Assembly: GCA_002269645.1 (NCBI GenBank)
Contig: NIVC01003379.1
Coordinates: 1-64,000 of the forward strand
Direction of reading: 5' to 3'
Length of the DNA stretch: 64,000 bases
Source: Macrostomum lignano
Lineage: Eukaryota
Below the pieces are notes generated by a model. That model saw only the letters and a program-made list of their open reading frames with translations, did not search any database and was not told where the DNA came from. A program made the translations under genes and the position numbers. Of this stretch, positions 1-64,000 are shown one piece after another. Within the stretch, counting starts at the first letter, position 1. Every line of letters starts with the position of its first letter.

Positions 1-499
1 AGCAACATTTCAATGCTTTTCCAACGATTTCGACCTGTACAGCCTATTTCTTTGTGCTAACTTTCTTCATTTTTCTGTTCCACTCTTCAGATCCCGCATC
101 GCGAATGCATATTAAAACTTTACACTTTTTCTCTGACAAATCCGTTTTTCAGCACGTTTTGCTTGGGGACAGAAACACGTGAAGTTTTTCTGTCCCATGG
201 ATTTAGTCCACAGAAAAAGTAAAACAAGTTTAAGTTTGATTCCAAATTTCTTGCCTGGGTTTTTAGTTATCTGGCAGTCTGTTGGCTTGAGTGCCTTCGC
301 CTCTTTTCCAGTAGGAACCTGCAGCCAGGGAATACTCTACAGGAAGAGTATCCTAGTTCCTAGATCCACCCAGGCCCAGCGCCTAAAGCCCAGCGCCCAC
401 CCCACAAAATCGGTTTTTACAGAGAGAGACAAACAAATGGTTGAGCAGAAATTTTAATAAACAATGTTCATGATGTTGTACATTGATGTGGAGCATTAG

Positions 500-1064
500 A
501 GATAGTGGTTGGCGTGGTACTTGAGCTACGTTGGGCCGAATGTTGGACAGAGTGCTTTCCGTACCGATGCAGCGACAGATCAACTACAGCGGCAAAGAAA
601 TGAAAAAACGATCTCGCAGCACTGACCTGACTGATACTCAACCTTGCTTCCAGTGGTGTTGCTTCCAGTTTTTATGGGTGAGAAAGACTATGCTTAGATG
701 AATATGTACTTTGCAAAGCTTAAATGTGAAATGTAATTTTTATTTCATTTTACAATCTCATGTAATTGAATCTCTGTACGGCGCTGAGCGACCAAGTGAC
801 CGGGATGCTGAGAAGGCGGTCATCTCAGCAATGAAGCACGCTGGTGACCGTGAGGGTGGTCATACTCAGCGTCGGAAGTCGGCAGCGGTAGCTGCTGAAC
901 AAGGCCAAATTCAGGCTTCCAATGCCGCTGCTTACGCTGCGACTGCGTCGCCCACAGCAAACACAGCATTATCGCTGAGTTCAACTCCTGCTGTCCGACG
1001 TGGCTCAAAGTGTTTTTGTAACGATAATGAAGACGTAATCGTAGATGGCTTGTTTACGAGCTAG
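500..1064 (+). pseudogene. Fragment of a DUF4806-like accessory gene of an EnSpm/CACTA-type transposon
   Basis: Peptides MLDRVLSVPMQRQINYSGKEMKK (~540-610) and EKAVISAMKHAGDREGG (ORF 711-1064) resemble the core and C-terminal motifs of the DUF4806-like ORF at 57564-58142 (FNYEGKRGGK; AIADWLRQAPARL). Confidence 0.45.
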
Positions 1065-3417
1065 TCTTGAACTGTCTGTATAATTATACGACTGCAATTT
1101 TATGGTGGAACAAAAACAGTAGCAGAAATCGCAGGCTTTCTGCTGTAAAACTTTTAGGAGCTTAGTTGTCGACGAGCTCGAATTTTAAGAGACGGTACCT
1201 TGTGATGTAGATAGTATGGTATAACTATATAAGGGCATAGGGCTGCCGATTGAAATCAGAGAAATCAAAATTATTTACTACATTCCCACCATATTTGCTC
1301 ATCCATTTGATGTATTGTTTTCGTTTTTACTTTTTGCTCTAAATACTGTTCTCATAATTTTTGCTAATAATTCAATATTCATGCAGTCTCACAATCAAAT
1401 GCTATGCTACCACAGTAATAATTTACTAGCATGATTTTTAGTAACTGCAATAAATACAAGGTTTAAATTTCAACATCAAAATTTCGTCATTTCGATGAGA
1501 CGATGTGAGAAGATACTCACAGCTTAAACTGAAACGCTTTGATTTCAAGTATTAAATTCTCAATTAAAATCTGAAGGATACAGTGGGCCATTTAAATTGC
1601 GGTATAAATATTTTACGAGCTACTAGAAGTGACGATTGACAGACCAGAGGAGTTGACCTGGCCAACGAGTGGCCGTACGTTGACCCGGACGTAATTTTTT
1701 ACTAGGCTTCCACTACCGTGGGGCTAAGCTAAGGGCCAAACGATACCAGCTAAATTCGTAGAGACACCCATTGCACAGCTACAGTATTCTTAACGGCTGG
1801 TTCATTTGTGAATACATTTTATTCATTGATTCATGCTGTGCCCGTAAAGCAATTACTCATTCGGCTACTAAATATGTGTCGGTTTGCTTATACTCGGTAG
1901 TTATGTTCCTCATAGGCGGCACGCGATTCCAACCGGACTTGAAGCGGCAAAAAAACTTTTTTTGTAACGAGACATTTTATCAACGGATTCCTTGCCTTTT
2001 TAAACGTCTCATTCAGATCGGTCATAGATCTACTTGATCCATTTCCGTCCTGTAAGTAAACTGCGACTTCTACGTACCCAGTGTCCTCTTTTGTCCAATT
2101 GAGGTACGGAAAATCTATGAAATCAATTTGACCAAAAGTTAACCAAGCAAATTTTAACGTTTGTAGACTGTAGTCTGTAAGTCTAATAACAGAGCATAGT
2201 ATGATAACTGAAAAATTTTCTTGGTTAACTTTTAGTCAAATTTTAGGAATGCTACCTCGCTTAAGAAATTCAAAAAACAAGAAGATGATTACAAACATTT
2301 GGCAATTATGTTTAAATCTGGATTTGGATTTGAAATATCAATCGCACCTGACGATGCTGCAAGTTAAAGGGAAACATGTGAATGGTATGGGCCGTGTCTT
2401 AGCGGTCTAAGCTACTGGTTTTCTAGTTTGGATTTTTAGTGAATTTTATTATACTGGTTTGAGATTAGTAGATTCGCTGCCACCAGGCTTCCTGTTTCCT
2501 AATCCTAGTAGTTAGAGATAAAATGAGTGACACAGGAAAACCAATAATTACCGAAACTTATTATTTCAGAAGAGAAAGAAAATGTTAGCATGCAATGGTT
2601 ACTGCTACTTTACTTAGTTAATTGTGCGAGAAATTAGGCATTGACTACATTGTGCACTGTCTCGGCATTGACTACCTTAACAGTTTTACTTTACTTCCCT
2701 AAAATTTCCCTGCCTCTTACCAATTCCTTGATTAATGTTCTGAGTTAGCAAATTTTCGCAAACGGGATCACAAACGGATGCTTTCCCAAGAGCATTCATT
2801 CATTGTTAGGTATTTGGGCTTAGAAAAAATGCCCGGCGCCTCAGCCTTGACGGCTCTTACGCCACTGTATATTGCTTGGTTTCAAAATATTTTTACTAGT
2901 ATTGGTTACAAATTGTATTAAATGATGTGGGAATTATAAAACAGTGCATCTATAGAAGTAAATCGAAGTACAGTATAAAACAAATCGAATGATAATGGAG
3001 ATTTGATATTTGAAATTCAATAAAACAGAATAAAATAAATTATATCCAATAAAACAGCTAAAAAAAGATGAGATAAAAAAGATGCAGGTGATGAAGGATT
3101 GATGACAAAGGAGAGAGCACAAAGTACATGTAGAATCACTTCATTTGGTCATGGTTGGATTCTATAGTACAATGATTTAAGATTTAACATTGTGGGGTTA
3201 AAAGATATCTCAATTATTAGCAATGAAAATTTTGGTTACAGGTATTGTCATGGAGATTTGGGTAGTTAAAATATTGGTTAAAAGTAATGTCATGGATATA
3301 GGAGAACTTCAAGTGACTACAGTTATCAGCCAATTGCACATTACTTAGTAACAGATGTAAATAGCATTCAATGAAAATTAATTTAAAGTGAAGCAGTGAT
3401 GACTAGTTAAAGAGCTT

Positions 3418-3790
3418 TTATTTGGAATCAGCAACAATTACGTTGCTCAAATCATTACAAGTACATGCATCCCAAACATTTCTCAGGCGGGCCACTGCAG
3501 GCACCCGAAACCTCCTATCCCAAGGTTTTATATCAAGGTCGAAGCTGTGGACCCCGCTGGCAATAGTTTTTTTTGACCAGCGCTTGGCCAAGCCCCAGAT
3601 GCGCTCTTTCATCATCGGCATTTTAGTAATGTGATGGAGATAGCTAGTCTTAGTGTAATTTGGAGCATCAGAAGTGATCTTAAGTGCCTTGTTCTGGAGA
3701 AGTTGACGTTCGGACAGCTGAGCGTCGGTAAGATGTATCAACACCGGTGCCCCATGTTTCCTAATCATAAAGTAGGATATCATGTAACTT
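3418..3790 (-). mobile_element. Degenerate 3' fragment of LINE ORF2 (RT C-terminus), same family as the LINE at 6490-11460
   Basis: ORF 3418-3783 GAPVLIH...LLQNKALKITSDAPNYTK...KERIWGLAKRW is paralogous to ORF 6959-7348 (GAPILVN...LLQNHALRIALGAPRYIK...KERIWNLGLRW). Confidence 0.8.
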
Positions 3791-4075
3791 TCAACAATAA
3801 CGACAAAGGTGTCGCAACTCGTTAAGGTACACAGTGAGACAGAGAGTGCATAGAGACAACGAGTAAAGAATATTTACAGGTTCTGAATCTTGATCCATGC
3901 ATTCTAACAGAAGCCGTCCAGGCGCTAATCTTTCGTGTTTCGAATGCCTTTCGCTTCATGATGATTGGAATGCTAGAAGTTAATGGTATAATTAACGTGC
4001 ATCACACTGCTGGCGTAACACACCGGATCAAAAACACAAAAGCAGCAACATCCGTGCTATAATAATTAGAGTCTG

Positions 4076-4470
4076 CCAGGGAGAGCAGGTCAGGGGAGCA
4101 GACCAGGGGAGCAGGCCAGGGGGAGCTCGGAGCAGGCCAGGGGGAGCTCGGAGCAGGCCAGGGGAGCAGGTCAGGGGGAGCTCGGAGCAGGCCAGGGGAG
4201 CAGGTCAGGGAAGCAGACCAGGGGAGCAGGTCAGGGAAGCAGACCAGGTGAGCAGGTCAGGGTAGCAGACCAGGGGAAGCAGGCCAGGGGAGCAGGCCAG
4301 GGGAGCAGTTCAGAGAAGCAGACCAGGGGAGCAGGTCAGGGAAGCAGACCAGCGGAGCAGGCCAGGGGGAGCTGGGAGCAGGTCAGGGGGGAGCTGGGAG
4401 CAGGTCAGGGGGAGCTGAGAGCAGGCCAGGGGAGCAAGGCAAGCAGAGCTGGACATAGGAGCAGGCCAGT
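4076..4470 (+). repeat. G-rich minisatellite, ~12-13 bp unit (GGGGAGCAGGCCA / GGGAGCAGGTCA)
   Basis: About 30 imperfect tandem units are directly visible. Confidence 0.9.
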
Positions 4471-5469
4471 GACCCAGGCAGAATAGCAAGCCATGAGGAA
4501 TAGGCTAGGGGGTAGCCAAAGAAATGGACAGGAAAAGTGACTAGGAGGATATGGTCAGGCTAGTGAAACCTAGCCATGGAGTACAGATCAAGAGAAGTAG
4601 GCTAGGGGAGCAAGTTAGGGAGGGTAGGCTAGGCAGAGTAGGCTAATGGCAGTAGGTTTAGGGAGACGAGAGCAAGCTAGGAAGAGCAGTCAGAGAGAAT
4701 AGACTAGGAGGAGACCAAGAAGAGCTAGATTGGGAGAATAGGCAGCCAGGTAGTCAAAGAGTTGGCTAGGGGAAAATCCAGGTAAGTTGACTAGACATTT
4801 TAAAAGGAAATATTGAATAATTTGTTTTGTATGGCTTGCTCTGTGAAATAGCTAAGCTGGCTAGTTGAAAATAATAATAGCTAGTTTAAGCTATAGCCAA
4901 TATGTTATATAGCCAGGGCTTTCTAATTTTCTAATGTACTAGGTAAGAGTACTTAAAAATTTAAGTACTCTGCATACAAATGACCTTGAGGCTACAAGAA
5001 AGATGAAAATCAAGAACTGTAATAAACTGCCAATTTATTAAATAGTATAGTAATCATATGGATAGCAGAATAGGTAGGCAAGGAATAATGCTGATTGTTG
5101 GTCTTATTGGATAACTAGGCCTAAGCTAATATGAAGTACAAATGACCCAACAATATTTTGTTTGATTAAATCTGCTATTTATGCTCCCTCCTGCAAGTGC
5201 AAGATGCAATTGGATTAATTCCATCATTGCATTTTCTGTCAATCACTTGTCAATTTTTTCATTTTGTCAAACAAATTTAAATCTGAGCCGTTTGATTCGT
5301 TAGCTAGCCGGTATAATATACTGGCCCCTATGCTATTTAAATGCATAGCTCAGTATGATATTATCGGGTAGAAATCGTGTCGTCTTGACACACGACATGC
5401 TCGCAAGCCGATATTATTGGTCCCAATTGGTACATCTACTACCGATGATATCGGTGCCACTGGGGTGAG

Positions 5470-6370
5470 CTGCAACATCTTAAGCACATCATCGGTAATT
5501 CTGACAATGTTATCAAAGGTGCAATGGTCTTGTATATAGGCGCACTGATCTTCATTGATAATATTCAGGTTTTCCAGTATAGTTCGAATATTCCTAGCAA
5601 GTATTTTCACATAAAGTTTACCCAAGCATGAGGTTAGACAAATTGGTCTGTAGCTATCTACTTGATGTTTTGGTTTATTAGGTTTGGGAATCATTTTGAC
5701 AATACCCTGTTTCCAGAGCCGCGGGTAGTAGCCCAGAAGGGAGCAGGTATTGAAAAGTTTTGTGATAATTTTGATAGAGTTTAGTCTCAGGCCCTTTTTG
5801 AGAACAATGTTTGGGATATTGTCTGGCCCAGGTGCACCCCCAGACCTGAGACTGCTTATTGCCATAGTTGCATCTATGTTGATGATTTCCATAAGGTAGG
5901 CTAAAGCATCATCACAGTCCGCCTCAGCCTCCTCATTTTTATATTTGAAGTAGGAGATGGCTTGTATAACACCACTATGAGGTTTAAAAATTAGTCATCA
6001 TCGCCTTGCTTAATTGGTCTTTTTCTTGGTAGTCGTCAATCCACAGTTTGTCCATTTCCGGTTCAATGAGTGGTGATGTCAGCAGCGCGTTCATGTCCTT
6101 TTCGCTCGTTGTTAACACACAGAAGCCAACGCCATGATATATGTTCTTGACCGATTGAATTCTGATGTTTGGAAAGTTTATCTTGAGAAACCACTCAAAC
6201 TTGAGTGGATCTTTGGCTTCTGGAGCAGTCTCAAATACTACTGGAGTTATCTTGAATTTAGGTTGGCTGCTACTTTGTTCTTGGTCGGCTATACCAGCTG
6301 CCAGTCTGTGAGTATTTTCTTGGTGAGTAGCTTTGTTATTGTTGATTGCATGGTCAGCTATACTGGCCGC
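5470..6370 (-). mobile_element. Internally deleted LINE copy: ORF1 N-terminal piece joined to an RT N-terminal piece
   Basis: ORF 5350-5892 carries APGPDNIPN...WKQGIVKMIPKPNK...YRPICLTSCLGKLY (RT domains 0-1). An unlisted minus frame at ~5990-6300 reads KFKITPVVFETAPEAKDPLKFEWFLKINFPNIRIQSVK, homologous to LKIAPVVFEMPIEAKDPIKFEHF at ~10960-11030. Confidence 0.75.
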
Positions 6371-6958
6371 GTTTGGTGTCGATATAAGTGTCGAGTTTGG
6401 AATAAAACAATCTATAAAACAGCAGCATTATTCAGTAAAACAAATAGGAGCAATTAAAAAAGTTAAACTAAATAAAACAAATTAAAACAAATCACTTAAC
6501 CCCTGCCAGCCCCGGGGAGGTTTAGATAAGCCTATTGGTTTTGGGGTAGGCGTACGCTCTGAGGGTCGGGGGTAGGGCCCGCTCTCGGCCTGACTGGCGC
6601 TGCTTGCCCGGCTCGATGTACAGTCCTCTTAGTCCCAATTAGGATGACTGTGGAGGATGAAGGATTACTTAAATCCAATTAGGATTTAAGTGTACATTAG
6701 TACACTCCCAACCTGGAAACCTTATTTCACTAGTGACGTAAAAGCCTAATTCATTGGCTGAGGCGCCGGAAGCATCATTGTCATTGTCAATGTCAGATAA
6801 AATAAAAATGTTATATGATGTTAGTAAAATAATTTAGCTCCTAGTAATAATTAAATGAGCAGTCTGGACAGATTTTATCAGGTCGTGCCCGCGACTGAGG
6901 AGCCTCTCCGGCGCCGTCTCGAGGTGAGTTAGTTTTTAGTTTATATGGCTTTTATTGC

Positions 6959-9699
6959 TTATTTTATGGCTTTTCTAAATTTAGTAGTAACGCGTTCTCT
7001 AAACCCTGGTCTGCTCCATTCTTTGAGGTCAATATCGAAGCTATGCACCCCTGTGAGCAGAACTTTTTTGAACCATCTTAGGCCCAGGTTCCATATTCTC
7101 TCTTTGAACCTGGGCATATTCGTAGTTTCATGTACTCGTAGATAGCTAATTTTAATGTACCTGGGGGCACCAAGCGCGATTCTAAGGGCGTGATTTTGGA
7201 GGAGTTGGAATCTCTGGAGGAGAGCATCAGAAGCGTTGACTAGTATGGGCGCTCCGTAGGTCATGCCACTCTCAATGTAAGACTTTGAGGAGGAGAGCAG
7301 CCGAAGCGCCAGTTGCGAAATCCTAGTATTGCGAGTTATTCTCCTCATGGCTTCAAGCTTGGCGATGGTGATGCCTGCAGTCCTGGAGATATGCTGCTTG
7401 TAGCTTAAGTCTTTGTCGAGGGTGACTCCAAGGAAGGTGACCGAGTCATGATAAGGGATGAGATCCTGTCCTAATTTAAGCGGCGGCCTGGCTGGGCCAG
7501 TCGAATAATGGCTCTTAAACTTGAAAAAAAGCTACCGTCTTACTTTTGTTAGGATTGATGGTAATACCTACATCATCTAGCCATTTTTTCAGGACGACTA
7601 GATAGCTGTTCAGCCTCTTAGCCGTCATTACCGACGTCCTGGCACTTGCCCAGACAGCAAGGTCGTCTGCGAACTGACTTTTCTTAACCTTGATGTCACG
7701 CGGGATCGGGATCGAGCTGAAGTATATAATAAAGAGAATCGGTGATAAAACCCCACCTTGCGGGACGCCAGCGGCGGGTCGGAAACCATTGCTGATAGCC
7801 CCTCCAATCTGAATGGAAATCCCCCTATCCTCAAAGGTAGCTGGAGATGATACGGATCACATTGTGAGGCAGGTTGCTTACAAGGATCCTATGCCTAAGG
7901 TAGCTGTGCCAGACGCCATCGACGGCTCCTTTAACGTCAAAGAATACACCAAGGGTCGCATGTCTCCATTGGTTCATTTTTAGTATATCGTCAGTGAGTC
8001 GCACAATGTTGTCAAACGTACAGTGGTCTTGTCTGTACGCACATTGGTCTTCGTTTAAAAGCCCCTTGTTTTCCAAAATCATTCTGAGATTTCTGGCAAT
8101 TATTTTTTCGTAAAGCTTACCCAGGCAGGAGGTTAAACTATTTGGTCTATAGTTATTGATGTCTTGCCTAGATTTCTTAGGCTTTGGGATCATTTTAATG
8201 GTTGCCTTTTTACCAGGCCTTGGGGAAGTAGCCCAGAAGAAAGCTTGAATTAAAATTTTTTGCTATGCGTATTACAGTGTCAGGGCTAAGCCCGCGCTTG
8301 AGTACAATGTTTGGGATTTTGTCAGGACCAGGGGCACCCCCAGTTCTGAGATTTTGTTTCCATTAGTACATCAATGTCAAGGATGTTAAGAATGTCTGAT
8401 TAAGTGTCTTCCCTATCGGGGTCGTCGGGGTCAGCCCTGTCCCGATGGTAGGTGAGAGCTCTAACCATGCTATCATGGGGTCGAAAGATCTCATGATCTT
8501 TGTTGGCCATAACCTCCTCGTAGAGTAGGGAATTGGTGTCAGGATGGGGCTGCATCTGATCATTTAGGAAATCTTGAAACAGATTGGCAGTTTCTTGTTC
8601 AGTTTCAGCGGTAACCCCCTTATTTTCTTGTCCTGTCATTTTCTTAAATCAATCCAGAATTGACGCGGCTCCCTTCTGTAACTCGTTTTGGCAATTTTCT
8701 TGCATAGGTCTTCGAATTTTCTGTACCTGTGCATTCTGATTGCTATCCTAATTTCTTTGGCAGCTTGATTTGCTTGAACCCTAAATGTGTCAGTTCTAGT
8801 TTTCTTAAAAAGTTTTCTAAGCTTTCTGTGCTTAATTTTTTCAATAATGTCAGGAGGGAGTTGTTCTCTAGGATCTCTATCTGGAACTACTTCCTCTATA
8901 GTTTCACGAAATTTTTCCGTGAGCTTATCAACCACGCTGTCAAGGTCTTCAGGGGTAGAGATTCGGGATTGGATCAAATTACACTTTTCAAGCTTATCTT
9001 GAAGGGCGTATTTGAAGGCCTCCCAATCTGCAAGCCATAAGCCTTTTAGTGGTTTGGGGCTATTTTTGGAGCTGGGGTCTAAAGAGACTTTAATAATAAT
9101 AGGTAGGTGATCGCTATCGAGGTCATCACCTACCAGCACCTCACTAATTGAGTTGGCAAGATCTGGGGTGCAAATGCATAGATCCAGGACGTTACCTACA
9201 GTGTTGCCCCCCCCCCATTATTAATTCTGGTGCAGTCACCATAGGAATTAAGGATGAAAGGAGGGTCAGGATGATTATTAAGCCATTCAAATAGCTGCTT
9301 GCCGTGAAAATTTTCTACACAGTCCCCACCCAGCATAAGATGGCGACAGTTAAGCTCTCCAATAAGAAGAGTTCTAGGTTGGGAGAGTAGCTGTTTAAGT
9401 GTAGCAGTGGTAATGCGATCAGGGTTGGGGGCTCTATATAAAAGGGAAATTCTTAGAGTACTACTAGGGTTATTGTTGGGGTTGACAGCAAGGCTTATGA
9501 ACTCATGGTGAGAGTTGTCATAGTACTTTTTGACATTCGAAGTTTTCAAGTTATTTTTATAAGCAATTGCAAGTCCTCTTCGACAGTCAGGGATGTCAAA
9601 TCTAATAATCGCATACCCTTGAACAAAGAACCTGTCATCATTTTTGAGGTCAGTTTCTGAGAAAAGACCAATGTCTATATCTTCATTGTGCAACCACAT
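6959..9699 (-). pseudogene. LINE ORF2 (APE endonuclease + reverse transcriptase), broken into at least 6 ORFs
   Basis: ORFs 9196-9699, 8636-9139, 8400-8639, 7831-8193, 7628-7834 and 6959-7348 are collinear APE/RT fragments. Confidence 0.9.
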
Positions 9700-9793
9700 T
9701 GCAGTTAAGGTGCCCTATGTTTAGGGTAGAATTTAGAGAATTATTTTTATTATTAACAGCCATAGTTCAATTCAAAATTTTTATGATTATTGC

Positions 9794-11060
9794 TCAGGGC
9801 ACGGGTCCGCCTCCGCTCACCGAAGTGGCTTCGGCTTCACCTACCCTGGCTGCAGTTCCACCAGAATTAAGGATAATCGCCAGAGCCTCCGTCAGTGTCC
9901 AGATAGCAAGCTGGCTTACTTCCCAGTCAGTGAGCGGCGGCTCCAAAATAACTTCCATAATTCTGTTGAAGGCTGCGAAAACCACCTCAAGTACAGCCCT
10001 TTGAGGAAAACCCCTCTCACCGTAAGCAGCAGCAGGGGCAGAAACAGTTTGGTTAGGTTCGGTCACGACACGCGCAGAACTGCTTGCAGATGGTGCAGTT
10101 TGATTGGCCGAGGCAGTCGGGGCGACCGTAACCACAGGAGACTGATTGGGCAGCGGTGGCAGCAGCAGCGGCAGCGCGGTTAGAGTAAGCGATTGGTCCG
10201 AGCACCGGTTGGACAGGTTTTGGCCGAGTCGTCTCAGCATAGGAGGCCGGTCCCGGAGCACCAAGTGTCTCGGCTAACTCTTGGCTACCTAATCTAAACT
10301 GGCTGTTGCCCAGCTGCTCAGTTGGCCTAGTCTACTCGAATTGATTTTTAAGAGTTTTAATTACGCTGTGCTCCTTCTCCTGTGGCACACTTATTGCAGG
10401 CAAATTTGGCGCTGCAGCGGCTCTGGGAGTGCCCCAGCCCTTGACAGCGGAGGCATTGAACCTCTTTTACTGGCGGCAGATTGTGACACTCTTCGCACTT
10501 AAACTTCAGCGCGCCTAGCCTAATTCCGTTTTGCAGGCAGGTCTCAACGGTACCCTGGCTTCTGGAGAATAGCCCGATGAACGGCGTTGGCTGCCCAGTC
10601 ACTTTGGAGACGATACGCAGCGCACCATCAAACTGCAAGTTAGCGTATTCCTCCTCAAGATAGGATAGGAGCTCCTCCGCTTCCACGGCAAGAGGAACTC
10701 CTTTAATAATGATTGACCTAACATTAGGCGCTTTCAGTGGCTTGCGAAGCCTGTCATCCGCTTGATGACGCGGCCTGTTGGATGGCAAGCGCCGTGTGAC
10801 TGTTTGCCCTTTCATTTATTTTAATTTTAATGGTGCTGTTAATAATTTATTCATGCCTTCTGGGTTATTGGTAAATACATAGTAGCCTGTGCTGTGGTAG
10901 TGTTCTTTTACTGAGACTACTCTTGTACCCGGAAAGTTCGTTTTTAAAAGTGTTCGAATTTGATAGGGTCTTTAGCCTCGATTGGCATTTCGAAGACCAC
11001 CGGTGCAATTTTAAGATTGGTGCTTGTTGTGTATGAACTTTAAGTTCTATGGTTTATGGG
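9794..11060 (-). pseudogene. LINE ORF1 (gag-like, CCHC zinc knuckle)
   Basis: ORF 10357-10815 has RSIIIKGVP and C-x2-C-x4-H-x4-C. The frameshifted upstream part is shared with the copy at 5990-6300. Confidence 0.8.
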
Positions 11061-11639
11061 TGAAGCCTTATTCATATTTTAAGTATAGCAGCCAGCTACT
11101 TCGCTGCGGAAAATATACGCGCTGCATGCATCTACGATCTCTTCCTAACTCGGCATCTTGCATTCTTCTTCGTTACTACGAAAAGTACAACAGTTCTGTT
11201 GTTGCGCTGTTGCTGCTGCTGAGAGCTGTTGTTTGACTGCTGAGTGTGAGTGATTGAATGCTGAGTGTGAGTGTTTGACTGCAGAGCTGCTGGCTGCTGA
11301 GGCAGAACGTAGCTGTTTGGCTTCTGAGTGTGATTGCCCGGCTGATTAGGTGCCTGAATGCCCGATTGCTTAGCAATAGTTGACGGAGCTGATTGCGATG
11401 GGCTAGCTGGCTGCTGAGGCTGACTTACTGAGTTAGATTGCTGATTTGTTGCTTGCAATTGTTGCGTGGCGACAGCGACTGCTGTGTGCCTGGTTGTGAA
11501 TGCTGAGTGGCTGCTAGTGATTGTTGAGTGACTGGTTGCATCTGCTAAGTGCTTGGCTGGGTGGCTGATTTAGTTTGCTGAGTGTTTGGCTTAGGTTTTT
11601 GAGTTGCTAGCTGAGTTGCTGATTGCGAGACTGGTTGCG

Positions 11640-11860
11640 ACCGCCGAACGGTCTCATCATCTGAGTGCCTTGGAATGGCCACCCAGCCATCTTTGTAGAA
11701 ATTAACTAGACAAAAATTCGCTAGAGGGAGCTGCAGTTCGACCTGAAGCCAAGTGGCAATGTGTGTCAACAGGGTGCCACGCGTTGTTGCATTCTAGTTT
11801 TGAGCCATGATCCATGCCATGGTAGAATGTGACCAAGTCCAAAGCAAAGGAATATGGACT
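11640..11860 (-). pseudogene. AlkB (ALKBH2/3-like) 2OG-Fe(II) dioxygenase fragment
   Basis: Joining two frames gives NNAWHP(V)LTHIATWLQVELQLPLANFCLVNFYKDGWVAIPRHSDDE. This matches the ALKBH3-type WHPVL...FNSLLCNLYR....WHSDDE (HxD) motif. The C-terminal half is absent. Confidence 0.65.
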
Positions 11861-11920
11861 TAGGTACCTGAACTAAATATTAAAAAAACTAGCTTCATTG
11901 TTATAATATAATACTTTCTA

Positions 11921-13897
11921 TCTATACCTATAAAATGAAAACTCTGTGTGTCTGTGTACAATTTTGTTCGCTATGGACTCCCAAACCGCTCAACCAAATT
12001 ACACCAAACTTTACATCCACCCATAACTTACTACGGAGAATGCCTTAGGCTATCTTTAAATTTCCTAGACTCAAGTCTTCCTACCTAAAAGTACAAAAAC
12101 TGCTCAAAATGCGCAATTTTTTCACTAAATCCTCCATAGCGCCGCTCCACTTCTACCGATTCTCTTCAAATTTGACACAGACAATCTTCAACTATTTTGG
12201 CACAATCGTGTAAAATTTCGAGTCTCAAAGTTAATCCTGAACGGCGCTGTGCACTTTAAAAGTTAGGCTGTTTTTTAGCTTAGCAACCACCCCAACCTCC
12301 GCCCGCCTGCCTCTCTTTCCTGATCCCGATCTGGGCCCAGATGTGTAAGGGTTTCAAAATTGACTAACTTTCAGCTGCCATAAGTTTGCTCCACATAAAG
12401 CGATTGACATCAAACTTGGCACAGATCTTCATTGACTCATTCTCTGTCTAAATTTAAAGTTACAACTCAGTAACTCATTCAGAACAGAAACTGTAAGCAT
12501 GTGAAGTTTGTCTGCTTTTTCTGTTGTTTGTGCCACTCACTCACGCATTCCCCCAGAGTCAGAACAAGGGTCAGGCGATAGGGCTGAATGTACATAGCAA
12601 ATACACAGTGTTTTTGGAATAGCTTTGTTTATAGCCTTCTCTGCACCCCGTGGAGAGGCTACGTTTAGCCATCCAAAACAGTTTAGTGAGAAATTCTAAC
12701 CACTGCCCTCTGTATTGTCAAACTCTGCAGCAGTTTAACAGTGGATGGCAAATCGAGGGAATCCAGCATGGTTTGTAATAGCGAAAGATCTATGAAAAGG
12801 CGATGCGATGCAATGCAATACAAGTTATACAACCCTACTAAATAAGGCACACCATGGAAATTGTAGGTTTCTTTTAAAGGTAGTGTGTACATTTTAAATG
12901 GCCTCCTAAGAAATGCGTATTTCATTGGTTGTTAGACTGATGCAGACTGCAGTGGAGCTGAAGATACACAAATTCCTTTCAGGGCTGCAAATTGGCAAGA
13001 AAGATGACGTGATCAAAGCATGAGAACAACGATGAGAGTAGTACGTCCCACAAACTGGCTTTCGAAGCAGGGATCGACAGACTTTTACTTCAAAGCCAGA
13101 TAAAGAATCCAGCTTATGTGCGGGCCAGATGAGAGTGGAAAGGAGAAGGAATAGACTATTAGAAGAGAGGAGAGGCGAGAGGGGGATAAGAGAAAACATG
13201 GAAGATAAGAGGAGAGACAAGTGGGGAGGAGAGAGCAGAAAAGAAAGGAGGAAGAAGCGAGAGGAGGGGAGAAGGGAGGGAGAGGAAAGAGTCAAGGTGA
13301 GAAGAGGGGAGAGATGAGACAGAGGATCGATGAGAGGAGAGTAAAGAAGAGTGAGAAGAGAGTAGAGATGAGAGAGCAGAAAGAAGATGACAGAGTCAAG
13401 AGGAGAGGAGAGATTAGAAAGGAGAGAGTAGAAAGGATAGAGAAGAGAGGAGATAGGAGGGGGAGAGAGGAGTGAGAGGAAAAGAGAAAGAGATAAGAGA
13501 GAGGTGTAAGAAGAGGGGAGAAAGAAGAGATCAGATTGTAGAGAAGAGACAGATGAAAGGAGAGATGAGAGAGTAAAGATGAGAGATAAAAAAGGTGAAA
13601 AAAGAGTGCAGAGAGACGAGAGAAGATAATAGAGGAGAGAGAGTATAGAAGAGGGAAGAGAAAAGAAGAGAGGAGTCAGAAAAGGTGAAAGAGAAGAGTA
13701 CAGAGGAGATAAGTGAGAGAACGTATAAGAGAGTAAAGATGACAGATGAGAGAGCAGAGATGAGGGTGAACAGACGAGAGATGGGAGAGTAGAGAGAAGA
13801 GATTATAGAAACCAGAGGAGAGACAGGGAGAGAGAAGAGAAAATAGGAGAATGAAGAGGGGAGAGAGTAGAGAGGAGAAGAGAGATGGGAGAGGAGA

Positions 13898-13957
<60 letters not shown>

Positions 13958-15177
13958 GAGCAGAGAGAAGCGAGAAGGCGAGAAGAGATAAGAGAAAAAA
14001 GATAAAAGAAGAGAAAGGAGAGATATAAGAGCAGACGAGAGAGAAGAGAGGTGACGGAAGAGCCGAGCGACGAGGAGACAGAGAGGAGATAAAACAAGAA
14101 AAGAGATGAGAGGAAAGAGGTGAGGGAAGAGACGAGAGAAGAGGGGAGAGAGAAGAGATAAAACAAGAAAAGAGATGAGAGGAAAGAGAGAGACGAAAGA
14201 GGTGAGGGAAGAGACGAGAGAAGAGAGAAGAGAGGAGAGAGAGAGGAAAGAGTAGAGAGGAGAGATGATAGAGTAGAGGAGAGAGTTAAGAGAAGAGAGA
14301 AAAGAATAGAGAGGACAAGGAAGAGACGAGAGAAGAGGGGGAGAGAGGAGAGAGGAGAGGAGAGAGAAAAGAAGAGGGAAGAAATGAGATAAGAGATATG
14401 AAAGAGAAAAAAGATGAGGTAATATACGAAAGAAGATGGGAGAGAGGAGAGAGGAGAGGAGAGAGAAAACGAAAGAGGAGAGAGGAGAGCAGAGAGAAAA
14501 CGAAAAGTAGAAAGGAGAGAGGAGAGGAGAGAGAAAAGAATAGGGAAGAGATGAGATAAGAGATATGAAAGAGAAGAGAGATGAGGGAAGATACGAAAGA
14601 AGATAGGAGAGGAGAGGAGAGAGAAAACGAAAGAGTAGAGAGGAGAGAGGAGAGGAGAGAGAAAACGAAAAGTAGAGATGAGAGAGAAGAGAAGAAAGAA
14701 AACGAAAAGTAGAGAGGAGAGAGAGAGAAAAGAGTAGAAGAGAAGAGACAAGAGATAAGATAAGAGAGATGAAAGAGGAGAGAGATGAGGGAAGATACGA
14801 GAGAAGAGAGGAGAGAAGAGAGAGGAGAGACGAGGGACGAGAGAGAAGAAAGGAAACAGAAGAGACGATAGAAATATAGAAATAGAAAGGATCCAAGAGA
14901 CGTAGGGAGAGTCAGGGGGAGGCCAGAGTTTGCCAACACATGTTTTAGAGTCAGACAGACATTGCCTGACATTCTTCGGAGTACCCCAGCCAACAATATC
15001 AATGTTTGCCTCAAACCCTAATTTTACACGAGTGTGCTCCATTTTATGTCTACCCCTATCCTACGAACTATTAACAAGTTTTTGTTTGTGTATGGCCTTA
15101 GATTTCAGAATACATGCAAAAGTGGTTCCCAGGATTGGAATTCCCCGGGTTCAAAATCCGCGGGTTTCAACAGCTTG
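11921..15177 (+). mobile_element. Non-autonomous Helitron
   Basis: 5' end A|TCTATACCTATAAAATGAAAACTCTGTGTGTCTGTGT is typical of non-autonomous Helitron heads. Degenerate 3' end: GC hairpin (CCCGGG..CCGCGGG) followed by CAACAGCTTG|T, with CTTG in place of CTAG. Confidence 0.6.
13125..14900 (+). repeat. 1.8-kb polypurine (GA-rich) low-complexity tract including a pure (GA)n run
   Basis: Almost exclusively G/A on the + strand; it generates the spurious S/L/F-rich minus ORFs. Confidence 0.95.
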
Positions 15178-18100
15178 TAGACTTATAGCTCGTACGTATA
15201 AGTTTATAGAAAAAATAACAAAACTAATGACCCAAAAATAGGAACAAGAATCATTTTGACCTTTCTTACTTTATTTAGAATGACTATTGCGTCCATTGGA
15301 GACTGCAAAGCGTTGGGTCCAACTGTAGGCGAAATGTATAAACAAAGAGTGCAATAAGTCCCATGGACTATACTGTTAAACATTCGAATTACAATTATCT
15401 AACTCGAAAAAGACTTACAGTACTTCAGGTGGTCTAACTTTTAATGCAGTAAGGCTGACATATTAACTACTTGCATAAGAGCGATGAAAGAACTTCTTTC
15501 TTTCTTTCTAAAAGTATACACTTAAATGACACATTTTACATACACTTCATCCATTTGAATCAGGAGACCGGAATTCATTCTAACTAGATGGTGATAACAA
15601 TTGTTAGTCCAAGTGAATAAGAAAATCTAAAAGAAAAGATTTCCATTTAGAAAATGCCAGAAACCGTTACATGGAACGACAGCTGCTGACTGAGAACAAA
15701 TTTAATTGCACGGATGAGCATCAAAGTTGGGTTTAAAATTTCTATCTTGAAGTGACGAATAGACGGAATCCGTTTCCACTTCACTGGTCCTTTGAATCCT
15801 GCTGCATCTACAACAATGAATGGTGAAAAATGACGAAATCCACTGACCGCTCAGGAGCAAAAGCTAAGACATTTAGCAAAGCACTATCATAAACTGTAAG
15901 CCAGTAAATGTCTCGAAAGCAATGTAAACTTACGATATGCTTCTCTAGCCTTTTCCCGGAGGTGCTTACGCAAGCCATTAGGAGCGATTAAGCAAATTAG
16001 AAAAATATAATTTAAGTCGCGCATATGACACAGACCTCGCAGAGTTGCCCAGAGTGGACAATTTGTAGACAAAAAATTATACAAGGCGTCTTTATTCGCC
16101 GAACAAGAATCGTGCTGCTGCCTTGGCCGGCGGGATCCATAGGTGAGTTAAAGGCGGGTGGCACATGGGCAATGCAGCCTTTCACTCTATCAGTTTCCTT
16201 GAGCTCAATTCGGCCCGCCGTTCTAAATCGCTTAGGGCGCAGATGCAGTGGGGAGGCAACTCCTTTCAAATCGTCGGCTTTGGCAACTTGTATAGACAGG
16301 GCGACCGCCCACCGCACAGCCGATGCACTGCGTTGCACGAAAAATTTGCAAATTTGGCCGGCCTAGATGTTAAAGTTGCCGTCGAGAGAGGCTCCCTTGG
16401 AGTTTCAGCAGTCGTCGATGGCAATGACGTGCTCCTTGTCAGCAGCGCCATGGGCGAAGGCGGTGAAGCCGTGCTCGTTGTGAGCAGTGACGTCGGCAGA
16501 GGCGGCGAAGCCGCGGTCGGTTTCAGCAGCGACGTAGGCAAAGGCGAAGACGTTGTGATTGTCAGCAGTGAATTATGCGAATGCGGCGAAGACATGCTCG
16601 AAGACATGCTCGCTGATTGCGTTAACGTGCGCATTGAAGTTTGCGACTTGGACGAGTTACGTAGAATTTTTTCAAAATTTCACACGCTCTGTGCTGCTGC
16701 CCGTGCCATTTATTTCGAGTTTAAATTTCGAGTTTCTACCTAGGCGTCAACGCTATCAGCTGGCTACTATTAGTGGTTGCCATAGTGCGGGAGGTCGTTG
16801 CAGCTGCCGGTGTTTCTTCTGCGGACTCCTTCAGGTCGTAGTCGAAGCTTAAAACGGACGCCATGATTTTTTCGGCTTTGCACACGGTGGACTCGTAGAG
16901 CGGTTTGTACATGGACTTCTAGACTAGCAGGACGTAAAACTCAAAGATCGTGTAAATTTTTAGGACGACGATTTCCTAGAAAAAAATACACTGTGGAGAC
17001 GGAGATAAAAGAAAATCTTTTTTTCATCACAAAATCAATGATTGCATTTGATCTATGGCAGCTAAGATAACCATTATTTTCATTTAGCTCGCACAACATG
17101 TTACTCTATTATATTTTAATATAGTTGTGTATTGACAGTTTCATCTTCATATTATTTTCTTTTTATTTCATAAGCCCCAAGTTACAAAATGCTCACAAGT
17201 GGCATTAGCCGAACTTTTTGTTTTTTACCCTCTTGAATCAAGTATATTTGTAATAAAAATGCTGCATTCAGGTACTATTAAGCCATTATTGTAGGTATAA
17301 TTCCATTTCAATAGTAAGTACAATAATTACTAGGCCCCTTTCTAGGACTAGGCCAATGCCTATGTAATTAAATAAAGAGCTTGTTCACGAATGCCATTTT
17401 CATTTTCTTGTTTTACCTAGGAATAGTTTTAATTTAGAAAGCTATCAGTTTTTAAGCCAGACTTTAAGTTTAAGGCAGACAAAATGGTTAAACTTAAAGC
17501 CAAGTCACAACCAGGCTTGCACTAACCATTTTTCTAGGTTTCTACACTAAGACTTTTTTAATTTGGATTTTCAACATTTTTTTATAGTACATTACGAGTA
17601 TATTGCAAATTTGAATAGGCTAGCTAGCTGGTTTACCTTCCTTGAATTAGATATTTTGTTATATGATACCTTTGAAAATTATGATTTTAATATGTAATAG
17701 GACATTTCATATTTAAATTATAGTAATTATGAAAACATATTTGAAGATGATAGGTCTTTTCATTTTTAAAAACTAAAATGGCTAAGACTACATATCTATA
17801 TTTATCTTAACTTTAGTCTTTCCCTAGACACTCGAAATTGTGGGAAATTGTCCAAAATTGCAATCTGATTGTAAGGATTGGGCAATTATTGCAAATTGAT
17901 TACAAGTCACTTGCAGGTTTTGACAAGCTGATTGCCAATTTAATTGCAATTGATGTAACCGCCCTTGTCGCCGGTCCGCTCCTATTGAGAGACGAACGCT
18001 TGGCTAGAGGGGCAATGACCGTAGGCTGCGTATGACCGGGCAATGACCTGACGGTCCTCCAGCACCAGACTGTCCCGCCCACATGATTAGTAGCTTTGGT

Positions 18101-19721
18101 AGCGCTTCGTGCCCAGAGGGCCAAGGACCCACATGGACCCCACCTGTAGCCAAGGTGCAATAGTTGGTCACTCGGTCATGGTATGACCGAGTGGCTGCCA
18201 CCACTCTATGTGACCTGGCGCACCTGGATCTTTCTACCAGACCTCTCGAGGCTAGAGCCCCGCCTGGGATGGTTACCAGGAGATTTAGGCTAACAGGGGA
18301 GACACACGCAGCCGAGTACAGGGACTCTGCTTGGGGCATGATCGGAAACTCTGGGCTCAATCTGGAGGATTTCTCAGCAGGGGATCCTTTGTGGCTGTGA
18401 GCGAGGCTGACTTGCGACTTTGATTACTAAGAGTAGTATGAGGCGAACATGTACTGTCTATAGTTTAGATTGCTTAGGGCGAAGGGACGCGTTAGCATGG
18501 GGTTTCAACCTTCCTACTGCCATTCTGTGCCAAGACTCGCTAATACCCTCTACTGCACGCACTCACGGACCCGCGGCACGCACTCGCACAGGCGGGCTTT
18601 GCACGGAGAGAGGCCATTAGCTTACCCAAACTTCCCTATGCTTTGCCACCCCGGAAGAAAGGCTTAACAAGCCATGAGTGAAATGATGGTGAAAGAGTGA
18701 ATAATGATGAGGTTAGTTAATAGTTAATAATTCGGCCCTTAGGCAAATAATCAGGCAATTAGGCGGCTTCACTATTGAGTAAAAATACAGCAAAAGGTAC
18801 GGTATCACAACTGGCTCAGCTCTCTAATCAGACAATGGACAAATAAGCAAATGCAATTAGAGCACAAATCAGTAACAGGAACTTACCGGCAGCTGCACAG
18901 AGAGAGAGAGAGAGAGAGAGAGGCGGAGTGACCGAGGGCGGCTGTAGGCTGCAGTCAGGCGGACAGTGAAGCGGCGATGCGCTGAAGCGACGAGGCGCTG
19001 GTGTAGATCAGGCGAAGCTGATGATGCTGGGTGGTGTCAGACCGCTGGCCGATAGGCGAGCTCACTTGGGGAGCTGAAGATAACTTGGCGGTAACAGACC
19101 GCGGACCGGCAGGGATTCGTCTTATAGACGAATGGGTCAGAACTCAGTCTGACGGCAAGTCTAAAGAAAGACTAGGAGCCCGAAGGTGGGCCAAAGTTGA
19201 GTATTCTCACTAGCAATCTACGCCCCCCGTTGGGGAGCCAAAGAAATGCAATACAAGTTTTTTAATAAGCTAAATGTATCCTTGAAATCTTAAAAAATCT
19301 CCTGTCAAACCTTGTAAGCCTTGACATGTCAGTAATTCCCCCCACAAGCTTTAACATATCAACTTCCCCCCCCCCTGACATATCAGCAATGCCCCCAATA
19401 AGCCTTTAAAATCTAAAAATATCTGTCAACCTTCTAACCCTAATCCTAACCTAACCCTAACCCTAACTCGGACACTGGGAGACTGATACTGTATTTCGGG
19501 AGACTAATACACTTCTGGGAACCCGATACAGTTTGGTGCATCATACTCCCAGGTTAGGGTTTGAAGTGTATGTATCACCCTCAAGGTGTATTAGTCTCCC
19601 TCTTTGCTTTTTCACCTTAGGGTTATCTATGGAGTACACAGAACATGTAACTACACAACACTATGGAGTGCTAGTGCTACTGTTACTATTAGGTTTACAT
19701 AGCGTCACATAAGGTGACATT

Positions 19722-20143
19722 GGGTTAAATGGGGTTAGGGTTAAATATGGTTAGGGTTAAATAGGGTTAGGGTTAAATGGGGTTAGGGTTAAATGGGGTT
19801 AGGGTTAAATAGGGTTAGGGTTAAATAGGGTTAGGGTTAAATAGGGTTAGGGTTAAAAAGGGTGAGGGTTTAAAAGGGTTAGGGTTAAAAAGGGTGAGGG
19901 TTTAAAAGGGTTAGGGTTAAAAAGGGTGAGGGTTTAAAAGGGTTAGGGTTAAATGGGGTTAGGGTTTAAAAGGGTTAGGGTTAAATGGGGTTAGGGTTAA
20001 ATAGGGTTAGGGTTAAATAGGGTTAGGGTTAAATAGGGTTAGGGTTAAATAGGGTTAGGGTTAAATAGGGTTAGGGTTAAAAAGGGTGAGGGTTAAATAG
20101 AGTTAGAGTTAAATAGGGTTAGGGTTAAATAGGGTTAGGGTTA
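19722..20143 (+). repeat. Telomere-derived minisatellite, ~16-bp unit TTAGGGTTAAATAGGG
   Basis: About 25 tandem units with variants (TTAAATGGGG, TTAAAAAGGGTGAGGG). Confidence 0.9.
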
Positions 20144-21579
20144 TCGATTTCGACGGGGATCGCTTCTACATTTATCCAAGAGTACAGGGGGTCAAGTCCG
20201 GCCGAGATCCATCAAAATTAAGGGGCACTCGGAAATCACTTTCGTGACCGATGTCTGGGCAGGTGAGAATTTAAGAAGTGATAGAGCATCTATCCATGCG
20301 TCGGATGCTGTTTGTCTCATCAATAGATGTGCTACCGTTTCCGGCTGGCAGCCGTTCCCGCAAAGTGTAATTGCCCCCTCACCGTTTCTGCGCATGGAGG
20401 TACGCTGGACACTTTGAGTGCGATTAGCCAGCCTTCCCCTTGGTATTTCCGGACGTTCTTGGTGTCGTTGGAAAGCTCTAGTGATGCTCTATCGAATTGC
20501 ATTCAACGGAATTGGGTGCCACCTGCTCGTGGTAGATTCCGCCGCGACAGACGGACTTCCGGAAAGTGGCCAGTCAATCCCTTAGACCCCGAAGTACAAA
20601 ATTTTGGCAGAGACACTTTGAAAAAAACAAAGACACCTAGTCCGATGTATTTCGACACGTAGAGTCGGAATTTGACGGTCGCGAGACTGTCCGACGCAAG
20701 CTAAACTATCTTCAGCCGTTTTACACCTAAGAAACCCGCTACTTGCTACCATAAGTAGTATAGAAGTTTTTAGCTGTTCTATTCTGACTGGCCGACCAGC
20801 CCACTATGTAGTCCAGGCTGTGCTCGCTCTAACGACGCCACACACGTCGCTAGATGTGCTTCCGCTGTCGACTGGCAGCCGTTGCCACAAAGTGTAATAA
20901 TTCCCTCAATATTTTTAGGGCTAGAGTTGCAAGTTTCCAAGGCTCCAGCTTCGGCGCTATTGGCGCCAAAGTGGCGCCGCTACCGTCAGACGATTGGGTA
21001 TTTATTAAAGTGTGTATAGACGCTCGCGTCGCGCCGGTAGATGCCGCCGTTCTTTTTTGGCAACGCGCCAAGTAAAGCGTAATAATTCCCTCAGTCGTTT
21101 TATAGCGTTTGCCTAGGCTAAGTATTGCACAACAGACTGGTCCCATAGAGTGACCTATTGACCCCGGATTTCGACGGGAATCGCTTCTACGCTTCTACAA
21201 AATACTTAGTATCCAACTTCTAGGTTGCTCAGGCTGCTTATTAGTAGTAGTAGCGTAACTGCGACGTCATTAAAATAATGCAAGGCTGCCAACAGAATAA
21301 CCTTTTCCCTCCTATATTACCTGCTGTTGGTGTACAGCGGACATTTTGATGCTACAGGCATATGTTTATTCATTCACTTTCGGACAATGGGCGATGGTAA
21401 ATCATAGTGGTCAGCTAGTTATATTTAAACAGTTAGCGCAAAATTAGAGCTAAGGAGGGGCGAAGGCCGGATGTACGGATATTGACGATGGATAAACATG
21501 CAATTACACTATCTGAACTTATTTTTGAGAAAGTGTTTATATGCTTATGTAAATGCATACAATGCATAAAATGCAGCTT

Positions 21580-22423
21580 TTAAAATCGGCTTGTTTCAAC
21601 GTATATCCAGGCCTTGTTGGCCGCGAGTGCCAGCGAAATGATGTCGGCGCTTCTTAGCCGTTGAATCTGATTGCGCCCTGAGTAGAAAAAATATTAAGAA
21701 AAGAAACCGTCGTTTACATTCTGCGTATACCATGCTACTACCAAAGCAAGTAAAGTATAATTAACAAGTGTAAGGCAAAGAATCTAAACTCACCAACTGC
21801 TTGGCCATTAACGAATGTGCCATTGCTGCTCAGGTCTTTTATCACCGTCACGGGAGTGCCGCCAGCGTTATGCTACAAAACAACGGATAACTTGGTTCGA
21901 TTGACTCATCTTGACTCATCCGATTCTCAGGAGTCCCGACTGTGAAATAAGACTTACTCTTTTTATCTCCAAATGCCTTCGTGAGTACAGAAGGATATTG
22001 GGATCATTTCCTTCCATCAACACTTCCGTACATGATATGTCCCGACCAATGGTGACGACATTTTCGTCATTCTTCAGAGCTGCGGGGTTACGAATGAATG
22101 ACACTTTTATGTCTACTTCTCGATGATCTTCCTCGACGTCCTCGATGTCTGGCACATCACCATCCATACTCACTAGGCCCGAGTATTACCAAATGTCTTT
22201 TATACCAAGGTACCAAACGCACAAATGAGCAAAATGACTCACCGACGTTTTTAAAAAAATAAGGCAAAGCGAATAACCACCCATATGTCGGAGAGGTTGA
22301 AGCCACAGCTTCACTTGTGGTGCACTGTGGTGCGCTTGTGGTGCCAACTCCTGGTGCGTCACCTGTGCTGTCTGCAGCTGCCACCATGACAGCTGCGTCG
22401 GCCAGCAAATCTAGCGCGGAATT
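21580..22423 (-). CDS. Spliced gene for a stand-alone Chk2-type FHA domain protein (~147 aa from ATG 22387), no kinase domain
   Basis: Exons 22423/22387-22243, 22079-21958, 21872-21794 and 21677-21580 have GT-AG sites and compatible phases (1,0,1). Product: ...PTYGWLFALPYFFKNV|ALKNDENVVTIGRDISCTEVLMEGNDPNILLYSRRHLEIKR|HNAGGTPVTVIKDLSSNGTFVNGQAV|GRNQIQRLRSADIISLALAANKAWIYVETSRF*. FHA motifs GR, SxxH and NGTFVN are present, and the GRDxSC and IALSLxxNK features are Chk2-like. Confidence 0.85.
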
Positions 22424-22964
22424 CTAAAGCATCCGATCTTGTTACTATGTTACTTGTTACATGTTACTGGATTCGATAAACATGTTCCTGGATTCCATAA
22501 AAATGTTACTGGATTTTTGGAAAATGCCCTTTTAGAACAGACTGATTTTGGCATATCTTTGAAATGTGTCACTTATAAAATTAAAAAGCAAATTTAAAGC
22601 AATCATGTATAATAAAAATATTTAAATCTTTCCTGGCTACTCTGGTTTCCTGGTATTTTGTCTCTTCTAGACCTGAGCAGATCAAAGCACCTTCTAAAGT
22701 AAATTTTAAAAATAAAGTGGATGTTAAAAGTAGCTTCTTAACTAGCAATCTACGCCCCCCGTTGGGGAGCCAAAGAAATGCAATACACGTTTTTTTAATA
22801 AGCTACAGGTATCCTTGAAATCTTAAAAAATCTCCTGTCAAAACTTGTCAGCCTTGAAATGTCAGTAATTCCCCCCCCACAAGCTTTAACATATCAACTT
22901 CCCCCCTTGACATCTCAGCAATGCCCCCAATAAGCCTTGGAAATCTAAAAATATCTGTCAACCT

Positions 22965-23090
22965 TCTAACCCTAACTCTAGCCTAACCCTAACCCTAACC
23001 CTAACCCTAACCCTAGCCTAACCCTAACCCTAACCCTAACCCTAGCCCTAACCCTAACCTAACCCTAACCCTAACCTAAACCTAACCCTA
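22965..23090 (-). repeat. Interstitial telomeric-type tract (CCCTAA)n with variant units
   Basis: About 20 units including CCCTAG, CCTAA and CCTAAA variants. Confidence 0.95.
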
Positions 23091-23639
23091 ATCTGCATCC
23101 GAGGGGCTCCTGGCGGACTAACCCCCTCACGAGGGGGTTCTCGCGGCGAGGGGCTCTTCGCCCCTTACCTTGCGAAACGCCCCTCCAGGGGGCGCGAGAA
23201 GCCCCTCGCCATGTGCGAGAAGCCCCTCACCATAAGAATACATGTATTTTTTTCTTTTTTTTTCCGCAATACAATCTATAAATCCTTTCGTTTCTCTATC
23301 AACCTAAGCCACTATTTGAGGTCCCTTGACCTCCGTAGGCGGTCAGGGGGGAATTAACCCAAAAAAGCTTAATAGAGTGACATTTACTTTCGACGCTTTT
23401 CCAAGGTATGAGATAGAGGTCACCTTGTCATTAGGATTTTCTATACCATCCTAATCCGAGATCTCAGGGTGAGACTTTTCCGATTAGGTGAGATTTACCT
23501 TTAGATACGTTTTTCGGGTATGAGATAGGGGTCACATCTAACATATATTATACGGACTATCTAATCTTACAATCCTACAGTGAGATCTCAGGGTGCCTCT
23601 TTTCCAATAGGGTGAGATTCAGATTTAGATCTGAATTAT

Positions 23640-25395
23640 CCGCTTATCACTCTACTGAGCGACGATATTTAGTAGTCAAGATGGGCTTAAAATTATGAGG
23701 GGCGAAATGCCCCTCTTGAGGGGCAAATAGCCCCTCCTATCTCTACTAAAACACTTTTATAAGTTCCTTTCCTATATTCTCTGAGTAACAATTGACTTTG
23801 AACACATTTACATAACTGAAAGTCCGACTACCAAAACCTAGGATGGCCAGAAGCTAAAGTGAAGTAACGTCATATCAGTATATCGACCTTCTAAGAAAGT
23901 GTACTGATTTTCTAGAGTAGATGTCTGGAGCATTATTCTCTCTTCAGATTTCAGAAATAATATAAAAAGACAGGGAAATTTATATCATATCTTTGCTTTA
24001 TCGCAAGAGTGCGCTCAGTCTTTTTATTACGCTTATCACTCTACTGAGCGACGATATTTAGTAGTCAAGATGGGCTTATAATTATGAGGGGCGAAATGCC
24101 CCTCGTAAGGGGCGAATAGCCCCTCATATTTCTACTAAAATACTTTTATAAGTTCCTTGATATATTCTCAGAGTAACAATTGACTTTAAACATTCTTATA
24201 AGAGGCAATAAAGACAGTATAGTCATGACATGCCAGATATTGCATGTCCCCTGAAAAACTTACTACTCTGACATAGGCATACGTCGGTTCTCCTGACGAG
24301 GGTGAGAGTTACCTTCAGGACTCTCAAACGTTCATTGCGCTACTCATAATAAAGTGTATAACATGGACTTGTATGGTTAAGAACAAGAGCATGCAGTTGA
24401 ATGCCCCAATAGTACCTAACCTCTGAGTTGAAAATCTTACTCCTCACTATATTGGCAAACATCAAAGAGCAAATAAAAGCCAAGTCGAGATTCACTTGGC
24501 CGCATAGAAAAATGTTTGACAACTACTTAGGATATTTTTTCGCTTTAGGAGGTCTATACACGATTTCAGAATTTTTACACAACTGAAAGTCCGACTACCA
24601 AAACCTAGGATGGCCAGAAGCTAAAGTGAAGTAACGTCATATCAGTATGACCGAGTCCGCTCAGTCATTTTGATACGCTTATCACTCTACTGAGCGACGA
24701 TATTTAGTAGTCAAGATGGGCTTATAATTATGAGGGGCGAAATGCCCCTCGTAAGGGGCGAATAGCCCCTCATATTTCTACTAAAATACCTTTATAAGTT
24801 CCTTGATATATTCTCAGAGTAACAATTGACTTTAAACATTCTTATACGAGGCATTAAAGACAGTATGGTCAAGACACGGCAGATATTGCATGTCCCCTGA
24901 AAAACTTACTACTCTGACATAGGCATACGTCGGTTCTCCTGACGAGGGTGAGAGTTACCTTCAGGACTCTCAAACGTTCATTGCGCTACTCATAATAAAT
25001 TGTATAACATGGACTTGTATGGTTAAGAACAAGAGCATGCAGTTGAATGCCCCAATAGTACCTAACCTTTGAGCTGAAAAACTTACTACTTAACTGTATG
25101 GGCAAGCATAATAGAGCGCACAACAGCCAAGTCGAGATTCACTTGGCCGCATAGAAAAATGTTTGACAACTACTTAAGATATTTTTCGCTTTAGGAGGTC
25201 TATACACGATTTCAGAATGTTTACACAACTGAAAGTCCGACTACCAAAACCTAGGATGGCCAGAAGCTAAAGTGAAGAAACTTCATATCAGTATACCGAC
25301 CTTCTAAGAAAGTGTACTGATTTTCTGGAGTATATGTCTGGAGCATTATTCTCCCTTCAGGTTCTAGAAATAATATAAAAAGACCGGGAACTTTA
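23640..25395 (+). repeat. Three imperfect direct repeats of a ~650-720 bp unit with twin GAGGGGC/GCCCCTC hairpins
   Basis: CGCTTATCACTCTACTGAGCGACG starts at ~23641, ~24030 and ~24677. Copy 1 is internally deleted and copy 2 lacks the tail shared by copies 1 and 3. Confidence 0.9.
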
Positions 25396-25842
25396 CATTA
25401 ATTAGTTTCAAATTAAGTAATCGAATTTATTTCTTGGAAATGCTGCGACATTCTTATCTCATTATCGACCATGTTATTTTTTTCGAAGCATGGCACACTA
25501 GGGAAAGAAAATCTTCAATTATCAAACCAAAAAGCAAAATAATAAGCAAAATAATGCGGAAAGCAAGCCAATAAGCAAAATGATAAGCAAAGCAACACAA
25601 AATTGTAAGCAAAGTAAAATACGAAGTACTAAGCAAACCAAAAATTAAAAAAGAAAATATAAGGAGGTCAATGAAAAAAATTATGAGCAATAAATCAGCC
25701 ATGAAGTAATTAAGTATTAAGCAACTAAGCAATTAAGCTATTAAGTAAAGAATTGTAAGTGATCTAAATCGATTTTTTAAGTATGTTTAAGCTTTATCTT
25801 GTATTGATTTCTGACGGGAATATTTTTAGAACGAGTTTTATT

Positions 25843-27533
25843 TTAATCGTTCAGCCATTACAACTCTCCAGAGTTTCCGCGTCCCTAGGGCCGTAGTCGA
25901 ATAAAAGTTCACGTCCCTTCGGAACATATTTTGTAGTCTGGAAATATAGGGCCGGTCGAATCACGCCTCCCGGACATTGACACCGGTGGTGACTACTCGG
26001 CAGTTTTTTTTTGTCCGAGAATGATTTAAGAACCTTCCGACGCGATCGGTGTCCGTGGCGTCGATAGCATATTCCCGGCCATTGAAATCAAAGTTAAATA
26101 AAAAAAACGTGTCTTTGTCGGCCTCGGCGAGCTCGACGTAGCGAGTGTCGGATTCCGTCTTGCTAAGAAGCTTACCTGCATACTCGCATACGTATGCTCC
26201 TCTGGCGAGGGCACACGCAGCAAAAGCTCCGCGGCCTTTGCTCCGGGTAGCACTAACAGTTACTGCTGAGTCATCGTTGTTAAGGAGCCGCCGGAGGACT
26301 TCTGCTTGTCCTGCTGCCTTTCGGGCACCCTTTAAGCTAGCTCCCCGCGTAGGGCCGCGGATAGTGACGTCGGCAGGGCCTTCGTCGTTGCCACTGCCAC
26401 TGCCGACGTCGCCACTGCCGAATGAGGCATCGAGGTCTACCTATATTTTTTCAATTAAAGTATGTATGAGGCTTGTATGAGCATGTAGAGACTTAAAGTA
26501 TAACCTCAACTACGAGGTTAAGAGCTTATGGACTTACGATTTAGGACTCAAAATACAAAAGGTATAAAAGAAAATAATACGGGTATAAGTAAAAGTACTT
26601 TAAAAGTAGTAGATAAAAGACGAAAAATAACAATTAAACCAGACAATAAATATTTATTACATACATCGAATAATGGCCCTCCAGGCAAGGATCCATTAAT
26701 AACGGACCGACGCGCGTCCGGTGTCTATATTGAGTAGTATTTAGATCGAATGAACATTAATGTACATCTTGCTAATTTACATCTATACGATATCGTAGGC
26801 CTGTGTAGAATCTGGGGCAAGGTATCATGCTATGCCATGCTATACTATACTACGAGCTCGTAAAATTTGCGCCAGGGTTTCTATGCTATCTTTCTGCATA
26901 GCGTGCTGAATACCGCTTATATAGATCTGCTACAAGTAAGTAAACGTGAATACTAGCAGATACAAAATACTTACAGCGGCAGCAGCGGAGCTGGTGGTGG
27001 TGGAGGTAGCAGCGGAGGTGGCGGTGGTGGAAGTAGCAGCGGAGGTGGCGGTAGCAGCGGATGTGGCAGTGTAGGCGGCCGTCATAGTGGCACCGGCAGC
27101 ACCGGCACCGGCACCTTCAGCTGGCTGGACAGGTTATATTTGAGGTTATATAAATATATTTAGCTAAAGTTATCATGTAATTTTGATTCATTTGCCCTTA
27201 AAAGCATGGAAAACTTACTTGGAAAAAGCGTGTTGGATAATAAAAAGATTATTGACACTGAACACTAAACGACTTGATTGTGCTTATAAACTTTTTTATA
27301 AGTTTGTAAATTGACTACTTTTTTTATTTAAAGCTTTCGCAGAAAGACTATGAATGCTTAGTTAAAATATGGAATTAAGAATTGGTATCTAAAATTTTAC
27401 GGCTTACACTAGGCATTTTTGGGTTTGGAGAACCTTGAACCGATTCTAGGGTCCTGCGTTGGCTTATAATGAGGACGTGCTGAATTCGCAGCATTTCTTT
27501 TAGCCAGGCGTTTTCTGATTCCAAAGCTCGCAT
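25843..27533 (-). CDS. Spliced SET8/PR-Set7 (KMT5A)-like lysine methyltransferase gene (~291 aa) with two 1-nt frameshifts at short homopolymers
   Basis: Exons 27533-27408 (MRALESENAWLKEML...), 27124-26975 (Ala/Thr-rich) and 26440-25843, all phase 0 with GTAAG donors. The last exon reads SKGRGAFAACALARGAYVCEYAGKLL...YAIDATDTDRVGRFLNHSRTKKNCRVV...[fs ~25972]PGGVIRPALYFQTTKYVPKGRELLFDYGPRD...ESC[fs ~25858]KWLND*. Motifs KGRG, EYxG, DAT, RxxNHS, ELxxDYG and the terminal WL match SET8. It is missing from the ORF track because the exon has no start codon. Confidence 0.85.
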
Positions 27534-27808
27534 CTGCTTTTCTCGATTCTAGTTAAATTATATATTTAAAATAGGGGAAATCGAGAAAATTACGCATCGT
27601 TAAATATTTTTAAACAGCTTATTTTTTCTCAAAATCAAAAACAATACTTTTAAACGGTTTATTTATTTCTCAAACTCACAAATCAGATAAAATCAGAAAG
27701 AATATAATAAAAAGAAAGAAAAGTTTTTCAAATAAGATAATGCCTGAACCTGAATTATTTGCACAAATAAATTGTCTTAAAGAAATAATATTATAATTAT
27801 TATGTAAT

Positions 27809-29510
27809 TCATCGACGCTTCCGCCTGGCTGCTCGCTTCTTGGCGGCGTACATATTCTTAAATTTAGGCTCATACTTTGAGCTATAATAAAATGCCACAC
27901 ATTGTGCAATAGTCTTGCTATTGATGGCGGCGGCGATCTTCGAAAACTCTTTGCCGAATTTTTTAAACGCCCGTAAAAACTGGCCCTTCTCGTCTTCTGT
28001 CCAATTTGCGAATTCGCTTGAAGCGTACTGAATCCTGCGCGCCAGATCACTTTGCGCAGAATTCAGTAAATTAAAGTGCGTTCTACACGCAAGCGTCTTC
28101 AAATCCTAAATGAAACAAAATTGAACATTAAATGCACGAACCAATACGGAAAAGAAACCAATATAAGAAACCAATTTTAAGATCAAGATCAAGTTACAAG
28201 TTCTTGCCCTTGAAAATCTTAATGATCGCGTTCTGAATACTTTCAAACTTCCGGTTACAAGTATTGATCAGAACGTGATTACTAAAAGAATTGTGCCCTT
28301 CCTGAAAAACTTACTACGCGAAATAATGTTTGACTTTCTGACACAAAAATACATTGAATTTACTGTCTGCTAAATTCTTTAGGAATGACGTGAATATTGT
28401 GACACACTCACCGCTTCATGTGAATGTCCACGGCCGGTTGGACAATTCCTTGGCACCGTTGTGGCACTGGCCGAGGCGGAATGTGATGGCAGCTGAGGTG
28501 AGGCCGAGTCACCGGAGACCTGAGGCACCAGAGGCACCACAGGCTCGCAGGGCACATCATCATTGGTTTGCCACTGGGAAAGCATTTCAGCAAGATTGAG
28601 GAAAAATTTAGATTTTGGATGACACTTTTATAGTCTAGAAAACCCTAACCACTTTTATAGTCTAGAAAAAGTTACCTAATGCTTACAGAAAACCAATTAC
28701 AATATTCATTTATTTTGATTCTAAAAAGTGTGACTACAGGCTTTCAGAAAATTATATAAAGTATAAATAGAAATCAAGTTCTTGCCCTTGAAAATCTTAA
28801 TGATCGCGTTCTGAATACTTTTTATTAAAAACTTCCGGTTACAAGTATTGATCTGAACGTGATTACTAAAAGAATTGTGCCCTTCCTGAAAAACTTACTA
28901 CGCGAAATAATGTTTGACTTTCTGACACAAAAATACATTGAATTTACTGTCTGCTAAATTCTTTAGGAATGACGTGAATATTGTGACACACTCACCGCTT
29001 CATGAGAATTTCCGGTCGGTTGGACCGTTGAAGAACGGCCGGTTGGACCGCTGTGGCACTTCGGCACCGTTGTGGCACTGCTGGCACTGGCCGAGGCCGA
29101 ATGCGGTGGCCGCTGAGGTGAGGCCGAGCCACGCTGAGGCACCAGAGGCACCAGAGGCTCGCAAGGTGAGGCCGAAAGGTGAGGCTCGCAAGGCACATCA
29201 TCATCATCAGTCGTTTGCCACTGGGAAAGCAATTCAACCAGATTGAGGAAAAAATTAGATTTTGGATGACACTTTTATAGTCTAGAAAACCCTAACCACT
29301 TTTATAGTCTAGAAAAAGTTACTTAATGCTTACAGAAAACCAATTACAATATTCATTTATTTTGATTCTAAAAAGTGTTACTACAGGCTTTCAGAAAATT
29401 ATATAAAGTATAAAAATCATTAGAAAAGTGGTTTGCAGAACCGAAATACTTACCTTTGTCCGTTTGCTGGGTTGGTCACTTGACGAGTTGACGAGTGGAC
29501 GTTTCGCAGC
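27809..29510 (-). CDS. Spliced gene for an NCoR/SMRT-type SANT-domain protein (~246 aa, no in-frame ATG found)
   Basis: Exons 29510-29454 (57 nt), 29220-28996 (225), 28573-28412 (162) and 28105-27809, all phase 0. The SANT reads WTEDEKGQFLRAFKKFGKEFSKIAAAINSKTIAQCVAFYYSSKY and is followed by a basic tail KKRAARRKRR*. Confidence 0.75.
28190..29410. repeat. Tandem duplication (~585/640 bp) of one exon plus flanking intron
   Basis: CAAGTTCTTGCCCTTGAAAATC...TATAAAGTATAAA occurs at ~28197-28765 and ~28775-29413. Confidence 0.92.
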
Positions 29511-29648
29511 CTGGATACGGGGGAAGTTGTTTGAATTTTTGTTACAAAGACTACTCCTTAATCTTAGTTGCCTCCACGCTTCTTGTACGTAGAAGCGTGG
29601 CCCCTCAGCCCCTCACGACTCTAACCCGCCCTGAGCCCCTCAAAGGAC

Positions 29649-29777
29649 AACCCTAGCCCTAACCCTAACCTAACCCTAACCCTAACCTAAACCTAACCCT
29701 AGCCCTAACCCTAACCTAACCCTAACCCTAGCCTAACCCTAACCCTAACCCTAACCCTAACCCTAACCTAACCCTAA
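29649..29777 (-). repeat. Interstitial telomeric-type tract (CCCTAA)n with variant units
   Basis: About 21 units. The first 53 nt are identical to 23038-23090. Confidence 0.95.
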
Positions 29778-30609
29778 AGCATTGAAATTTCAGTAATTCT
29801 CTCTAAGAGTCATTATAGCACTACTACAGCATTATAGCGATTCCCTGCAAGCCTCGACATCGTAGGAATTCCCAAATCAATCTCTTAACTTCGACATGAA
29901 GCTTCTTTTATTTTTTACATTACGGTTTTTTTATCAGCGATCCCTCCCCTGAGGAGGCATCAAATAATGTAACAAAAAGTTTTTAATAAACTACATGTAG
30001 CTTCTGGCTTTAGCCTTGAAATCTCATTTATACCCCAGTGAGCCTTGACATCTCAGCTATTCCCCCCGTAAGCCTTGACATGTCAGCGATGGCCCCCATA
30101 AACCTTGAAATCTAAAAAATCCCCTGTTACTTTAACCCAACCTAAAGCCTTGAAATCTCAGCAATTCTTCTCCCCTAAGCCTTGACATTTTAGTGATTCC
30201 TTTTTTAAGAATCACAGCACTATAACGATTTCCACCAAGCTTTGACATCGTAGCAATTCCCAAATTAATCTTTTAACTTCGACATGACTTTTCTTTTATG
30301 TATACATAGTGCTACTTTTATTTTTTACATGACTCTTCTTCTATCAGCGCCCCCCCCCGTGGCGAGCCAACAAAGAATGTAATAAAAAATTGAGTAAAGT
30401 ACATGAACTCTGAAGTAGCTTCTGACTTTTGCTTTAACATCTCAGAAACCCCCCCCCCGTAATCTTAGTTATTCTCTGAGAGCCTTGACGTCTCAGTTTT
30501 TCTCCCCAGCACAGCATTATAGCTGCATTTAATTTTTACATGACACCTTTCATGTCTGACATGACGCTTCTTTTATTCTACCATGATGCTTCTTAATTTT
30601 TTAAATGAC

Positions 30610-31030
30610 ACTTTCATTAGTCTTTAAATGAGGCTTCTATGATTTTTCATGACGCTTCTATGATTTTTACATGATGTTTCTATGATTTTTTATATGACGC
30701 TTCTATGATTGTTTATATGACGCTTCTATGCTTTTTACATGACGCTTCTATGATTTTTTTACATGACGCTTCCATGATTGTTTACATGACGCTTCTATGA
30801 TTTTTACATGACGCTTCTATGATTTTTTACATGACGCTTCTATGATCGTTTAGATGACGCTTCTATGATTTTTACATGACGCTTCTATGATTTTTTTACA
30901 TGACGCTTCCATGATTGTTTACATGACGCTTCTATAATTTTTACATGACGCTTCTAAGATTTTTTACATGACGCTTTTATTATTTTTTACATAACGCTTT
31001 TATGATTTTTTACATGACGCTTCCATGATT
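30610..31030 (+). repeat. Tandem repeat, ~22-24 bp unit ATGACGCTTCTATGATTTTTTAC
   Basis: About 18 directly visible units; no unique spacers. Confidence 0.92.
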
Positions 31031-31659
31031 TTTTAGTTTTCTTGGCGTTAAAAAACTTTAATTAAAAAAACTCTCTAAAAATTCGAACCATCGTCCCTGC
31101 ATTTAGCAGTCAGTCTGTTTACCTCTAGGCTAGCTCTCATCGTTTTGATAACATGAATTTTAGCACTTCTATTTGGAGTTTCAAAACTCCAAGCATAGAG
31201 TAAATCACACGAGGCAGTTATGACATAAACAATTTCTCAGTCAGTCAGTATCAGTTAACAATATGGTTACGCAATCTAAATCAAGTCTGTGCTACGCTTC
31301 CACACAGCATTTTCAATACTGTGACGCAATTCAAGTCGGAGTTACAATTCAGTTATGATGCAATCTATTTCAGAATCATAATTCAACCAGTCAGTTTTTT
31401 CTCTAGCATTCTTACAATGCATTTCAAGTCGAAAAGTTTGCTTGAACTTTGCAAAAAAGCATGTTTTTCGAATATTTTATGCCTTTAGCATCGAGAATTT
31501 CTTAGCCACGATGCATGTACCGTCACGGGAAAATTTCTGATCGAACAGTGCAAGTCTCATGAAAATCGGTCCAGCCATTTTTTCTCTAATCGATTGCGTA
31601 CAAACAAACAAACAAGCAAGATTTTCATTTTTAGTATATTGGATGGACTAGCCAATCCC

Positions 31660-33700
31660 AACCCCCGTTGGGGCTTTCCGTCCAAACTCCAACCACAGTT
31701 TTCCCCATCCACAAAATCCCCGATGCAAAGAATCTCACATGCAAAGAATCCCCCATCCAAAGAACCCCTATCGATAGAATCACGATCCGAATAATTCCCC
31801 ATTCAATGAATCCCCTACTCAAGAAATTCCCGATCTACAGAAGCCCCCTATCTAACGAATCCCCATCCAAAGAATCCCTCATCCACAGAATCCCCATCCA
31901 AAGAATCCCTCATCCACAGAATCCAAATATAAAGAATCCTCCATCCATCCCTATCCAAAGAATTTCCTCATTCATTCCTATCCAAAGAATTTCCTCATTC
32001 ATTCCTACCTAAAGAATCCCCCATCCATCCATATCCAAAGAATCCCCCCAATGAATCACATCACATCATAATTCACATCATAATCCCCATCTAAATAAAC
32101 CATAGATCTCCCATCTAAATAATCCATAGATCTCCCATCTAAATAATCCGCCATCAAAGAAATAACTGGCCAAAGAATTCCCTCATCTAAAGAACCCCGT
32201 CCGAATAATCCCCATCCAACGAATCCAAAGAATCTCCCATCCAAATAATCCCCCTATTAATAGAATTCTTGGCCAAAGAATCCCCTCATCTAAAGAACCC
32301 CCGTCCAAATAACCCCCATCTAACGAATCCTTCATTTAAAGAATCAACTATTCGAAAAACCCTCCATCGAAACAATGCCCCATCAAAGGAATTCCCTAAT
32401 GAATCATCTATCCAAAGATATCCATCCATTAGAAGCATCCCTCATCCAAAGAATCATCAATCCATAGAATTCCCCCCAAAACTTAACATCTCAGCAATTC
32501 CCCCGAGCCTCGACACCTCATAAAATTCCCCCAAGCCTTGACATCTTACCAATTTCTTCCCGTCCAAAGCCTTGACATCTTACCAATTTCTCCCCGTCCA
32601 ACGCCTTGACATCTTACCAATTTCTCCCCGTCCAACGCCTTGACATCTTACCAATTTTTCCCCGTCCAACGCCTTGACATCTTACCAATTTATCCCCGTC
32701 CAAAGCCTTGACATCTCAGCAGTTCCCCGTTAAGCCTTGAAATCTCAGCAATTCTCCTCCACAAGTCTTGCATCTCAGCAAGTCCCTCTTAAGCCTTGCA
32801 ATCCCCCAAAGTCCCTCTTAAGCCTTCACATCTCATTAATTCCAATAGGTAAGATTTTATACATGTACCTGGTATTTCAATAATTCCCCCTATAAATCTT
32901 GACATCTTAGAATTCTCTTCCGAGCAAGCATCCCCTGATAGAAAGTACCCCCACCAAGATTAGTGAAACAATTTCCTCAGCTATCCAATTCCAACCCCCG
33001 TTGGGGCTATTCGTCCAAACTCAAACCACAGTTTTTCCACGCAATAAAATTTCACCCAACTGAATCTCAAATTTAAAGAATCCCCCATCCAAAGAATCCA
33101 CCACCCATAGAATCCACGATACAAAGAATCTCACATGCAGAGAATCCCCATCCAAAGAAACCCCCATCGATAGAATCCCCGATCCGAAGAATCCCCATCC
33201 GTCCCTATCCAAAGAATCCCCCCATCCATCCCAATCTAAAGAATCCCCCATCCATCCCTATCCAAAGAATCCCCCCATCCACAGAATCCCGATCAAAATA
33301 ATGCAAATATTCTCTCATCCAAATAAACCTCCATCAAAAGAATCATTGAATCTGAAGAATCTGAATCTGAGTCCCCTCATCTAAAGAACCCCGTCCAAAT
33401 AATCCAAAGAATCATACTCCAAATAAACTCCATCTAAAGAATCAAAGAGTCTCCCGTCTAAATAATCCCCCATCAATAAAATCCTAGGCCAAAAATCCTT
33501 CATCTAAAGAATCCCCCATTCAAAGAACCCTCCATCGAAAGAATCCCCCATCGATGGAATTTCCCAATGAATCACCTATCTAAAGATATCCATTAGAAGC
33601 AGCCCTCATGGAAGGAATCCCCAATCCACAGAATTCCCCCCCCCAAGACTTGACATCTCAACAATTCCCCCCAAGCCTTGATACCTCAGTTCATTCTCTC
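31660..33700 (+). repeat. Helitron-internal satellite blocks (AAGAATCCCCATCC; GCCTTGACATCTCAGCAATTCCCC; 34-bp tandem at ~32530-32720)
   Basis: Two related blocks (31660-32980, 32982-33700), each starting with the CCCCCGTTGGGG hairpin. Confidence 0.8.
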
Positions 33701-33744
33701 TTCAGCTTTGATATTTCAGCTTTGAAATGCCGAAAACCGCCTCC

Positions 33745-33841
33745 TTTTATAGCCTTCCCAGCCGCCGCTCCAAGGTCGTTTCCATGACTCCGGCCCTCTC
33801 TCTCTGATTGGCTGCCGGTCGAATGACGTCAGAATGAGTCA
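33745..33841 (-). promoter_or_regulatory. Pol II promoter-like cluster in the LTR-like element (TATAAAA, CCAAT, CRE, AP-1)
   Basis: Minus-strand TATAAAA at 33745-33751 and CCAAT at 33807-33811; TGACGTCA at 33824-33831; TGAGTCA at 33835-33841, again at 34247-34253 and 34258-34264. Confidence 0.5.
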
Positions 33842-35272
33842 TGATGAGAAACATGAGACCGGCATAGCAACATGAGAAAAAGGGAAATTGCGCAATCCGG
33901 AGGTGGGGTGGGGGGATAATTGGCGCAGCGGGTGGTCGCGAAAGTGGTGCGCAAGCAAACATTGAGAACAATGGGGCCGGGGTCGAGAACAAAGGGAATT
34001 GGAAATCGGGGATAATTGGGGAGAATCGAGAACAATAGAAAAACAAACATTGGAGAAAAGGTGATAATTAGGTGCGAAAACGAGAAAAAAAGAAAGAGAA
34101 AATCGGAGAAAATGTGATAATTTGTGGGGGTAAGGAGAACAAAAGAATCAAAAACGAGAACAATAGACGCGGAGGTGGGGTGGGTGTCGCATGAAATTTG
34201 GGGAGGAGAACAATAGCATGAGAAAAGGTTGCGCAAGAGAGGGGGATGAGTCATCGATGAGTCATCGAGGGGAAGAAGGGGTCACAGGACTTGTGTCACC
34301 GTTTGGGAGTTTGGGAAGGGATGGAAGGTCGGTGAGCACACAAAATACTGTAAGTAGACGCAGAGAAAGAGGGGGCAGCGCAGGAAAATAGTGCAGAGAG
34401 ACACAAAAAGAGGGGGGATAGGGAAAGTACAAGAAGAATAGGGTGGAGCACAGGGGAGACAAGGTAGATGGGGAAGGTACAGAGAGGGATCGGGAGCTCC
34501 GGAAAGGCAGGTGTGGCGGCAGGGGAGACGGAACCAAGGCAGCAGGGGGGTGCAGCAGAGCGGGAGTCTCCAGGCCTGGTCGGAGACCTGGCCGAGTCTC
34601 GACAGCTCTGTGCAGGGGGGTACACGGGATAGGAGGCACTTTCGAAAAAGTTCCCATGCCCTATCCCGCGACCAGAGCGTGGTTACATCACAATCTTGGC
34701 AATCCGTCTTAAGCAGATTTCAATTGTAACAATTGGACGTAAGTGAATTGCAATTTTATAAATTTTGATTGCGATCGGATTACAATTGGCATAATTGAGG
34801 TATCACATTGCTACTAATAGTAAGATGCATGATTTAATTAAGGAATAAAATTGTGTCATTTGTAATATTTGTGCTCATTTTTATTCCATTACATCTACCA
34901 ATAAATGAATGATGACACTTTCAAGAAGTACTCATGCACACAAGTATTGAAGTCTTTTTATACAAGCTGCATAGCAAGAAGCGAATCCACAGCTGATAGA
35001 TTCATTTCAATTTAAATATATTTGAATCACACAATTGCGCATTAAAAACATAAATGCGTAGGTATGTAGGCATGCGTAGATAACGACTGACAACTGGCAA
35101 TTATTAGTGTTACCAGTCACTACACGAGTAAGAAGTTTTCGAAGTGTACTAAGCACAAGAAGTAGAGTTATTAATTCTATATTTTCAGTCAATTAGATAG
35201 ATATCAAGTAAAAAGTAGAATAAAATATAGTATCTCATAATTGCATGAGTCATAACATTATTATGCCTATGG

Positions 35273-36000
35273 CTATAAGTAAAACATTGAGTAGCCTGAG
35301 AAAGGACCGAAATTAAGCAGCTGCTCAGGCAAATGGCAAAGCAAATGAAAGTTTATGGTGTACACATTTTCATCAAATACAGTTCCTAGAGTTGACAAGA
35401 AATATGGAAAGATTTTAGACAGAAGTGGGATATATCGGTCGCAATGTTCGGAATTGGATACATTACAAGTAAGGGAAAAAGTGAGCAAAGCAACGGCAAA
35501 TCCTTGGTTTCGTCTACTCAAAGAATGAAAAGCAAACACAGGGAAAAGATACAAAGCTACGAACATGTAATCTTTTGTTTTCCAAGAGGAGCGCATATCA
35601 AAGCAAAACGGTACTGTGATTGATTTGGGAACTGATCCTCGTTACAAAAGTATTAAAAAGAGGCATGACAGTGTTTTCCACAGCTTCCAATTGGGAATAT
35701 CGCTCAAGTCGATTCTGGAAGCCCAAAAAATGCGAAACCGAGACTCGAGTGCTGCAGCGATGAGCAACAACGCTGAAGTCGGGCCGCACCAAAATGGAAG
35801 CCTTAACAACGAGGTTTTTAACCATAACGAAATTGACACTAATGTCACTGCATTGCACAAGCCATCCTGCACTTGACACAAAGGCAAGCGTAGGCGCCTT
35901 AACGTAAAAACTTTGCCACGAAACTATTCTGTCTGTTGAGTCGTATGACTGCAGCTCCTTAGTATGTGTAACCTTGGCACGTTGCTCTTGAAGCACACAG
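35273..36000 (-). pseudogene. Degenerate EnSpm/CACTA-type transposase fragment
   Basis: WKTKDY...YTINFHLLCHLPEQLLNFGPFSGYSMF parallels WKATEF...VYNLHALLHLPDDCELYGCLDSFSAF in the intact ORF 59544-61643. A possible left end TT|CCCTAGACAC lies at 17822, on the far side of the LTR-like insertion. Confidence 0.65.
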
Positions 36001-36403
36001 CGTTCAGATAGATTCATTGAGTGTCCTGTTATGAGTAATAGTGAATTGTGAAATATAATATAGAATTCCATCTGTATCATTGGAATTAAATTCCCTGAAG
36101 GGTCATGCTATAAATTTTTCTACAAATGCAACATCATGAATTTAGGGACACTAGCCATGTAACAGGTAAGGATACTATCTCTTGCCTCTAGCAATTGACT
36201 CTTACCCTTAGTCCCCAATTTTGAAAGCTAGCATTTTTACAAATTTTACTTACTTGGTGCAGTCAAGTGTAATGAAGACTTTGGTAAGTCGGAAAAGACA
36301 CTTGGTGGATGAATAGGCCTCCAGAAGCGTTTCACTTTTTGTAAAGGTGTATTAGCAGGCCAATGCTTAGAGCAAATTCCAACAAATTTGCGTAGCGTAC
36401 TTT

Positions 36404-38705
36404 CCCGTATAACATTTAGACGTATCTAGACGTACTAGGGACGTCCCAACTTTGGTCTATTTGACAAATTCTGGGACGTACAGATGCGTCTATTTGGGAA
36501 GTACCAGGGACGTCCCAGGACGTAACCTTGACACGTTTCAGCCGAGACGTCCCACGGACGTCGCTGCTCGACAGATGTTGACAGAAACTGTATTTATCAT
36601 CTAGAGTCTGCATGGGGCATAGGAATACTTACATTTATGAATATGCAGCTGTGAAATATTGGTTTTTAAGTTCAATTTCAACATAAGTAATTTCTAGCTA
36701 ATTCTTCTAGTCCGACCTTGTAGTCCGTTTAGTAGTCGATTGACATAATTATATCAATCATGATCGTGTCAATGACAACTTAACAGTTAATTTAAAGTAC
36801 ATGTAGTTAAAAATCAACATGCGCACACATACATGGGTGAGGAATGGATTAAATAGAGTATTCTCACAAAATGCAAAATAAGCGAGTCAGCTTATTTAAT
36901 GGAACGTAAGTCGCATTGATTGGGAACTGAAAAACACTAATTAAATGCCAAGAAAATTTTATTTCAAATTAGCGACAGTAACTTATATCGGTATACAAAC
37001 GAATAGTTCACATGTGCAAAAGCTTCTTAGTATATTTAACAAACATTGAAACACATGAGAAACAAAAACAGATTTTTCGTGTTAATATACTTAGTTGTAT
37101 GCTTTAGCTGTAACTTGTACGCCTGCGTCGTCCACGGCATCAGCGTCGTCTGCAGCACCGTCACTGTTATCCCGAAAATCGTCATCGAGCTGGCGACCTG
37201 TTGAGCGGGACTGGGACTTGTGCGGCATACGTTTGAGAATGCTGCCGAAAAATGACCTAGCAGTCATGGTTTCAAGTTGCCGCTTCAAATTCTTTGAGTC
37301 GACAATTGCTCCTAAAGTTAGGAGATAGTTAGGGCGACATATAACAAATTTTTAAATTGGATCCAGTTTCATGTTACTGCAGAAAGCCAGCCGCTCTAAC
37401 AGAGACAATAAATAATAAATGTTGTTTACATTTTATGATTTTCATTTCGATAAAAAACAATGTCGTGAAATAAAGTTTCAACTTTTTTCAAAAAATAAAC
37501 AGCGCGCATGCGCACACGCTTATACATGTGAATACTCACTTGAAAAGCACTCAGCCACTGTCGATGGTAACTTGAGTTTTCCCTTCTGCCCCTCCATGCT
37601 AAATATACACAGCACTAAGGGATCCGCCATGGAGAGAAGTAGTATGTACACAGCCTGGGGCAGTTTTGTTGAGCAGTCAAAATGACTATGGGAGAATTGT
37701 AGCTGCAAGAACTTAGGAGTTCAAAATTTTTAGTCCAAATTAGTTTTTAACAGAATTATTTATTAGGCAAGCATTAGGCAAAGCCAAAACAAACAAGGAA
37801 AATATGTTTTCGTAGGTGCTTAGCAGCCTATATAGATAGTCTAGCAAGCTTGCCCTTTTTACAGATACTATAGACTATAGTATAGCAGATCCAAGTCAGA
37901 ACAGAATGCTCTGAATTTGCAAGTAAATTAAATGCAAAAAGGCACTTAACAATTAAGGCATAAATTGTTGATTGTGAAATTTAGAATATAGCAGGCACAG
38001 TTGTGCAATAGTATTGCAGCAGTTACATATGAAAATGTAATATAAACTTGTCTGAGAATTTAGTATTCTGCAACCTGCAATATCGAACATGAAGATTGAA
38101 GTTGATTTGCAAGTACAATGGCAACCTTTATATGCCATAATCTGATAATTTAACATGCTGTCAGATGCGCAGGTTCATCTGAATTAATCTGGGGATAGAT
38201 GTATCACTCCATACAATTTAGGTACAATTAAATTTAACGCGCACTTAACAAGAAGAGAAAATTAAGTAGGTCCACTTCCCAGCGAGTAGTTTTTTAATTT
38301 CGTTAATTTTTCATGCGTTTTAACAATAATGCGCGATACAAAGCAAAGTATTCTAAAATCACTTAACAATAAATTGTACAGTAATTTGATTAGGTTTTTT
38401 CTCAATTTATCAAACCGAATAAGGTGCGAAAAACGATAGGTACAAAGATTCAAATGATGTTAGCAGTTCTACCAAGCTCAACGTTTCACTGCGACGTAAT
38501 TGTACGTATAATAGACGTCGCATATTTTTCCGAAATGTAAAATGCCGATTTTTAAGGTCATATTACTTTTCTGATGTTATTCATAATGTATTACTTCATA
38601 AACAAGACAAAGTAAATGCTGCAGACCATTGGAATTTAATTTTTTCGAACTTCCCGCTTTGGGACATTTGAGACCAAACAGTGGGACGTCCAATTGTTAT
38701 ACGGG
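36404..38705 (-). mobile_element. Non-autonomous EnSpm/CACTA-type element (2.3 kb)
   Basis: TIR CCCGTATAACA is perfect for 11 bp and 18/20 when extended. 2-bp TSD TT, GGGACGTCC subterminal repeats, and a DUF4806-like remnant (RSFFGSILKRMPHK, 37091-37288). Confidence 0.85.
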
Positions 38706-39389
38706 TTAATAACTTTCTCGAAATTTCACTAGATTTTTAAAAGTCAAAAACATTTATATTTCCAGAAACTTCTTGAGTTAGCATCTTATCTATAACATAC
38801 GCATACAAATAGTAAATACTTAATTATTACTTAACTGGTAATATTCTACTCGTATACAATTAAGTGTTTAATCGCTTTGTTAAGATGCGCTCAATCTTTC
38901 TAGAAATTTCCAGAAGACATTTAAAAATCTATAAATATACGGCGACGGGAGTGACACGAATCACGCTCCCCTTGTTTTCTCTTCGATCTGATTTCCGTTG
39001 ATAAACTACTAAATGAACCATCGCCTTGCTCTTATTCGATAACCAAATTAAAGAAAAACCTACAAATGGTCCGGTGAGGCGGATGAGCGACCTCTTTTAG
39101 AATGTGTGTGCATACGCACGCATGTTGTGCCCGCTTACCTTGCCATCATTTGCGATCAGCACCGCCGTCCCTACCAACGCCGAAACATCATAGCACAACC
39201 ACTGTCTACTGCCCGCCGTCATCACTTCTCAGTGTGTCGTAGCCGTCAAATGTAATGTAAATGTAGCTGAATCGTCGTCAGCCTCCACTGTTTCCACATG
39301 CAAACGACACGATATCTCGTCGGTGACTGAACCACATTACGCCAACACGGGCTCACGAACGGCCACCCGATCGAGTCATCCGCGCAGCT

Positions 39390-39925
39390 AAACATGATCT
39401 CCTGTACGTACAGCAGCATCACCCGCAGCACCGTGCAGACCGATTACTTGCAGCACAGCTGGGTCCCATCCATCGACAAACTCCATATGCAATCTACAAT
39501 AACCGGCTGGCACTACTGGCGAGTCTACACATCGCAACCTTCCACGAGGTTCATTGGTAAGCCGGTGGTCAACCAGCTGGCCTAACCCGGTCGACATCCG
39601 AGAATCTTCTCGGTTCTGTTTCAGCCGCAGAGCGACTACCCGCCTTGATCCCTTGATCCCATCTGTGAAGAAGCACCTTCGAGGCTTTCGATTCGACAGC
39701 GTCGAGCACATCGAAGCTGCTTGCAATCAAGCTGTTCGCCAAACGGACGCGAGTGGTGTAAGTTCCGGAATCAGAGGCCTAGTGCATCGCTGGCAGAAGT
39801 GCAAAGACATTGGCGGTGAATATGTTGAGTGACAGAATCATGTTAAACAATTTAACAGTGTTTTCAAGTTCCAGTTGTTTTTTGTTCAGTTTTGTAGGGC
39901 ACCGAAAAGAACTTTTTGAATACGA
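39390..39925 (+). mobile_element. Mariner-family transposase C-terminal remnant
   Basis: ORF 39554-39832 ...KKHLRGFRFDSVEHIEAA...GIRGLVHRWQKCKDIGGEYVE* is the characteristic mariner C-terminus. Confidence 0.8.
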
Positions 39926-40319
39926 GTAGCCTAGAAAATGAGGGGATATACCGGAGTAGACTAAAAGCCTTTGAGCGAGTAGCCTTTGATTGCGGGTGCT
40001 TTATATCTATACCTTTTTCATAAAACACTCCGGAAGAAAGAATTTTCTAGCTCGTAGAAAAAGTCGCGCTGGAATTGAAGTAACTATATTTATAATCGTA
40101 TTTAGCGCGGAAATCTCAAGAATGAAATGTTCACTAAATAGATATTTCTTCGTAGTACGGTGTTTAGGGTTTGTTGCTGAAATTTCCTTATTTATTTTTA
40201 TTTCAATTATTTGCTGCCAACAAAGGTTAACCAGTTCTGGCCAACAGAAAATATTTTACGGTATATACAGTATAGTAAGCATAATTTTAACGAGCAAACG
40301 TAAACGTAAACACGTAAAC

Positions 40320-40470
40320 ATGCCGGATCCCTCAGCGGTTCCGGATCAGGCGGAGGTTCCGAATCACTCGGCAGTTCCGGATCAGGCGGAGGTGCCGGAT
40401 CCATCGGCGGTTCCGGATCACACGGCGTTTCCTAATCACGCGGAGCTGCCGGATCAGTACGAACTACGTG
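40320..40470 (+). repeat. 18-bp tandem repeat (CCGGATCAGGCGGAGGTG-like)
   Basis: About 8 units, read as PDQAEV/PDPSAV in ORF 39990-40550. Confidence 0.85.
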
Positions 40471-42585
40471 GAATGAAAATTCTGACGGCAATCGTGGTAC
40501 ACTTGGCCGGCCGAATTTGTACGTATGTTCTCAGTCACTTTCTTTTCTAATTTTTCTAATCTTGCTTGATGCTTCATCAGTCACCAAGTTCATGTCGTCA
40601 TTTGCTCTCTAGGTTTTACGCTAGACTTGTGGAGTACCTGGTTATAGCAAAATATTTTAAATTTCTAGACTAAACTTGCTGTTTTTATGTTCAGTTTAGG
40701 GCATGTTTTTAATTTTTGCTACAAGCCAACGGGCGCAGACAGAGTGCTTGCAGTCAACGTCATAAAGACCGAGTATCATCAGACCCACTGCTTGATTTTG
40801 TTATCCAAGGTCAAAGCATGCAACCCGCGTATGCAAGAAACGCCTGTTTGCAGTTTGGTTCCTCAGAGCCTCAATAGGTGCCTTTGTGGTTGAGCAGCGC
40901 GTTCGAACTACTGCGTTATTTTCAGTCTAGCGGAGCGTCGATTTTCATGGGCAAGGACTTGAGTTGAGCGCTAAAGACTGAACGACTTCCAGGTGCTTTA
41001 ACGCCTCTGTTACATGAAACACAGTCGATTGCTCGCATCGCTTTTTTCTCTAAAATCTTCCAACCGTTTGCTTGAAGCCATAGTTTGGCGGAATTCGAGC
41101 TTTTCAAACGCTTTTCACACTTTTCATCTCGCCGTCAGTTAGGCACACAGGTTTCCAGATAAGTACGTGTAAACTCTGAAAATTAAATATTTTTACTCAA
41201 GACAATTTGTCTATAAGCTGTTGGTATACCATATGATAAGGAAATCACTATACATGAGTTGTCTTTTTGGATAATACAGACTAGCCATAAAAGTCATAAA
41301 ATTCATGGCATTCATGTCTATAAGCAGTTGTGTAGTGTGCGCACATTGCATAAATTTCTGTAGTATGAATATCTATTAACTAGTTTTTATATATTGTTAA
41401 TAACTGTTTTGCTTTATTTTACTCACGCGTTTTGAAAGTACTTTTTAGTTAGAGTTTATTATTATTGTAAACAGGCCAGAACAACTAGATGGGTTCCAAA
41501 ACAAAGTGACTCAGCGGAGGGTCGACAATTTTGCAATGTACCCTGGCTCTAAGCGGCCAGCCAATCAGAATTGTTCTAGACCCCTGGCACGCGGCAAACC
41601 AGTTCTACCCGGCCTGAGAAGCGCGGTGGGTTCAGTGCAATCTGGATTATCGAGCGGCCAGCCAGACACCCACCACCCGGCTTGAGGGGGATTGAAGTGC
41701 CCACCACCCGGCTTGAGGGGGGGGGGGTTTGAAGTGACTATATATGAGTGTGTTTTGGCGGTCGGATCTCATCTCTTTTCTGGCTCCTCTGGTTTTTTTC
41801 ATCTCCCAGCCGTTAAGCCATCTGCCGCGAGTTGAGTTTGTCACCGGCAAGCGCGGTCTAGCTGGGAACTGTCGGCTTGACGTAGTACGCGAACTCGATC
41901 CAGAGGGCCTCAGTGTTGCACTGAAGGGCAGATCTGGTAGAATTTGGCCAGAGATTCGCTGATCTGTTGAGTCGTCAGGGTCCTCGTCTGAGAGTAGGCT
42001 TTGGGAAACCCCTCGTCATTTAAAGTAATGATCACTCACATTTACTCAGACACTGAGATATAACAGAATTGACACGGAGACACAGTAACGCTGACATTAA
42101 GACACATCAAACAGACAGTGAGACAAATCTTCTTCTATCTTGAGCTTGCAATTGTTATGCAATCGCAAATTTCAAGTTTTGTTAACTTGACTGACGGGTT
42201 ATTGCTCGTTTTTTACGTAACGCCTAAACTAAAAAAGACATGACAGGACCGATACACGCATCAAGACAGACGAAGTCAAAACTGAAAATGCGATTATACG
42301 GAAGGACAGATATCCACAGTAAAAACACATCGATTGTAAAGGTGCGTGATTGATGCTGATTGTAAAGGTGCGTGATTGATGCTGATTGTAAAGAAGTGCT
42401 AAGATTATGTGCTTCAAGCTCTTAAAATAAAAAATACATGTGCCAACAAATTAATGAAACGTGAGTCTATAGAAAGGGAAAGTATTAGTAAAGTAGTCAG
42501 TCAAAGTAAAAACGCTGGAAGTAGCTCGTACAAATATATCGCGTCTTTATACCATTCGGAAATGATTGGGCAAACAAAAACTAAA

Positions 42586-44760
42586 TTACATCAAGGCGTA
42601 AACTGCCAAATTGAGGCGACCAACACGCCTGGCAGTACAAGCATTTAGCCGACCGTCTGGTCGTCCCGTGACCCTCAGATCGTCGTAATAAACCTCTCGG
42701 CCACTGCTGGAGTGTACGGTTGCAACCCAGTGCGCACTCTCCGCGTAAAAATACGTCGAGCAGCAGAAACAATACCTAAAGTGCAATTAATTGGCCTGGC
42801 TGCAAAGAACGGAGTTTATATACATGCAGAAAAGAATTAAATTACAAAAAAAGAACGAATGCTATATTGGCTGTTCGCCAATTCATGGCCATTATTAATT
42901 TAGTACGAAGCAAACTTAATGTACGCACAAATATACAGCAAAAAGTATATATAATGATATGTTTCTTAGTAACTTACTGAGCAGCGCTGTTCGGAAATGG
43001 AGAAATTTGTCGTTCACCCAATGAGATACACGCGGTTCTATCAACGGAATCTGGCACAGCAACAACGAGAAGCGGCGGCAATCCATCAATGTACGTAGGT
43101 GGCAGGACATCCCGCAAGCTGCTGCAATGGCAACATTCTCGAATTCCAGCTTCTTGGAAGACATTACACACAAAGTTGTATGGTGACTCAATTGGGCCTT
43201 GTTCATGTTGAATTACAAGCCCTGCAAAACCTTATTCTAATCGTTTATGACGACAATTATTATTAAGGCAGATGCTCCTAACCACAAAATCATGGCTGCT
43301 ACCAAGTAGATCTAGAACTACGTCCAGTTCACTGCTCTCAAGATTGCCGTCAATGATGGTGCCACCATTTCGCCGCCAACGCAAAAAGCCCTTGCGCCAG
43401 AATGATTCCGTCTGTACAATCAGTGTGGCACGAGCACGTCTAGCCTCCTGATCAGTTCGGCTAGTGGTAGCGTGCCTGCAAAAATCCGCTAGACGACGAA
43501 ATTCGGGAATCTGGGACGCTGAAATAGTTTCACGGAATGTGATGCGATCTCTGTACGCAAATGAGACGCCAGTAAGGAAACCATCAGTGACATCGTCATT
43601 CTCCTGCCCATCGGAGTCAGCGGCTTCGTTAATTTGGGTTCTGTTGTGTCTCCGATTTGCTTCTGCAATTTCTTCCAGAAAGATCCGATGCAAGCCTTGC
43701 ATAAACCTACTCTGCTTAGCTAAGAAATTTCTCATGGAGTTTTCGCGACCGAGATGGAGCTGGTTTTTAACCACGTGCATCCAGAGCTCGGTGTGGCCTT
43801 CAGTGAACCCTGAAGCATCACGGGAAACGCTTTGAAACTCGGCATCATCTGAGGCAGCATACCTTGCAGGATTCAGCATAATACCGCTCCACAGAGGCAG
43901 ATAGGGCATTAAAACATTTGTGATTTTTCTAGCGAGACCAGGACACAAATATGGATTCGGAATTGTCATTTCGCCTTCTTCACTATGTGCAACTAGCGCT
44001 GAGCCCCTATTTTCTACATCTTTGTGCACTTCGGCTAGTTCATAAAATGGCGACGTTCGCATGATTGTTGCATCCGGTCTTCCTTACATGAACTGTTCCG
44101 GTGGAATAAGAATTCCATCACCCAGTTGATCTGCAGCGGCAGCGTGCAGAAGAGCAAGAGACGACTGAGCAGCTTCTAGGGTCGGGTAAAGCAGAAGCTC
44201 TAGAAAGCTTCTGTACACAGCCTGTACTTGGTGTAGACTAGTACAGCGAAGCAACGCACCGAAAAATGCTTCCATGCATTCTCGACTGACACATTAGGAC
44301 AGTTTTTCACTTCTGGCTACGAACAGAACTTTTGTACAATGTGGCTTCGGCCGAAGCCAACCAACGTAAACTTTAGTAATTCCTGAGAGCTCAATTCAAA
44401 AGACAGAATGGCATAGCTGTTGAGCAAAGGCAGTTTTACGCCGAAATTAAAAGAAAAAAAATAACAGACAAGAGTGGGGAAACATGGATTCATAGGTGGG
44501 ACAAATTGAAGGAACAAAAATTGGGACAAAGGCAACATACGGGAAAGTGATAAACAACTATTGGAAAACAATACGCAAAAATTTCCGGGAGTTAGGGCAC
44601 GTAATTATATTCATAGAAACTTAGTAAATTGAACGCAAAATTGTTAAAGTAATTACAAAAAATCGAAGTGGCAACCCGACTGCCACACGGCCTACCACAG
44701 AATTTTTATAATCGAAGTGGCAACCCGACTGCCACACATCCCGCCTGCCACAAATGTTCC
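42586..44760 (-). mobile_element. Degenerate MULE (NOF-FB-like) transposase with a C-terminal USP-like peptidase remnant
   Basis: NPYLCPGLARKITNVLMPYLPLWSGIML and TEGHTELWMHVVKNQL (43232-44062) resemble NOF-type MULE motifs as I recall them. HWVATVHSSSGREVYYDDL...NLAVYAL (42586-42786) resembles a USP His box. The terminal motif CCCGCCTGCCACAAATGTTCCC at ~44739-44760 is shared with ~55686-55707. Confidence 0.5.
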
Positions 44761-46675
44761 CGGTTGACGGTCGTTTCGTCTGCCGCCAGTTCGTCTGCCA
44801 CCCTTTCGTCTGCAAGAATACGATACAGTCGTTTCGTCTGCCAACGAATAGTAAAGTTTTAATAAGTGTAAGTATATGTCAGTTGTTGTCATTAATTTGA
44901 GATTTGAGATATTTGAGATAACAGTGATTAAGATATCGGGAACATTTCTTAGTAGTAATGACTTAAACGAGTAATTTCTGAATATTTTTGTTTATATTTA
45001 ATAAACTAAGCAATTGGACGAATCCAATGCATTTTCGTCATGATATGGCATGACGCCATACCATCTCTTAACCGTCTCAAAGCTTCAAAGCTCAAAAGCA
45101 ATTAGTCGAGTTAGTATTATTTTACTTATTAGAATTCGTTTACTTTTTTTGGACAATACCGAAGATTCAGTGTATTTAAATGCACAAAGTGTATAGCGGC
45201 AGCCCGTACAACAATCCGATGTCGGTCGACGTCTATCTGACCGTCCGATACCGACCAATAATAGACGTCGGAGGACGTCCATAGCCAAAGGATACTTTAC
45301 AGTACACCGACGTCGACTTCGACGTCGGATTGCGACGTTTCTGAACGTCTGAAACGGACGTACTCAGACGTTTAAATACCAGTAAGATTTGCGGCTTGTG
45401 CAAAAAAAGAACAAAAAAACATAGACTATTCACGAAAGTTTCCAAACCTTACTTACGAACGAGCAAGTGTGAAAAGAAAATGTAGAATAATAGGAGCGCA
45501 ATTTTATTATAGTGATTGTTTGCAACTTAATGGTGCAGTAGTTTTAAATATTCGCTATCCGCATCAGCTTTAACTTCAGAATCACCCTGACCTCCAGCCG
45601 CAGGAACGCTAGCAGAGGACGGTTGTAACGGACGCTTGGGCTCACCGATATGCTTTAGCACATCACCGATCACAGATGAGCATGATTGTTTGCTGCTCAT
45701 TTGTCTTTTAAGCGTGTGCTTGGACACAATCGCGTCTGAAAGATTAAGGTTCATTTAAAATTATTATTAAACGTTACAATTTAAAATTTAATCGATTCCC
45801 TTTTTTCTGTGTCTGCCTAAGTTTGCACATTTAATACAAAGTTTAGCAACGGTTACCTTCAATTGCAGCCAACATTTTCTTAGGAATCGCTTGCTTCCCT
45901 TTCCGTCCTCGTACATTAAAGGACCGCCAAACTTCAGACGGAGCAATTCGGATAAAAATGTCTTTGATTTAGCGGTGCCAATCAGTAGAGCTAGCATAGC
46001 GGGCCGTTCTTTTCTGAATGGAAACACAACAATATCCACTTATGTGACAGTGCCAAAATTATCCCCACTTAAAATCAAGCAATACTACATTGTAAATTTG
46101 TCAAAATACAAAACAGTGTACTCGAATGCACTATTTATGATCTGAGACTATTACGATACAAAAATGTCAAGGATTTTGGTTTGTAAAGGTAATTTTAGCG
46201 AAAAATTAATTACCAGTTCCTCATAAAGAACGCTATCGTCGTCCAGGTCCTCTCCAAACTTGATGACAGCATTAGATGTTTGAAATGGAATGCGTTTTGC
46301 CAAGACAGACTCCGCTACGCTACTACTGGATGTAGCATCTGTTATTCGCGAAGACAGGAGACTATATAGTTCATTCTGTTTTTTTTTCAACGTCATTGAT
46401 ACGGAGCAGAACTTTCTGAAACCACTCTGAAAAAACAGGGTTTAGTTTGCATTTATTTTATTAAAATAAGCTAACTAGATAGTTTACAAGTTAAACCCCT
46501 CCCACCCTGCTACTATCTCCACAGCCCTCTCTAGTTTTTTACAATTTAGAAAAAAACAAACTTAATTTTAATTGTAGCCATTTGATTGCCATTTTCTTGA
46601 ATATCGCCATCAGCTAAGCTTAACGGATCATGTTGTTGGGTAGTTTCCCTCTGCTTTGTGTATTACTTGCTACAA

Positions 46676-47335
46676 AGATCTCCGGGGAATCAAGGCCGGT
46701 GACACGTGAAGCTCCAGGCCGCGCAGAGTTGCCTGGTAGTGAGATCTCCGGGGAATCAAAGCCGGTGACACGTGAAGCTCCAGGCCGCGCAGAGTTGCCT
46801 GGTAGTGAGATCTCCGGGGAATCAAAGCCGGTGACACGTGAAGCTTCAGGCCGCGCAGAGTTGCCTGATAGTGAGATCTCTGGGAATCAAAGCCGGTGAC
46901 ACGTGAAGCTCCAGGCCGCGCAGAGTTGCCTGATAGTGAGATCTCCGGGGAATCAAAGCCGATGACACGTGAAGCTCCAGGCCGCGCAGAGTTACGTGAT
47001 AGTGAGATCTCCGGGGAATCAAAGCCGGTGACACGTGAAGCTCCAGGCCGCGCAGAGTTGCGTGATAGTGAGATCTCCGGGGAATCAAAGCCGGTGACAC
47101 GTGAAGCTCCAGGCCGCGCAGAGTTGCCTGATAGTGAGATCTCCGGGGAATCAAAGCCGATGACACGTGAAGCTCCAGGCCGCGCAGAGTTGCCTGATAG
47201 TGAGATCTCCGGAGAATCAAAGCCGGTGACACGTGAAGCTCCAGGCCGCGCAGAGTTGCCTGATAGTGAGATCTCCTGGGAATCAAGGTCGGTGTCACGT
47301 GAGGCTCCAGGCCGCGCAGAGTTGCCTGATTGAGA
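46676..47335. repeat. 66-bp tandem repeat (~10 copies) inside the transposon accessory gene
   Basis: GAGATCTCCGGGG recurs at 46741, 46807 and onward; the unit is open in several frames. Confidence 0.95.
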
Positions 47336-48949
47336 GACCGCTGGAGATCTCAACTCTTCAGAACAAGGGGCGACGATTTTCGCTCTCTGATCAGCGGCTG
47401 AAAAAAACGGGCCCATTGCAAAAATTATGCTTCAGAAAAGTGAACGATAGGTGAACGGTATGCACAAAAATTAAATAGAATGTAAATGAAATCTAAATAG
47501 ACAAACCGAGTTGCAATTTAAAATATCGCCATAGCTTAACAGAGTGGATCCCATTTCTGAAGACGGTCGAACAACAGAATCCGAATTGGCTTTGTTAGGC
47601 TTCTTTTTCTTAGCTGGAGGTTGATATTCTTCAGCAAGTCGAATAGGACACCCGCGACGTCGATTGCGTGTGTCACTTTCACTCTCGCTGAGAGATCCGA
47701 TTCGAGCAAACTTTTTCTCTAGATGCCGCAGCTTGTCAAGGTCATCTAAAAGTAAAATCAGTAGACTTTATTTTAGTGCAGCATCATAGGTTAAAAATAT
47801 CGTTAGAGTTAGAAAAACAAATTAAATATTCGTAGAAAAGCATATTAGACAGTTAATTACCATCGGCAAGAAGCGCACTAATTTTAAATCTATCCCAATC
47901 AGAACTGGGTTGCACACCGTCGCGGCAGAAGTCGTAAAGCTTTTTATACAAGTGTCGAGGGGGGAAAAATGCGCTGCCTTCACAGATCCAAGATGTTGGC
48001 ACAATGGCAGTAGGCTCGCCTTCTTCTTCGCAAAACTCGACGAGAGAAAACATCTGCAATTTTTTTTATTTTGTGTTATATTAAAATATATCAAAATAAA
48101 TTATTAATTCAATAACTATAGAGCAAATGTAAGAGAATTTTAAAAAATGGTTTTCCATAAAGTATGCAGCAAAGTACATGGATAGTAATCAGAGGTTTTC
48201 CTTGGTACAACGAACAGCTTGGACTTCACACGGCTAAAGTCAGAAATTTTAATACCTCTTTGCAAACTAGACAGCCGATAAATGCCTACTTTTGATGATT
48301 CAAAAGGCAGATGGTAAAAACTTTCACAAACTGAGAATTGGCGATAGACAAGCAGGGTTTCACAGCGTGCTGAATTATGAAGAATGTTTACTAGCTTACA
48401 TGCTTTAGGCTTGCCAGCTTTATTATTGATAACAAAAAATGAATCGCATTGCCTGAGCAATAAATTTATATTGATTGTAAGTCTGACTTGTCTAAACATG
48501 GAATAATCCCTGCAGAATTCAGGCAAATCATTGGATCGATAATAATGTTGACTTGACACAATAGGAAAAACTGGAGTCTCAATAATTAGCCTGCCAAGAC
48601 ATGGATCTGTTTCTGATAGCCTATTTGCAAGTTGCTCTAAAGGCAGATGTGGCGATCTCACAGCTTTTTTAATGTATCGGTTAAAATTTTCAAACATAAA
48701 TGATGAGAATTTTTCAACAGTTCCATGGAGTTTATAGTCCTCTATTAGGTGCTGTAAGCCATGAACAACTGGACTATAAAAGCTTATCCCAAAGAGATCA
48801 TTGACACAAGAGTAAAAATCGTGTAGAACCTGGTCTAAGATAAGATCTTGATTTCCAAAAAAAATATTTGTGTTGAGCAATACAGAAATCAAATGCAGAC
48901 ATAAAAACATATCCATTAAACGTGGCTTGTCGGCTGGAATAAAACTAAA

Positions 48950-51581
48950 ACTAAAACTCGATGATGAAAACTTCTTCCTGACCACGTTCCACACCCCGTT
49001 CGGCCGATATCGCTGGAAACGAGTTCCATACGGTCTCTCATCCATTCCCTAGGTCTTCCAGAAGAGAATGGAAGAAAACGTCACAAACAACGTGAGAAAC
49101 TCTAAGAACTTCTTTGACGACATCATCGTGTGGGGAAGAACAGTCGAGGAGCACGACCAAGCTGTGCGAGAGCTCCTGGAGCAGTGCAAGCGTGCCAAGG
49201 TGACACTGAACCCACAGAAGATGCGAGTCGGTGTCCAAGAGCTCAACTACCTAGGCGATGTGCTCAGCTCGGAAGGGTTGCGAGCAGATCCAATGAAGGT
49301 CAAAGCCATCAAAGAAATGATCCGGCCGAATGATGTTGAAGCTCTCACTTCGAAGAAGGAGCAGCTAAGGCGATTTCTCGGCTGTGTGACGTACCTGGCC
49401 AAGTTTGTCCTCATCTTTCCGCTACTGCAGAGCCGCTTAGACACCTGCTCAAGAAAGACGTCATTTCGAGCTGGACGCATCAGCACGACGAGGCGTACGA
49501 CTCGATCATCACGGAGCTGTGTTCTAACAGGGTTTTGGCCACATTTGACGTCAGCAAGCCAGTCACCGTGTCTGTGGATGCCAGCAAGAGCGGCATCGGT
49601 GCTGTGCTACTCCAAGAGGACCGTCCGGTTGAGTTCGCTTCATCAGCCATGACTAAAGCTCAGCAGGCATACGCGCAGATTGAGAAGGAGCTCCTGGCTA
49701 TTGTGTACGGCTGCAAGAAATTTCACCGCTACCTCTGGGGCCGCACTGTTAATGTCCAGAGTGACCAAAAGCAACTGGAGTCCATCTTAAAGAAGCAGCT
49801 CTGTGACACCACGCCGCGCATCCAGCGCTTGCTGCTGCAGCTGCAGCCCTACGACATTCGTGTGAAGTACACACCAGGAAAGGAGCTGTACGTCGCAGAC
49901 ACGCTAAGCCGAGCTCACGGAAAGACGGACAGCCTGACGCTTCTGCTGGAGAAAGCTTTGGACGGACAAGTGCTAGCTGTGGAGCGGTGCTTCAGTGGAG
50001 ACCGCGAGATTCTGACAATGATCAATAAGGCCACGGCTGCAGACCAGACGAGCCAGCGTCTGCAGGAGGTCATTCAAGCCGGATGGCCCGAGCATCGAAA
50101 CCGACTACCTGACGATTTGAAAGTATTTTGGGATCTTCGCTATGATCTGACTTTCGTCTCAGGACTCCTGTGCCTGAAGGACCGCATCTACGTGCCAGCC
50201 GGCAGCGCCAGAAGCTCGATCCTAAGAATTTTGCACGCTGGACACCCTGGAATCGTCAAGATGGACCTGAAAGCCAAAGATTATTTTTACTGGCCAGGAA
50301 TGCGCACCTGCATCGAGCGAACTGTCAGCCAGTGCGAGGCCTGCCAGCGTAACATGAAGGCCCAGTCAAAGGAGATATGTGCAGACTGCCAAGAATATGA
50401 TGAAGAAGTGCCAGGGGACTGGATAGAGCCTGGCACTGGCCCTTTTGCACTATCGCAACACGCCGGTCGGCAGCGGCTTCCCCAGCCCGGCGGAAATGGC
50501 GTTTGGCCGGAAACTGCGGTGCGACCTGCCGACAACGGTGCAAGATCTGCGGCCTCGGGAGACCTACGTGCATGCCAGCATCGAAGCATTCCAGAAGGAG
50601 CGGACCCGGGCAGCTCAGCTCTACAACCGCGGTGCGCACGCACTTCGACGCTTGGAGGTCGGCGAGCCGGTCTGGCTTCAGTGCGATCGTCGGAACTGGG
50701 TGGCTGCCGAGGTCGACAGCGAGGTGGACGGCAGCCCGCGGTCGTACTGGCTTCGCACGGAGTCGGGCCAGCTGCTCAGGCGCAACCGGCGGTTCATCAT
50801 GCCACGTGAGATCGGCGTGCCATTCCATGAAAGCTACCCAGTGGCAGTGGCTGATGAGGATGTCAATCTGTCGGAGGCGGACGACCAGCAGGCACCCGTG
50901 CAACCGGCCGTGCAACCCACGACAGAGCAGCCTGCAGAGCCAGTGCAGCCAGCTGAGCAGCCGGCATCTGTGCAACCGTGCTCAAGCTCGGACGACTCTG
51001 GGTTCCGGACCAAGCGAGGTCGGCTTGTCCATCAGCCGCAAAGGTACCAGGCCTCGTGGTAAACTTTTGAGTGAAAACTGACTGTTGACTGAATCTAAAG
51101 GAACTGAGCTCTTTTTAAATTTCTATAATTTTGGTGAAAGGAGGTATGGCAGAAGTTGATGTGTTGCCTTTGGTGCTCAAGCGTGCGATTTAAAAAGCGG
51201 TCTAAAATGATATTTTTCAACATTATTATTGTATTGTTCCATATGATCGTAAAATATTTCAATGTTTTTATTTTTCCCCATTCAACTGTTTTCGTGCGAC
51301 TCTATTCGTGCTACTATATTCGTTCTACTATTTTCGTGCCATTATATTCGTACTTTTCAATGTAAGGAGGTGTTGTGTAATGATCGATGCTGGCTAGCCG
51401 ACGTGCAGTCTTTCTCTTTCTCTCTCAGTGCACCTGCCCCCAGTCCCCCATTGACGCGTACAATGTAAATTGCTCACTGCACTTGACTAAACAATAATAT
51501 ATATATCGGCTCTCTGCCCATCGCTGGCTTTAAGCGTTTCGTAGCTCGCACACACTCGCCTCAACTCGCTCTAACATAACA
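48950..51581 (+). mobile_element. Gypsy/Ty3 retrotransposon, 5'-truncated: RT-RNase H-integrase remnant plus 3' LTR
   Basis: RT: TPFGRYRWKRVPYGL and FFDDIIVWG. RNase H: VDASKSGIGAVLLQ and YAQIEKELLAIV. Integrase Zn finger: LHAGHPG...CEACQRN. The integrase core is deleted at ~50370. Confidence 0.92.
51371..51581 (+). repeat. Probable 3' LTR of the Gypsy element (211 bp)
   Basis: TGTTGTGT...ACATAACA ends (7/8 inverted), preceded by the purine tract AAGGAGG. Confidence 0.6.
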
Positions 51582-52688
51582 AAATCTAGAGCTAAAAATG
51601 AGCAACAGCTAGTCTAATAGCTAGCTAAACAGCTTTTAGTTTGCTTTAAAATTAGATAGGGCCTATTAGCTACCCATGAAGAATATAATATAAAAGCAGA
51701 TTTGTTAGCTTTTTAATAATATTTTGAGTTTAAAATGTACCTAGCCTGCTCTGGCTGAACTAGCAATTTTTAAAATAGGTTTACATGAAAATGGCAAAAT
51801 GAAGGAGATTATTTTCCTGGAGGGACGTTAGAAAAAAGTTTTTAGGATTACTTTTACCCTATAATAATTTATTGTACTTTATGGTACTATAATAAGTTAC
51901 TTAAAAAAATAACGACCAGTGCTTCCAGCATCAACAGCCTGGGCGACTCGTAAAGACACTGCAAATTACAATGTTAATTGTCTGTTAACTTAACATGCTT
52001 AACATCTAACATGTAACGAAGAAAAATGAAATTGTGATTTGAATTTTTTATAAATATAACAACTGTGTCAATCTCTTTTGCAATTAACAGAACAAAACCT
52101 AACACTAATGATATTTTTCTTGTTTTTACTGCACAAGTATTAACAATATATGTTTTTTAGTAATGAATATTTTTTGTGAATTTCGTCAGTAATTAGTCCG
52201 TCTGCAATTGGTTGCTCTCCGACGTCTGGAATTCGTCGGATATTGATAAACTTTTTAAAACTGGTTTTCTACCGGATAAAAATCGAAAAGCCAAAAAAAA
52301 TTATATTTCAAGTAGCTGTTGAAAGACCATTCTTCAGAATCCATGAGAAAAAATGGACTGCAACAAACTTTTTAGTTACGTCGGATAACGACGTCGCACC
52401 GACTTAAAGCCGACTTAAAGCCGAACTTTTCACCCGGAATTTTTTCCGGAATTTTGTGATCCGGGCCCTTTTAATTGATTTCCTGGTGAACGCCCGGATC
52501 AGCTTTTTTGGCCCGGAACAGCCCCTTTTTCCGGAAAAGATCCCGAAATATGATCCGGTAAAATTTCGGGAAAAAGAAAGCTGTTCCGGTTGGATTTTCC
52601 GGAATTTTTCACCCGGAACACTATGGAATTCTGGGTGTACACCCGAATTTCAGTAGTGTTCCTGGTGAAATGGTTCCGGGTGAGATTT

Positions 52689-52950
52689 CGGGACTTAAGT
52701 CGGAATTCCCCAGTGATCTGGACCCAATGATCCGGAAAATTCACCCGTATCAGCTCCCTTGACCCGAATTTCAGCCAAATTCCGGGCGAAGCTGATCCGG
52801 GAAAATTTCGGGACTTGAGTCGGAATTCCCCAGTGATCCGGACCAAATGATCCGGAAAATTCACCCGGATCAGCTCCCTTGACCCAAATTTCAGCCAAAT
52901 TCCGGGCGAAGCTGATCCGGGAAAATTTCGGGACTTGAGTCGGAATCAAT
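52689..52950 (+). repeat. 120-bp tandem repeat (~2.2 copies), CCGGA-rich
   Basis: CGGGACTT(A/G)AGTCGGAAT occurs at 52689, 52809 and 52929. Confidence 0.9.
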
Positions 52951-54759
52951 CCGGCATCCATTATACAAGTACCATGGGGATTTTAAGAGGAAGCCTCCGA
53001 TGGAAAACCGCTGAATACAGACCCCAGCAAATGGCTATCCCATCAGGCAATCCCTGGCATCCATTTGGTCAACGGCGCTAATTCCTCTTGGAAAGCGAGG
53101 GGTAATAAAGCCTCGAAATTGCAATGTGAATTGATCTGCTTTACGGCGGCACTGTAGCGTCCGTAATGTGAGGCTGTGCCCATCCTCCGTACAGGTGACA
53201 ATTGAAAAATTGTTGCGCCCTGATTGTGTGCGAGAGGTTTGACTTCCACTGGCATGTAGTCTATCACAGCTGCTTAGTGTGTCAACGGGCTGAATGATTC
53301 TATCGTCATATTTGACGCTTAGAAGCATAAAATCAACCAACCATATTGTTTGGCACAGCTGGGTGTCTAGACGGAGACTGTGGCATGGTTCCAAATAGCT
53401 CTAACTGGCCCAGTATGCAAAGCAGCTTTCCTATTTTGATAGACGCTAATCCGATTTTTGTCGGTGCATGCTCCATTGGTTTGTCTAAGGCGTTTGCAGT
53501 TGCACCAGCCGTGAGCAGATCACGTTGTCACGGCTGCTAACAAGAGTACCGGATCCCGGTATTCCGCCACTCTCTGGAAGGGGCCTTTGGATAGAAAGGC
53601 CCAAGCGATTGAAGCGACTGCTTTGGCGCGTGTGCCGTCGCAGCAACCGCAGCCGTCACGATGCCCGTCATGCACTACAATGATGGATCAGATCAGATTC
53701 GGGCTTAAGGCGAAGCCAAGGACGAACTGTGTAAGTTTTTTATGCATATACTAGAAGACGTTAGCAGCCTCGTATATATATGAGTGTTGTCGATTCTTAA
53801 GTTTGAATCTGCTTTGCCACTCTCCTCATTTTTATGTACTTAATAGGCGGAGTTCGTGAAAAGCTGTCGGAGGCTCAAGCCGAAAATCGTCAGCTGAAAG
53901 CTGAAGTTCTTCGATTGGAAGCTATCTCCGCTACGAGCTCGTCGGAATCCGACACGACCGTGGCGAGAAGCCAGGCAGTGCTCTTTCAATCTCGGTCAGC
54001 TGCAGAGCGGCAAAAGAAGGCGGACCAGGTGAAGGCGCGACGAATCGAAACATATATTTCCAGACGGCGAGCTACTCGAGGAGTGAAATGCGGGCGATGT
54101 CCAAGATCGAGTGCATAACACCACCACCGCATTTATTTGCAATTAATTTCTAGGTTTTTGTTAAGGCCAAATTCGCTGGATTTGATTTCATTAGAAACGC
54201 TCTTCGAGAAATTGGCTGTGTACATTTATGAGCCCTGATAGGTCCTGGAAAATGAGACAAAAGTCGTTCCTTAATTTTTGCGGAGATCTTTACAATTCTT
54301 AAGCAAGTGAATAGACAAGTCAGCTGACTTGAGTTAACTAGCTAATTAGCTGTATAGCGAGTGACCCACCTGACAGATGCAATCAGAGGTAGGCGATGGG
54401 GATCCCTGAAGAGTAGCCAATGTCGCGATAAGGTAAATAAAACCGTATACGGCTTCAAAAAAAGTTAATGGTAGCATCGAAGTCCAGCTGCCCATCCGAG
54501 TGACATTCAGAAGGTCAGCATTTTTTGTTTCTGAAAGTACGTAGAAGTGCATAGAAATATACGATTTACAGTTGTGTACAACTGAATTCAGTATTTCTGT
54601 TCGTGGACGGCTAAATCGAATTTGATTCAATTCGCAGTCGTGGAAAATGTATGGAACAATGACCCGTTCTTTATTTAATTTTCTGCTACTGTGATAAGCC
54701 CAAGATTTGGCTGCAAATCCGGTTCAATCATCCAGAATTCACCTGGATTCGTGTGCTAA

Positions 54760-55365
54760 TCCGGTTCACTCGCCTGGAATTGTGTGCTGATCCGGTTCAC
54801 TCGCCCGGAATTGTGTGCTGATCCGGTTCACTCGCCCGAAATTGTGTGCTGATCCGGTTCACTTGCCCGGAATTGGGTGCTGATCCGGTTCACTCGCCCG
54901 GAATTGTGTGCTGATCCGGTTCACTCGCCCGAAATTGTGTGCTGATCCGGTTCACTCGCCCGAAATTAGCCCGGATTTGTGTGCTGATCCGGTTCACTCG
55001 CCCGGAATTGTGTGCTGATCCGGTTCACTCGTCCGAAATTAGCCCGGATTTGTGTGCTGATCCGATTTCACTCGCCCGGAATTAGCCCGGATTCGGCTGC
55101 AGATCCGGTTCACTCGCCCGGAATTGTGTGCTGATCCGGTTCACTCGTCCGAAATTAGCCCGGATTTGTGTGCTGATCCGATTTCACTCGCCCGGAATTA
55201 GCCCGGATTCGGCTGCAGATCCGGTTCACTCGCCCGGAATTGTGTGCTGATCCGGTTCACTCGTCCGAAATTAGCCCGGATTTGTGTGCTGATCCGATTT
55301 CACTCGCCCGGAATTAGCCCGGATTCGGCTGCAGATCCGGTTCACTCGCCCGGAATTCGCCCGGA
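54760..55365 (+). repeat. 31-bp-based tandem array (GTGTGCTGATCCGGTTCACTCGCCCGGAATT) with higher-order units
   Basis: Directly visible; later units alternate with TAGCCCGGATT inserts. Confidence 0.92.
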
Positions 55366-56069
55366 ACTGTCACCGGAATTTTTTTATTGATCCGGGTCAC
55401 TTTTCCGGAATTTTTCTTTTTGATCCGGAAAATTCGCCTGGATTCTGTAAAATTTCGTTACAGATCCGGAATTTCCACCCGGATCGGATTGCACTACTTG
55501 ATTGCACTTAAAAGAGGGAACAGGCGGGGGAACAAAGGCGGGGACAGCCGGGGGAACAACCAAGGGAACAATAGTTGAAAACAATGACGTCAGTCCGTCA
55601 CTTGGGGTCCGGTCGTCCTGTCGTCGCCCGCGGGAGATCTGCCGCCGTCCACCCCAGTAGTCCAGTGGTAGATCGGCCTACCACACCCGCCTGCCACAAA
55701 TGTTCCCGGTTTACAGGGACTTCCCAACACTTTAAATTAAATTTAAAGCAATTGAATTACATAGCATTGCCAAAGGTTATGTTGTGAAAAGGTATATTTT
55801 ATTAATTGCAAAATTTTGTAAAGGTTTCGACAAAATTGAAATGCATTTTATAAAAGTAAAAGTAGAGTCCAAAAGTTTGAAGTTTACAAAGTCTATGAAT
55901 CAAATAAATTTGATTAGGAAGCCTCATTTAGGTCTCATTAGGCGCTGTTTTGCAACAAAGCTGTTACAATATTATAATAGAGTTAACACAGTTAGCTTGT
56001 CATTGGCATATAATTCACATTGTCAAGCTTCTTGCAATATAGCTGCATAGTACTAGCGGGTCCTAGTCA

Positions 56070-56225
56070 TTTCGTCAACTGGCGTTTCGTCAACTGGCCA
56101 TTTCGTCAACTCGGTTTTATCACTGGTCGTTTCGTCAACTAGCCAATGAAGCGATCTCAAACCTCGGTCACTTCGTCAACTGGCCAACAGGAAGTGTTCC
56201 AACATTGGTCACTTCGTCAACTGCC
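56070..56225 (+). repeat. Cluster of TTCGTCAACT motifs (probable MITE subterminal repeats)
   Basis: Six copies lie just left of the EnSpm insertion at 56280. Confidence 0.6.
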
Positions 56226-57563
56226 AATAAACTACCCCCCGCAGCCGCAAAAAAGTAAAACTGAACCTTGAAATGACTACCCAACTGGAAAAGTTACGCA
56301 AAATTTACGTTAAAATTACGTTAAATATCAACAAAACTTTGGTAGAATATACGTAGATATTTTACGTAGATTTCACGTTGAAAGTGTCGCGTGAAAATGC
56401 TTTAAATCTACGTATCTGATTTTACGAATAATGTACGTATTATCTACGCAGGAGATTAACGTCCTAAAACAGCTTAATTAGCTCGTATAGTAATATAATC
56501 GTCAGGTTCTAATTAGATTTTAAGCCACAAACCATTGGTGCATATTTTTCTCACCACTTAACTTCTTCGGGCAAGCAATTTACAGTTTAATTTTTCTTAA
56601 ATAGTAATTAAGTAATGGAACACAGAACGCGAAGATTAAAATATACTCTTAATTATATGTTTCTTCACTACATTTGACTGAATTAACGGTATTTTTTACC
56701 GTTCTGTTTCAAGTCGCACCCATAGTATGTTTTATTATTGGCATTATGAAATATATATATAACACCCAAGTATACAAAACTATAGAACATGAAAAAGTAA
56801 AGACTGCAATGTTTGCACCTAATTTCAGCATGCAAAAAAGATTACTTAATTAAAAAATAGGAGCGAAAATAAATATTGAGAAAAGACACAAGAAAAAGTT
56901 AAAGGCTGAATTCAAATTTGCAAGATTCAAGGCAGGAAGAGAAACGGCACGCTTTTAGAGCAGGTGGCATCTGCAAGAATTAAGGTAGGAAGAGAAACGG
57001 AAGAGGCAAAAGTAACATTACGGGCTCGGCACGAGGATTCTATTTAGAAAATTGCCTTTCTACTCATATCTTGAATATATTTGTAACTGTTGTAGATTAG
57101 CTACCATTAGTAGTGGATTAGTCTAAAAAGCAAGTCAAATCTCAAAGGCAAAGGAGCAATCAATTATTCCTAAAGTGCTCGTGAAAATTATTTTCCTAGA
57201 TTGAAGATTTCTAGCATTGTAGTTTATTTCCCCCAAATAATTTTTTTAATGGGTAGAACTAATTTAGGAGTAGCTCTAGGTCTAGGTAATTGAGTTGGGT
57301 AGGGTAGGTAATAGGTGGAAAGTGACCTATCTTACGCTATTTTGTGATTTGGAGATGTTTTTTATACTTTTAAGTAAATAAGTAACTACTAACTGCATGG
57401 ATTGATTGTATACCACTGATTTCTTCACCATGTGTAGTTACTTCTGCAATATATAAGACTAAAATGCAACTGACTGAAATAATTCCGTCGCGGATTGTGG
57501 ATCTCTATAACTACTAGCTTTCAAGTTTCAACAAACAAATAAGAACTAGTGCAAGGGAGCCAG

Positions 57564-59396
57564 CTAGGTCGCCTTAAGGCGGGCAGGCGCCTGACGGAGC
57601 CAGTCGGCAATGGCTGTTTTAACTATATTTGATTCGCACTTGCCCGACTTGCTACCCTGGGCTACCAGTCGCCTAACCAAGGAAATTGTGTTAGCAAAAT
57701 CCTTGAAGACAGCCTTTCCACCTCTTTTGCCTTCGTAATTAAAAGACGCAGCCAATTGCGTAGTGATAAACTTTGGCATTAACATAAAAACGGCTTTGCG
57801 CTGAGAATCAGAAACCATGCAGCCGATATAGGAGGCCAGCATGGTTGATTGTTTAGGAATCCTTAAGTACTGTTCCAGCTGATCCAATTCGTCCTTTGTG
57901 CTTACTGGCAGCACAAAGGGCAAATTTAGCTTTGCAAGCTGGGGCATTTGACGACTAGCCGCCAGTTGTTTTAGCAGCTGGTTATTTTCCTTCGCTAAAG
58001 AAAATGTGGAGCAAACTAAACGCATTAAAGTCGTCTCGTCATCTCCCGTGTAACGAAAGTTTTCCTCTGCGCAAAATTGCGACAAAAAACTTGTACCCAA
58101 TGGAGCAGCATTATCCGCCCGTCGCGATGGGCTTGGAGTCAAATGACTGTCCAGTGGGCCTGGTCCAATGGTGTCGTCATCATCACTGGTGTATTCAAGC
58201 GAGCAGCCAGCTGCCGATTGTACCGGTGTAGCAGGACTGAATGGATGAGGTTAAAGAGCATGACAATTAAGCTTTCAAAAGCGAATATTTTAGTGGTTTG
58301 GATTATACATTGAAATCACCCAGGCCCGCACTTACACCGACCGACCAGAGAAATTCATGCTAGCGGCTGTTTCTTGTCGTTGAACCGAGCTGCAGGCGCT
58401 TGCAGACCGTCCAGCTGCTGAGTGATTTGAGCTAGCGACGCTAGCACTAGCAGCAGATGCTTGCTTCTGTCGTTGAACAGAGTTGTAGGCGCTTGCAGAC
58501 CGTCCAGCTGCTGAGTGATTTGAGCTAGCGACGCTAGCACTAGCAGCAGATGCTTGCTTCTGTCGTTGAACCGAGTTGTAGGCGCTTGCAGACCGTCCAG
58601 CTGCTGAGTGATTTGAGCTAGCGACGCTAGCACTAGCAGCAGATGCTTGCTTCTGTCGTTGAACCGAGTTGCAGGCGCTTGCAGACTGTCCAACTGCTGA
58701 GTGATTTGAGCTAGCGAAGCTAGCAGCAGATGCTTGCTTCTGTCGTTGAACCGAGTTGTAGGCGCTTGCAGACTGTCCAGCTGTTGATGGATTTGAGCTA
58801 GCGACGCTAGCAGCAGACGTCTCGTCATCTTGTCGATGCGAACTGGCACTGGCAGAACAACCATGGAGCGAAAATAGCGAGCCAATATCACCAACGTCCT
58901 CTTGCTGCAGCATATCAGTTTCGGATTCAGTCTCCGAATCGGATTTAGACTTCGACGACTCGTCATCACTTGATACATATTTATTCTTCTTACGCTTTTT
59001 CTGTGTTGGTTCCATATCGATAAGTCGATGAACTGGTTTTCTTTGCCTAGGTGCTTCTGAGTCAGTAGTCTCCAGACCAGGTGTATCCTCGCCCGCAGCA
59101 GCAGCAGCTTCTAGCTTCTTTAGCTTTTCGCGTGCTTTTCGTTCAGTTGATGCCATACCTAAGACTCTAATAGAGCATGAACGCCATAGTGGCTCAAGTG
59201 TAGCTGTAGGCTTTTCCATTTTTGAACGTAAAGAGGCGACTCGACTAGTTGATTGCGAAGTGGGGTAGGCAACACTGTCCGAAGCTAATAGCCAAATCGA
59301 TGGTACATAATCAACTGACTTGTCCTCCAGAAACTCGACTATTGTGAAAGCCTGGTTGCTCGAATGCATCTGAAAGTGGTGTAATAAGAGTAACAA
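57564..59396 (-). CDS. Transposon accessory protein: FTIVEF..VDYVPSIWL N-terminal module, ~93-bp internal repeats, DUF4806-like C-terminus (probably spliced)
   Basis: ORFs 58332-59396 and 57564-58142; same architecture as the accessory gene at 45527-48059. Confidence 0.7.
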
Positions 59397-59543
59397 TCTT
59401 TTTACTTGGGATTGGAATGATTATCGAAATCAGAGAAATCTTCAAGTATTTCAAGTATATTTCAGGAATTATATTTCAAATGAATTAATAATATATCTTG
59501 AAAAACATTTACCTAGTTAAGCTTGTAATCCTAGCTGTTCCAG

Positions 59544-61643
59544 CTAAATCATTGGAACAATGAGCACTGACTCCTCGTCATAATCCTCACCAAGAGGCAT
59601 AGCAAAAAGCTTTGTAACTGGATCTGTAAGCTCAAACATTACAAAAGTATCTGAGAGCTTTGAGGCAATGAAAATTCCAAGTGACTTGCTATTGCATGGA
59701 AAATTAAAATAGTCTTCTTTTTGTTTGAAGCATATTGCAATGACATAGATGGATGAACAATCAGCTCGAGTAAAAATCTTTGATAGCTTAGTAGCTACAC
59801 CATTAAAACTAAAATAGCTGTCTCTCTGATGTTTGACAGATAGTTGCAGTCCTTGAAATTTAGCTTGGGCAAAAAAAATTGGTTGGAAATCAATTTGCAG
59901 TGCAATGTTTCTTGGAAGGCAGTCACTCACTTTTTCAAAAAATTCAATGTTTTTCTGTTGAGAGCCTTGCAGATTTACAGTTGTAACTTGTGTTACTTCT
60001 CTAATTCGGTTTACAAGCTGCATGAATGGCAAGTTACCACTTCTAACACGCCGCCTCAAGAAGCCAAGAGCATTTTCAAACCGAAAAGCACTAAAAGAGT
60101 CAAGACAACCATATAACTCACAATCATCTGGAAGATGCAGCAGTGCATGCAAATTATAAACTAAGAAGATTCTAGAATAACTTTGCTTGCAACTTCGTAA
60201 ATAAACTCTAATAAGACGAGCAACCATGTTCTTCCTATGCCCTTCAATACTACTAGAGCACATAATTCGAGCAATAATGAAAAGTAGACAGAAGTTCCGA
60301 AAAATTTGACGTGGAATCCAGTTATTCTTTAATGCACATATTCCAGTGTACAACAAGAAAGTACGAAACTCAGTTGCTTTCCATAATTTATACTGGGCAA
60401 GAGGTCTAGTCTTTCTGTTGAACTCAGAAGGCATAAATGTCCGTATTAACTCTAGCCTCTCTGAGATTGCTACTCGAGCCCTACTAGTCAGTCTAGAAAT
60501 TCCAAGTGGACCACAATGCCAAAAAGAAATCATGCGCTTAACTACTCCAAGGCAAAGTAAATGCATGAAGTCATAGGGAAGCTGAGATATCATGTTGAAT
60601 GTTGCAAGAGCCAATAGTGGAGATGTTCCTGAATGATGATGATGATCAATCTTTGAACGAAAAGACTGGTTACTTCTAAGTGGCACTACAGAAAAGTCAT
60701 CAAACACAATTCGACCTTCAACTCTTTGTCCACGGATAACGCAACGATCACAGGAATAAAAAGCAGTATGTCCTTTAATACACTTGATAAGTGCTCGAGC
60801 AGGTGTATCAGCCAGAATATACTTCAAATTTAAACGTGTTTGACTTGGGTCTGACATAAGCTCATTGATTTCATTAATTAAAGGTGACATCAATTCTGAA
60901 GCTGTTGGTTTTACATGTCCTTGATAGATAGCAATGACAAAAGGTGTTTCATTAGATCCTAATAGTCCTAAGACTGCCCAGCAAGATGAAGTTGAAGACT
61001 TAGCAAGTGAGAAACCATCAACAAAAACAACCAAATCAGCCTGATTACAGAAGGAAAAGTCCTTATTGTTAAGAAAACACCTCAGACCAAAGTATGCTAT
61101 TTGGCCAGTTGAAATAGCCTGGATAATTGGCTGAGGAAGATTTGCTTTCAAAAGTGTTTTACCACACTTGGGTAAAGTAGGATATTTCTCTTGTAGCCGT
61201 GGTAGTAATACATCTAGACTATAGATAGGAATGTTGAATTTGATTACCCATTGTTTAATAAATTGATTTATGCTATCATCAGGAATACTATTTTCACTAG
61301 TAGAGCTTGCTTCTGGCCAAACATCAATAGATGTACTGCTTGCAATTGAACTTTGATCTATCTGATCTATAATTTCAGAACTGTTAGATCTAGATTGAAG
61401 ATTTGGTCCATCAGTTGAACAAGCCTCTAAGAACAAAGATGCCTCTAATTCAGTTGATGCTGATTCCAAACAATTAGAATTAGACCTTGCTGTTCTTACT
61501 TGATATTTGCTATGAATAATCTTTTTCATAAGTTTTTTAACATTTCGTTCATGTTTTTTTTGGTTATTAGGAACCATAGATGTGATATTACTGAAAGAAA
61601 GAGAAATTGTAAAATAAATTAATAGGGTAAAAGTAAATATCAA
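59544..61643 (-). CDS. EnSpm/CACTA-type (CMC superfamily) transposase, uninterrupted 699-codon ORF
   Basis: Motifs VFVDG, ILADTPARA...KGHTAFYSCDRC, LPYDFMHLLCLGVVKR, WKATEFRTFLLYTG, NLHALLHL and FSAFRFEN. Confidence 0.88.
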   Translation of the reverse strand: MIFTFTLLIYFTISLSFSNITSMVPNNQKKHERNVKKLMKKIIHSKYQVRTARSNSNCLESASTELEASLFLEACSTDGPNLQSRSNSSEIIDQIDQSSIASSTSIDVWPEASSTSENSIPDDSINQFIKQWVIKFNIPIYSLDVLLPRLQEKYPTLPKCGKTLLKANLPQPIIQAISTGQIAYFGLRCFLNNKDFSFCNQADLVVFVDGFSLAKSSTSSCWAVLGLLGSNETPFVIAIYQGHVKPTASELMSPLINEINELMSDPSQTRLNLKYILADTPARALIKCIKGHTAFYSCDRCVIRGQRVEGRIVFDDFSVVPLRSNQSFRSKIDHHHHSGTSPLLALATFNMISQLPYDFMHLLCLGVVKRMISFWHCGPLGISRLTSRARVAISERLELIRTFMPSEFNRKTRPLAQYKLWKATEFRTFLLYTGICALKNNWIPRQIFRNFCLLFIIARIMCSSSIEGHRKNMVARLIRVYLRSCKQSYSRIFLVYNLHALLHLPDDCELYGCLDSFSAFRFENALGFLRRRVRSGNLPFMQLVNRIREVTQVTTVNLQGSQQKNIEFFEKVSDCLPRNIALQIDFQPIFFAQAKFQGLQLSVKHQRDSYFSFNGVATKLSKIFTRADCSSIYVIAICFKQKEDYFNFPCNSKSLGIFIASKLSDTFVMFELTDPVTKLFAMPLGEDYDEESVLIVPMI

Positions 61644-63329
61644 AATTTAAAATATTCATAATTAAAGTTAAAATTATATTTCTCAGTACCACAGAATAAC
61701 TATGGCAGATTAATGTGTTAGAGGATGCTCTAGTGCAATACGCAGCAATAGGTATTATTTATATATAAGACTTTTTTATTACTTTAGTTATAATATAAGA
61801 ATAATCAGCAAGGCTATCTAGTCTTTGCCAATAAAGCAAAACTATAAGATATATTTATTTTAAACTTTATTTAAAAATTTTGTTTATTTAGCCTATTAAC
61901 ATTGGTAGAATGGTAAATTTAATGATCTGGTTCATTATAAATTAGCAATAAATGTCAATTAGCAATAAATTAGCAATAAATGTCGAACCTAGCAATAAAT
62001 ATCATTATAAAAAAGGAAAATATTTTGCTACCTACCAGTCTACCACCCACAACCAAATCTTGGCAAAAGCATAAAAAGTTATTATACTATAGTTAGCAAC
62101 TAGCAAAAATAAAATATATAAGTACAATACAATTGACCAACAATTCTAGTTATTAGCTAAGCTAGTAGTCTGGTGAAACAATAGGTCAACAGCTACATAT
62201 AGGCCAATAGACCTACTCAATAGCTAAATATTGACATTGTCAATGTCTAAGATTTCAGCATTTCAAGTAAAATTTGTAGGCCTGTGTAAATAGAAGGATA
62301 AGAAGGATGAGATGTAAGTAACCATCTGTTCTAGAACTTAATGCAATACAACAGATCTGCAGATTCCAGTTTAAATTATTGGGGCCAAACGGTTTCACAA
62401 TGTGTTTATGAGTATGACTAGCAATCAAAATCAGCCAGAGACAGTGAGACTTTTAACTGCATGTTATAGTCGTGAAATCAAACAACAGCGACAAGAAATC
62501 TTATCACCATTATACACTGTAACTATTAGAGTAATTCGCAATTGGAGTTACGTTTACATGTGTTAATTAATCCACCTCTCACTAACTAAACACTTCCATG
62601 TTTAGTCCAGTCCATGCATGTTTCCGGCCTGGGCGCGAACGCGAATGGAAGAGTAAATCAGTTTGAAATTTAGATTTTAAAACAACACGTTAAAACAAAT
62701 ATAACTCTAATTTTTTGTTGTATGCTCAGGAAAAAAATTGTGAATTATCCCATTAAAAGAAACACTTAATCTAATTTAATAAAACACTAATTGCATAAGG
62801 CAAATCATTGACCACAATCGTTATTGCTGCCTTTACGCTTCTGCTCAAAGAGAAGACCTTCGCGAAAGTATATGATGAACCTGTTCAAATATGCAGGCAA
62901 TATTCAAAAATAAAATACTGTGGAGCAAATTTTAGTTAAAAGTTGTTTGTTATATATATCCATGGAACACGAAAATTATACGTAATACCCACGAACAACA
63001 TTCACGTAAAATTTACGTTAAAAAAATCTACGTATATTTACGTAGATAAACCAAGCTTTCCAATTGGGTAAGTCGACAGGCTAATTAATATTCATACCCT
63101 CTGCAACATCTGCCGGCTTTCGATCGATGCGTCTCTGTTATACGCTTGTACATGTACTAACAAAATATAATGTGCTCATGTGTTTGAAACGTGTGCAGCA
63201 CGACGGGGTTGACATGCCGTGTGCACATACATATAACATACATATAGAAAGCATTCCAAATCAAACCATTGCATACATGAATGTGGTCATGTATGACTGC
63301 GCAGCAGGTCGCTTGGACGGAACAGGTCG

Positions 63330-63500
63330 GCGCGGTGATACAAAAGCCGTGTTGGTCACTCGCGTAGGCGATCTTGAAGGCGGCGCGCAGCAGGCCAGCG
63401 TGCGCCGCGTCAACTTGTTGCTCGAGCGACTTCATCAGCGTCCAGGTCTTGACAGTATACAGCAGGACGGTCTCGATCACCGCCTCGCCTGGAACAACGC
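63330..63500 (-). mobile_element. RTE-like LINE RT C-terminal fragment
   Basis: IETVLLYTVKTWTLMKSLEQQVDAAHAGLLRAA matches the VLLYGxETWTL motif. Confidence 0.65.
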
Positions 63501-63744
63501 TGCCCTCTAGCGGTCAGCTGTACATTAAGCTGGCCTCGGACTGCAGGACTCCCCAGACTACCATGTAAATGTACTGTAGCTCAAGCCAGTAATGTCGGAA
63601 AATTTCAGAGTGGGGGGGGGGGCTAATGATGGGAGGGCACATTGCACATAATTTCTTCTAATCTAAGGGCACCCAAACTCCTGTTGTTAGTTTGTGGCAT
63701 TATGACATAACCAGGCCAATTTTCAATTCTGTGTTGGAGTAGCC

Positions 63745-63960
63745 ATCTCTTCTCCCTTCCCTCCTCTCTCAATCCTCTCCTCTCCTCTCTTCTCTATTTC
63801 GTCTCTCCTCTCCTCTCGATCGATCCTCTCCTATTTCATCTCTCCTCTCGATCGTAAACTCTCTTATCCTTATTCCTTCGCCTTTCCTTTCTTCTACGAG
63901 AGTACGCCAGCTCGTATTTCTCTTCTCTCTATTCCCTATCCTCTCTCCCTCCTTTGGCTT
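63745..63960 (+). repeat. Pyrimidine-rich (CT) low-complexity tract
   Basis: Composition mirrors the GA tract at 13125-14900. Confidence 0.8.
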
Positions 63961-64000
63961 GCAATCATCAGGGACTCCTGGGTGCATTTTGCTTAGGGGC

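What the first reader, a model, noticed from the sequence alone, without database searches (positions are those of the whole stretch)
19210..31643. Helitron array carrying a three-gene chromatin/DNA-damage kit (Chk2-FHA, SET8-like, NCoR-SANT)
Seen: a Helitron 5' end (A|TC, 31643) and two intact hairpin-CTAG|T 3' ends (22742, 19210) on the minus strand bracket three small intron-containing genes on the same strand. There is no RepHel. Known: Helitrons capture host DNA with introns and extend by 3'-end bypass; H4K20 methylation, HDAC3 co-repressors and Chk2 all act in chromatin and the DNA-damage response. Inference: three functionally related regulatory modules with clean splice phases are unlikely to be random junk. 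They may form a mobile cassette that modulates host silencing or checkpoint responses, which I do not recognise as a described system.
Basis: partly seen in the sequence, partly recalled or inferred. Interest (0 to 1): 0.88.

Follow-up and report, generated by a model that had tools for sequence, protein, structure and literature searches.

The report
Helitron ends around decayed gene fragments
A repeat-rich stretch of the flatworm Macrostomum lignano genome holds a same-strand series of rolling-circle transposon (Helitron) tail ends interleaved with partial copies of three regulatory genes. Two of the three copies are broken, so this looks like ordinary transposon-associated gene-fragment shuffling and not a working mobile chromatin kit.

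Summary
The window is Macrostomum lignano DNA (Mlig_3_7, scaffold NIVC01000293.1). The Helitron 3' ends at 19210 and 22742 are real: identical hairpin-CTAG|T 26-mers inside a 260-bp module that is 93% identical between the two copies. There are at least four more 3'-type modules on the same strand (32981, 31648, ~30340, ~29930). The proposed 5' end at 31643 lies 4 nt after one of them and cannot be verified. No RepHel is present.

The three domain calls hold:
- **FHA:** 58% identical to M. lignano's own Chk2.
- **SET:** closest to KMT5A/SET8.
- **SANT:** closest to the first SANT domain of NCoR-type proteins.

They are not three clean genes. Only the FHA unit is an intact ORF (147-178 aa, no kinase exons). 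It also carries a second 1-nt deletion and a stop in the C-terminal PWL motif. The SANT unit has no start codon.

No near-identical protein exists in public collections, and no second copy could be examined. The best reading is Helitron-associated gene fragments (known as protogenes when they form new coding units). Capture is plausible but unproven, and a functional cassette is unsupported. Interest is low to moderate.

The parts
32981..33700 (-). Helitron-like tandem unit A: about two 34-mer copies, a 16-mer minisatellite, then hairpin + ATAG at 32981
   Evidence: about 70% identical to unit B
31648..32980 (-). Helitron-like tandem unit B: 34-mer minisatellite (TGTCAAGGCTT...), 16-mer minisatellite (GGATTCTTTGGATGGG), then hairpin + CTAG|T at 31648
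31036..31647 (-). Putative Helitron 5' region. About 600 bp is unique sequence.
   Evidence: unverified because no second copy exists in the window
30559..31035 (-). 23-bp minisatellite (GTCATGTAAAAAATCATAGAAGC), 21 copies
29778..30558 (-). Two and a half short tandem units, each with 23-mer-like repeats, 34-mer-like repeats and a hairpin. Their 3' ends are degenerate: CGCTGATAG at ~30340 and CGCTGATAA at ~29930. The third unit is truncated by the telomere-like tract.
   Evidence: (D19, D20)
29649..29777 (-). (TTAGGG)n telomere-like tract
27809..29220 (-). SANT unit. Exon A is 29220-28996. Exon B is 28573-28412 and is a tandem duplicate of A. The SANT exon is 28105-27809 and ends in a stop. 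All exons are phase 0 with GT-AG introns. There is no in-frame ATG. A possible further upstream exon ending at 29454 is open as far as the TTAGGG tract.
25843..27533 (-). SET8-like unit. Exons are 27533-27408 (ATG), 27124-26975 and 26440-~25843. The frame changes between 26000 and 25967, giving an in-frame TGA at 25963-25961. There is a 1-nt deletion near 25871 and a TAA (25860-25858) in place of the Pro of the terminal PWLxx* motif. It is a pseudogene unless these are assembly errors.
23640..25400 (-). Tandem repeat of about 647 bp, about 2.7 copies, 92-95% identical, carrying GAGGGGC...GCCCCTC hairpins. No domain hit.
22966..23091 (-). (TTAGGG)n telomere-like tract that leads into the 3' module
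22742..22999 (-). Helitron 3' module ending in hairpin GCTCCCC-AAC-GGGGGGC, 11 nt, then CTAG|T
21580..22387 (-). FHA-only unit, a partial Chk2 paralog. Exons are 22387-22243, 22079 (or 22172)-21958, 21872-21794 and 21677-21580. The ORF is intact at 147 (or 178) aa. There is no kinase domain.
19722..20143 (-). 16-bp satellite (CCCTAACCCTATTTAA)n, 26 copies. It is a telomere-repeat derivative in the opposite orientation to the TTAGGG tracts.
19210..19467 (-). Second copy of the Helitron 3' module: a short TTAGGG tract, 34-mer-like repeats, hairpin and CTAG|T

Best explanation
**What it is.** A decaying composite of non-autonomous Helitron sequence in the M. lignano genome. Six same-strand 3'-end modules, their internal minisatellites and telomere-like tracts are interleaved with intron-containing partial paralogs of three unlinked host gene types: the Chk2 FHA domain only, a SET8/KMT5A-like gene, and an NCoR-type SANT1 domain.

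**Most likely origin (inferred).** DNA-level acquisition or shuffling linked to Helitron 3'-end bypass or composite transposition. Replication would start at an upstream Helitron, fail to stop at one terminator (for example 22742), and stop at the next terminator (19210), carrying along whatever lay between.

**Shown.**
- The termini are real.
- The domain identities are correct.
- The units are partial.
- The SET unit carries disabling lesions.
- The SANT unit has no start codon.
- No RepHel is present.

**Inferred.**
- That the fragments were moved by the Helitron.
- That the locus is now inert, apart from possible transcription of the intact FHA ORF.
For: - **Termini.** Four hairpin-CT(A)G motif matches (19210, 22742, 31648, 32981), all on the minus strand, against 0.56 expected. 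Two further degenerate modules on the same strand were read from the sequence and repeat families. A 260-bp module is 92.7% identical at 19210 and 22742 with different flanks. The hairpin is confirmed.
- **Strand.** All three gene units are on the same strand as the termini.
- **FHA unit.** It matches M. lignano Chk2 (P0086, FHA plus kinase, 468 aa) at 58% identity over residues 36-129, and the upstream exon motif YGWLFAL matches YGRLFSL. No kinase exons occur anywhere in the 64-kb window. It is therefore a domain-only, intron-containing fragment lying exactly between two 3' termini.
- **SET unit.** Homology to P0083 jumps from frame -1 to frame -3 inside the SET core. A second 1-nt gap and a TAA in the PWL motif follow.
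- **SANT unit.** Four phase-0 exons without any ATG; the open frame abuts the TTAGGG tract.
- **No counterpart proteins.** No annotated or predicted protein is near-identical to any unit, although M. lignano proteomes from NCBI and UniRef are in the collections. Mlig_3_7 annotation is transcript-based (PMC5730564).
- **Precedent.** Helitron composite capture and multi-fragment chimeras are documented (PMC4224331).
Against: - Only one copy is visible. No copy-number, empty-site or expression data could be obtained, so mobility is unproven.
- The 5' end is unverified.
- There is an age mismatch. The 3' modules differ by only 7%, yet the FHA unit is only 58% identical in protein to the one known host Chk2. 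Either the donor is an unsampled paralog, or the gene units are older residents that Helitrons landed around.
- The intact FHA ORF keeps all canonical pThr-binding residues. The SANT exon duplicates differ by 5 of 5 in-frame indels. Both argue that at least some units were under coding constraint until recently.
- The SET frameshifts could be PacBio assembly errors. Mlig_3_7 has about 64% error-free bases by REAPR (PMC5730564).
Confidence: 0.52

Rival explanations
1. Bystander model. The FHA, SET8-like and SANT units are resident, lineage-specific (partly decayed) paralogs in a repeat-rich region. Short Helitron-derived modules and telomere-like tracts inserted or expanded around them. Nothing was captured or moved.
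For: - The units are far more diverged from known relatives than the Helitron modules are from each other: FHA 58%, SET 45-63%, SANT 45% or less, against 93% for the modules.
- The FHA ORF is intact and keeps its binding residues.
- The SET unit looks like a whole small gene, with ATG, three phase-0 exons and a poly(A) signal, not a fragment.
- All repeats in the region are local, and no second copy of any gene unit occurs in the window.
Against: - Three domain-only or defective pieces of unlinked gene types, all co-oriented with six Helitron modules within 12 kb, is the classic signature of capture.
- The FHA homology stops exactly at the domain end, with no kinase exons in 21 kb downstream.
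- The SANT reading frame runs open into the TTAGGG tract with no start codon.
- None of the units is annotated in either M. lignano proteome.
Confidence: 0.3
2. A mobile Helitron cassette whose three cargo genes (an FHA decoy, an H4K20 methyltransferase and an HDAC3-co-repressor SANT) are expressed and act together on host silencing or checkpoint signalling.
For: - The domain identities are correct and thematically related.
- The FHA ORF is intact and keeps the equivalents of R117, S140, H143 and N166.
- The units are co-oriented with the Helitron ends.
- The SANT exon duplicates keep the reading frame.
Against: - The SET unit is disabled in its catalytic core and C-terminus.
- The SANT unit has no start codon.
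- The cassette spans two separate terminators.
- There is no RepHel, no second copy, and no annotated or predicted protein.
- The thematic link is post hoc.
Confidence: 0.05
3. Assembly artefact. The juxtaposition, the frameshifts or both come from misassembly or unpolished PacBio consensus in a satellite-rich region of a neopolyploid genome.
For: - Mlig_3_7 is a Canu assembly of PacBio, Illumina and 454 data with 63.95% error-free bases by REAPR and 872 fragment-coverage errors (PMC5730564).
- The region is full of minisatellites and telomere-like tracts.
Against: - Exon-intron structures and reading frames are coherent across kilobases.
- The SET lesions include a multi-substitution TAA codon, not only indels.
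- The repeated 3' modules differ by substitutions, as real paralogous copies do.
Confidence: 0.08

Closest known systems
Helitron gene-fragment capture by 3'-end bypass or composite transposition (maize Helitrons; Myotis HelibatN539, PMC4224331)
   Same: A non-autonomous element with a hairpin-CTAG 3' end. It holds intron-containing fragments of unlinked host genes in the element's orientation. One fragment (FHA) lies between an inner and an outer terminator. It has multiple fragments per element, as in maize (1-9).
   Different: Only a single locus is seen, with no demonstrated amplification, empty site or close parent gene. The fragments are strongly diverged from the only identified host relative. 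Telomere-like tracts sit at the fragment boundaries.
Helitron/Helentron-derived tandem arrays and satellite-rich non-autonomous elements (DINE-1, PMC4067079; subtelomeric Helitron expansions in Hydractinia, PMC11934779)
   Same: Serial same-strand 3'-end modules, internal minisatellites (16-, 23- and 34-mers) and head-to-tail units (33700-31648; 31035-29778).
   Different: The units here do not begin with a recognisable TC 5' end. (TTAGGG)n is an integral part of the shared 3' module, a feature I could not find described.
Chk2/Rad53 FHA domain (PDB 1GXC); M. lignano Chk2 (UniRef A0A1I8I977)
   Same: The best structural-sequence match is the Chk2 FHA (E 4.5e-7), and the unit is 58% identical to M. 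lignano Chk2. The G-R, S-x-x-H and N-G motifs are conserved. From my own knowledge of human CHEK2 exon boundaries (c.319/320 and c.444/445), two intron positions and phases appear shared.
   Different: There is no kinase domain, and the ORF stops 4 codons after the FHA domain.
KMT5A/SET8 H4K20 monomethyltransferase (PDB 3F9W and others)
   Same: Best PDB family (E 2.6e-16). The GxG, NHS and ELLFDYG motifs are recognisable.
   Different: The reading frame is broken within the SET core and at the C-terminal PWL motif. The nearest homolog (P0083) carries an N-terminal C2H2-like region that is absent here.
NCoR/SMRT SANT1 (deacetylase-activating domain; PDB 4A69, 1XC5) and CoREST SANT1
   Same: A Myb/SANT fold with an N-terminal extension and the DUF7952 signature, which the top NCoR-like hits share.
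   Different: Identity to any known protein is 45% or less. By sequence alone CoREST SANT1 scores as well as NCoR in the PDB. It is a single SANT domain with no start codon.
Transposon-encoded anti-silencing factors (for example VANC of Arabidopsis VANDAL elements; from my own knowledge, not tested here)
   Different: Those are intact, expressed, family-conserved transposon genes. None of this is shown here.

Membership tests
Canonical Helitron (non-autonomous) | 3' terminus CTRR preceded by a short GC-rich hairpin about 10-12 nt upstream | tested here: met
   GCTCCCC-AAC-GGGGGGC, then 11 nt, then CTAG at 19210 and 22742. A related motif ends at 31648.
Canonical Helitron (non-autonomous) | 5' terminus TC, shared among copies | tested here: inconclusive
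   TC is present at 31647 and 31643. No second copy of this sequence occurs in the window. The sequences following the other 3' ends are unrelated.
Canonical Helitron (non-autonomous) | Insertion between host A and T without target-site duplication | tested here: inconclusive
   T follows CTAG at 19210, 22742 and 31648. The 5' side and empty sites are not available.
Canonical Helitron (non-autonomous) | Multiple genomic copies with the same ends and different flanks | tested here: met
   Met for the 3' module only: two copies, 92.7% identical, with different flanks on both sides. Genome-wide copy number is not testable with these tools.
Canonical Helitron (autonomous partner) | RepHel (Rep endonuclease plus PIF1-like helicase) ORF | tested here: not met
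   No such domain was found among stop-free segments of at least 45 aa in the six-frame survey of 18701-33700, and no ORF of 130 aa or more in the window is helicase-like. This is as expected for a non-autonomous element.
Helitron-captured host gene fragment | Host-derived, intron-containing partial gene inside the element, in addition to a separate parent gene | tested here: inconclusive
   The FHA unit is partial and intron-containing, and a separate full Chk2 exists in M. lignano (P0086). At 58% identity that gene is not a recent donor. Parents of the SET and SANT units were not found.
Helitron-captured host gene fragment | The same fragment amplified in several element copies, or an empty site lacking the element | not testable with these tools
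   No searchable M. lignano genome is available. Only 10 kb either side of an annotated protein could be fetched.
Chk2-type FHA domain | FHA fold signature with conserved pThr-binding residues | tested here: met
   Pfam FHA E 2e-12. The alignment to 1GXC keeps the equivalents of R117, S140, H143 and N166.
Chk2 kinase (full protein) | FHA followed by a Ser/Thr kinase domain | tested here: not met
   No kinase homology occurs anywhere in the window, and the ORF ends after the FHA domain.
KMT5A/SET8 methyltransferase | Uninterrupted SET domain including ELxFDY and the C-terminal PWL segment | tested here: not met
   The frame changes between 26000 and 25967, with a further 1-nt gap and a TAA in the PWL motif, relative to P0083.
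NCoR/SMRT-type SANT1 (DAD) | SANT domain with the NCoR-specific N-terminal extension; the protein context has two SANT domains | tested here: inconclusive
   The DUF7952 plus Myb signature is shared with NCoR-like hits, and the top HMMER hits are NCoR-like. CoREST scores equally well in the PDB, and only one SANT domain is present.

The most novel reading that the evidence does not exclude
The intact FHA-only ORF (147-178 aa, all phosphothreonine-binding residues kept, Chk2-type intron positions) may be an expressed, Helitron-borne decoy. It would bind phospho-T-Q sites of Chk2 or its partners and dampen the DNA-damage checkpoint in a neoblast-rich, radiation-tolerant flatworm. On this reading the SET and SANT units would be former partners now decaying. 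Separately, the (TTAGGG)n tract built into the shared Helitron 3' module could mean this family seeds or targets telomere-like sequence.
Probability: 0.06. Interest if true: 0.75.

Novelty: new member of a known kind. Interest (0 to 1): 0.27.

Why it matters
If capture is confirmed, this would be a clear example of Helitron-mediated exon and domain shuffling in a flatworm, a group where Helitron biology is barely described. It would also provide a candidate protogene (the FHA-only Chk2 paralog) in a regeneration model that has transgenesis and RNAi. As it stands, the main value is as an annotation caution. Domain-bearing ORFs in this region should not be counted as CHEK2, KMT5A or NCOR orthologs, and a frame 'rescued' by a 38-nt intron is a pseudogene artefact.

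Tried and rejected
- **Word-indexed protein search.** The FHA unit and the SANT plus SET units gave nothing for FHA and only two SET hits. The index also missed M. lignano Chk2, although the two share a 12-residue exact run. These negatives therefore exclude only near-identical proteins. The full HMMER scan was needed.\n- **Chk2 locus.** I tried to fetch the M. lignano Chk2 locus to compare introns and compute dN/dS. It is not on record.\n- **SRR19430222.** The species behind this run, the source of the nearest SET homolog, could not be identified.\n- **TIR hypothesis.** I tested whether the 6.5-kb block between the two TTAGGG tracts (29648-23092) is a TIR-bounded transposon. A 16-nt GAGGGGCTC..GGCGG match scored 22, against shuffles of 14.2 ± 2.3 with a maximum of 25. 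The motif recurs throughout the region, so the result is inconclusive and I dropped it.\n- **Short-element hypothesis.** I tested whether the 260-bp module is a complete short Helitron. The two copies share no TC 5' end; their homology simply starts inside the TTAGGG tract.\n- **38-nt SET mini-intron.** Rejected. The donor is GTCCGG, whereas the nine other predicted donor sites in the three units begin GT[AG]AG. Its translation is conserved coding sequence.\n- **RNA genes.** Rfam and tRNA scans of the window found nothing.\n- **Literature.** Searches for M. lignano Helitrons, or for Helitrons with built-in TTAGGG tracts, found no description.


Full report
**Origin of the window.** A 699-aa ORF at 59544-61643(-) is 100% identical to NCBI protein BOX15_Mlig016445g1 of Macrostomum lignano. 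That protein maps to GCA_002269645.1 (assembly Mlig_3_7), scaffold NIVC01000293.1, 575 kb. The window is repeat-rich animal DNA. It holds LINE and Gypsy fragments, a DUF4806/transposase-like element and many minisatellites.

**The Helitron observation.** On the minus strand, the motif CCCCAACGGGG-N11-CTAG ends at 19210 and 22742, with identical 26-mers.
- It also ends at 31648 and, with ATAG, at 32981. That is four matches against 0.56 expected, and no shuffle reached four.
- A 7-bp GC hairpin sits 11 nt before CTAG. T follows CTAG at three of the four sites.
Both upstream and downstream flanks are unrelated.
- The shared module starts inside a (TTAGGG)n tract. The telomere-like tract is therefore part of the repeated unit.

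Two further degenerate 3'-type modules (CGCTGATAG at ~30340, CGCTGATAA at ~29930) close short tandem units made of 23-mer and 34-mer minisatellites. The stretch 33700-31648 is two tandem ~1.3-kb units of the related type. The region is therefore a same-strand series of at least six 3' modules, not one element with two ends.

The proposed 5' end (A|TC at 31644|31643) is in the sequence. It lies 4 nt after the CTAG at 31648 (CTAG|TCCA|TCCAATATACTA). It could equally be a direct CTAG|TC junction at 31647. It has no second copy in the window to validate it.

No RepHel remnant was found. A Pfam survey of stop-free segments of at least 45 aa, in six frames over 18701-33700, hit only SANT and SET. 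No long ORF in the window is helicase-like.

**FHA unit (22387-21580, minus strand).** It has four exons with GT-AG introns and an intact ORF of 147 aa (acceptor at 22079) or 178 aa (acceptor at 22172).
- Pfam FHA scores E 2e-12. The best solved structure is the human Chk2 FHA domain, E 4.5e-7, and the equivalents of R117, S140, H143 and N166 are kept.
- A full HMMER scan of 1.84 billion cluster representatives put M. lignano's own Chk2 (UniRef A0A1I8I977) as the best FHA relative. It is 468 aa with FHA plus kinase domains and is 58% identical over 95 residues. The upstream exon motif YGWLFAL matches YGRLFSL in that protein.
- Homology stops at the end of the FHA domain, and the ORF ends 4 codons later. 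No kinase homology exists anywhere in the 64 kb.
- From my own knowledge of human CHEK2 exon boundaries (c.319/320 phase 1; c.444/445 phase 0), two of the unit's introns appear to sit at the same positions and phases. That fits a DNA-level copy of a Chk2-type gene. It is recalled, not tested.

**SET unit (27533-~25843, minus strand).** It has three phase-0 exons beginning with ATG (MRALESENAWLKEML...) and a poly(A) signal just after the stop (sequence). The domain is SET (E 2.4e-15) and is closest to KMT5A/SET8 structures (E 2.6e-16).

The nearest homolog is P0083, a 349-aa SET8-like protein from a Logan contig of run SRR19430222 (species unknown). It aligns in two different frames:
- residues 188-298 align to 26332-26000 in frame -1;
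- residues 309-340 align to 25967-25872 in frame -3.

That segment's donor is GTCCGG, whereas the nine other predicted donor sites in the three units begin GT[AG]AG.

DNA alignment with the P0083 coding sequence shows two further lesions:
- a 1-nt gap near 25871;
- a TAA (25860-25858) in place of the Pro of the terminal PWLxx* motif, with the ancestral stop codon still aligned.

Read in its ancestral frame, the unit therefore has two frameshifts and a nonsense codon, which makes it a pseudogene. One caveat applies: Mlig_3_7 is a PacBio-based Canu assembly with about 64% error-free bases by REAPR (PMC5730564). The indels need read-level confirmation. The TAA needs several substitutions and is less likely to be an assembly error.

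**SANT unit (29220-27809, minus strand).** The domain exon (28105-27809) gives Myb/SANT at E 2e-10 plus DUF7952.
- In the PDB, CoREST SANT1 (about 2e-10, summed over two domains) and NCoR2 SANT1/DAD (2e-7 to 8e-7) are the best matches.
- In the full HMMER scan the top hits are long NCoR-like proteins with two or three SANT/Myb domains that carry the same DUF7952 signature, at 30-45% identity. One of them is named nuclear receptor co-repressor 1. 'NCoR-type SANT1' is thus the better label, but CoREST is not excluded.
- Two upstream exons are tandem duplicates: A at 29220-28996 and B at 28573-28412. All exons are phase 0, but there is no ATG in frame anywhere.
- A possible further exon ending at 29454 is open right up to the (TTAGGG)n tract at 29649.
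- The only ATG-initiated frame through exons A and B stops at the start of the SANT exon (my reading of the sequence).
- No second SANT domain or other NCoR homology is in the window.
- The unit is therefore a 5'-truncated fragment.

**Copies and expression.** None of the three units has a near-identical protein in the 5.8-billion-cluster collection or among the representatives. Both M. lignano proteomes are represented there: NCBI BOX15 and UniRef. Because Mlig_3_7 annotation is transcript-based (PMC5730564), this is weak evidence against robust expression. The word-indexed search is insensitive, since it missed Chk2 itself. It therefore only rules out close copies. I could not search the M. 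lignano genome at the DNA level, so copy number, empty sites and dN/dS remain untested.

**Interpretation.** The pattern is the known signature of Helitron gene-fragment acquisition:
- partial, intron-containing pieces of three unlinked gene types;
- all co-oriented with the Helitron modules;
- one piece lying exactly between an inner and an outer copy of the same terminator.

Composite events that use one element's 5' end and another's 3' end are documented, as are multi-fragment chimeras (PMC4224331). I rate this the best explanation at about 0.5.

The main rival, at about 0.3, is that these are older resident paralogs around which young Helitron modules accumulated. Two points favour it:
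- There is an age mismatch: the modules are 93% identical to each other, while the units are 58% or less identical to known relatives.
- There are signs of past coding constraint. The FHA ORF is intact. The SANT exon duplicates differ by five indels that are all multiples of three (6, 33, 9, 6, 21 nt) at 87.8% identity, whereas their flanking introns are 96-99% identical.

Two of the three units cannot make their domain as encoded here. The shared theme is post hoc. Helitron-borne gene chimeras are a described class.

**Verdict.** The structural observation is partly confirmed. The element type and the domain identities are right. 'Three clean genes' and 'an undescribed system' are wrong. It is an ordinary kind of feature in a little-studied lineage. 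The one thread worth following is the intact FHA-only Chk2 paralog.

Noticed in passing
window 29649-29777, 22966-23091, 19440-19470 (minus-strand TTAGGG); 19722-20143: Three interstitial (TTAGGG)n tracts share one orientation, and two of them lead directly into the shared Helitron 3' module. A 26-copy 16-mer satellite (CCCTAACCCTATTTAA) derived from the telomere repeat lies in the opposite orientation. This could mark a former subtelomeric region or a Helitron family with a built-in telomere-like tract.
   Followed up: partly
window 28240-29440: A tandem duplication of about 600 bp contains an exon. The intron parts are 96-99% identical, but the exon is only 88% identical, and all five indels are in frame (6, 33, 9, 6 and 21 nt). 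The exon has evolved faster than its introns while keeping its frame.
   Followed up: partly
window 23100-25400: A family of GAGGGGC(N5-6)GCCCCTC hairpin palindromes recurs inside a ~647-bp tandem repeat (about 2.7 copies) and next to both TTAGGG tracts. It has no domain or Rfam match, and its origin is unknown.
   Followed up: partly
window 57564-61643 (minus): An apparently intact DNA-transposon-like gene set: a 699-aa ORF (100% identical to BOX15_Mlig016445g1, related at 30-42% to insect 'Transposase domain' and DUF4806 proteins) plus downstream ORFs carrying DUF4806 and a 93-bp coding tandem repeat.
   Followed up: partly
window 46676-47337: A 66-bp tandem repeat, 10 copies at 95% identity, is open in several frames on both strands (ORFs of 145-248 aa). 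It is a periodic-repeat ORF artefact or a repeat protein.
   Followed up: no
window 13403-14865: About 1.5 kb of purine-rich (GAGAGGA)n-like low-complexity DNA with strong GC and AT skew produces spurious 240-500-aa Ser/Leu-rich ORFs on the minus strand.
   Followed up: no
window 5350-10815 and 49068-51081: Non-LTR retrotransposon fragments (endonuclease, RT and gag-like ORFs, minus strand) and a Gypsy-type RNase H/integrase segment (plus strand), recognised from the ORF translations. They are typical of the repeat load of this genome.
   Followed up: no
L001 (Logan SRR19430222 contig, 1683 bp): The nearest SET homolog (P0083) joins an N-terminal region with two C2H2-like motifs to a SET8-like domain. 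This architecture is unlike canonical KMT5A. Its species is unknown.
   Followed up: partly

Follow-up and report, generated by a model that had tools for sequence, protein, structure and literature searches.

A truncated Chk2 paralogue encoding a stand-alone FHA domain in Macrostomum lignano: candidate modulator of Chk2 or relic of a partial duplication

A short minus-strand locus in the genome of the flatworm Macrostomum lignano appears to encode the FHA domain of the checkpoint kinase Chk2 without the kinase, and the question that it raises is what such a locus can be. It might be the front end of the ordinary host gene, a gene fragment carried by a transposable element (TE), a decaying duplicate, or a small gene whose product acts on Chk2 itself. 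The locus (here the mini-gene, and its product the mini-protein) lies in a stretch of 64,000 nucleotides (contig NIVC01003379.1, positions 1 to 64,000) that is referred to as the window.

Scripted splicing of the minus strand joined four exons (22387-22243, 22079-21958, 21872-21794, and 21677-21580) into 147 codons followed by TAA. Together with the Pfam match given below, this upholds the claim of an earlier note on this DNA that four exons yield a complete, in-frame FHA domain with a stop codon after it. The three introns are 163, 85, and 116 nt long, with phases 1, 0, and 1 and the donors GTGAGT, GTAAGT, and GTGAGT, respectively; pyrimidine-rich tracts lie ahead of the acceptors, and all six splice sites agree with the consensus. 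Exon 1 (22243-22387, minus strand, 145 nt) opens with the ATG at 22387 and ends in phase 1 at its GTGAGT donor, and an in-frame TAG can be read from the sequence 13 codons before this ATG. The exon encodes a Ser/Thr-rich N-terminus followed by 'YGWLFALPYFFKNV', and its product is homologous to the N-terminus of the host Chk2 ('P.VGT...YGRLFSL') and to 'PWARLWALQDGFANL' in human CHK2.

Intron 1 (22080-22242, minus strand, phase 1) is 163 nt long, or 70 nt if an alternative acceptor at 22172 is used. Both possible acceptors of exon 2 keep the frame, the one at 22079 giving a product of 147 aa and the one at 22172 a product of 178 aa with 31 additional acidic residues. The acceptor at 22079, ccccgcAG/CTCTGAAG (the slash marks the boundary), fits better because it has the better pyrimidine tract, because its use removes a 31-residue insert that is absent from all Chk2 proteins (human CHK2 and the host protein included), and because the tblastn homology to host Chk2 begins at 22077. 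Exon 2 (21958-22079, minus strand, 122 nt) then encodes 'ALKNDENVVTIGRDISC...YSRRHLEIKR', with the GR and S..H motifs of phosphothreonine (pThr) binding, and host Chk2 matches it by tblastn over 22077-21955 with 58.5% identity. Beyond intron 2 (21873-21957, minus strand, 85 nt, phase 0), exon 3 (21794-21872, minus strand, 79 nt) contributes 'HNAGGTPVTVIKDLSSNGTFVNGQAV' with the NGT motif and is 77% identical to host Chk2. Intron 3 (21678-21793, minus strand, 116 nt, phase 1) leads to exon 4 (21580-21677, minus strand, 98 nt if the stop codon TAA at 21582-21580 is counted), which adds 'GRNQIQRLRSADIISLALAANKAWIYVE' and ends in a non-homologous tail, 'TSRF*'. About 210 nt past the stop, an AATAAA at 21365-21370 on the minus strand is a candidate polyadenylation signal, recognised as a sequence pattern only.

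That the product is a Chk2-derived FHA domain is a solid conclusion. The 147-aa protein matches the Pfam FHA family (PF00498) with E=1.4e-12 and 48.3 bits against a cut-off of 20.7. Its best match among PDB sequences is the FHA domain of human CHK2 (1gxc, E=3.9e-9), and longer human CHK2 constructs are also among the best; the next families follow at about 1e-4, with Rad53, Dun1, and Mek1 four to five orders weaker. The alignment with CHK2 takes in a stretch N-terminal of the Pfam core, where the two exon 1 segments quoted above stand opposite each other, and the mini-protein has the N-terminal beta-strand extension W/Y-G-x-L-x-x-L of the Chk2-type FHA domain in common with Chk2/Cds1/Rad53 kinases of M. 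lignano and human. An AlphaFold2 model of the 147-aa product reached a mean pLDDT of 73.6, with a core at about 90 and a disordered N-terminus of 30 residues, and its predicted fold is all-beta, an FHA beta-sandwich. In a Foldseek search, the best matches of this model were human CHK2 structures (3i6u and 1gxc, rmsd 1.4-1.6 A, TM 0.87 to 1gxc); 133 PDB matches had E<=0.001, and the best 50 of these 133 were all FHA-domain structures. By FHA type, therefore, the mini-protein belongs to the Chk2/Cds1/Rad53 group, with Chk2 proteins nearest by sequence, fold, and tree. In the alignments, its R61, S81, H84, and N106 (in the GR, S..H, and NGT motifs) are the equivalents of R117, S140, H143, and N166 of Chk2, as in the human protein; none of the canonical residues for pThr binding has been lost, and pThr binding itself is predicted.

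The mini-gene differs from the Chk2 family in having neither the C-terminal kinase domain nor the N-terminal SQ/TQ cluster, and it ends four residues past the FHA domain. Reading of the 147-aa product found zero SQ or TQ dipeptides, the kind of site that ATM and ATR prime; the 'VGTQ' that precedes the FHA domain of host Chk2 by about 20 residues aligns to 'VGTT' in the mini-protein, where the priming site is thus lost. Regular-expression scans in six frames of the 64-kb window found no match to HRDxKxxN, DFG, APE, or DxWSxG, and a single stray match to GxGxxGxV at 34660, adjoining a stop codon. The kinase parts of six Chk2 proteins, human CHK2 and the host protein included, gave no tblastn match in the window either. 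The earlier note had likewise seen neither an SQ/TQ cluster nor kinase motifs, and both observations hold, the first for the whole product and the second for the whole window. It had also considered that transcripts might splice onward to kinase exons by way of a segment near 21410, 'DHYDLPSPIVRK'. The idea that this segment is a remnant of the following Chk2 exon was rejected, since the frame of the segment differs from that of exon 4 and its similarity to the linker of host Chk2 in local alignment is not above chance (p=0.2 against shuffles), with the best alignment falling elsewhere; a longer query produced only a gapped alignment running across stop codons.

A separate, full-length host Chk2 was sought and exists. 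When 1.84 billion (1.84e9) representative proteins, a library clustered at 50% identity, were searched exhaustively with HMMER, the best match of the mini-protein was P0001 (UniRef A0A1I8I977), the Chk2 of M. lignano, to which residues 25-144 align with 55% identity (E=3e-22). This host protein, of 468 aa, combines an FHA domain with a kinase domain and is named 'Serine/threonine-protein kinase Chk2'. Identity to all other Chk2 proteins is at most 45%. A neighbour-joining (NJ) tree of 17 Chk2 FHA regions pairs the mini-protein with host Chk2 as its sister, the branch of the mini-protein being the longer one; compared with 15 other Chk2 proteins, the identity of the mini-protein is below that of host Chk2 in 14 cases and never above it. 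Since the separate host Chk2 is only 55% identical, the mini-gene is, judged by these comparisons, a diverged and truncated paralogue of M. lignano Chk2 and not the host gene.

These findings bear directly on the view that the mini-gene is the ordinary 5' end of the full-length host Chk2, with its kinase exons outside the window or past a very long intron. Long introns do exist, the longest M. lignano transcripts span tens of kb, and the window reaches only 21.5 kb downstream of the mini-gene. Nevertheless, no kinase exon was found in these 21.5 kb or elsewhere in the window, host Chk2 query included, and the mean intron of M. lignano is 1.1-1.4 kb long (PMC5730564). Moreover, the frame is closed by a TAA just past the FHA domain, neither exon 4 nor the 280 nt beyond it contains a GTRAG donor, and the AATAAA comes some 210 nt past the stop. 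A distinct Chk2 with both domains already exists, and it is extremely improbable that the mini-gene is the front end of a full-length gene.

The mode of origin of the truncated paralogue can be approached through its introns. Splice variants of human CHEK2 are named c.319+2T>A, c.444+1G>A, and c.592+3A>T (PMC6767104; PMC8123864), and the corresponding exon ends were recomputed from the protein as c.319 in phase 1 (codon E107, after FANL), c.444 in phase 0 (after RIFR), and c.592 in phase 1 (after SRNK, NK/VFVFFD). Intron 1 of the mini-gene (FFKNV/A) corresponds to human c.319/320 and intron 2 (LEIKR/H) to c.444/445 (RIFR/E), each at the same aligned position and in the same phase, in agreement with the match that the earlier note had stated for the introns after FKNV and EIKR. 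The human c.592 intron is absent from the mini-gene, where NKAWIYVE is contiguous, and human CHEK2 has no equivalent of intron 3, which interrupts the codon for Gly in AVGRN. Because introns 1 and 2 stand at the human c.319 and c.444 positions, the exons were copied at the DNA level and retroposition is ruled out; a processed pseudogene or retrocopy was accordingly rejected, given three consensus introns of which two are at ancient positions. Alternative isoform models of host Chk2 (P0273 and P0104) break exactly after HLEIKR and have their next boundary near YIE/FDAILQ, and the homology of the mini-gene to host Chk2 ends at ...YVE, close to that model boundary.

A lineage-specific duplication at the DNA level of only the 5' exons of Chk2, those for the N-terminus and FHA domain, would produce such a structure. 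The duplication would have broken off, or have decayed later, within the intron downstream of the FHA exons, at a host boundary known from gene models only, and the frame would then read on to the first stop, passing through four codons (TSRF) of unrelated sequence. Plain partial gene duplication accounts for everything seen. The mini-gene resembles other unprocessed partial duplicates in the duplication-rich M. lignano genome in that its introns are kept, it sits among repeats, and it stops near a host-model exon boundary after running into unrelated sequence with an early stop. A recent whole-genome duplication has been described in M. lignano (PMC5704211; PMC10733133). In comparison with copies from that event, the mini-gene is far more diverged, and its retained part carries no disabling mutation; with 55% amino acid identity to host Chk2, its duplication would be far older than the whole-genome duplication.

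The repeats around the mini-gene bring in another origin, namely that a Chk2 gene fragment was captured by a TE (Helitron-, Pack-type, or telomere-repeat-associated) and served it as a checkpoint decoy against Chk2-mediated elimination. Two telomere-like arrays in opposite orientation stand around a 2.8-kb segment that holds the gene: a short (CTAACC)n array at 22966-23091, upstream of the gene and reading TTAGGG on the gene strand, and a tandem array of 26 copies of a 16-bp unit (GGGTTAAATAGGGTTA) at 19722-20143, about 1.4 kb downstream of the stop. The upstream array adjoins a dispersed repeat of 262 bp at 22741-22999, which contains 30-35-bp sub-repeats and lies 354 bp upstream of the ATG, and a second, direct copy of this repeat is found at 19209-19467 with 92.7% identity. 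A third candidate copy near 29.6-30.1 kb was rejected, as only the minisatellite sub-repeats are common to it and their arrangement is different.

The bracketing of the gene by opposed arrays and direct repeats would suit capture, as would a TE-rich window. Furthermore, Chk2 reportedly responds to transposon-induced damage in the Drosophila germline, as Klattenhoff and colleagues are said to have found in 2007. However, apart from the telomere-like arrays there are no terminal inverted repeats around the gene, and Pfam scans, which took in 18 neighbouring ORFs (3.4-36 kb), found no TE protein domain within about 5 kb on either side. The only TE among these ORFs is a decayed LINE (endonuclease and reverse transcriptase, RT) at 5.3-10.8 kb, with a 180-aa RT fragment at 5350-5892, and this is the nearest TE coding sequence. 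Neither the gene nor its unique flanks have a second copy in the 64-kb window, the 262-bp repeat is minisatellite-like, dispersed, and present in other arrangements too, and the divergence from the host gene (55% identity) argues against recent capture. Capture by a TE for use as a decoy is very unlikely. The earlier note had spoken of capture at the DNA level, and of this phrase the copying of DNA stands, given the two ancient introns, whereas a transposon as its agent is unsupported, and the proposed role in TE counter-defence finds no structural support. The mini-gene is a host gene duplicate among repeats and not demonstrable transposon cargo, although genome-wide copy data could revive the idea of capture.

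Given a partial duplicate, it must be asked whether it has been maintained as a gene. The retained exons show no disabling mutation (stops, frameshifts, or lost splice sites), the copy being truncated relative to its parent. In neutral simulations that started from the mini-gene CDS and were substitution-only, and so conservative in ignoring indels, the start codon, an unbroken frame, and all six splice dinucleotides survived together in 4.4, 2.5, and 0.8% of cases at 20, 25, and 30% amino acid divergence, respectively. Compared with host Chk2, the mini-protein differs at 2 of the 21 columns that are common to at least 80% of the other Chk2 proteins and at 5 of the 34 common to at least 60% (15%), against 38 of 59 variable columns (64%). 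Counted the other way round, host Chk2 has changed at 0 of 19 and at 1 of 30 conserved columns. Past purifying selection on the mini-gene is suggested by these data, if not conclusively, because the divergence has left its ORF, its splice sites, and the residues for pThr binding undamaged. The accelerated branch of the mini-protein would also fit relaxed selection: five residues conserved in the family have changed, compared with a single one in host Chk2, a conserved NNDE loop is now SADI, and a conserved Lys is now Ala.

A word-index protein search with the 147-aa product had no match at E<=1e-3, and a profile search found no short, near-identical protein among matches of up to 240 aa, the only length considered, so that host Chk2, with its 468 aa, escaped it too. 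Neither the exon-2 ORF nor any of ten alternative protein models had a record in a collection of 15 billion proteins, which may not cover M. lignano transcripts, because the cluster of the host Chk2 model in it has a single member, from UniRef/MetaClust. The mini-gene is not among the GenBank proteins of the species, which derive from an annotation that dropped transcripts overlapping repeats (PMC5730564).

Against this background, the mini-gene may be a non-functional relic, that is, an unprocessed partial duplicate or truncated pseudogene that by chance is still open and is unexpressed or without effect. The locus is repeat-dense, with dispersed repeats and tandem arrays around it; it has no counterpart among annotated or collected proteins; and both the accelerated evolution and the C-terminal 'TSRF*' read-through, which is typical of a duplication breakpoint, would be expected of a relic. 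A neutral copy that is 55% identical to its only known parent should, however, show stops, frameshifts, or broken splice sites. Instead, six of six splice sites are consensus, every canonical pThr-binding residue is kept, far fewer conserved than variable columns differ, and the simulated survival of an intact gene is only 1-4% at 20-30% branch divergence even with indels ignored. Much depends on the parent. A closer full-length paralogue could be hidden in the 50%-identity cluster of P0001, in which case the copy could be young, there would be nothing remarkable in its intact ORF, and the case for constraint would fall. On balance, the relic is a serious possibility, with somewhat less than an even chance.

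If the truncated paralogue is instead expressed, the biology of Chk2 offers a function for it. Activation of Chk2 begins at T68 of the SQ/TQ cluster, which ATM phosphorylates; another Chk2 molecule then docks there through its FHA domain, and this allows trans-autophosphorylation (PMC4296918). The mini-FHA domain would bind the pThr motifs that the Chk2 FHA domain normally binds, such as the ATM-phosphorylated TQ motifs of full-length Chk2 or of its mediators. It would thereby form dead-end complexes with phospho-Chk2 or mediators, because the mini-protein can neither be primed nor phosphorylate, and these complexes would tune, and probably dampen or delay, the dimerisation and activation of Chk2. 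An adaptor role is an alternative. A checkpoint-decoy function is plausible from what is known of Chk2, and the two parts taken together, a truncated paralogue of 5' exons and an FHA domain that would dampen Chk2, seem about as probable as all other readings combined.

In a stronger version, the mini-gene is both expressed and kept by selection as a dominant-negative or buffer that the genome itself encodes, its FHA domain forming a 'cap' on ATM-phosphorylated TQ motifs of Chk2 or mediators and raising the threshold for arrest or death in neoblasts and germline. This could be so, yet it is improbable. M. lignano is known for its high radiation tolerance. The flatworm in which such a buffer would act also has a genome very heavily loaded with transposons, and it became polyploid recently.

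Small stand-alone FHA adaptors such as TIFA, of about 150-185 aa and with little beyond one FHA domain, are similar in build to the mini-protein. TIFA is not derived from Chk2, however, and it has its own phospho-acceptor threonine for head-to-tail oligomerisation, whereas the nearest relatives of the mini-protein are Chk2 proteins and it is without a TQ site. A closer likeness is found in dominant-negative forms of CHK2, either kinase-dead or truncated, whose FHA domain could bind the phosphorylated SCD with no trans-phosphorylation (PMC4296918); a corresponding activity of the mini-FHA domain is predicted. Unlike those engineered or mutant forms of one gene, the mini-gene is a separate, diverged genomic locus. 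In terms of novelty, it is a variant of known things: the Chk2 family, partial duplicates, and stand-alone FHA proteins.

If expressed and functional, the mini-protein would represent an inhibitor or modulator of Chk2, a core kinase in the DNA-damage checkpoint; it would have arisen naturally, with a gene of its own, from the phosphopeptide-binding module of the kinase itself. As M. lignano is a model for stem cells and regeneration, the idea is directly testable there. RNAi and irradiation assays exist for this species. Transgenesis is established in it as well (PMC5730564). If the mini-gene is a relic, it would be an ordinary by-product of a duplication-rich and repeat-rich genome, useful only because it marks an old partial duplication and the conservation of CHEK2 intron positions across bilaterians.

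Farther from the mini-gene, the window, in which no Rfam RNA family was found anywhere, contains a pol fragment of an LTR retrotransposon at 49-51 kb. At 59544-61577 on the minus strand, a 677-aa ORF for a DUF4218-type transposase matches BOX15_Mlig016445g1 of M. lignano (contig NIVC01000293.1, assembly GCA_002269645.1) with 100% identity.

Short interstitial telomere-like arrays lie at 19434-19467, 19722-20143, 22966-23091 and 29649-29777; (TTAGGG)n variants make up window arrays of 35-130 bp, and at 19722-20143 a 16-bp telomere-like derivative (GGGTTAAATAGGGTTA) is repeated in tandem in 26 copies. The two arrays nearest to the FHA gene, the kinase-less Chk2 paralogue, face each other. Interstitial telomeric sites have been reported as absent from M. 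lignano by FISH (PMC5068713); arrays as short as those in the window would be missed by this technique. GC-rich palindromic motifs (GAGGGGC…GCCCCTC) are found at 23100-23260, for example with arms of 20 nt at 23145-23164 and 23191-23210, and at 29600-29648. Because these palindromes immediately adjoin telomere-like arrays at two separate sites in the window, a common repeat family with telomeric repeats at its end is suggested.

A TTAGGG-type array adjoins each copy of a 262-bp direct repeat (19209-19467 and 22741-22999; 92.7% identity), beyond which the flanks of the two copies differ completely. This repeat is composed of 30-35-bp sub-repeats (…GACATGTCAAGGCTT…), to which further sub-repeats at 30012-30118 are related, and probably represents a family of dispersed minisatellites or of TE ends. 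Other tandem sequence includes a repeat with a unit of ~647 bp and partial further copies at 23638-25398 (24007-24654 and 24653-25299 share 95% identity), a 23/45/137-bp array (ACATGACGCTTCTATGATTTTTT) at 30559-30999 and, on the minus strand at 46670-47416, an array of a ~66-nt repeat encoding 'SGNSARPGASRVTGFDSPEISL' units. The DNA at 13531-15042 is of low complexity over 1.5 kb, rich in CT and strongly skewed in both GC and AT, and yields spurious long Ser/Leu/Phe-rich ORFs in three frames.

Among the transposable elements, a decayed non-LTR retrotransposon occupies 5350-10815 on the minus strand, its coding region divided among several ORFs, with a clear Pfam match to RVT_1 at 7831-8193 and weak, below-threshold matches to RVT_1 at 5350-5892 and Exo_endo_phos endonuclease at 9196-9699. 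An LTR-retrotransposon pol fragment (plus strand, within 48140-51062) retains an RT tail, RNase H and an integrase H2C2 zinc finger, past which the frame is broken, and is adjoined by a decayed DUF4218-type transposase fragment (48140-49045, minus strand). The locus L001 (57564-61643, minus strand) has an intact DUF4218/Transposase_21-like ORF of 677-699 aa, identical to GenBank BOX15_Mlig016445g1 and with ~30%-identity relatives in insects, fish, cnidarians and echinoderms. Two further ORFs follow it: one at 58332-59396 made of Ser/Ala-rich tandem repeats, and a DUF4806 ORF at 57564-58142. The locus looks like a young CACTA/EnSpm-like element carrying host-gene annotation.

The public model of full-length M. 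lignano Chk2 (P0001, UniRef A0A1I8I977) itself appears to be flawed: it lacks a start Met and is short of ~6-8 residues precisely at the position of the FHA gene's first intron (…LFSLR|DLKEDE…). Its kinase domain is interrupted by an Arg/Gly/Ser-rich insert (WQSRARPELGPPRSG…RAE), which is probably a retained intron.

What the first reader, a model, noticed from the sequence alone, without database searches (positions are those of the whole stretch)
25843..27533. Hidden SET8/PR-Set7-like methyltransferase with a natural Tyr-to-Phe switch
Seen: the SET exon is absent from the ORF track. It keeps KGRG, EYxG, DAT, RFLNHS and DYG, but reads ELL-F-DYG where SET8 has ELL-Y-DYG. Known: this position (Y334 in human SET8) is the Phe/Tyr switch, and Y334F lets SET8 go beyond monomethylation. 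Inference: the mobile copy could deposit H4K20me2/3 or act on another substrate. Its N-terminus (short coiled coil plus Ala/Thr linker) is unlike host SET8. Both frameshifts are single-base shortfalls in short runs (CC for CCC, AA for AAA), typical of long-read consensus error, so the gene may be intact.
Basis: partly seen in the sequence, partly recalled or inferred. Interest (0 to 1): 0.85.

Follow-up and report, generated by a model that had tools for sequence, protein, structure and literature searches.

The report
Broken SET8-like methyltransferase gene in flatworm
A single, frame-broken copy of a divergent SET8-type histone methyltransferase gene sits in a repeat-rich stretch of the flatworm Macrostomum lignano genome; its 'Phe instead of Tyr' active-site residue is real but common among such genes, and nothing shows that this copy is mobile or working.

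Summary
On the minus strand at 25843-26440 there is a SET domain (Pfam SET, E=2.5e-9) whose closest solved relative is human KMT5A/SET8. Its Phe sits exactly at the SET8 Tyr334 column, the same column as in the engineered Y334F crystal structures.

- **Organism.** The window is Macrostomum lignano genome.
- **State of the gene.** The SET reading is spread over three frames (two frameshifts). It has no start codon of its own and lacks the C2H2 zinc-finger exon found in its intact relatives.
- **The Phe.** It is not special. 36 of 147 SET8-like domains among the nearest relatives carry it, including the closest one (45% identical).
- **Mobility.** Nothing marks this copy as mobile. No terminal repeats bracket it, no transposon protein domain lies within 6 kb, and the window has no second copy.
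- **Assembly error.** This is disfavoured. A 6.8-kb stretch shared with another assembly shows no single-base indels, and the exon's two long homopolymers are read in frame.

Best reading: a recently disabled, partial paralogue of a lineage-specific SET8-like family. The me2/me3 product specificity is an inference only. Interest is low to moderate.

The parts
25843..26440 (-). SET8/KMT5A-like SET-domain exon, broken: two frameshifts, no other internal stops, no in-frame start codon. It carries the N-flank helix region, KGRG, EYAG, DAT, RFLNHS and ELLFDYG (Phe at the SET8 Tyr334 column), and a C-terminal W-L motif just before a stop.
   Evidence: reading; Pfam SET 37.9 bits; best PDB relative KMT5A, E~2e-11; P0002, 45-63% identity, two frames; switch column; 24 of 29 conserved family residues kept; GC 0.54 against 0.28-0.35 in the flanks.
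26975..27124 (-). It is low-complexity sequence made of a 27-nt tandem repeat. CAG acceptor, GTAAGT donor, phase 0.
   Evidence: 27-nt repeat, 2.7 copies; species splice motifs; GC 0.69. No homology to any relative. Unverified.
27408..27533 (-).
   Evidence: no Pfam family; GC 0.46. No homology to any relative. Unverified.
27812..28105 (-). Neighbouring stop-free segment encoding a CoREST/RCOR-type Myb/SANT domain. It ends in a stop and has no ATG of its own. Not shown to belong to the SET gene.
   Evidence: Myb_DNA-binding E=2e-10, DUF7952; best PDB matches RCOR3/RCOR1 SANT1, E~2e-10.
23638..25398 (.). Tandem ~646-bp units downstream of the SET exon (repeat flank).
28197..29414 (.). Tandem ~580-650-bp units upstream of the SANT exon (repeat flank, unrelated to the downstream units).
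22966..23091 (+). Interstitial telomere-type (CCCTAA)n array on one side of the SET/SANT island.
29649..29777 (+). Interstitial telomere-type (CCCTAA)n array on the other side, in the same orientation.

Best explanation
This is a lone, partial and recently disabled paralogue of a lineage-specific SET8-like lysine methyltransferase family in Macrostomum lignano. It lies in a satellite- and transposon-rich region. Shown: intact relatives (P0002; M. lignano BOX15_Mlig022522g3) combine N-terminal C2H2 zinc fingers with a SET8-type catalytic domain. The window keeps only the catalytic exon, in three frames (two frameshifts) and without its own start codon. Inferred: when it was intact, the product would have bound S-adenosyl-methionine through the KGRG and NHS motifs and methylated a lysine in a SET8-type channel. 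The Phe at the Tyr334 column would widen that channel, so that di- or perhaps trimethylation was possible, as in the engineered Y334F enzyme. The Phe is a trait of the subfamily rather than a novelty of this copy. The copy as assembled most likely makes no functional enzyme.
For: SET domain with KMT5A as the closest solved relative. The closest protein, P0002, is 45% identical over 111 residues and 63% over 32 residues, both ungapped, in two different frames. The confident model of P0002's SET region matches human SET8 first: the top 23 PDB hits are SET8, with TM up to 0.87 and rmsd 1.6 A. The Phe is at the switch column, and it is common in the family: Y 101, F 36, other 10. The organism is M. 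lignano, since a transposon ORF in the window is ~100% identical to BOX15_Mlig016445g1. The species has an annotated ZnF+SET paralogue. No zinc-finger exon exists in the window, and the SET frame has no start codon. The breaks look real: 0 single-base indels in 6.8 kb compared with another assembly, and the long homopolymers inside the exon are read in frame. The disablement looks recent: 24 of 29 strongly conserved residues are kept, against a family mean of 25.9. The genome is a neopolyploid with extensive duplicated sequence (PMC5730564; PMC10733133, listed), so decaying duplicates are expected.
Against: No read-level or transcript evidence was available, so the two frameshifts could not be checked directly. 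Other alleles or homeologous copies could be intact. The catalytic residues are almost fully preserved, which an intact gene would also show. Splice-compatible upstream exons exist, and the species' spliced leader ends in ATG, so the lack of a start codon is not decisive. Copy number in the whole genome could not be measured with these tools.
Confidence: 0.6

Rival explanations
1. The gene is intact and the two frameshifts are consensus errors of a long-read assembly. It is then an unannotated, functional Phe-type SET8-like methyltransferase. It would be expressed either from the reader's three-exon model or by trans-splicing, which supplies an ATG.
For: The conserved residues are nearly all present. 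There are no gaps relative to P0002 within the aligned pieces. GC content is exon-like and AT-rich intron-like spacers have GT-AG ends in phase. Donor motifs match the species consensus. The SL ends in ATG. The published assembly is PacBio-based.
Against: There are no single-base indels in 6.8 kb of sequence shared at 99.8% with GCA_002269645.1. Under a uniform error rate, two errors in about 600 nt would then be unlikely. The published assembly was polished with Illumina and RNA-seq reads. The 8-T and 9-A runs inside the exon, where such errors concentrate, are in frame, and the breaks are not in long runs. No protein like it is present among 15 billion predicted proteins. The acceptor in front of the SET exon is TAG, which matches neither the CAG nor the YTNCAG motif of the species.
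Confidence: 0.17
2. The SET gene is cargo of a mobile element. It could be a large DNA transposon of the KDZ/Zisupton or related kind that carries a chromatin-modifying passenger, and this copy is a decayed insertion.
For: In M. lignano the annotated ZnF-SET paralogue lies 2 kb downstream of a KDZ-transposase gene on the same strand. One Phe-type SET8-like representative is fused to a Ulp1 peptidase domain; that this domain often travels with DNA transposons is my own knowledge. SET8-like domains occur in multi-copy arrays in a fish and a sea cucumber protein model. SET genes carried by transposons are known in oomycetes (PMC12730594). The window is very rich in transposons.
Against: No terminal inverted or direct repeats bracket the gene. 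No transposase, RT, integrase or helicase domain lies within 20-33 kb on either strand. The window shares no KDZ-like coding sequence or DNA with the paralogous locus. The window has one copy. The paralogous locus also shows no bracketing repeats, and that paralogue is single-copy among annotated proteins. None of the longer representatives is fused to a transposase, RT or integrase.
Confidence: 0.13
3. The SANT exon and the SET exon belong to one transcription unit, either a chimeric SANT-SET chromatin protein or two cistrons of an operon resolved by trans-splicing.
For: They lie on the same strand about 1.4 kb apart, and both are chromatin-type domains. 15% of M. lignano genes are in operons (PMC8629364).
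Against: The SANT reading ends in a stop and is followed by a 22% GC spacer. No relative combines SANT with SET8-like domains. The candidate acceptors do not match the trans-splice motif. Neither exon has an evident start.
Confidence: 0.05

Closest known systems
Human KMT5A / SET8 / PR-Set7 (H4K20 monomethyltransferase; PDB 1ZKK, 5TEG and others)
   Same: It is the best solved relative by sequence (E~2e-11, next family 1e-6). The intact closest relative has the same fold. The KGRG, EY.G, DAT, NHS and DYG motifs are shared, as are the homologous N-flank helix region and the C-terminal W-L ending.
   Different: Identity to canonical SET8-type domains is only ~37%. Phe replaces Tyr334. No canonical N-terminal region was found, and the arginine anchor is not clearly aligned. 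The reading frame is broken twice, and it is not the orthologue.
Engineered SET8 Y334F (PDB 3F9W, 3F9X, 3F9Y)
   Same: It has the same residue at the same alignment column. 3F9X holds a dimethyl-lysine in the channel (PMC3529403), and the entry titles refer to multiple methylation.
   Different: That is a point mutant of the human enzyme with measured activity. Here the Phe is natural, sits in a protein only ~37% identical, and no activity is known.
C2H2 zinc-finger + SET8-like proteins: P0002 (Logan SRR19430222, organism unknown), M. lignano BOX15_Mlig022522g3 (P0059), P0012, P0104
   Same: P0002 is the nearest relative on both SET pieces and has the identical ELLFDYG. P0059 shows that the architecture exists in the same species.
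   Different: The window lacks the zinc-finger exon. P0059 has Tyr at the switch and is only 38% identical. Those proteins are intact.
Transposon-borne SET genes (HarbingerS and MuDR families of Phytophthora; SETMAR as a SET-transposase fusion)
   Same: They are precedents for a SET methyltransferase travelling with, or fused to, a DNA transposon (PMC12730594; SETMAR chain 3bo5 among the weaker PDB hits).
   Different: No transposase or element ends are associated with this SET gene. Those SET domains are not of the SET8 type, as far as the cited text says.

Membership tests
SET-domain lysine methyltransferases (Pfam PF00856) | Profile match above the curated threshold | tested here: met
   37.9 bits against a cut-off of 22.4, E=2.5e-9, on the longest in-frame piece. 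The next piece matches profile positions 84-105.
SET-domain lysine methyltransferases (Pfam PF00856) | Cofactor and catalytic motifs (GxG, EYxG Tyr, NHS, DYG Tyr) | tested here: met
   KGRG, EYAG, RFLNHS and FDYG are read directly. 24 of 29 strongly conserved family columns are kept.
SET-domain lysine methyltransferases (Pfam PF00856) | A continuous reading frame able to give a whole domain | tested here: not met
   Two frameshifts, with the reading spread over three frames. There is no in-frame start codon in the exon.
KMT5A / SET8 subfamily | Closest to KMT5A rather than to other SET families | tested here: met
   By PDB phmmer, KMT5A chains score E~2e-11 and EHMT1, the next family, 1e-6. 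For the intact relative P0002, SET8 comes first by both sequence and fold.
KMT5A / SET8 subfamily | SET8-type fold with N-flank helix and C-flank ending | tested here: inconclusive
   Met for the closest intact relative (model pLDDT 90-98 in the SET region, TM 0.87 to 5teg/1zkk). It cannot be modelled for the window's own product without joining frames, which was not done.
KMT5A / SET8 subfamily | Tyr at the Phe/Tyr-switch column (Tyr334), the basis of monomethyl specificity | tested here: not met
   Phe is at that column. 24% of the nearest SET8-like domains share it.
KMT5A / SET8 subfamily | N-terminal arginine anchor (R188/R192) for nucleosome binding | tested here: inconclusive
   The family columns read RRSxR. 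P0002 keeps RR. The window has two Arg four residues apart just upstream, but HMMER leaves them unaligned (feature taken from PMC7893823).
KMT5A / SET8 subfamily | Orthology to the canonical single-copy SET8 | tested here: not met
   Identity to canonical-type domains is 0.37-0.38, close to the family median of 0.34. The nearest relative is the ZnF-SET protein P0002.
KMT5A / SET8 subfamily | H4K20 methylation activity and its product state | not testable with these tools
   No biochemical data are available. The product state is inferred by analogy only.
C2H2 zinc-finger + SET8-like proteins (P0002 / P0059 type) | N-terminal pair of C2H2 fingers encoded upstream of the SET exon | tested here: not met
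   tblastn of the three N-terminal regions gives nothing better than E~5, and no C2H2 pattern lies in a plausible position.
C2H2 zinc-finger + SET8-like proteins (P0002 / P0059 type) | SET domain closest to that group | tested here: met
   P0002 is the best single-domain hit (E=1.8e-21), with 0.47 and 0.59 identity on the two pieces.
Gene carried by a mobile element | Terminal inverted or direct repeats bracketing the gene | tested here: not met
   Only tandem satellites, telomere-type arrays and low-complexity pairs were found.
Gene carried by a mobile element | Transposase, RT, integrase or helicase gene in the same unit | tested here: not met
   All 95 stop-free segments of 45 aa or more in 20-33 kb, on both strands, were scanned. 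Only SET and Myb/SANT were found. There is no KDZ-like sequence.
Gene carried by a mobile element | Multiple dispersed copies with shared ends | not testable with these tools
   The window has one copy. No eukaryotic genome collection could be searched by DNA. No protein 50% or more identical exists in the 15-billion-protein collection.

The most novel reading that the evidence does not exclude
The window's gene is one member of an undescribed animal family of SET8-like methyltransferases with a natural Phe at the product-specificity switch. Members would often carry C2H2 fingers or a Ulp1 peptidase and would travel with DNA transposons (KDZ/Zisupton-like). They would write higher H4K20 methyl states, or methylate another substrate, at or near the element. 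That would make it a transposon-encoded chromatin writer in Metazoa.
Probability: 0.08. Interest if true: 0.65.

Novelty: new member of a known kind. Interest (0 to 1): 0.25.

Why it matters
As it stands, the finding adds an unannotated and probably dead SET8-like paralogue to a flatworm genome that is already known to be full of duplicates and repeats. That is useful for annotation but not surprising. Two by-products are of more general use. First, about a quarter of the SET8-like domains nearest to this one carry Phe at the Tyr334 column. The 'monomethylase' label of SET8-like genes therefore should not be transferred automatically to lineage-specific paralogues. Second, a zinc-finger + SET8-like architecture exists in M. 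lignano and elsewhere, once next to a KDZ transposase and once fused to a Ulp1 peptidase. If that link to transposons were confirmed by distribution data, it would be a new example of mobile elements carrying histone-modifying enzymes in animals.

Tried and rejected
- The word-indexed protein search with the longest SET piece found nothing. The exhaustive HMMER search was needed instead.
- The phage nucleotide collection gave no match.
- Pfam refuses translations that contain stops, so I scanned stop-free segments instead.
- Neither the window nor the paralogous locus L002 has repeats that bracket the gene.
- The window shares no DNA or KDZ-like coding sequence with L002.
- The first AlphaFold model, from three sequences, was unusable at pLDDT 35. 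The 80-sequence alignment worked.
- The run accession that holds P0002 (SRR19430222) is not mentioned in the paper library, so P0002's organism stays unknown. Its contig carries no M. lignano spliced leader that I could see.
- I suspected that the repeated non-SET module of the fish protein P0001 was recombinase-like. Pfam and PDB gave nothing, so I dropped the idea.
- The arginine-anchor test was inconclusive.
- Rfam and tRNA scans of the window were empty.
- I considered that spliced-leader trans-splicing could supply a start codon to the SET exon. The acceptor there does not fit the species motif, so this remains a weak possibility.

Full report
**What is there.** Reading the minus strand of 25.5-27.9 kb and translating it in three frames shows a SET-domain reading that ends at 25843 and begins at 26440, directly after a stop. 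Pfam SET (PF00856) scores 37.9 bits, against a cut-off of 22.4, on the longest in-frame piece. The following piece matches the last 22 positions of the same profile. The reading is absent from the mechanical ORF list because no start-initiated ORF of that length exists in that frame. It is distributed over three reading frames, which means two frameshifts. There are no other internal stops, and the exon has no in-frame start codon. I give no positions for the breaks.

**What kind of SET domain.** Among solved structures, human KMT5A/SET8 chains are the best match (E about 2e-11), and the next family, EHMT1, is five orders of magnitude weaker. A word-indexed search of 5.8 billion proteins found nothing. 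An exhaustive HMMER search of 1.84 billion representatives found 734 relatives. The best single-domain hit is P0002, 349 aa, from a Logan assembly of run SRR19430222, organism unknown. It aligns to the window in two ungapped segments, 45% identical over 111 residues and 63% over 32 residues, in two different frames. This confirms independently that the domain is broken relative to an intact homologue. P0002 has two C2H2-type fingers at its N-terminus and ends ...GEELLFDYG...FPWLTK. Its SET region was modelled with an 80-sequence alignment (pLDDT 90-98). The model matches human SET8 in the first 23 PDB hits (TM-score up to 0.87, rmsd 1.6 A), and MLL1 follows.

**The Phe.**
- P0002's GEELLFDYG aligns column for column with wild-type SET8 GEELLYDYG and with GEELLFDYG of chain 3f9w.
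- 3F9W/X/Y are SET8-Y334F, and 3F9X holds a dimethyl-lysine (PMC3529403; PDB titles).
- The window's GRELLFDYG aligns without gaps to P0002.
- It is not rare. In an alignment of the SET domains of the 150 nearest representatives, that column holds Tyr in 101 domains, Phe in 36 and another residue in 10. The Phe looks like a trait of divergent SET8-like paralogues rather than of this copy.
- That Phe permits di- or trimethylation here is an inference from the human mutant. Nothing tested here bears on activity or substrate.
- The nucleosome-binding arginine anchor of SET8 (PMC7893823) could not be aligned confidently in the window.

**Where it is.** A 699-codon transposase-like ORF elsewhere in the window is essentially identical to Macrostomum lignano BOX15_Mlig016445g1. 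The match to that record (GCA_002269645.1) is 99.8% but covers only a 6.8-kb element body with different flanks. The species is therefore M. lignano, and the window is another insertion, locus or assembly. The window is rich in transposons: LINE RT/endonuclease fragments, a Gypsy RNaseH-integrase, and DUF4218 and DUF4806 ORFs. Around the SET exon there are unrelated ~600-bp tandem units on both sides and same-orientation (CCCTAA)n arrays at 22966-23091 and 29649-29777. On the same strand, about 1.4 kb upstream, a stop-free segment encodes a CoREST-type SANT domain and ends in a stop.

**Is it mobile?**
- No inverted or long direct repeats bracket the gene at any scale in the window.
- I scanned all 95 stop-free segments of 45 aa or more on both strands of 20-33 kb, and only SET and Myb/SANT were recognised.
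- The window has one SET copy.
- At the family level there are leads. In M. lignano the annotated ZnF+SET paralogue P0059 (BOX15_Mlig022522g3, with Tyr at the switch) lies 2 kb downstream of a KDZ-transposase gene on the same strand. One Phe-type representative is fused to a Ulp1 peptidase. SET8-like domains occur five and eight times in single protein models of a seadragon and a sea cucumber. Transposon-borne SET genes are known in oomycetes (PMC12730594).
- The window shares no DNA or KDZ-like coding sequence with the P0059 locus. That locus has no bracketing repeats either. No representative is fused to a transposase, RT or integrase.
- 'The mobile copy' is therefore unsupported for this locus.

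**Broken for real, or an assembly artefact?**
- Across the 6.8 kb shared with GCA_002269645.1 there are 11 substitutions, one 3-nt gap and no single-base indel. An error rate high enough to place two frameshifts in about 600 nt would predict about twenty.
- The published assembly was Canu-assembled from PacBio reads and polished with Pilon using Illumina and RNA-seq reads (PMC5730564).
- Inside the SET exon, the two long homopolymers (8 T, 9 A) are read in frame with lengths that match the relatives, and the breaks are not in long runs.
- Against a long-dead pseudogene, 24 of the 29 most conserved family residues are kept (family mean 25.9, 10th percentile 21), and the aligned pieces have no gaps.
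- The simplest reading is recent disablement, which is expected in a neopolyploid genome with much duplicated sequence.
- I put about 0.6 on this reading and about 0.17 on an intact gene with assembly errors.

**Gene model.**
- The intact relatives put the zinc fingers in an upstream exon. P0059 has two exons, with the fingers in exon 1.
- The window has no zinc-finger exon.
One acceptor is CAG and the other is a non-consensus TAG. All junctions are phase 0.
- Composition is exon-like: GC 0.46 and 0.69, against 0.27-0.35 in the spacers.
- These exons have no homology to anything. The second is a 27-nt tandem repeat.
- The species' spliced leader ends in ATG, but the junction in front of the SET exon does not fit the trans-splice motif.
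- The N-terminus therefore remains hypothetical.

**Verdict.** Mobility is unsupported, intactness is disfavoured, and the novelty of the Phe is overstated. This is a new, probably dead, member of a known kind.

Noticed in passing
window 19434-19467, 22966-23091, 29649-29777; 19722-20143: There are three interstitial telomere-type (CCCTAA)n arrays in the same orientation, and a 26-copy array of a 16-nt unit (GGGTTAAATAGGGTTA) on the opposite strand sense. A ~225-bp unit followed by the array occurs twice, at 19209-19467 and 22741-22999 (92.7% identical). This suggests an element or satellite that ends in telomere-like repeats.
   Followed up: partly
window 56279-63073: This is a young-looking DNA-transposon-like element with an intact 699-codon DUF4218-type transposase-like ORF (59544-61643), a Ser/Ala-rich ORF and a DUF4806 ORF. 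It is 99.8% identical to a copy in GCA_002269645.1 (NIVC01000293.1). That copy carries an extra ~1.9 kb between the two matching blocks.
   Followed up: partly
window 27812-28105 (-): A CoREST/RCOR-type SANT1 domain is encoded in a stop-free segment that ends in a stop and has no ATG. It lies next to a tandem-repeat array. It may be the last exon of a gene whose other exons were not found, or a gene fragment.
   Followed up: partly
L002 5145-12004 (GCA_002269645.1 NIVC01000910.1): In M. lignano an 830-aa KDZ-family transposase gene lies 2 kb upstream, on the same strand, of the annotated C2H2 + SET8-like gene BOX15_Mlig022522g3. The pair sits between two satellite arrays. No bracketing terminal repeats were found.
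   Followed up: partly
proteins P0001 (Phyllopteryx taeniolatus XP_061624999.1) and P0003 (Holothuria leucospilota KAJ8048607.1): Two single protein models hold five and eight SET8-like domains. In the fish these alternate with a ~560-aa module that neither Pfam nor PDB recognises. Most of these domains have Phe or Cys at the switch column. They look like tandem or multi-copy units merged by gene prediction.
   Followed up: partly
protein P0090 (586 aa); P0286 (687 aa): Some SET8-like domains are fused to other enzymes: a Ulp1 (C48) peptidase in P0090 (Phe-type) and a UCH ubiquitin hydrolase in P0286. Their source organisms are unknown.
   Followed up: no
window 12000-16000 and 30000-34000: These stretches have very strong strand asymmetry (GC skew up to +0.39 and -0.44). 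They are made of purine-rich or pyrimidine-rich low-complexity repeats and give long spurious ORFs, for example the Ser/Leu-rich 503-codon ORF at 13531-15042.
   Followed up: no
window 5350-10815 (-); 49068-50809 (+); 48140-49045 (-): There are decayed transposon fragments here: LINE-type RT and endonuclease pieces, a Gypsy-type RNaseH plus integrase zinc-finger ORF, and a second DUF4218-type fragment.
   Followed up: no
L001 about 190-330: The contig that encodes P0002 has a stretch upstream of the gene that looks tRNA-derived (SINE-like) by eye. The P0002 gene itself is intronless and preceded by a CAG acceptor-like site. This was not tested.
   Followed up: no
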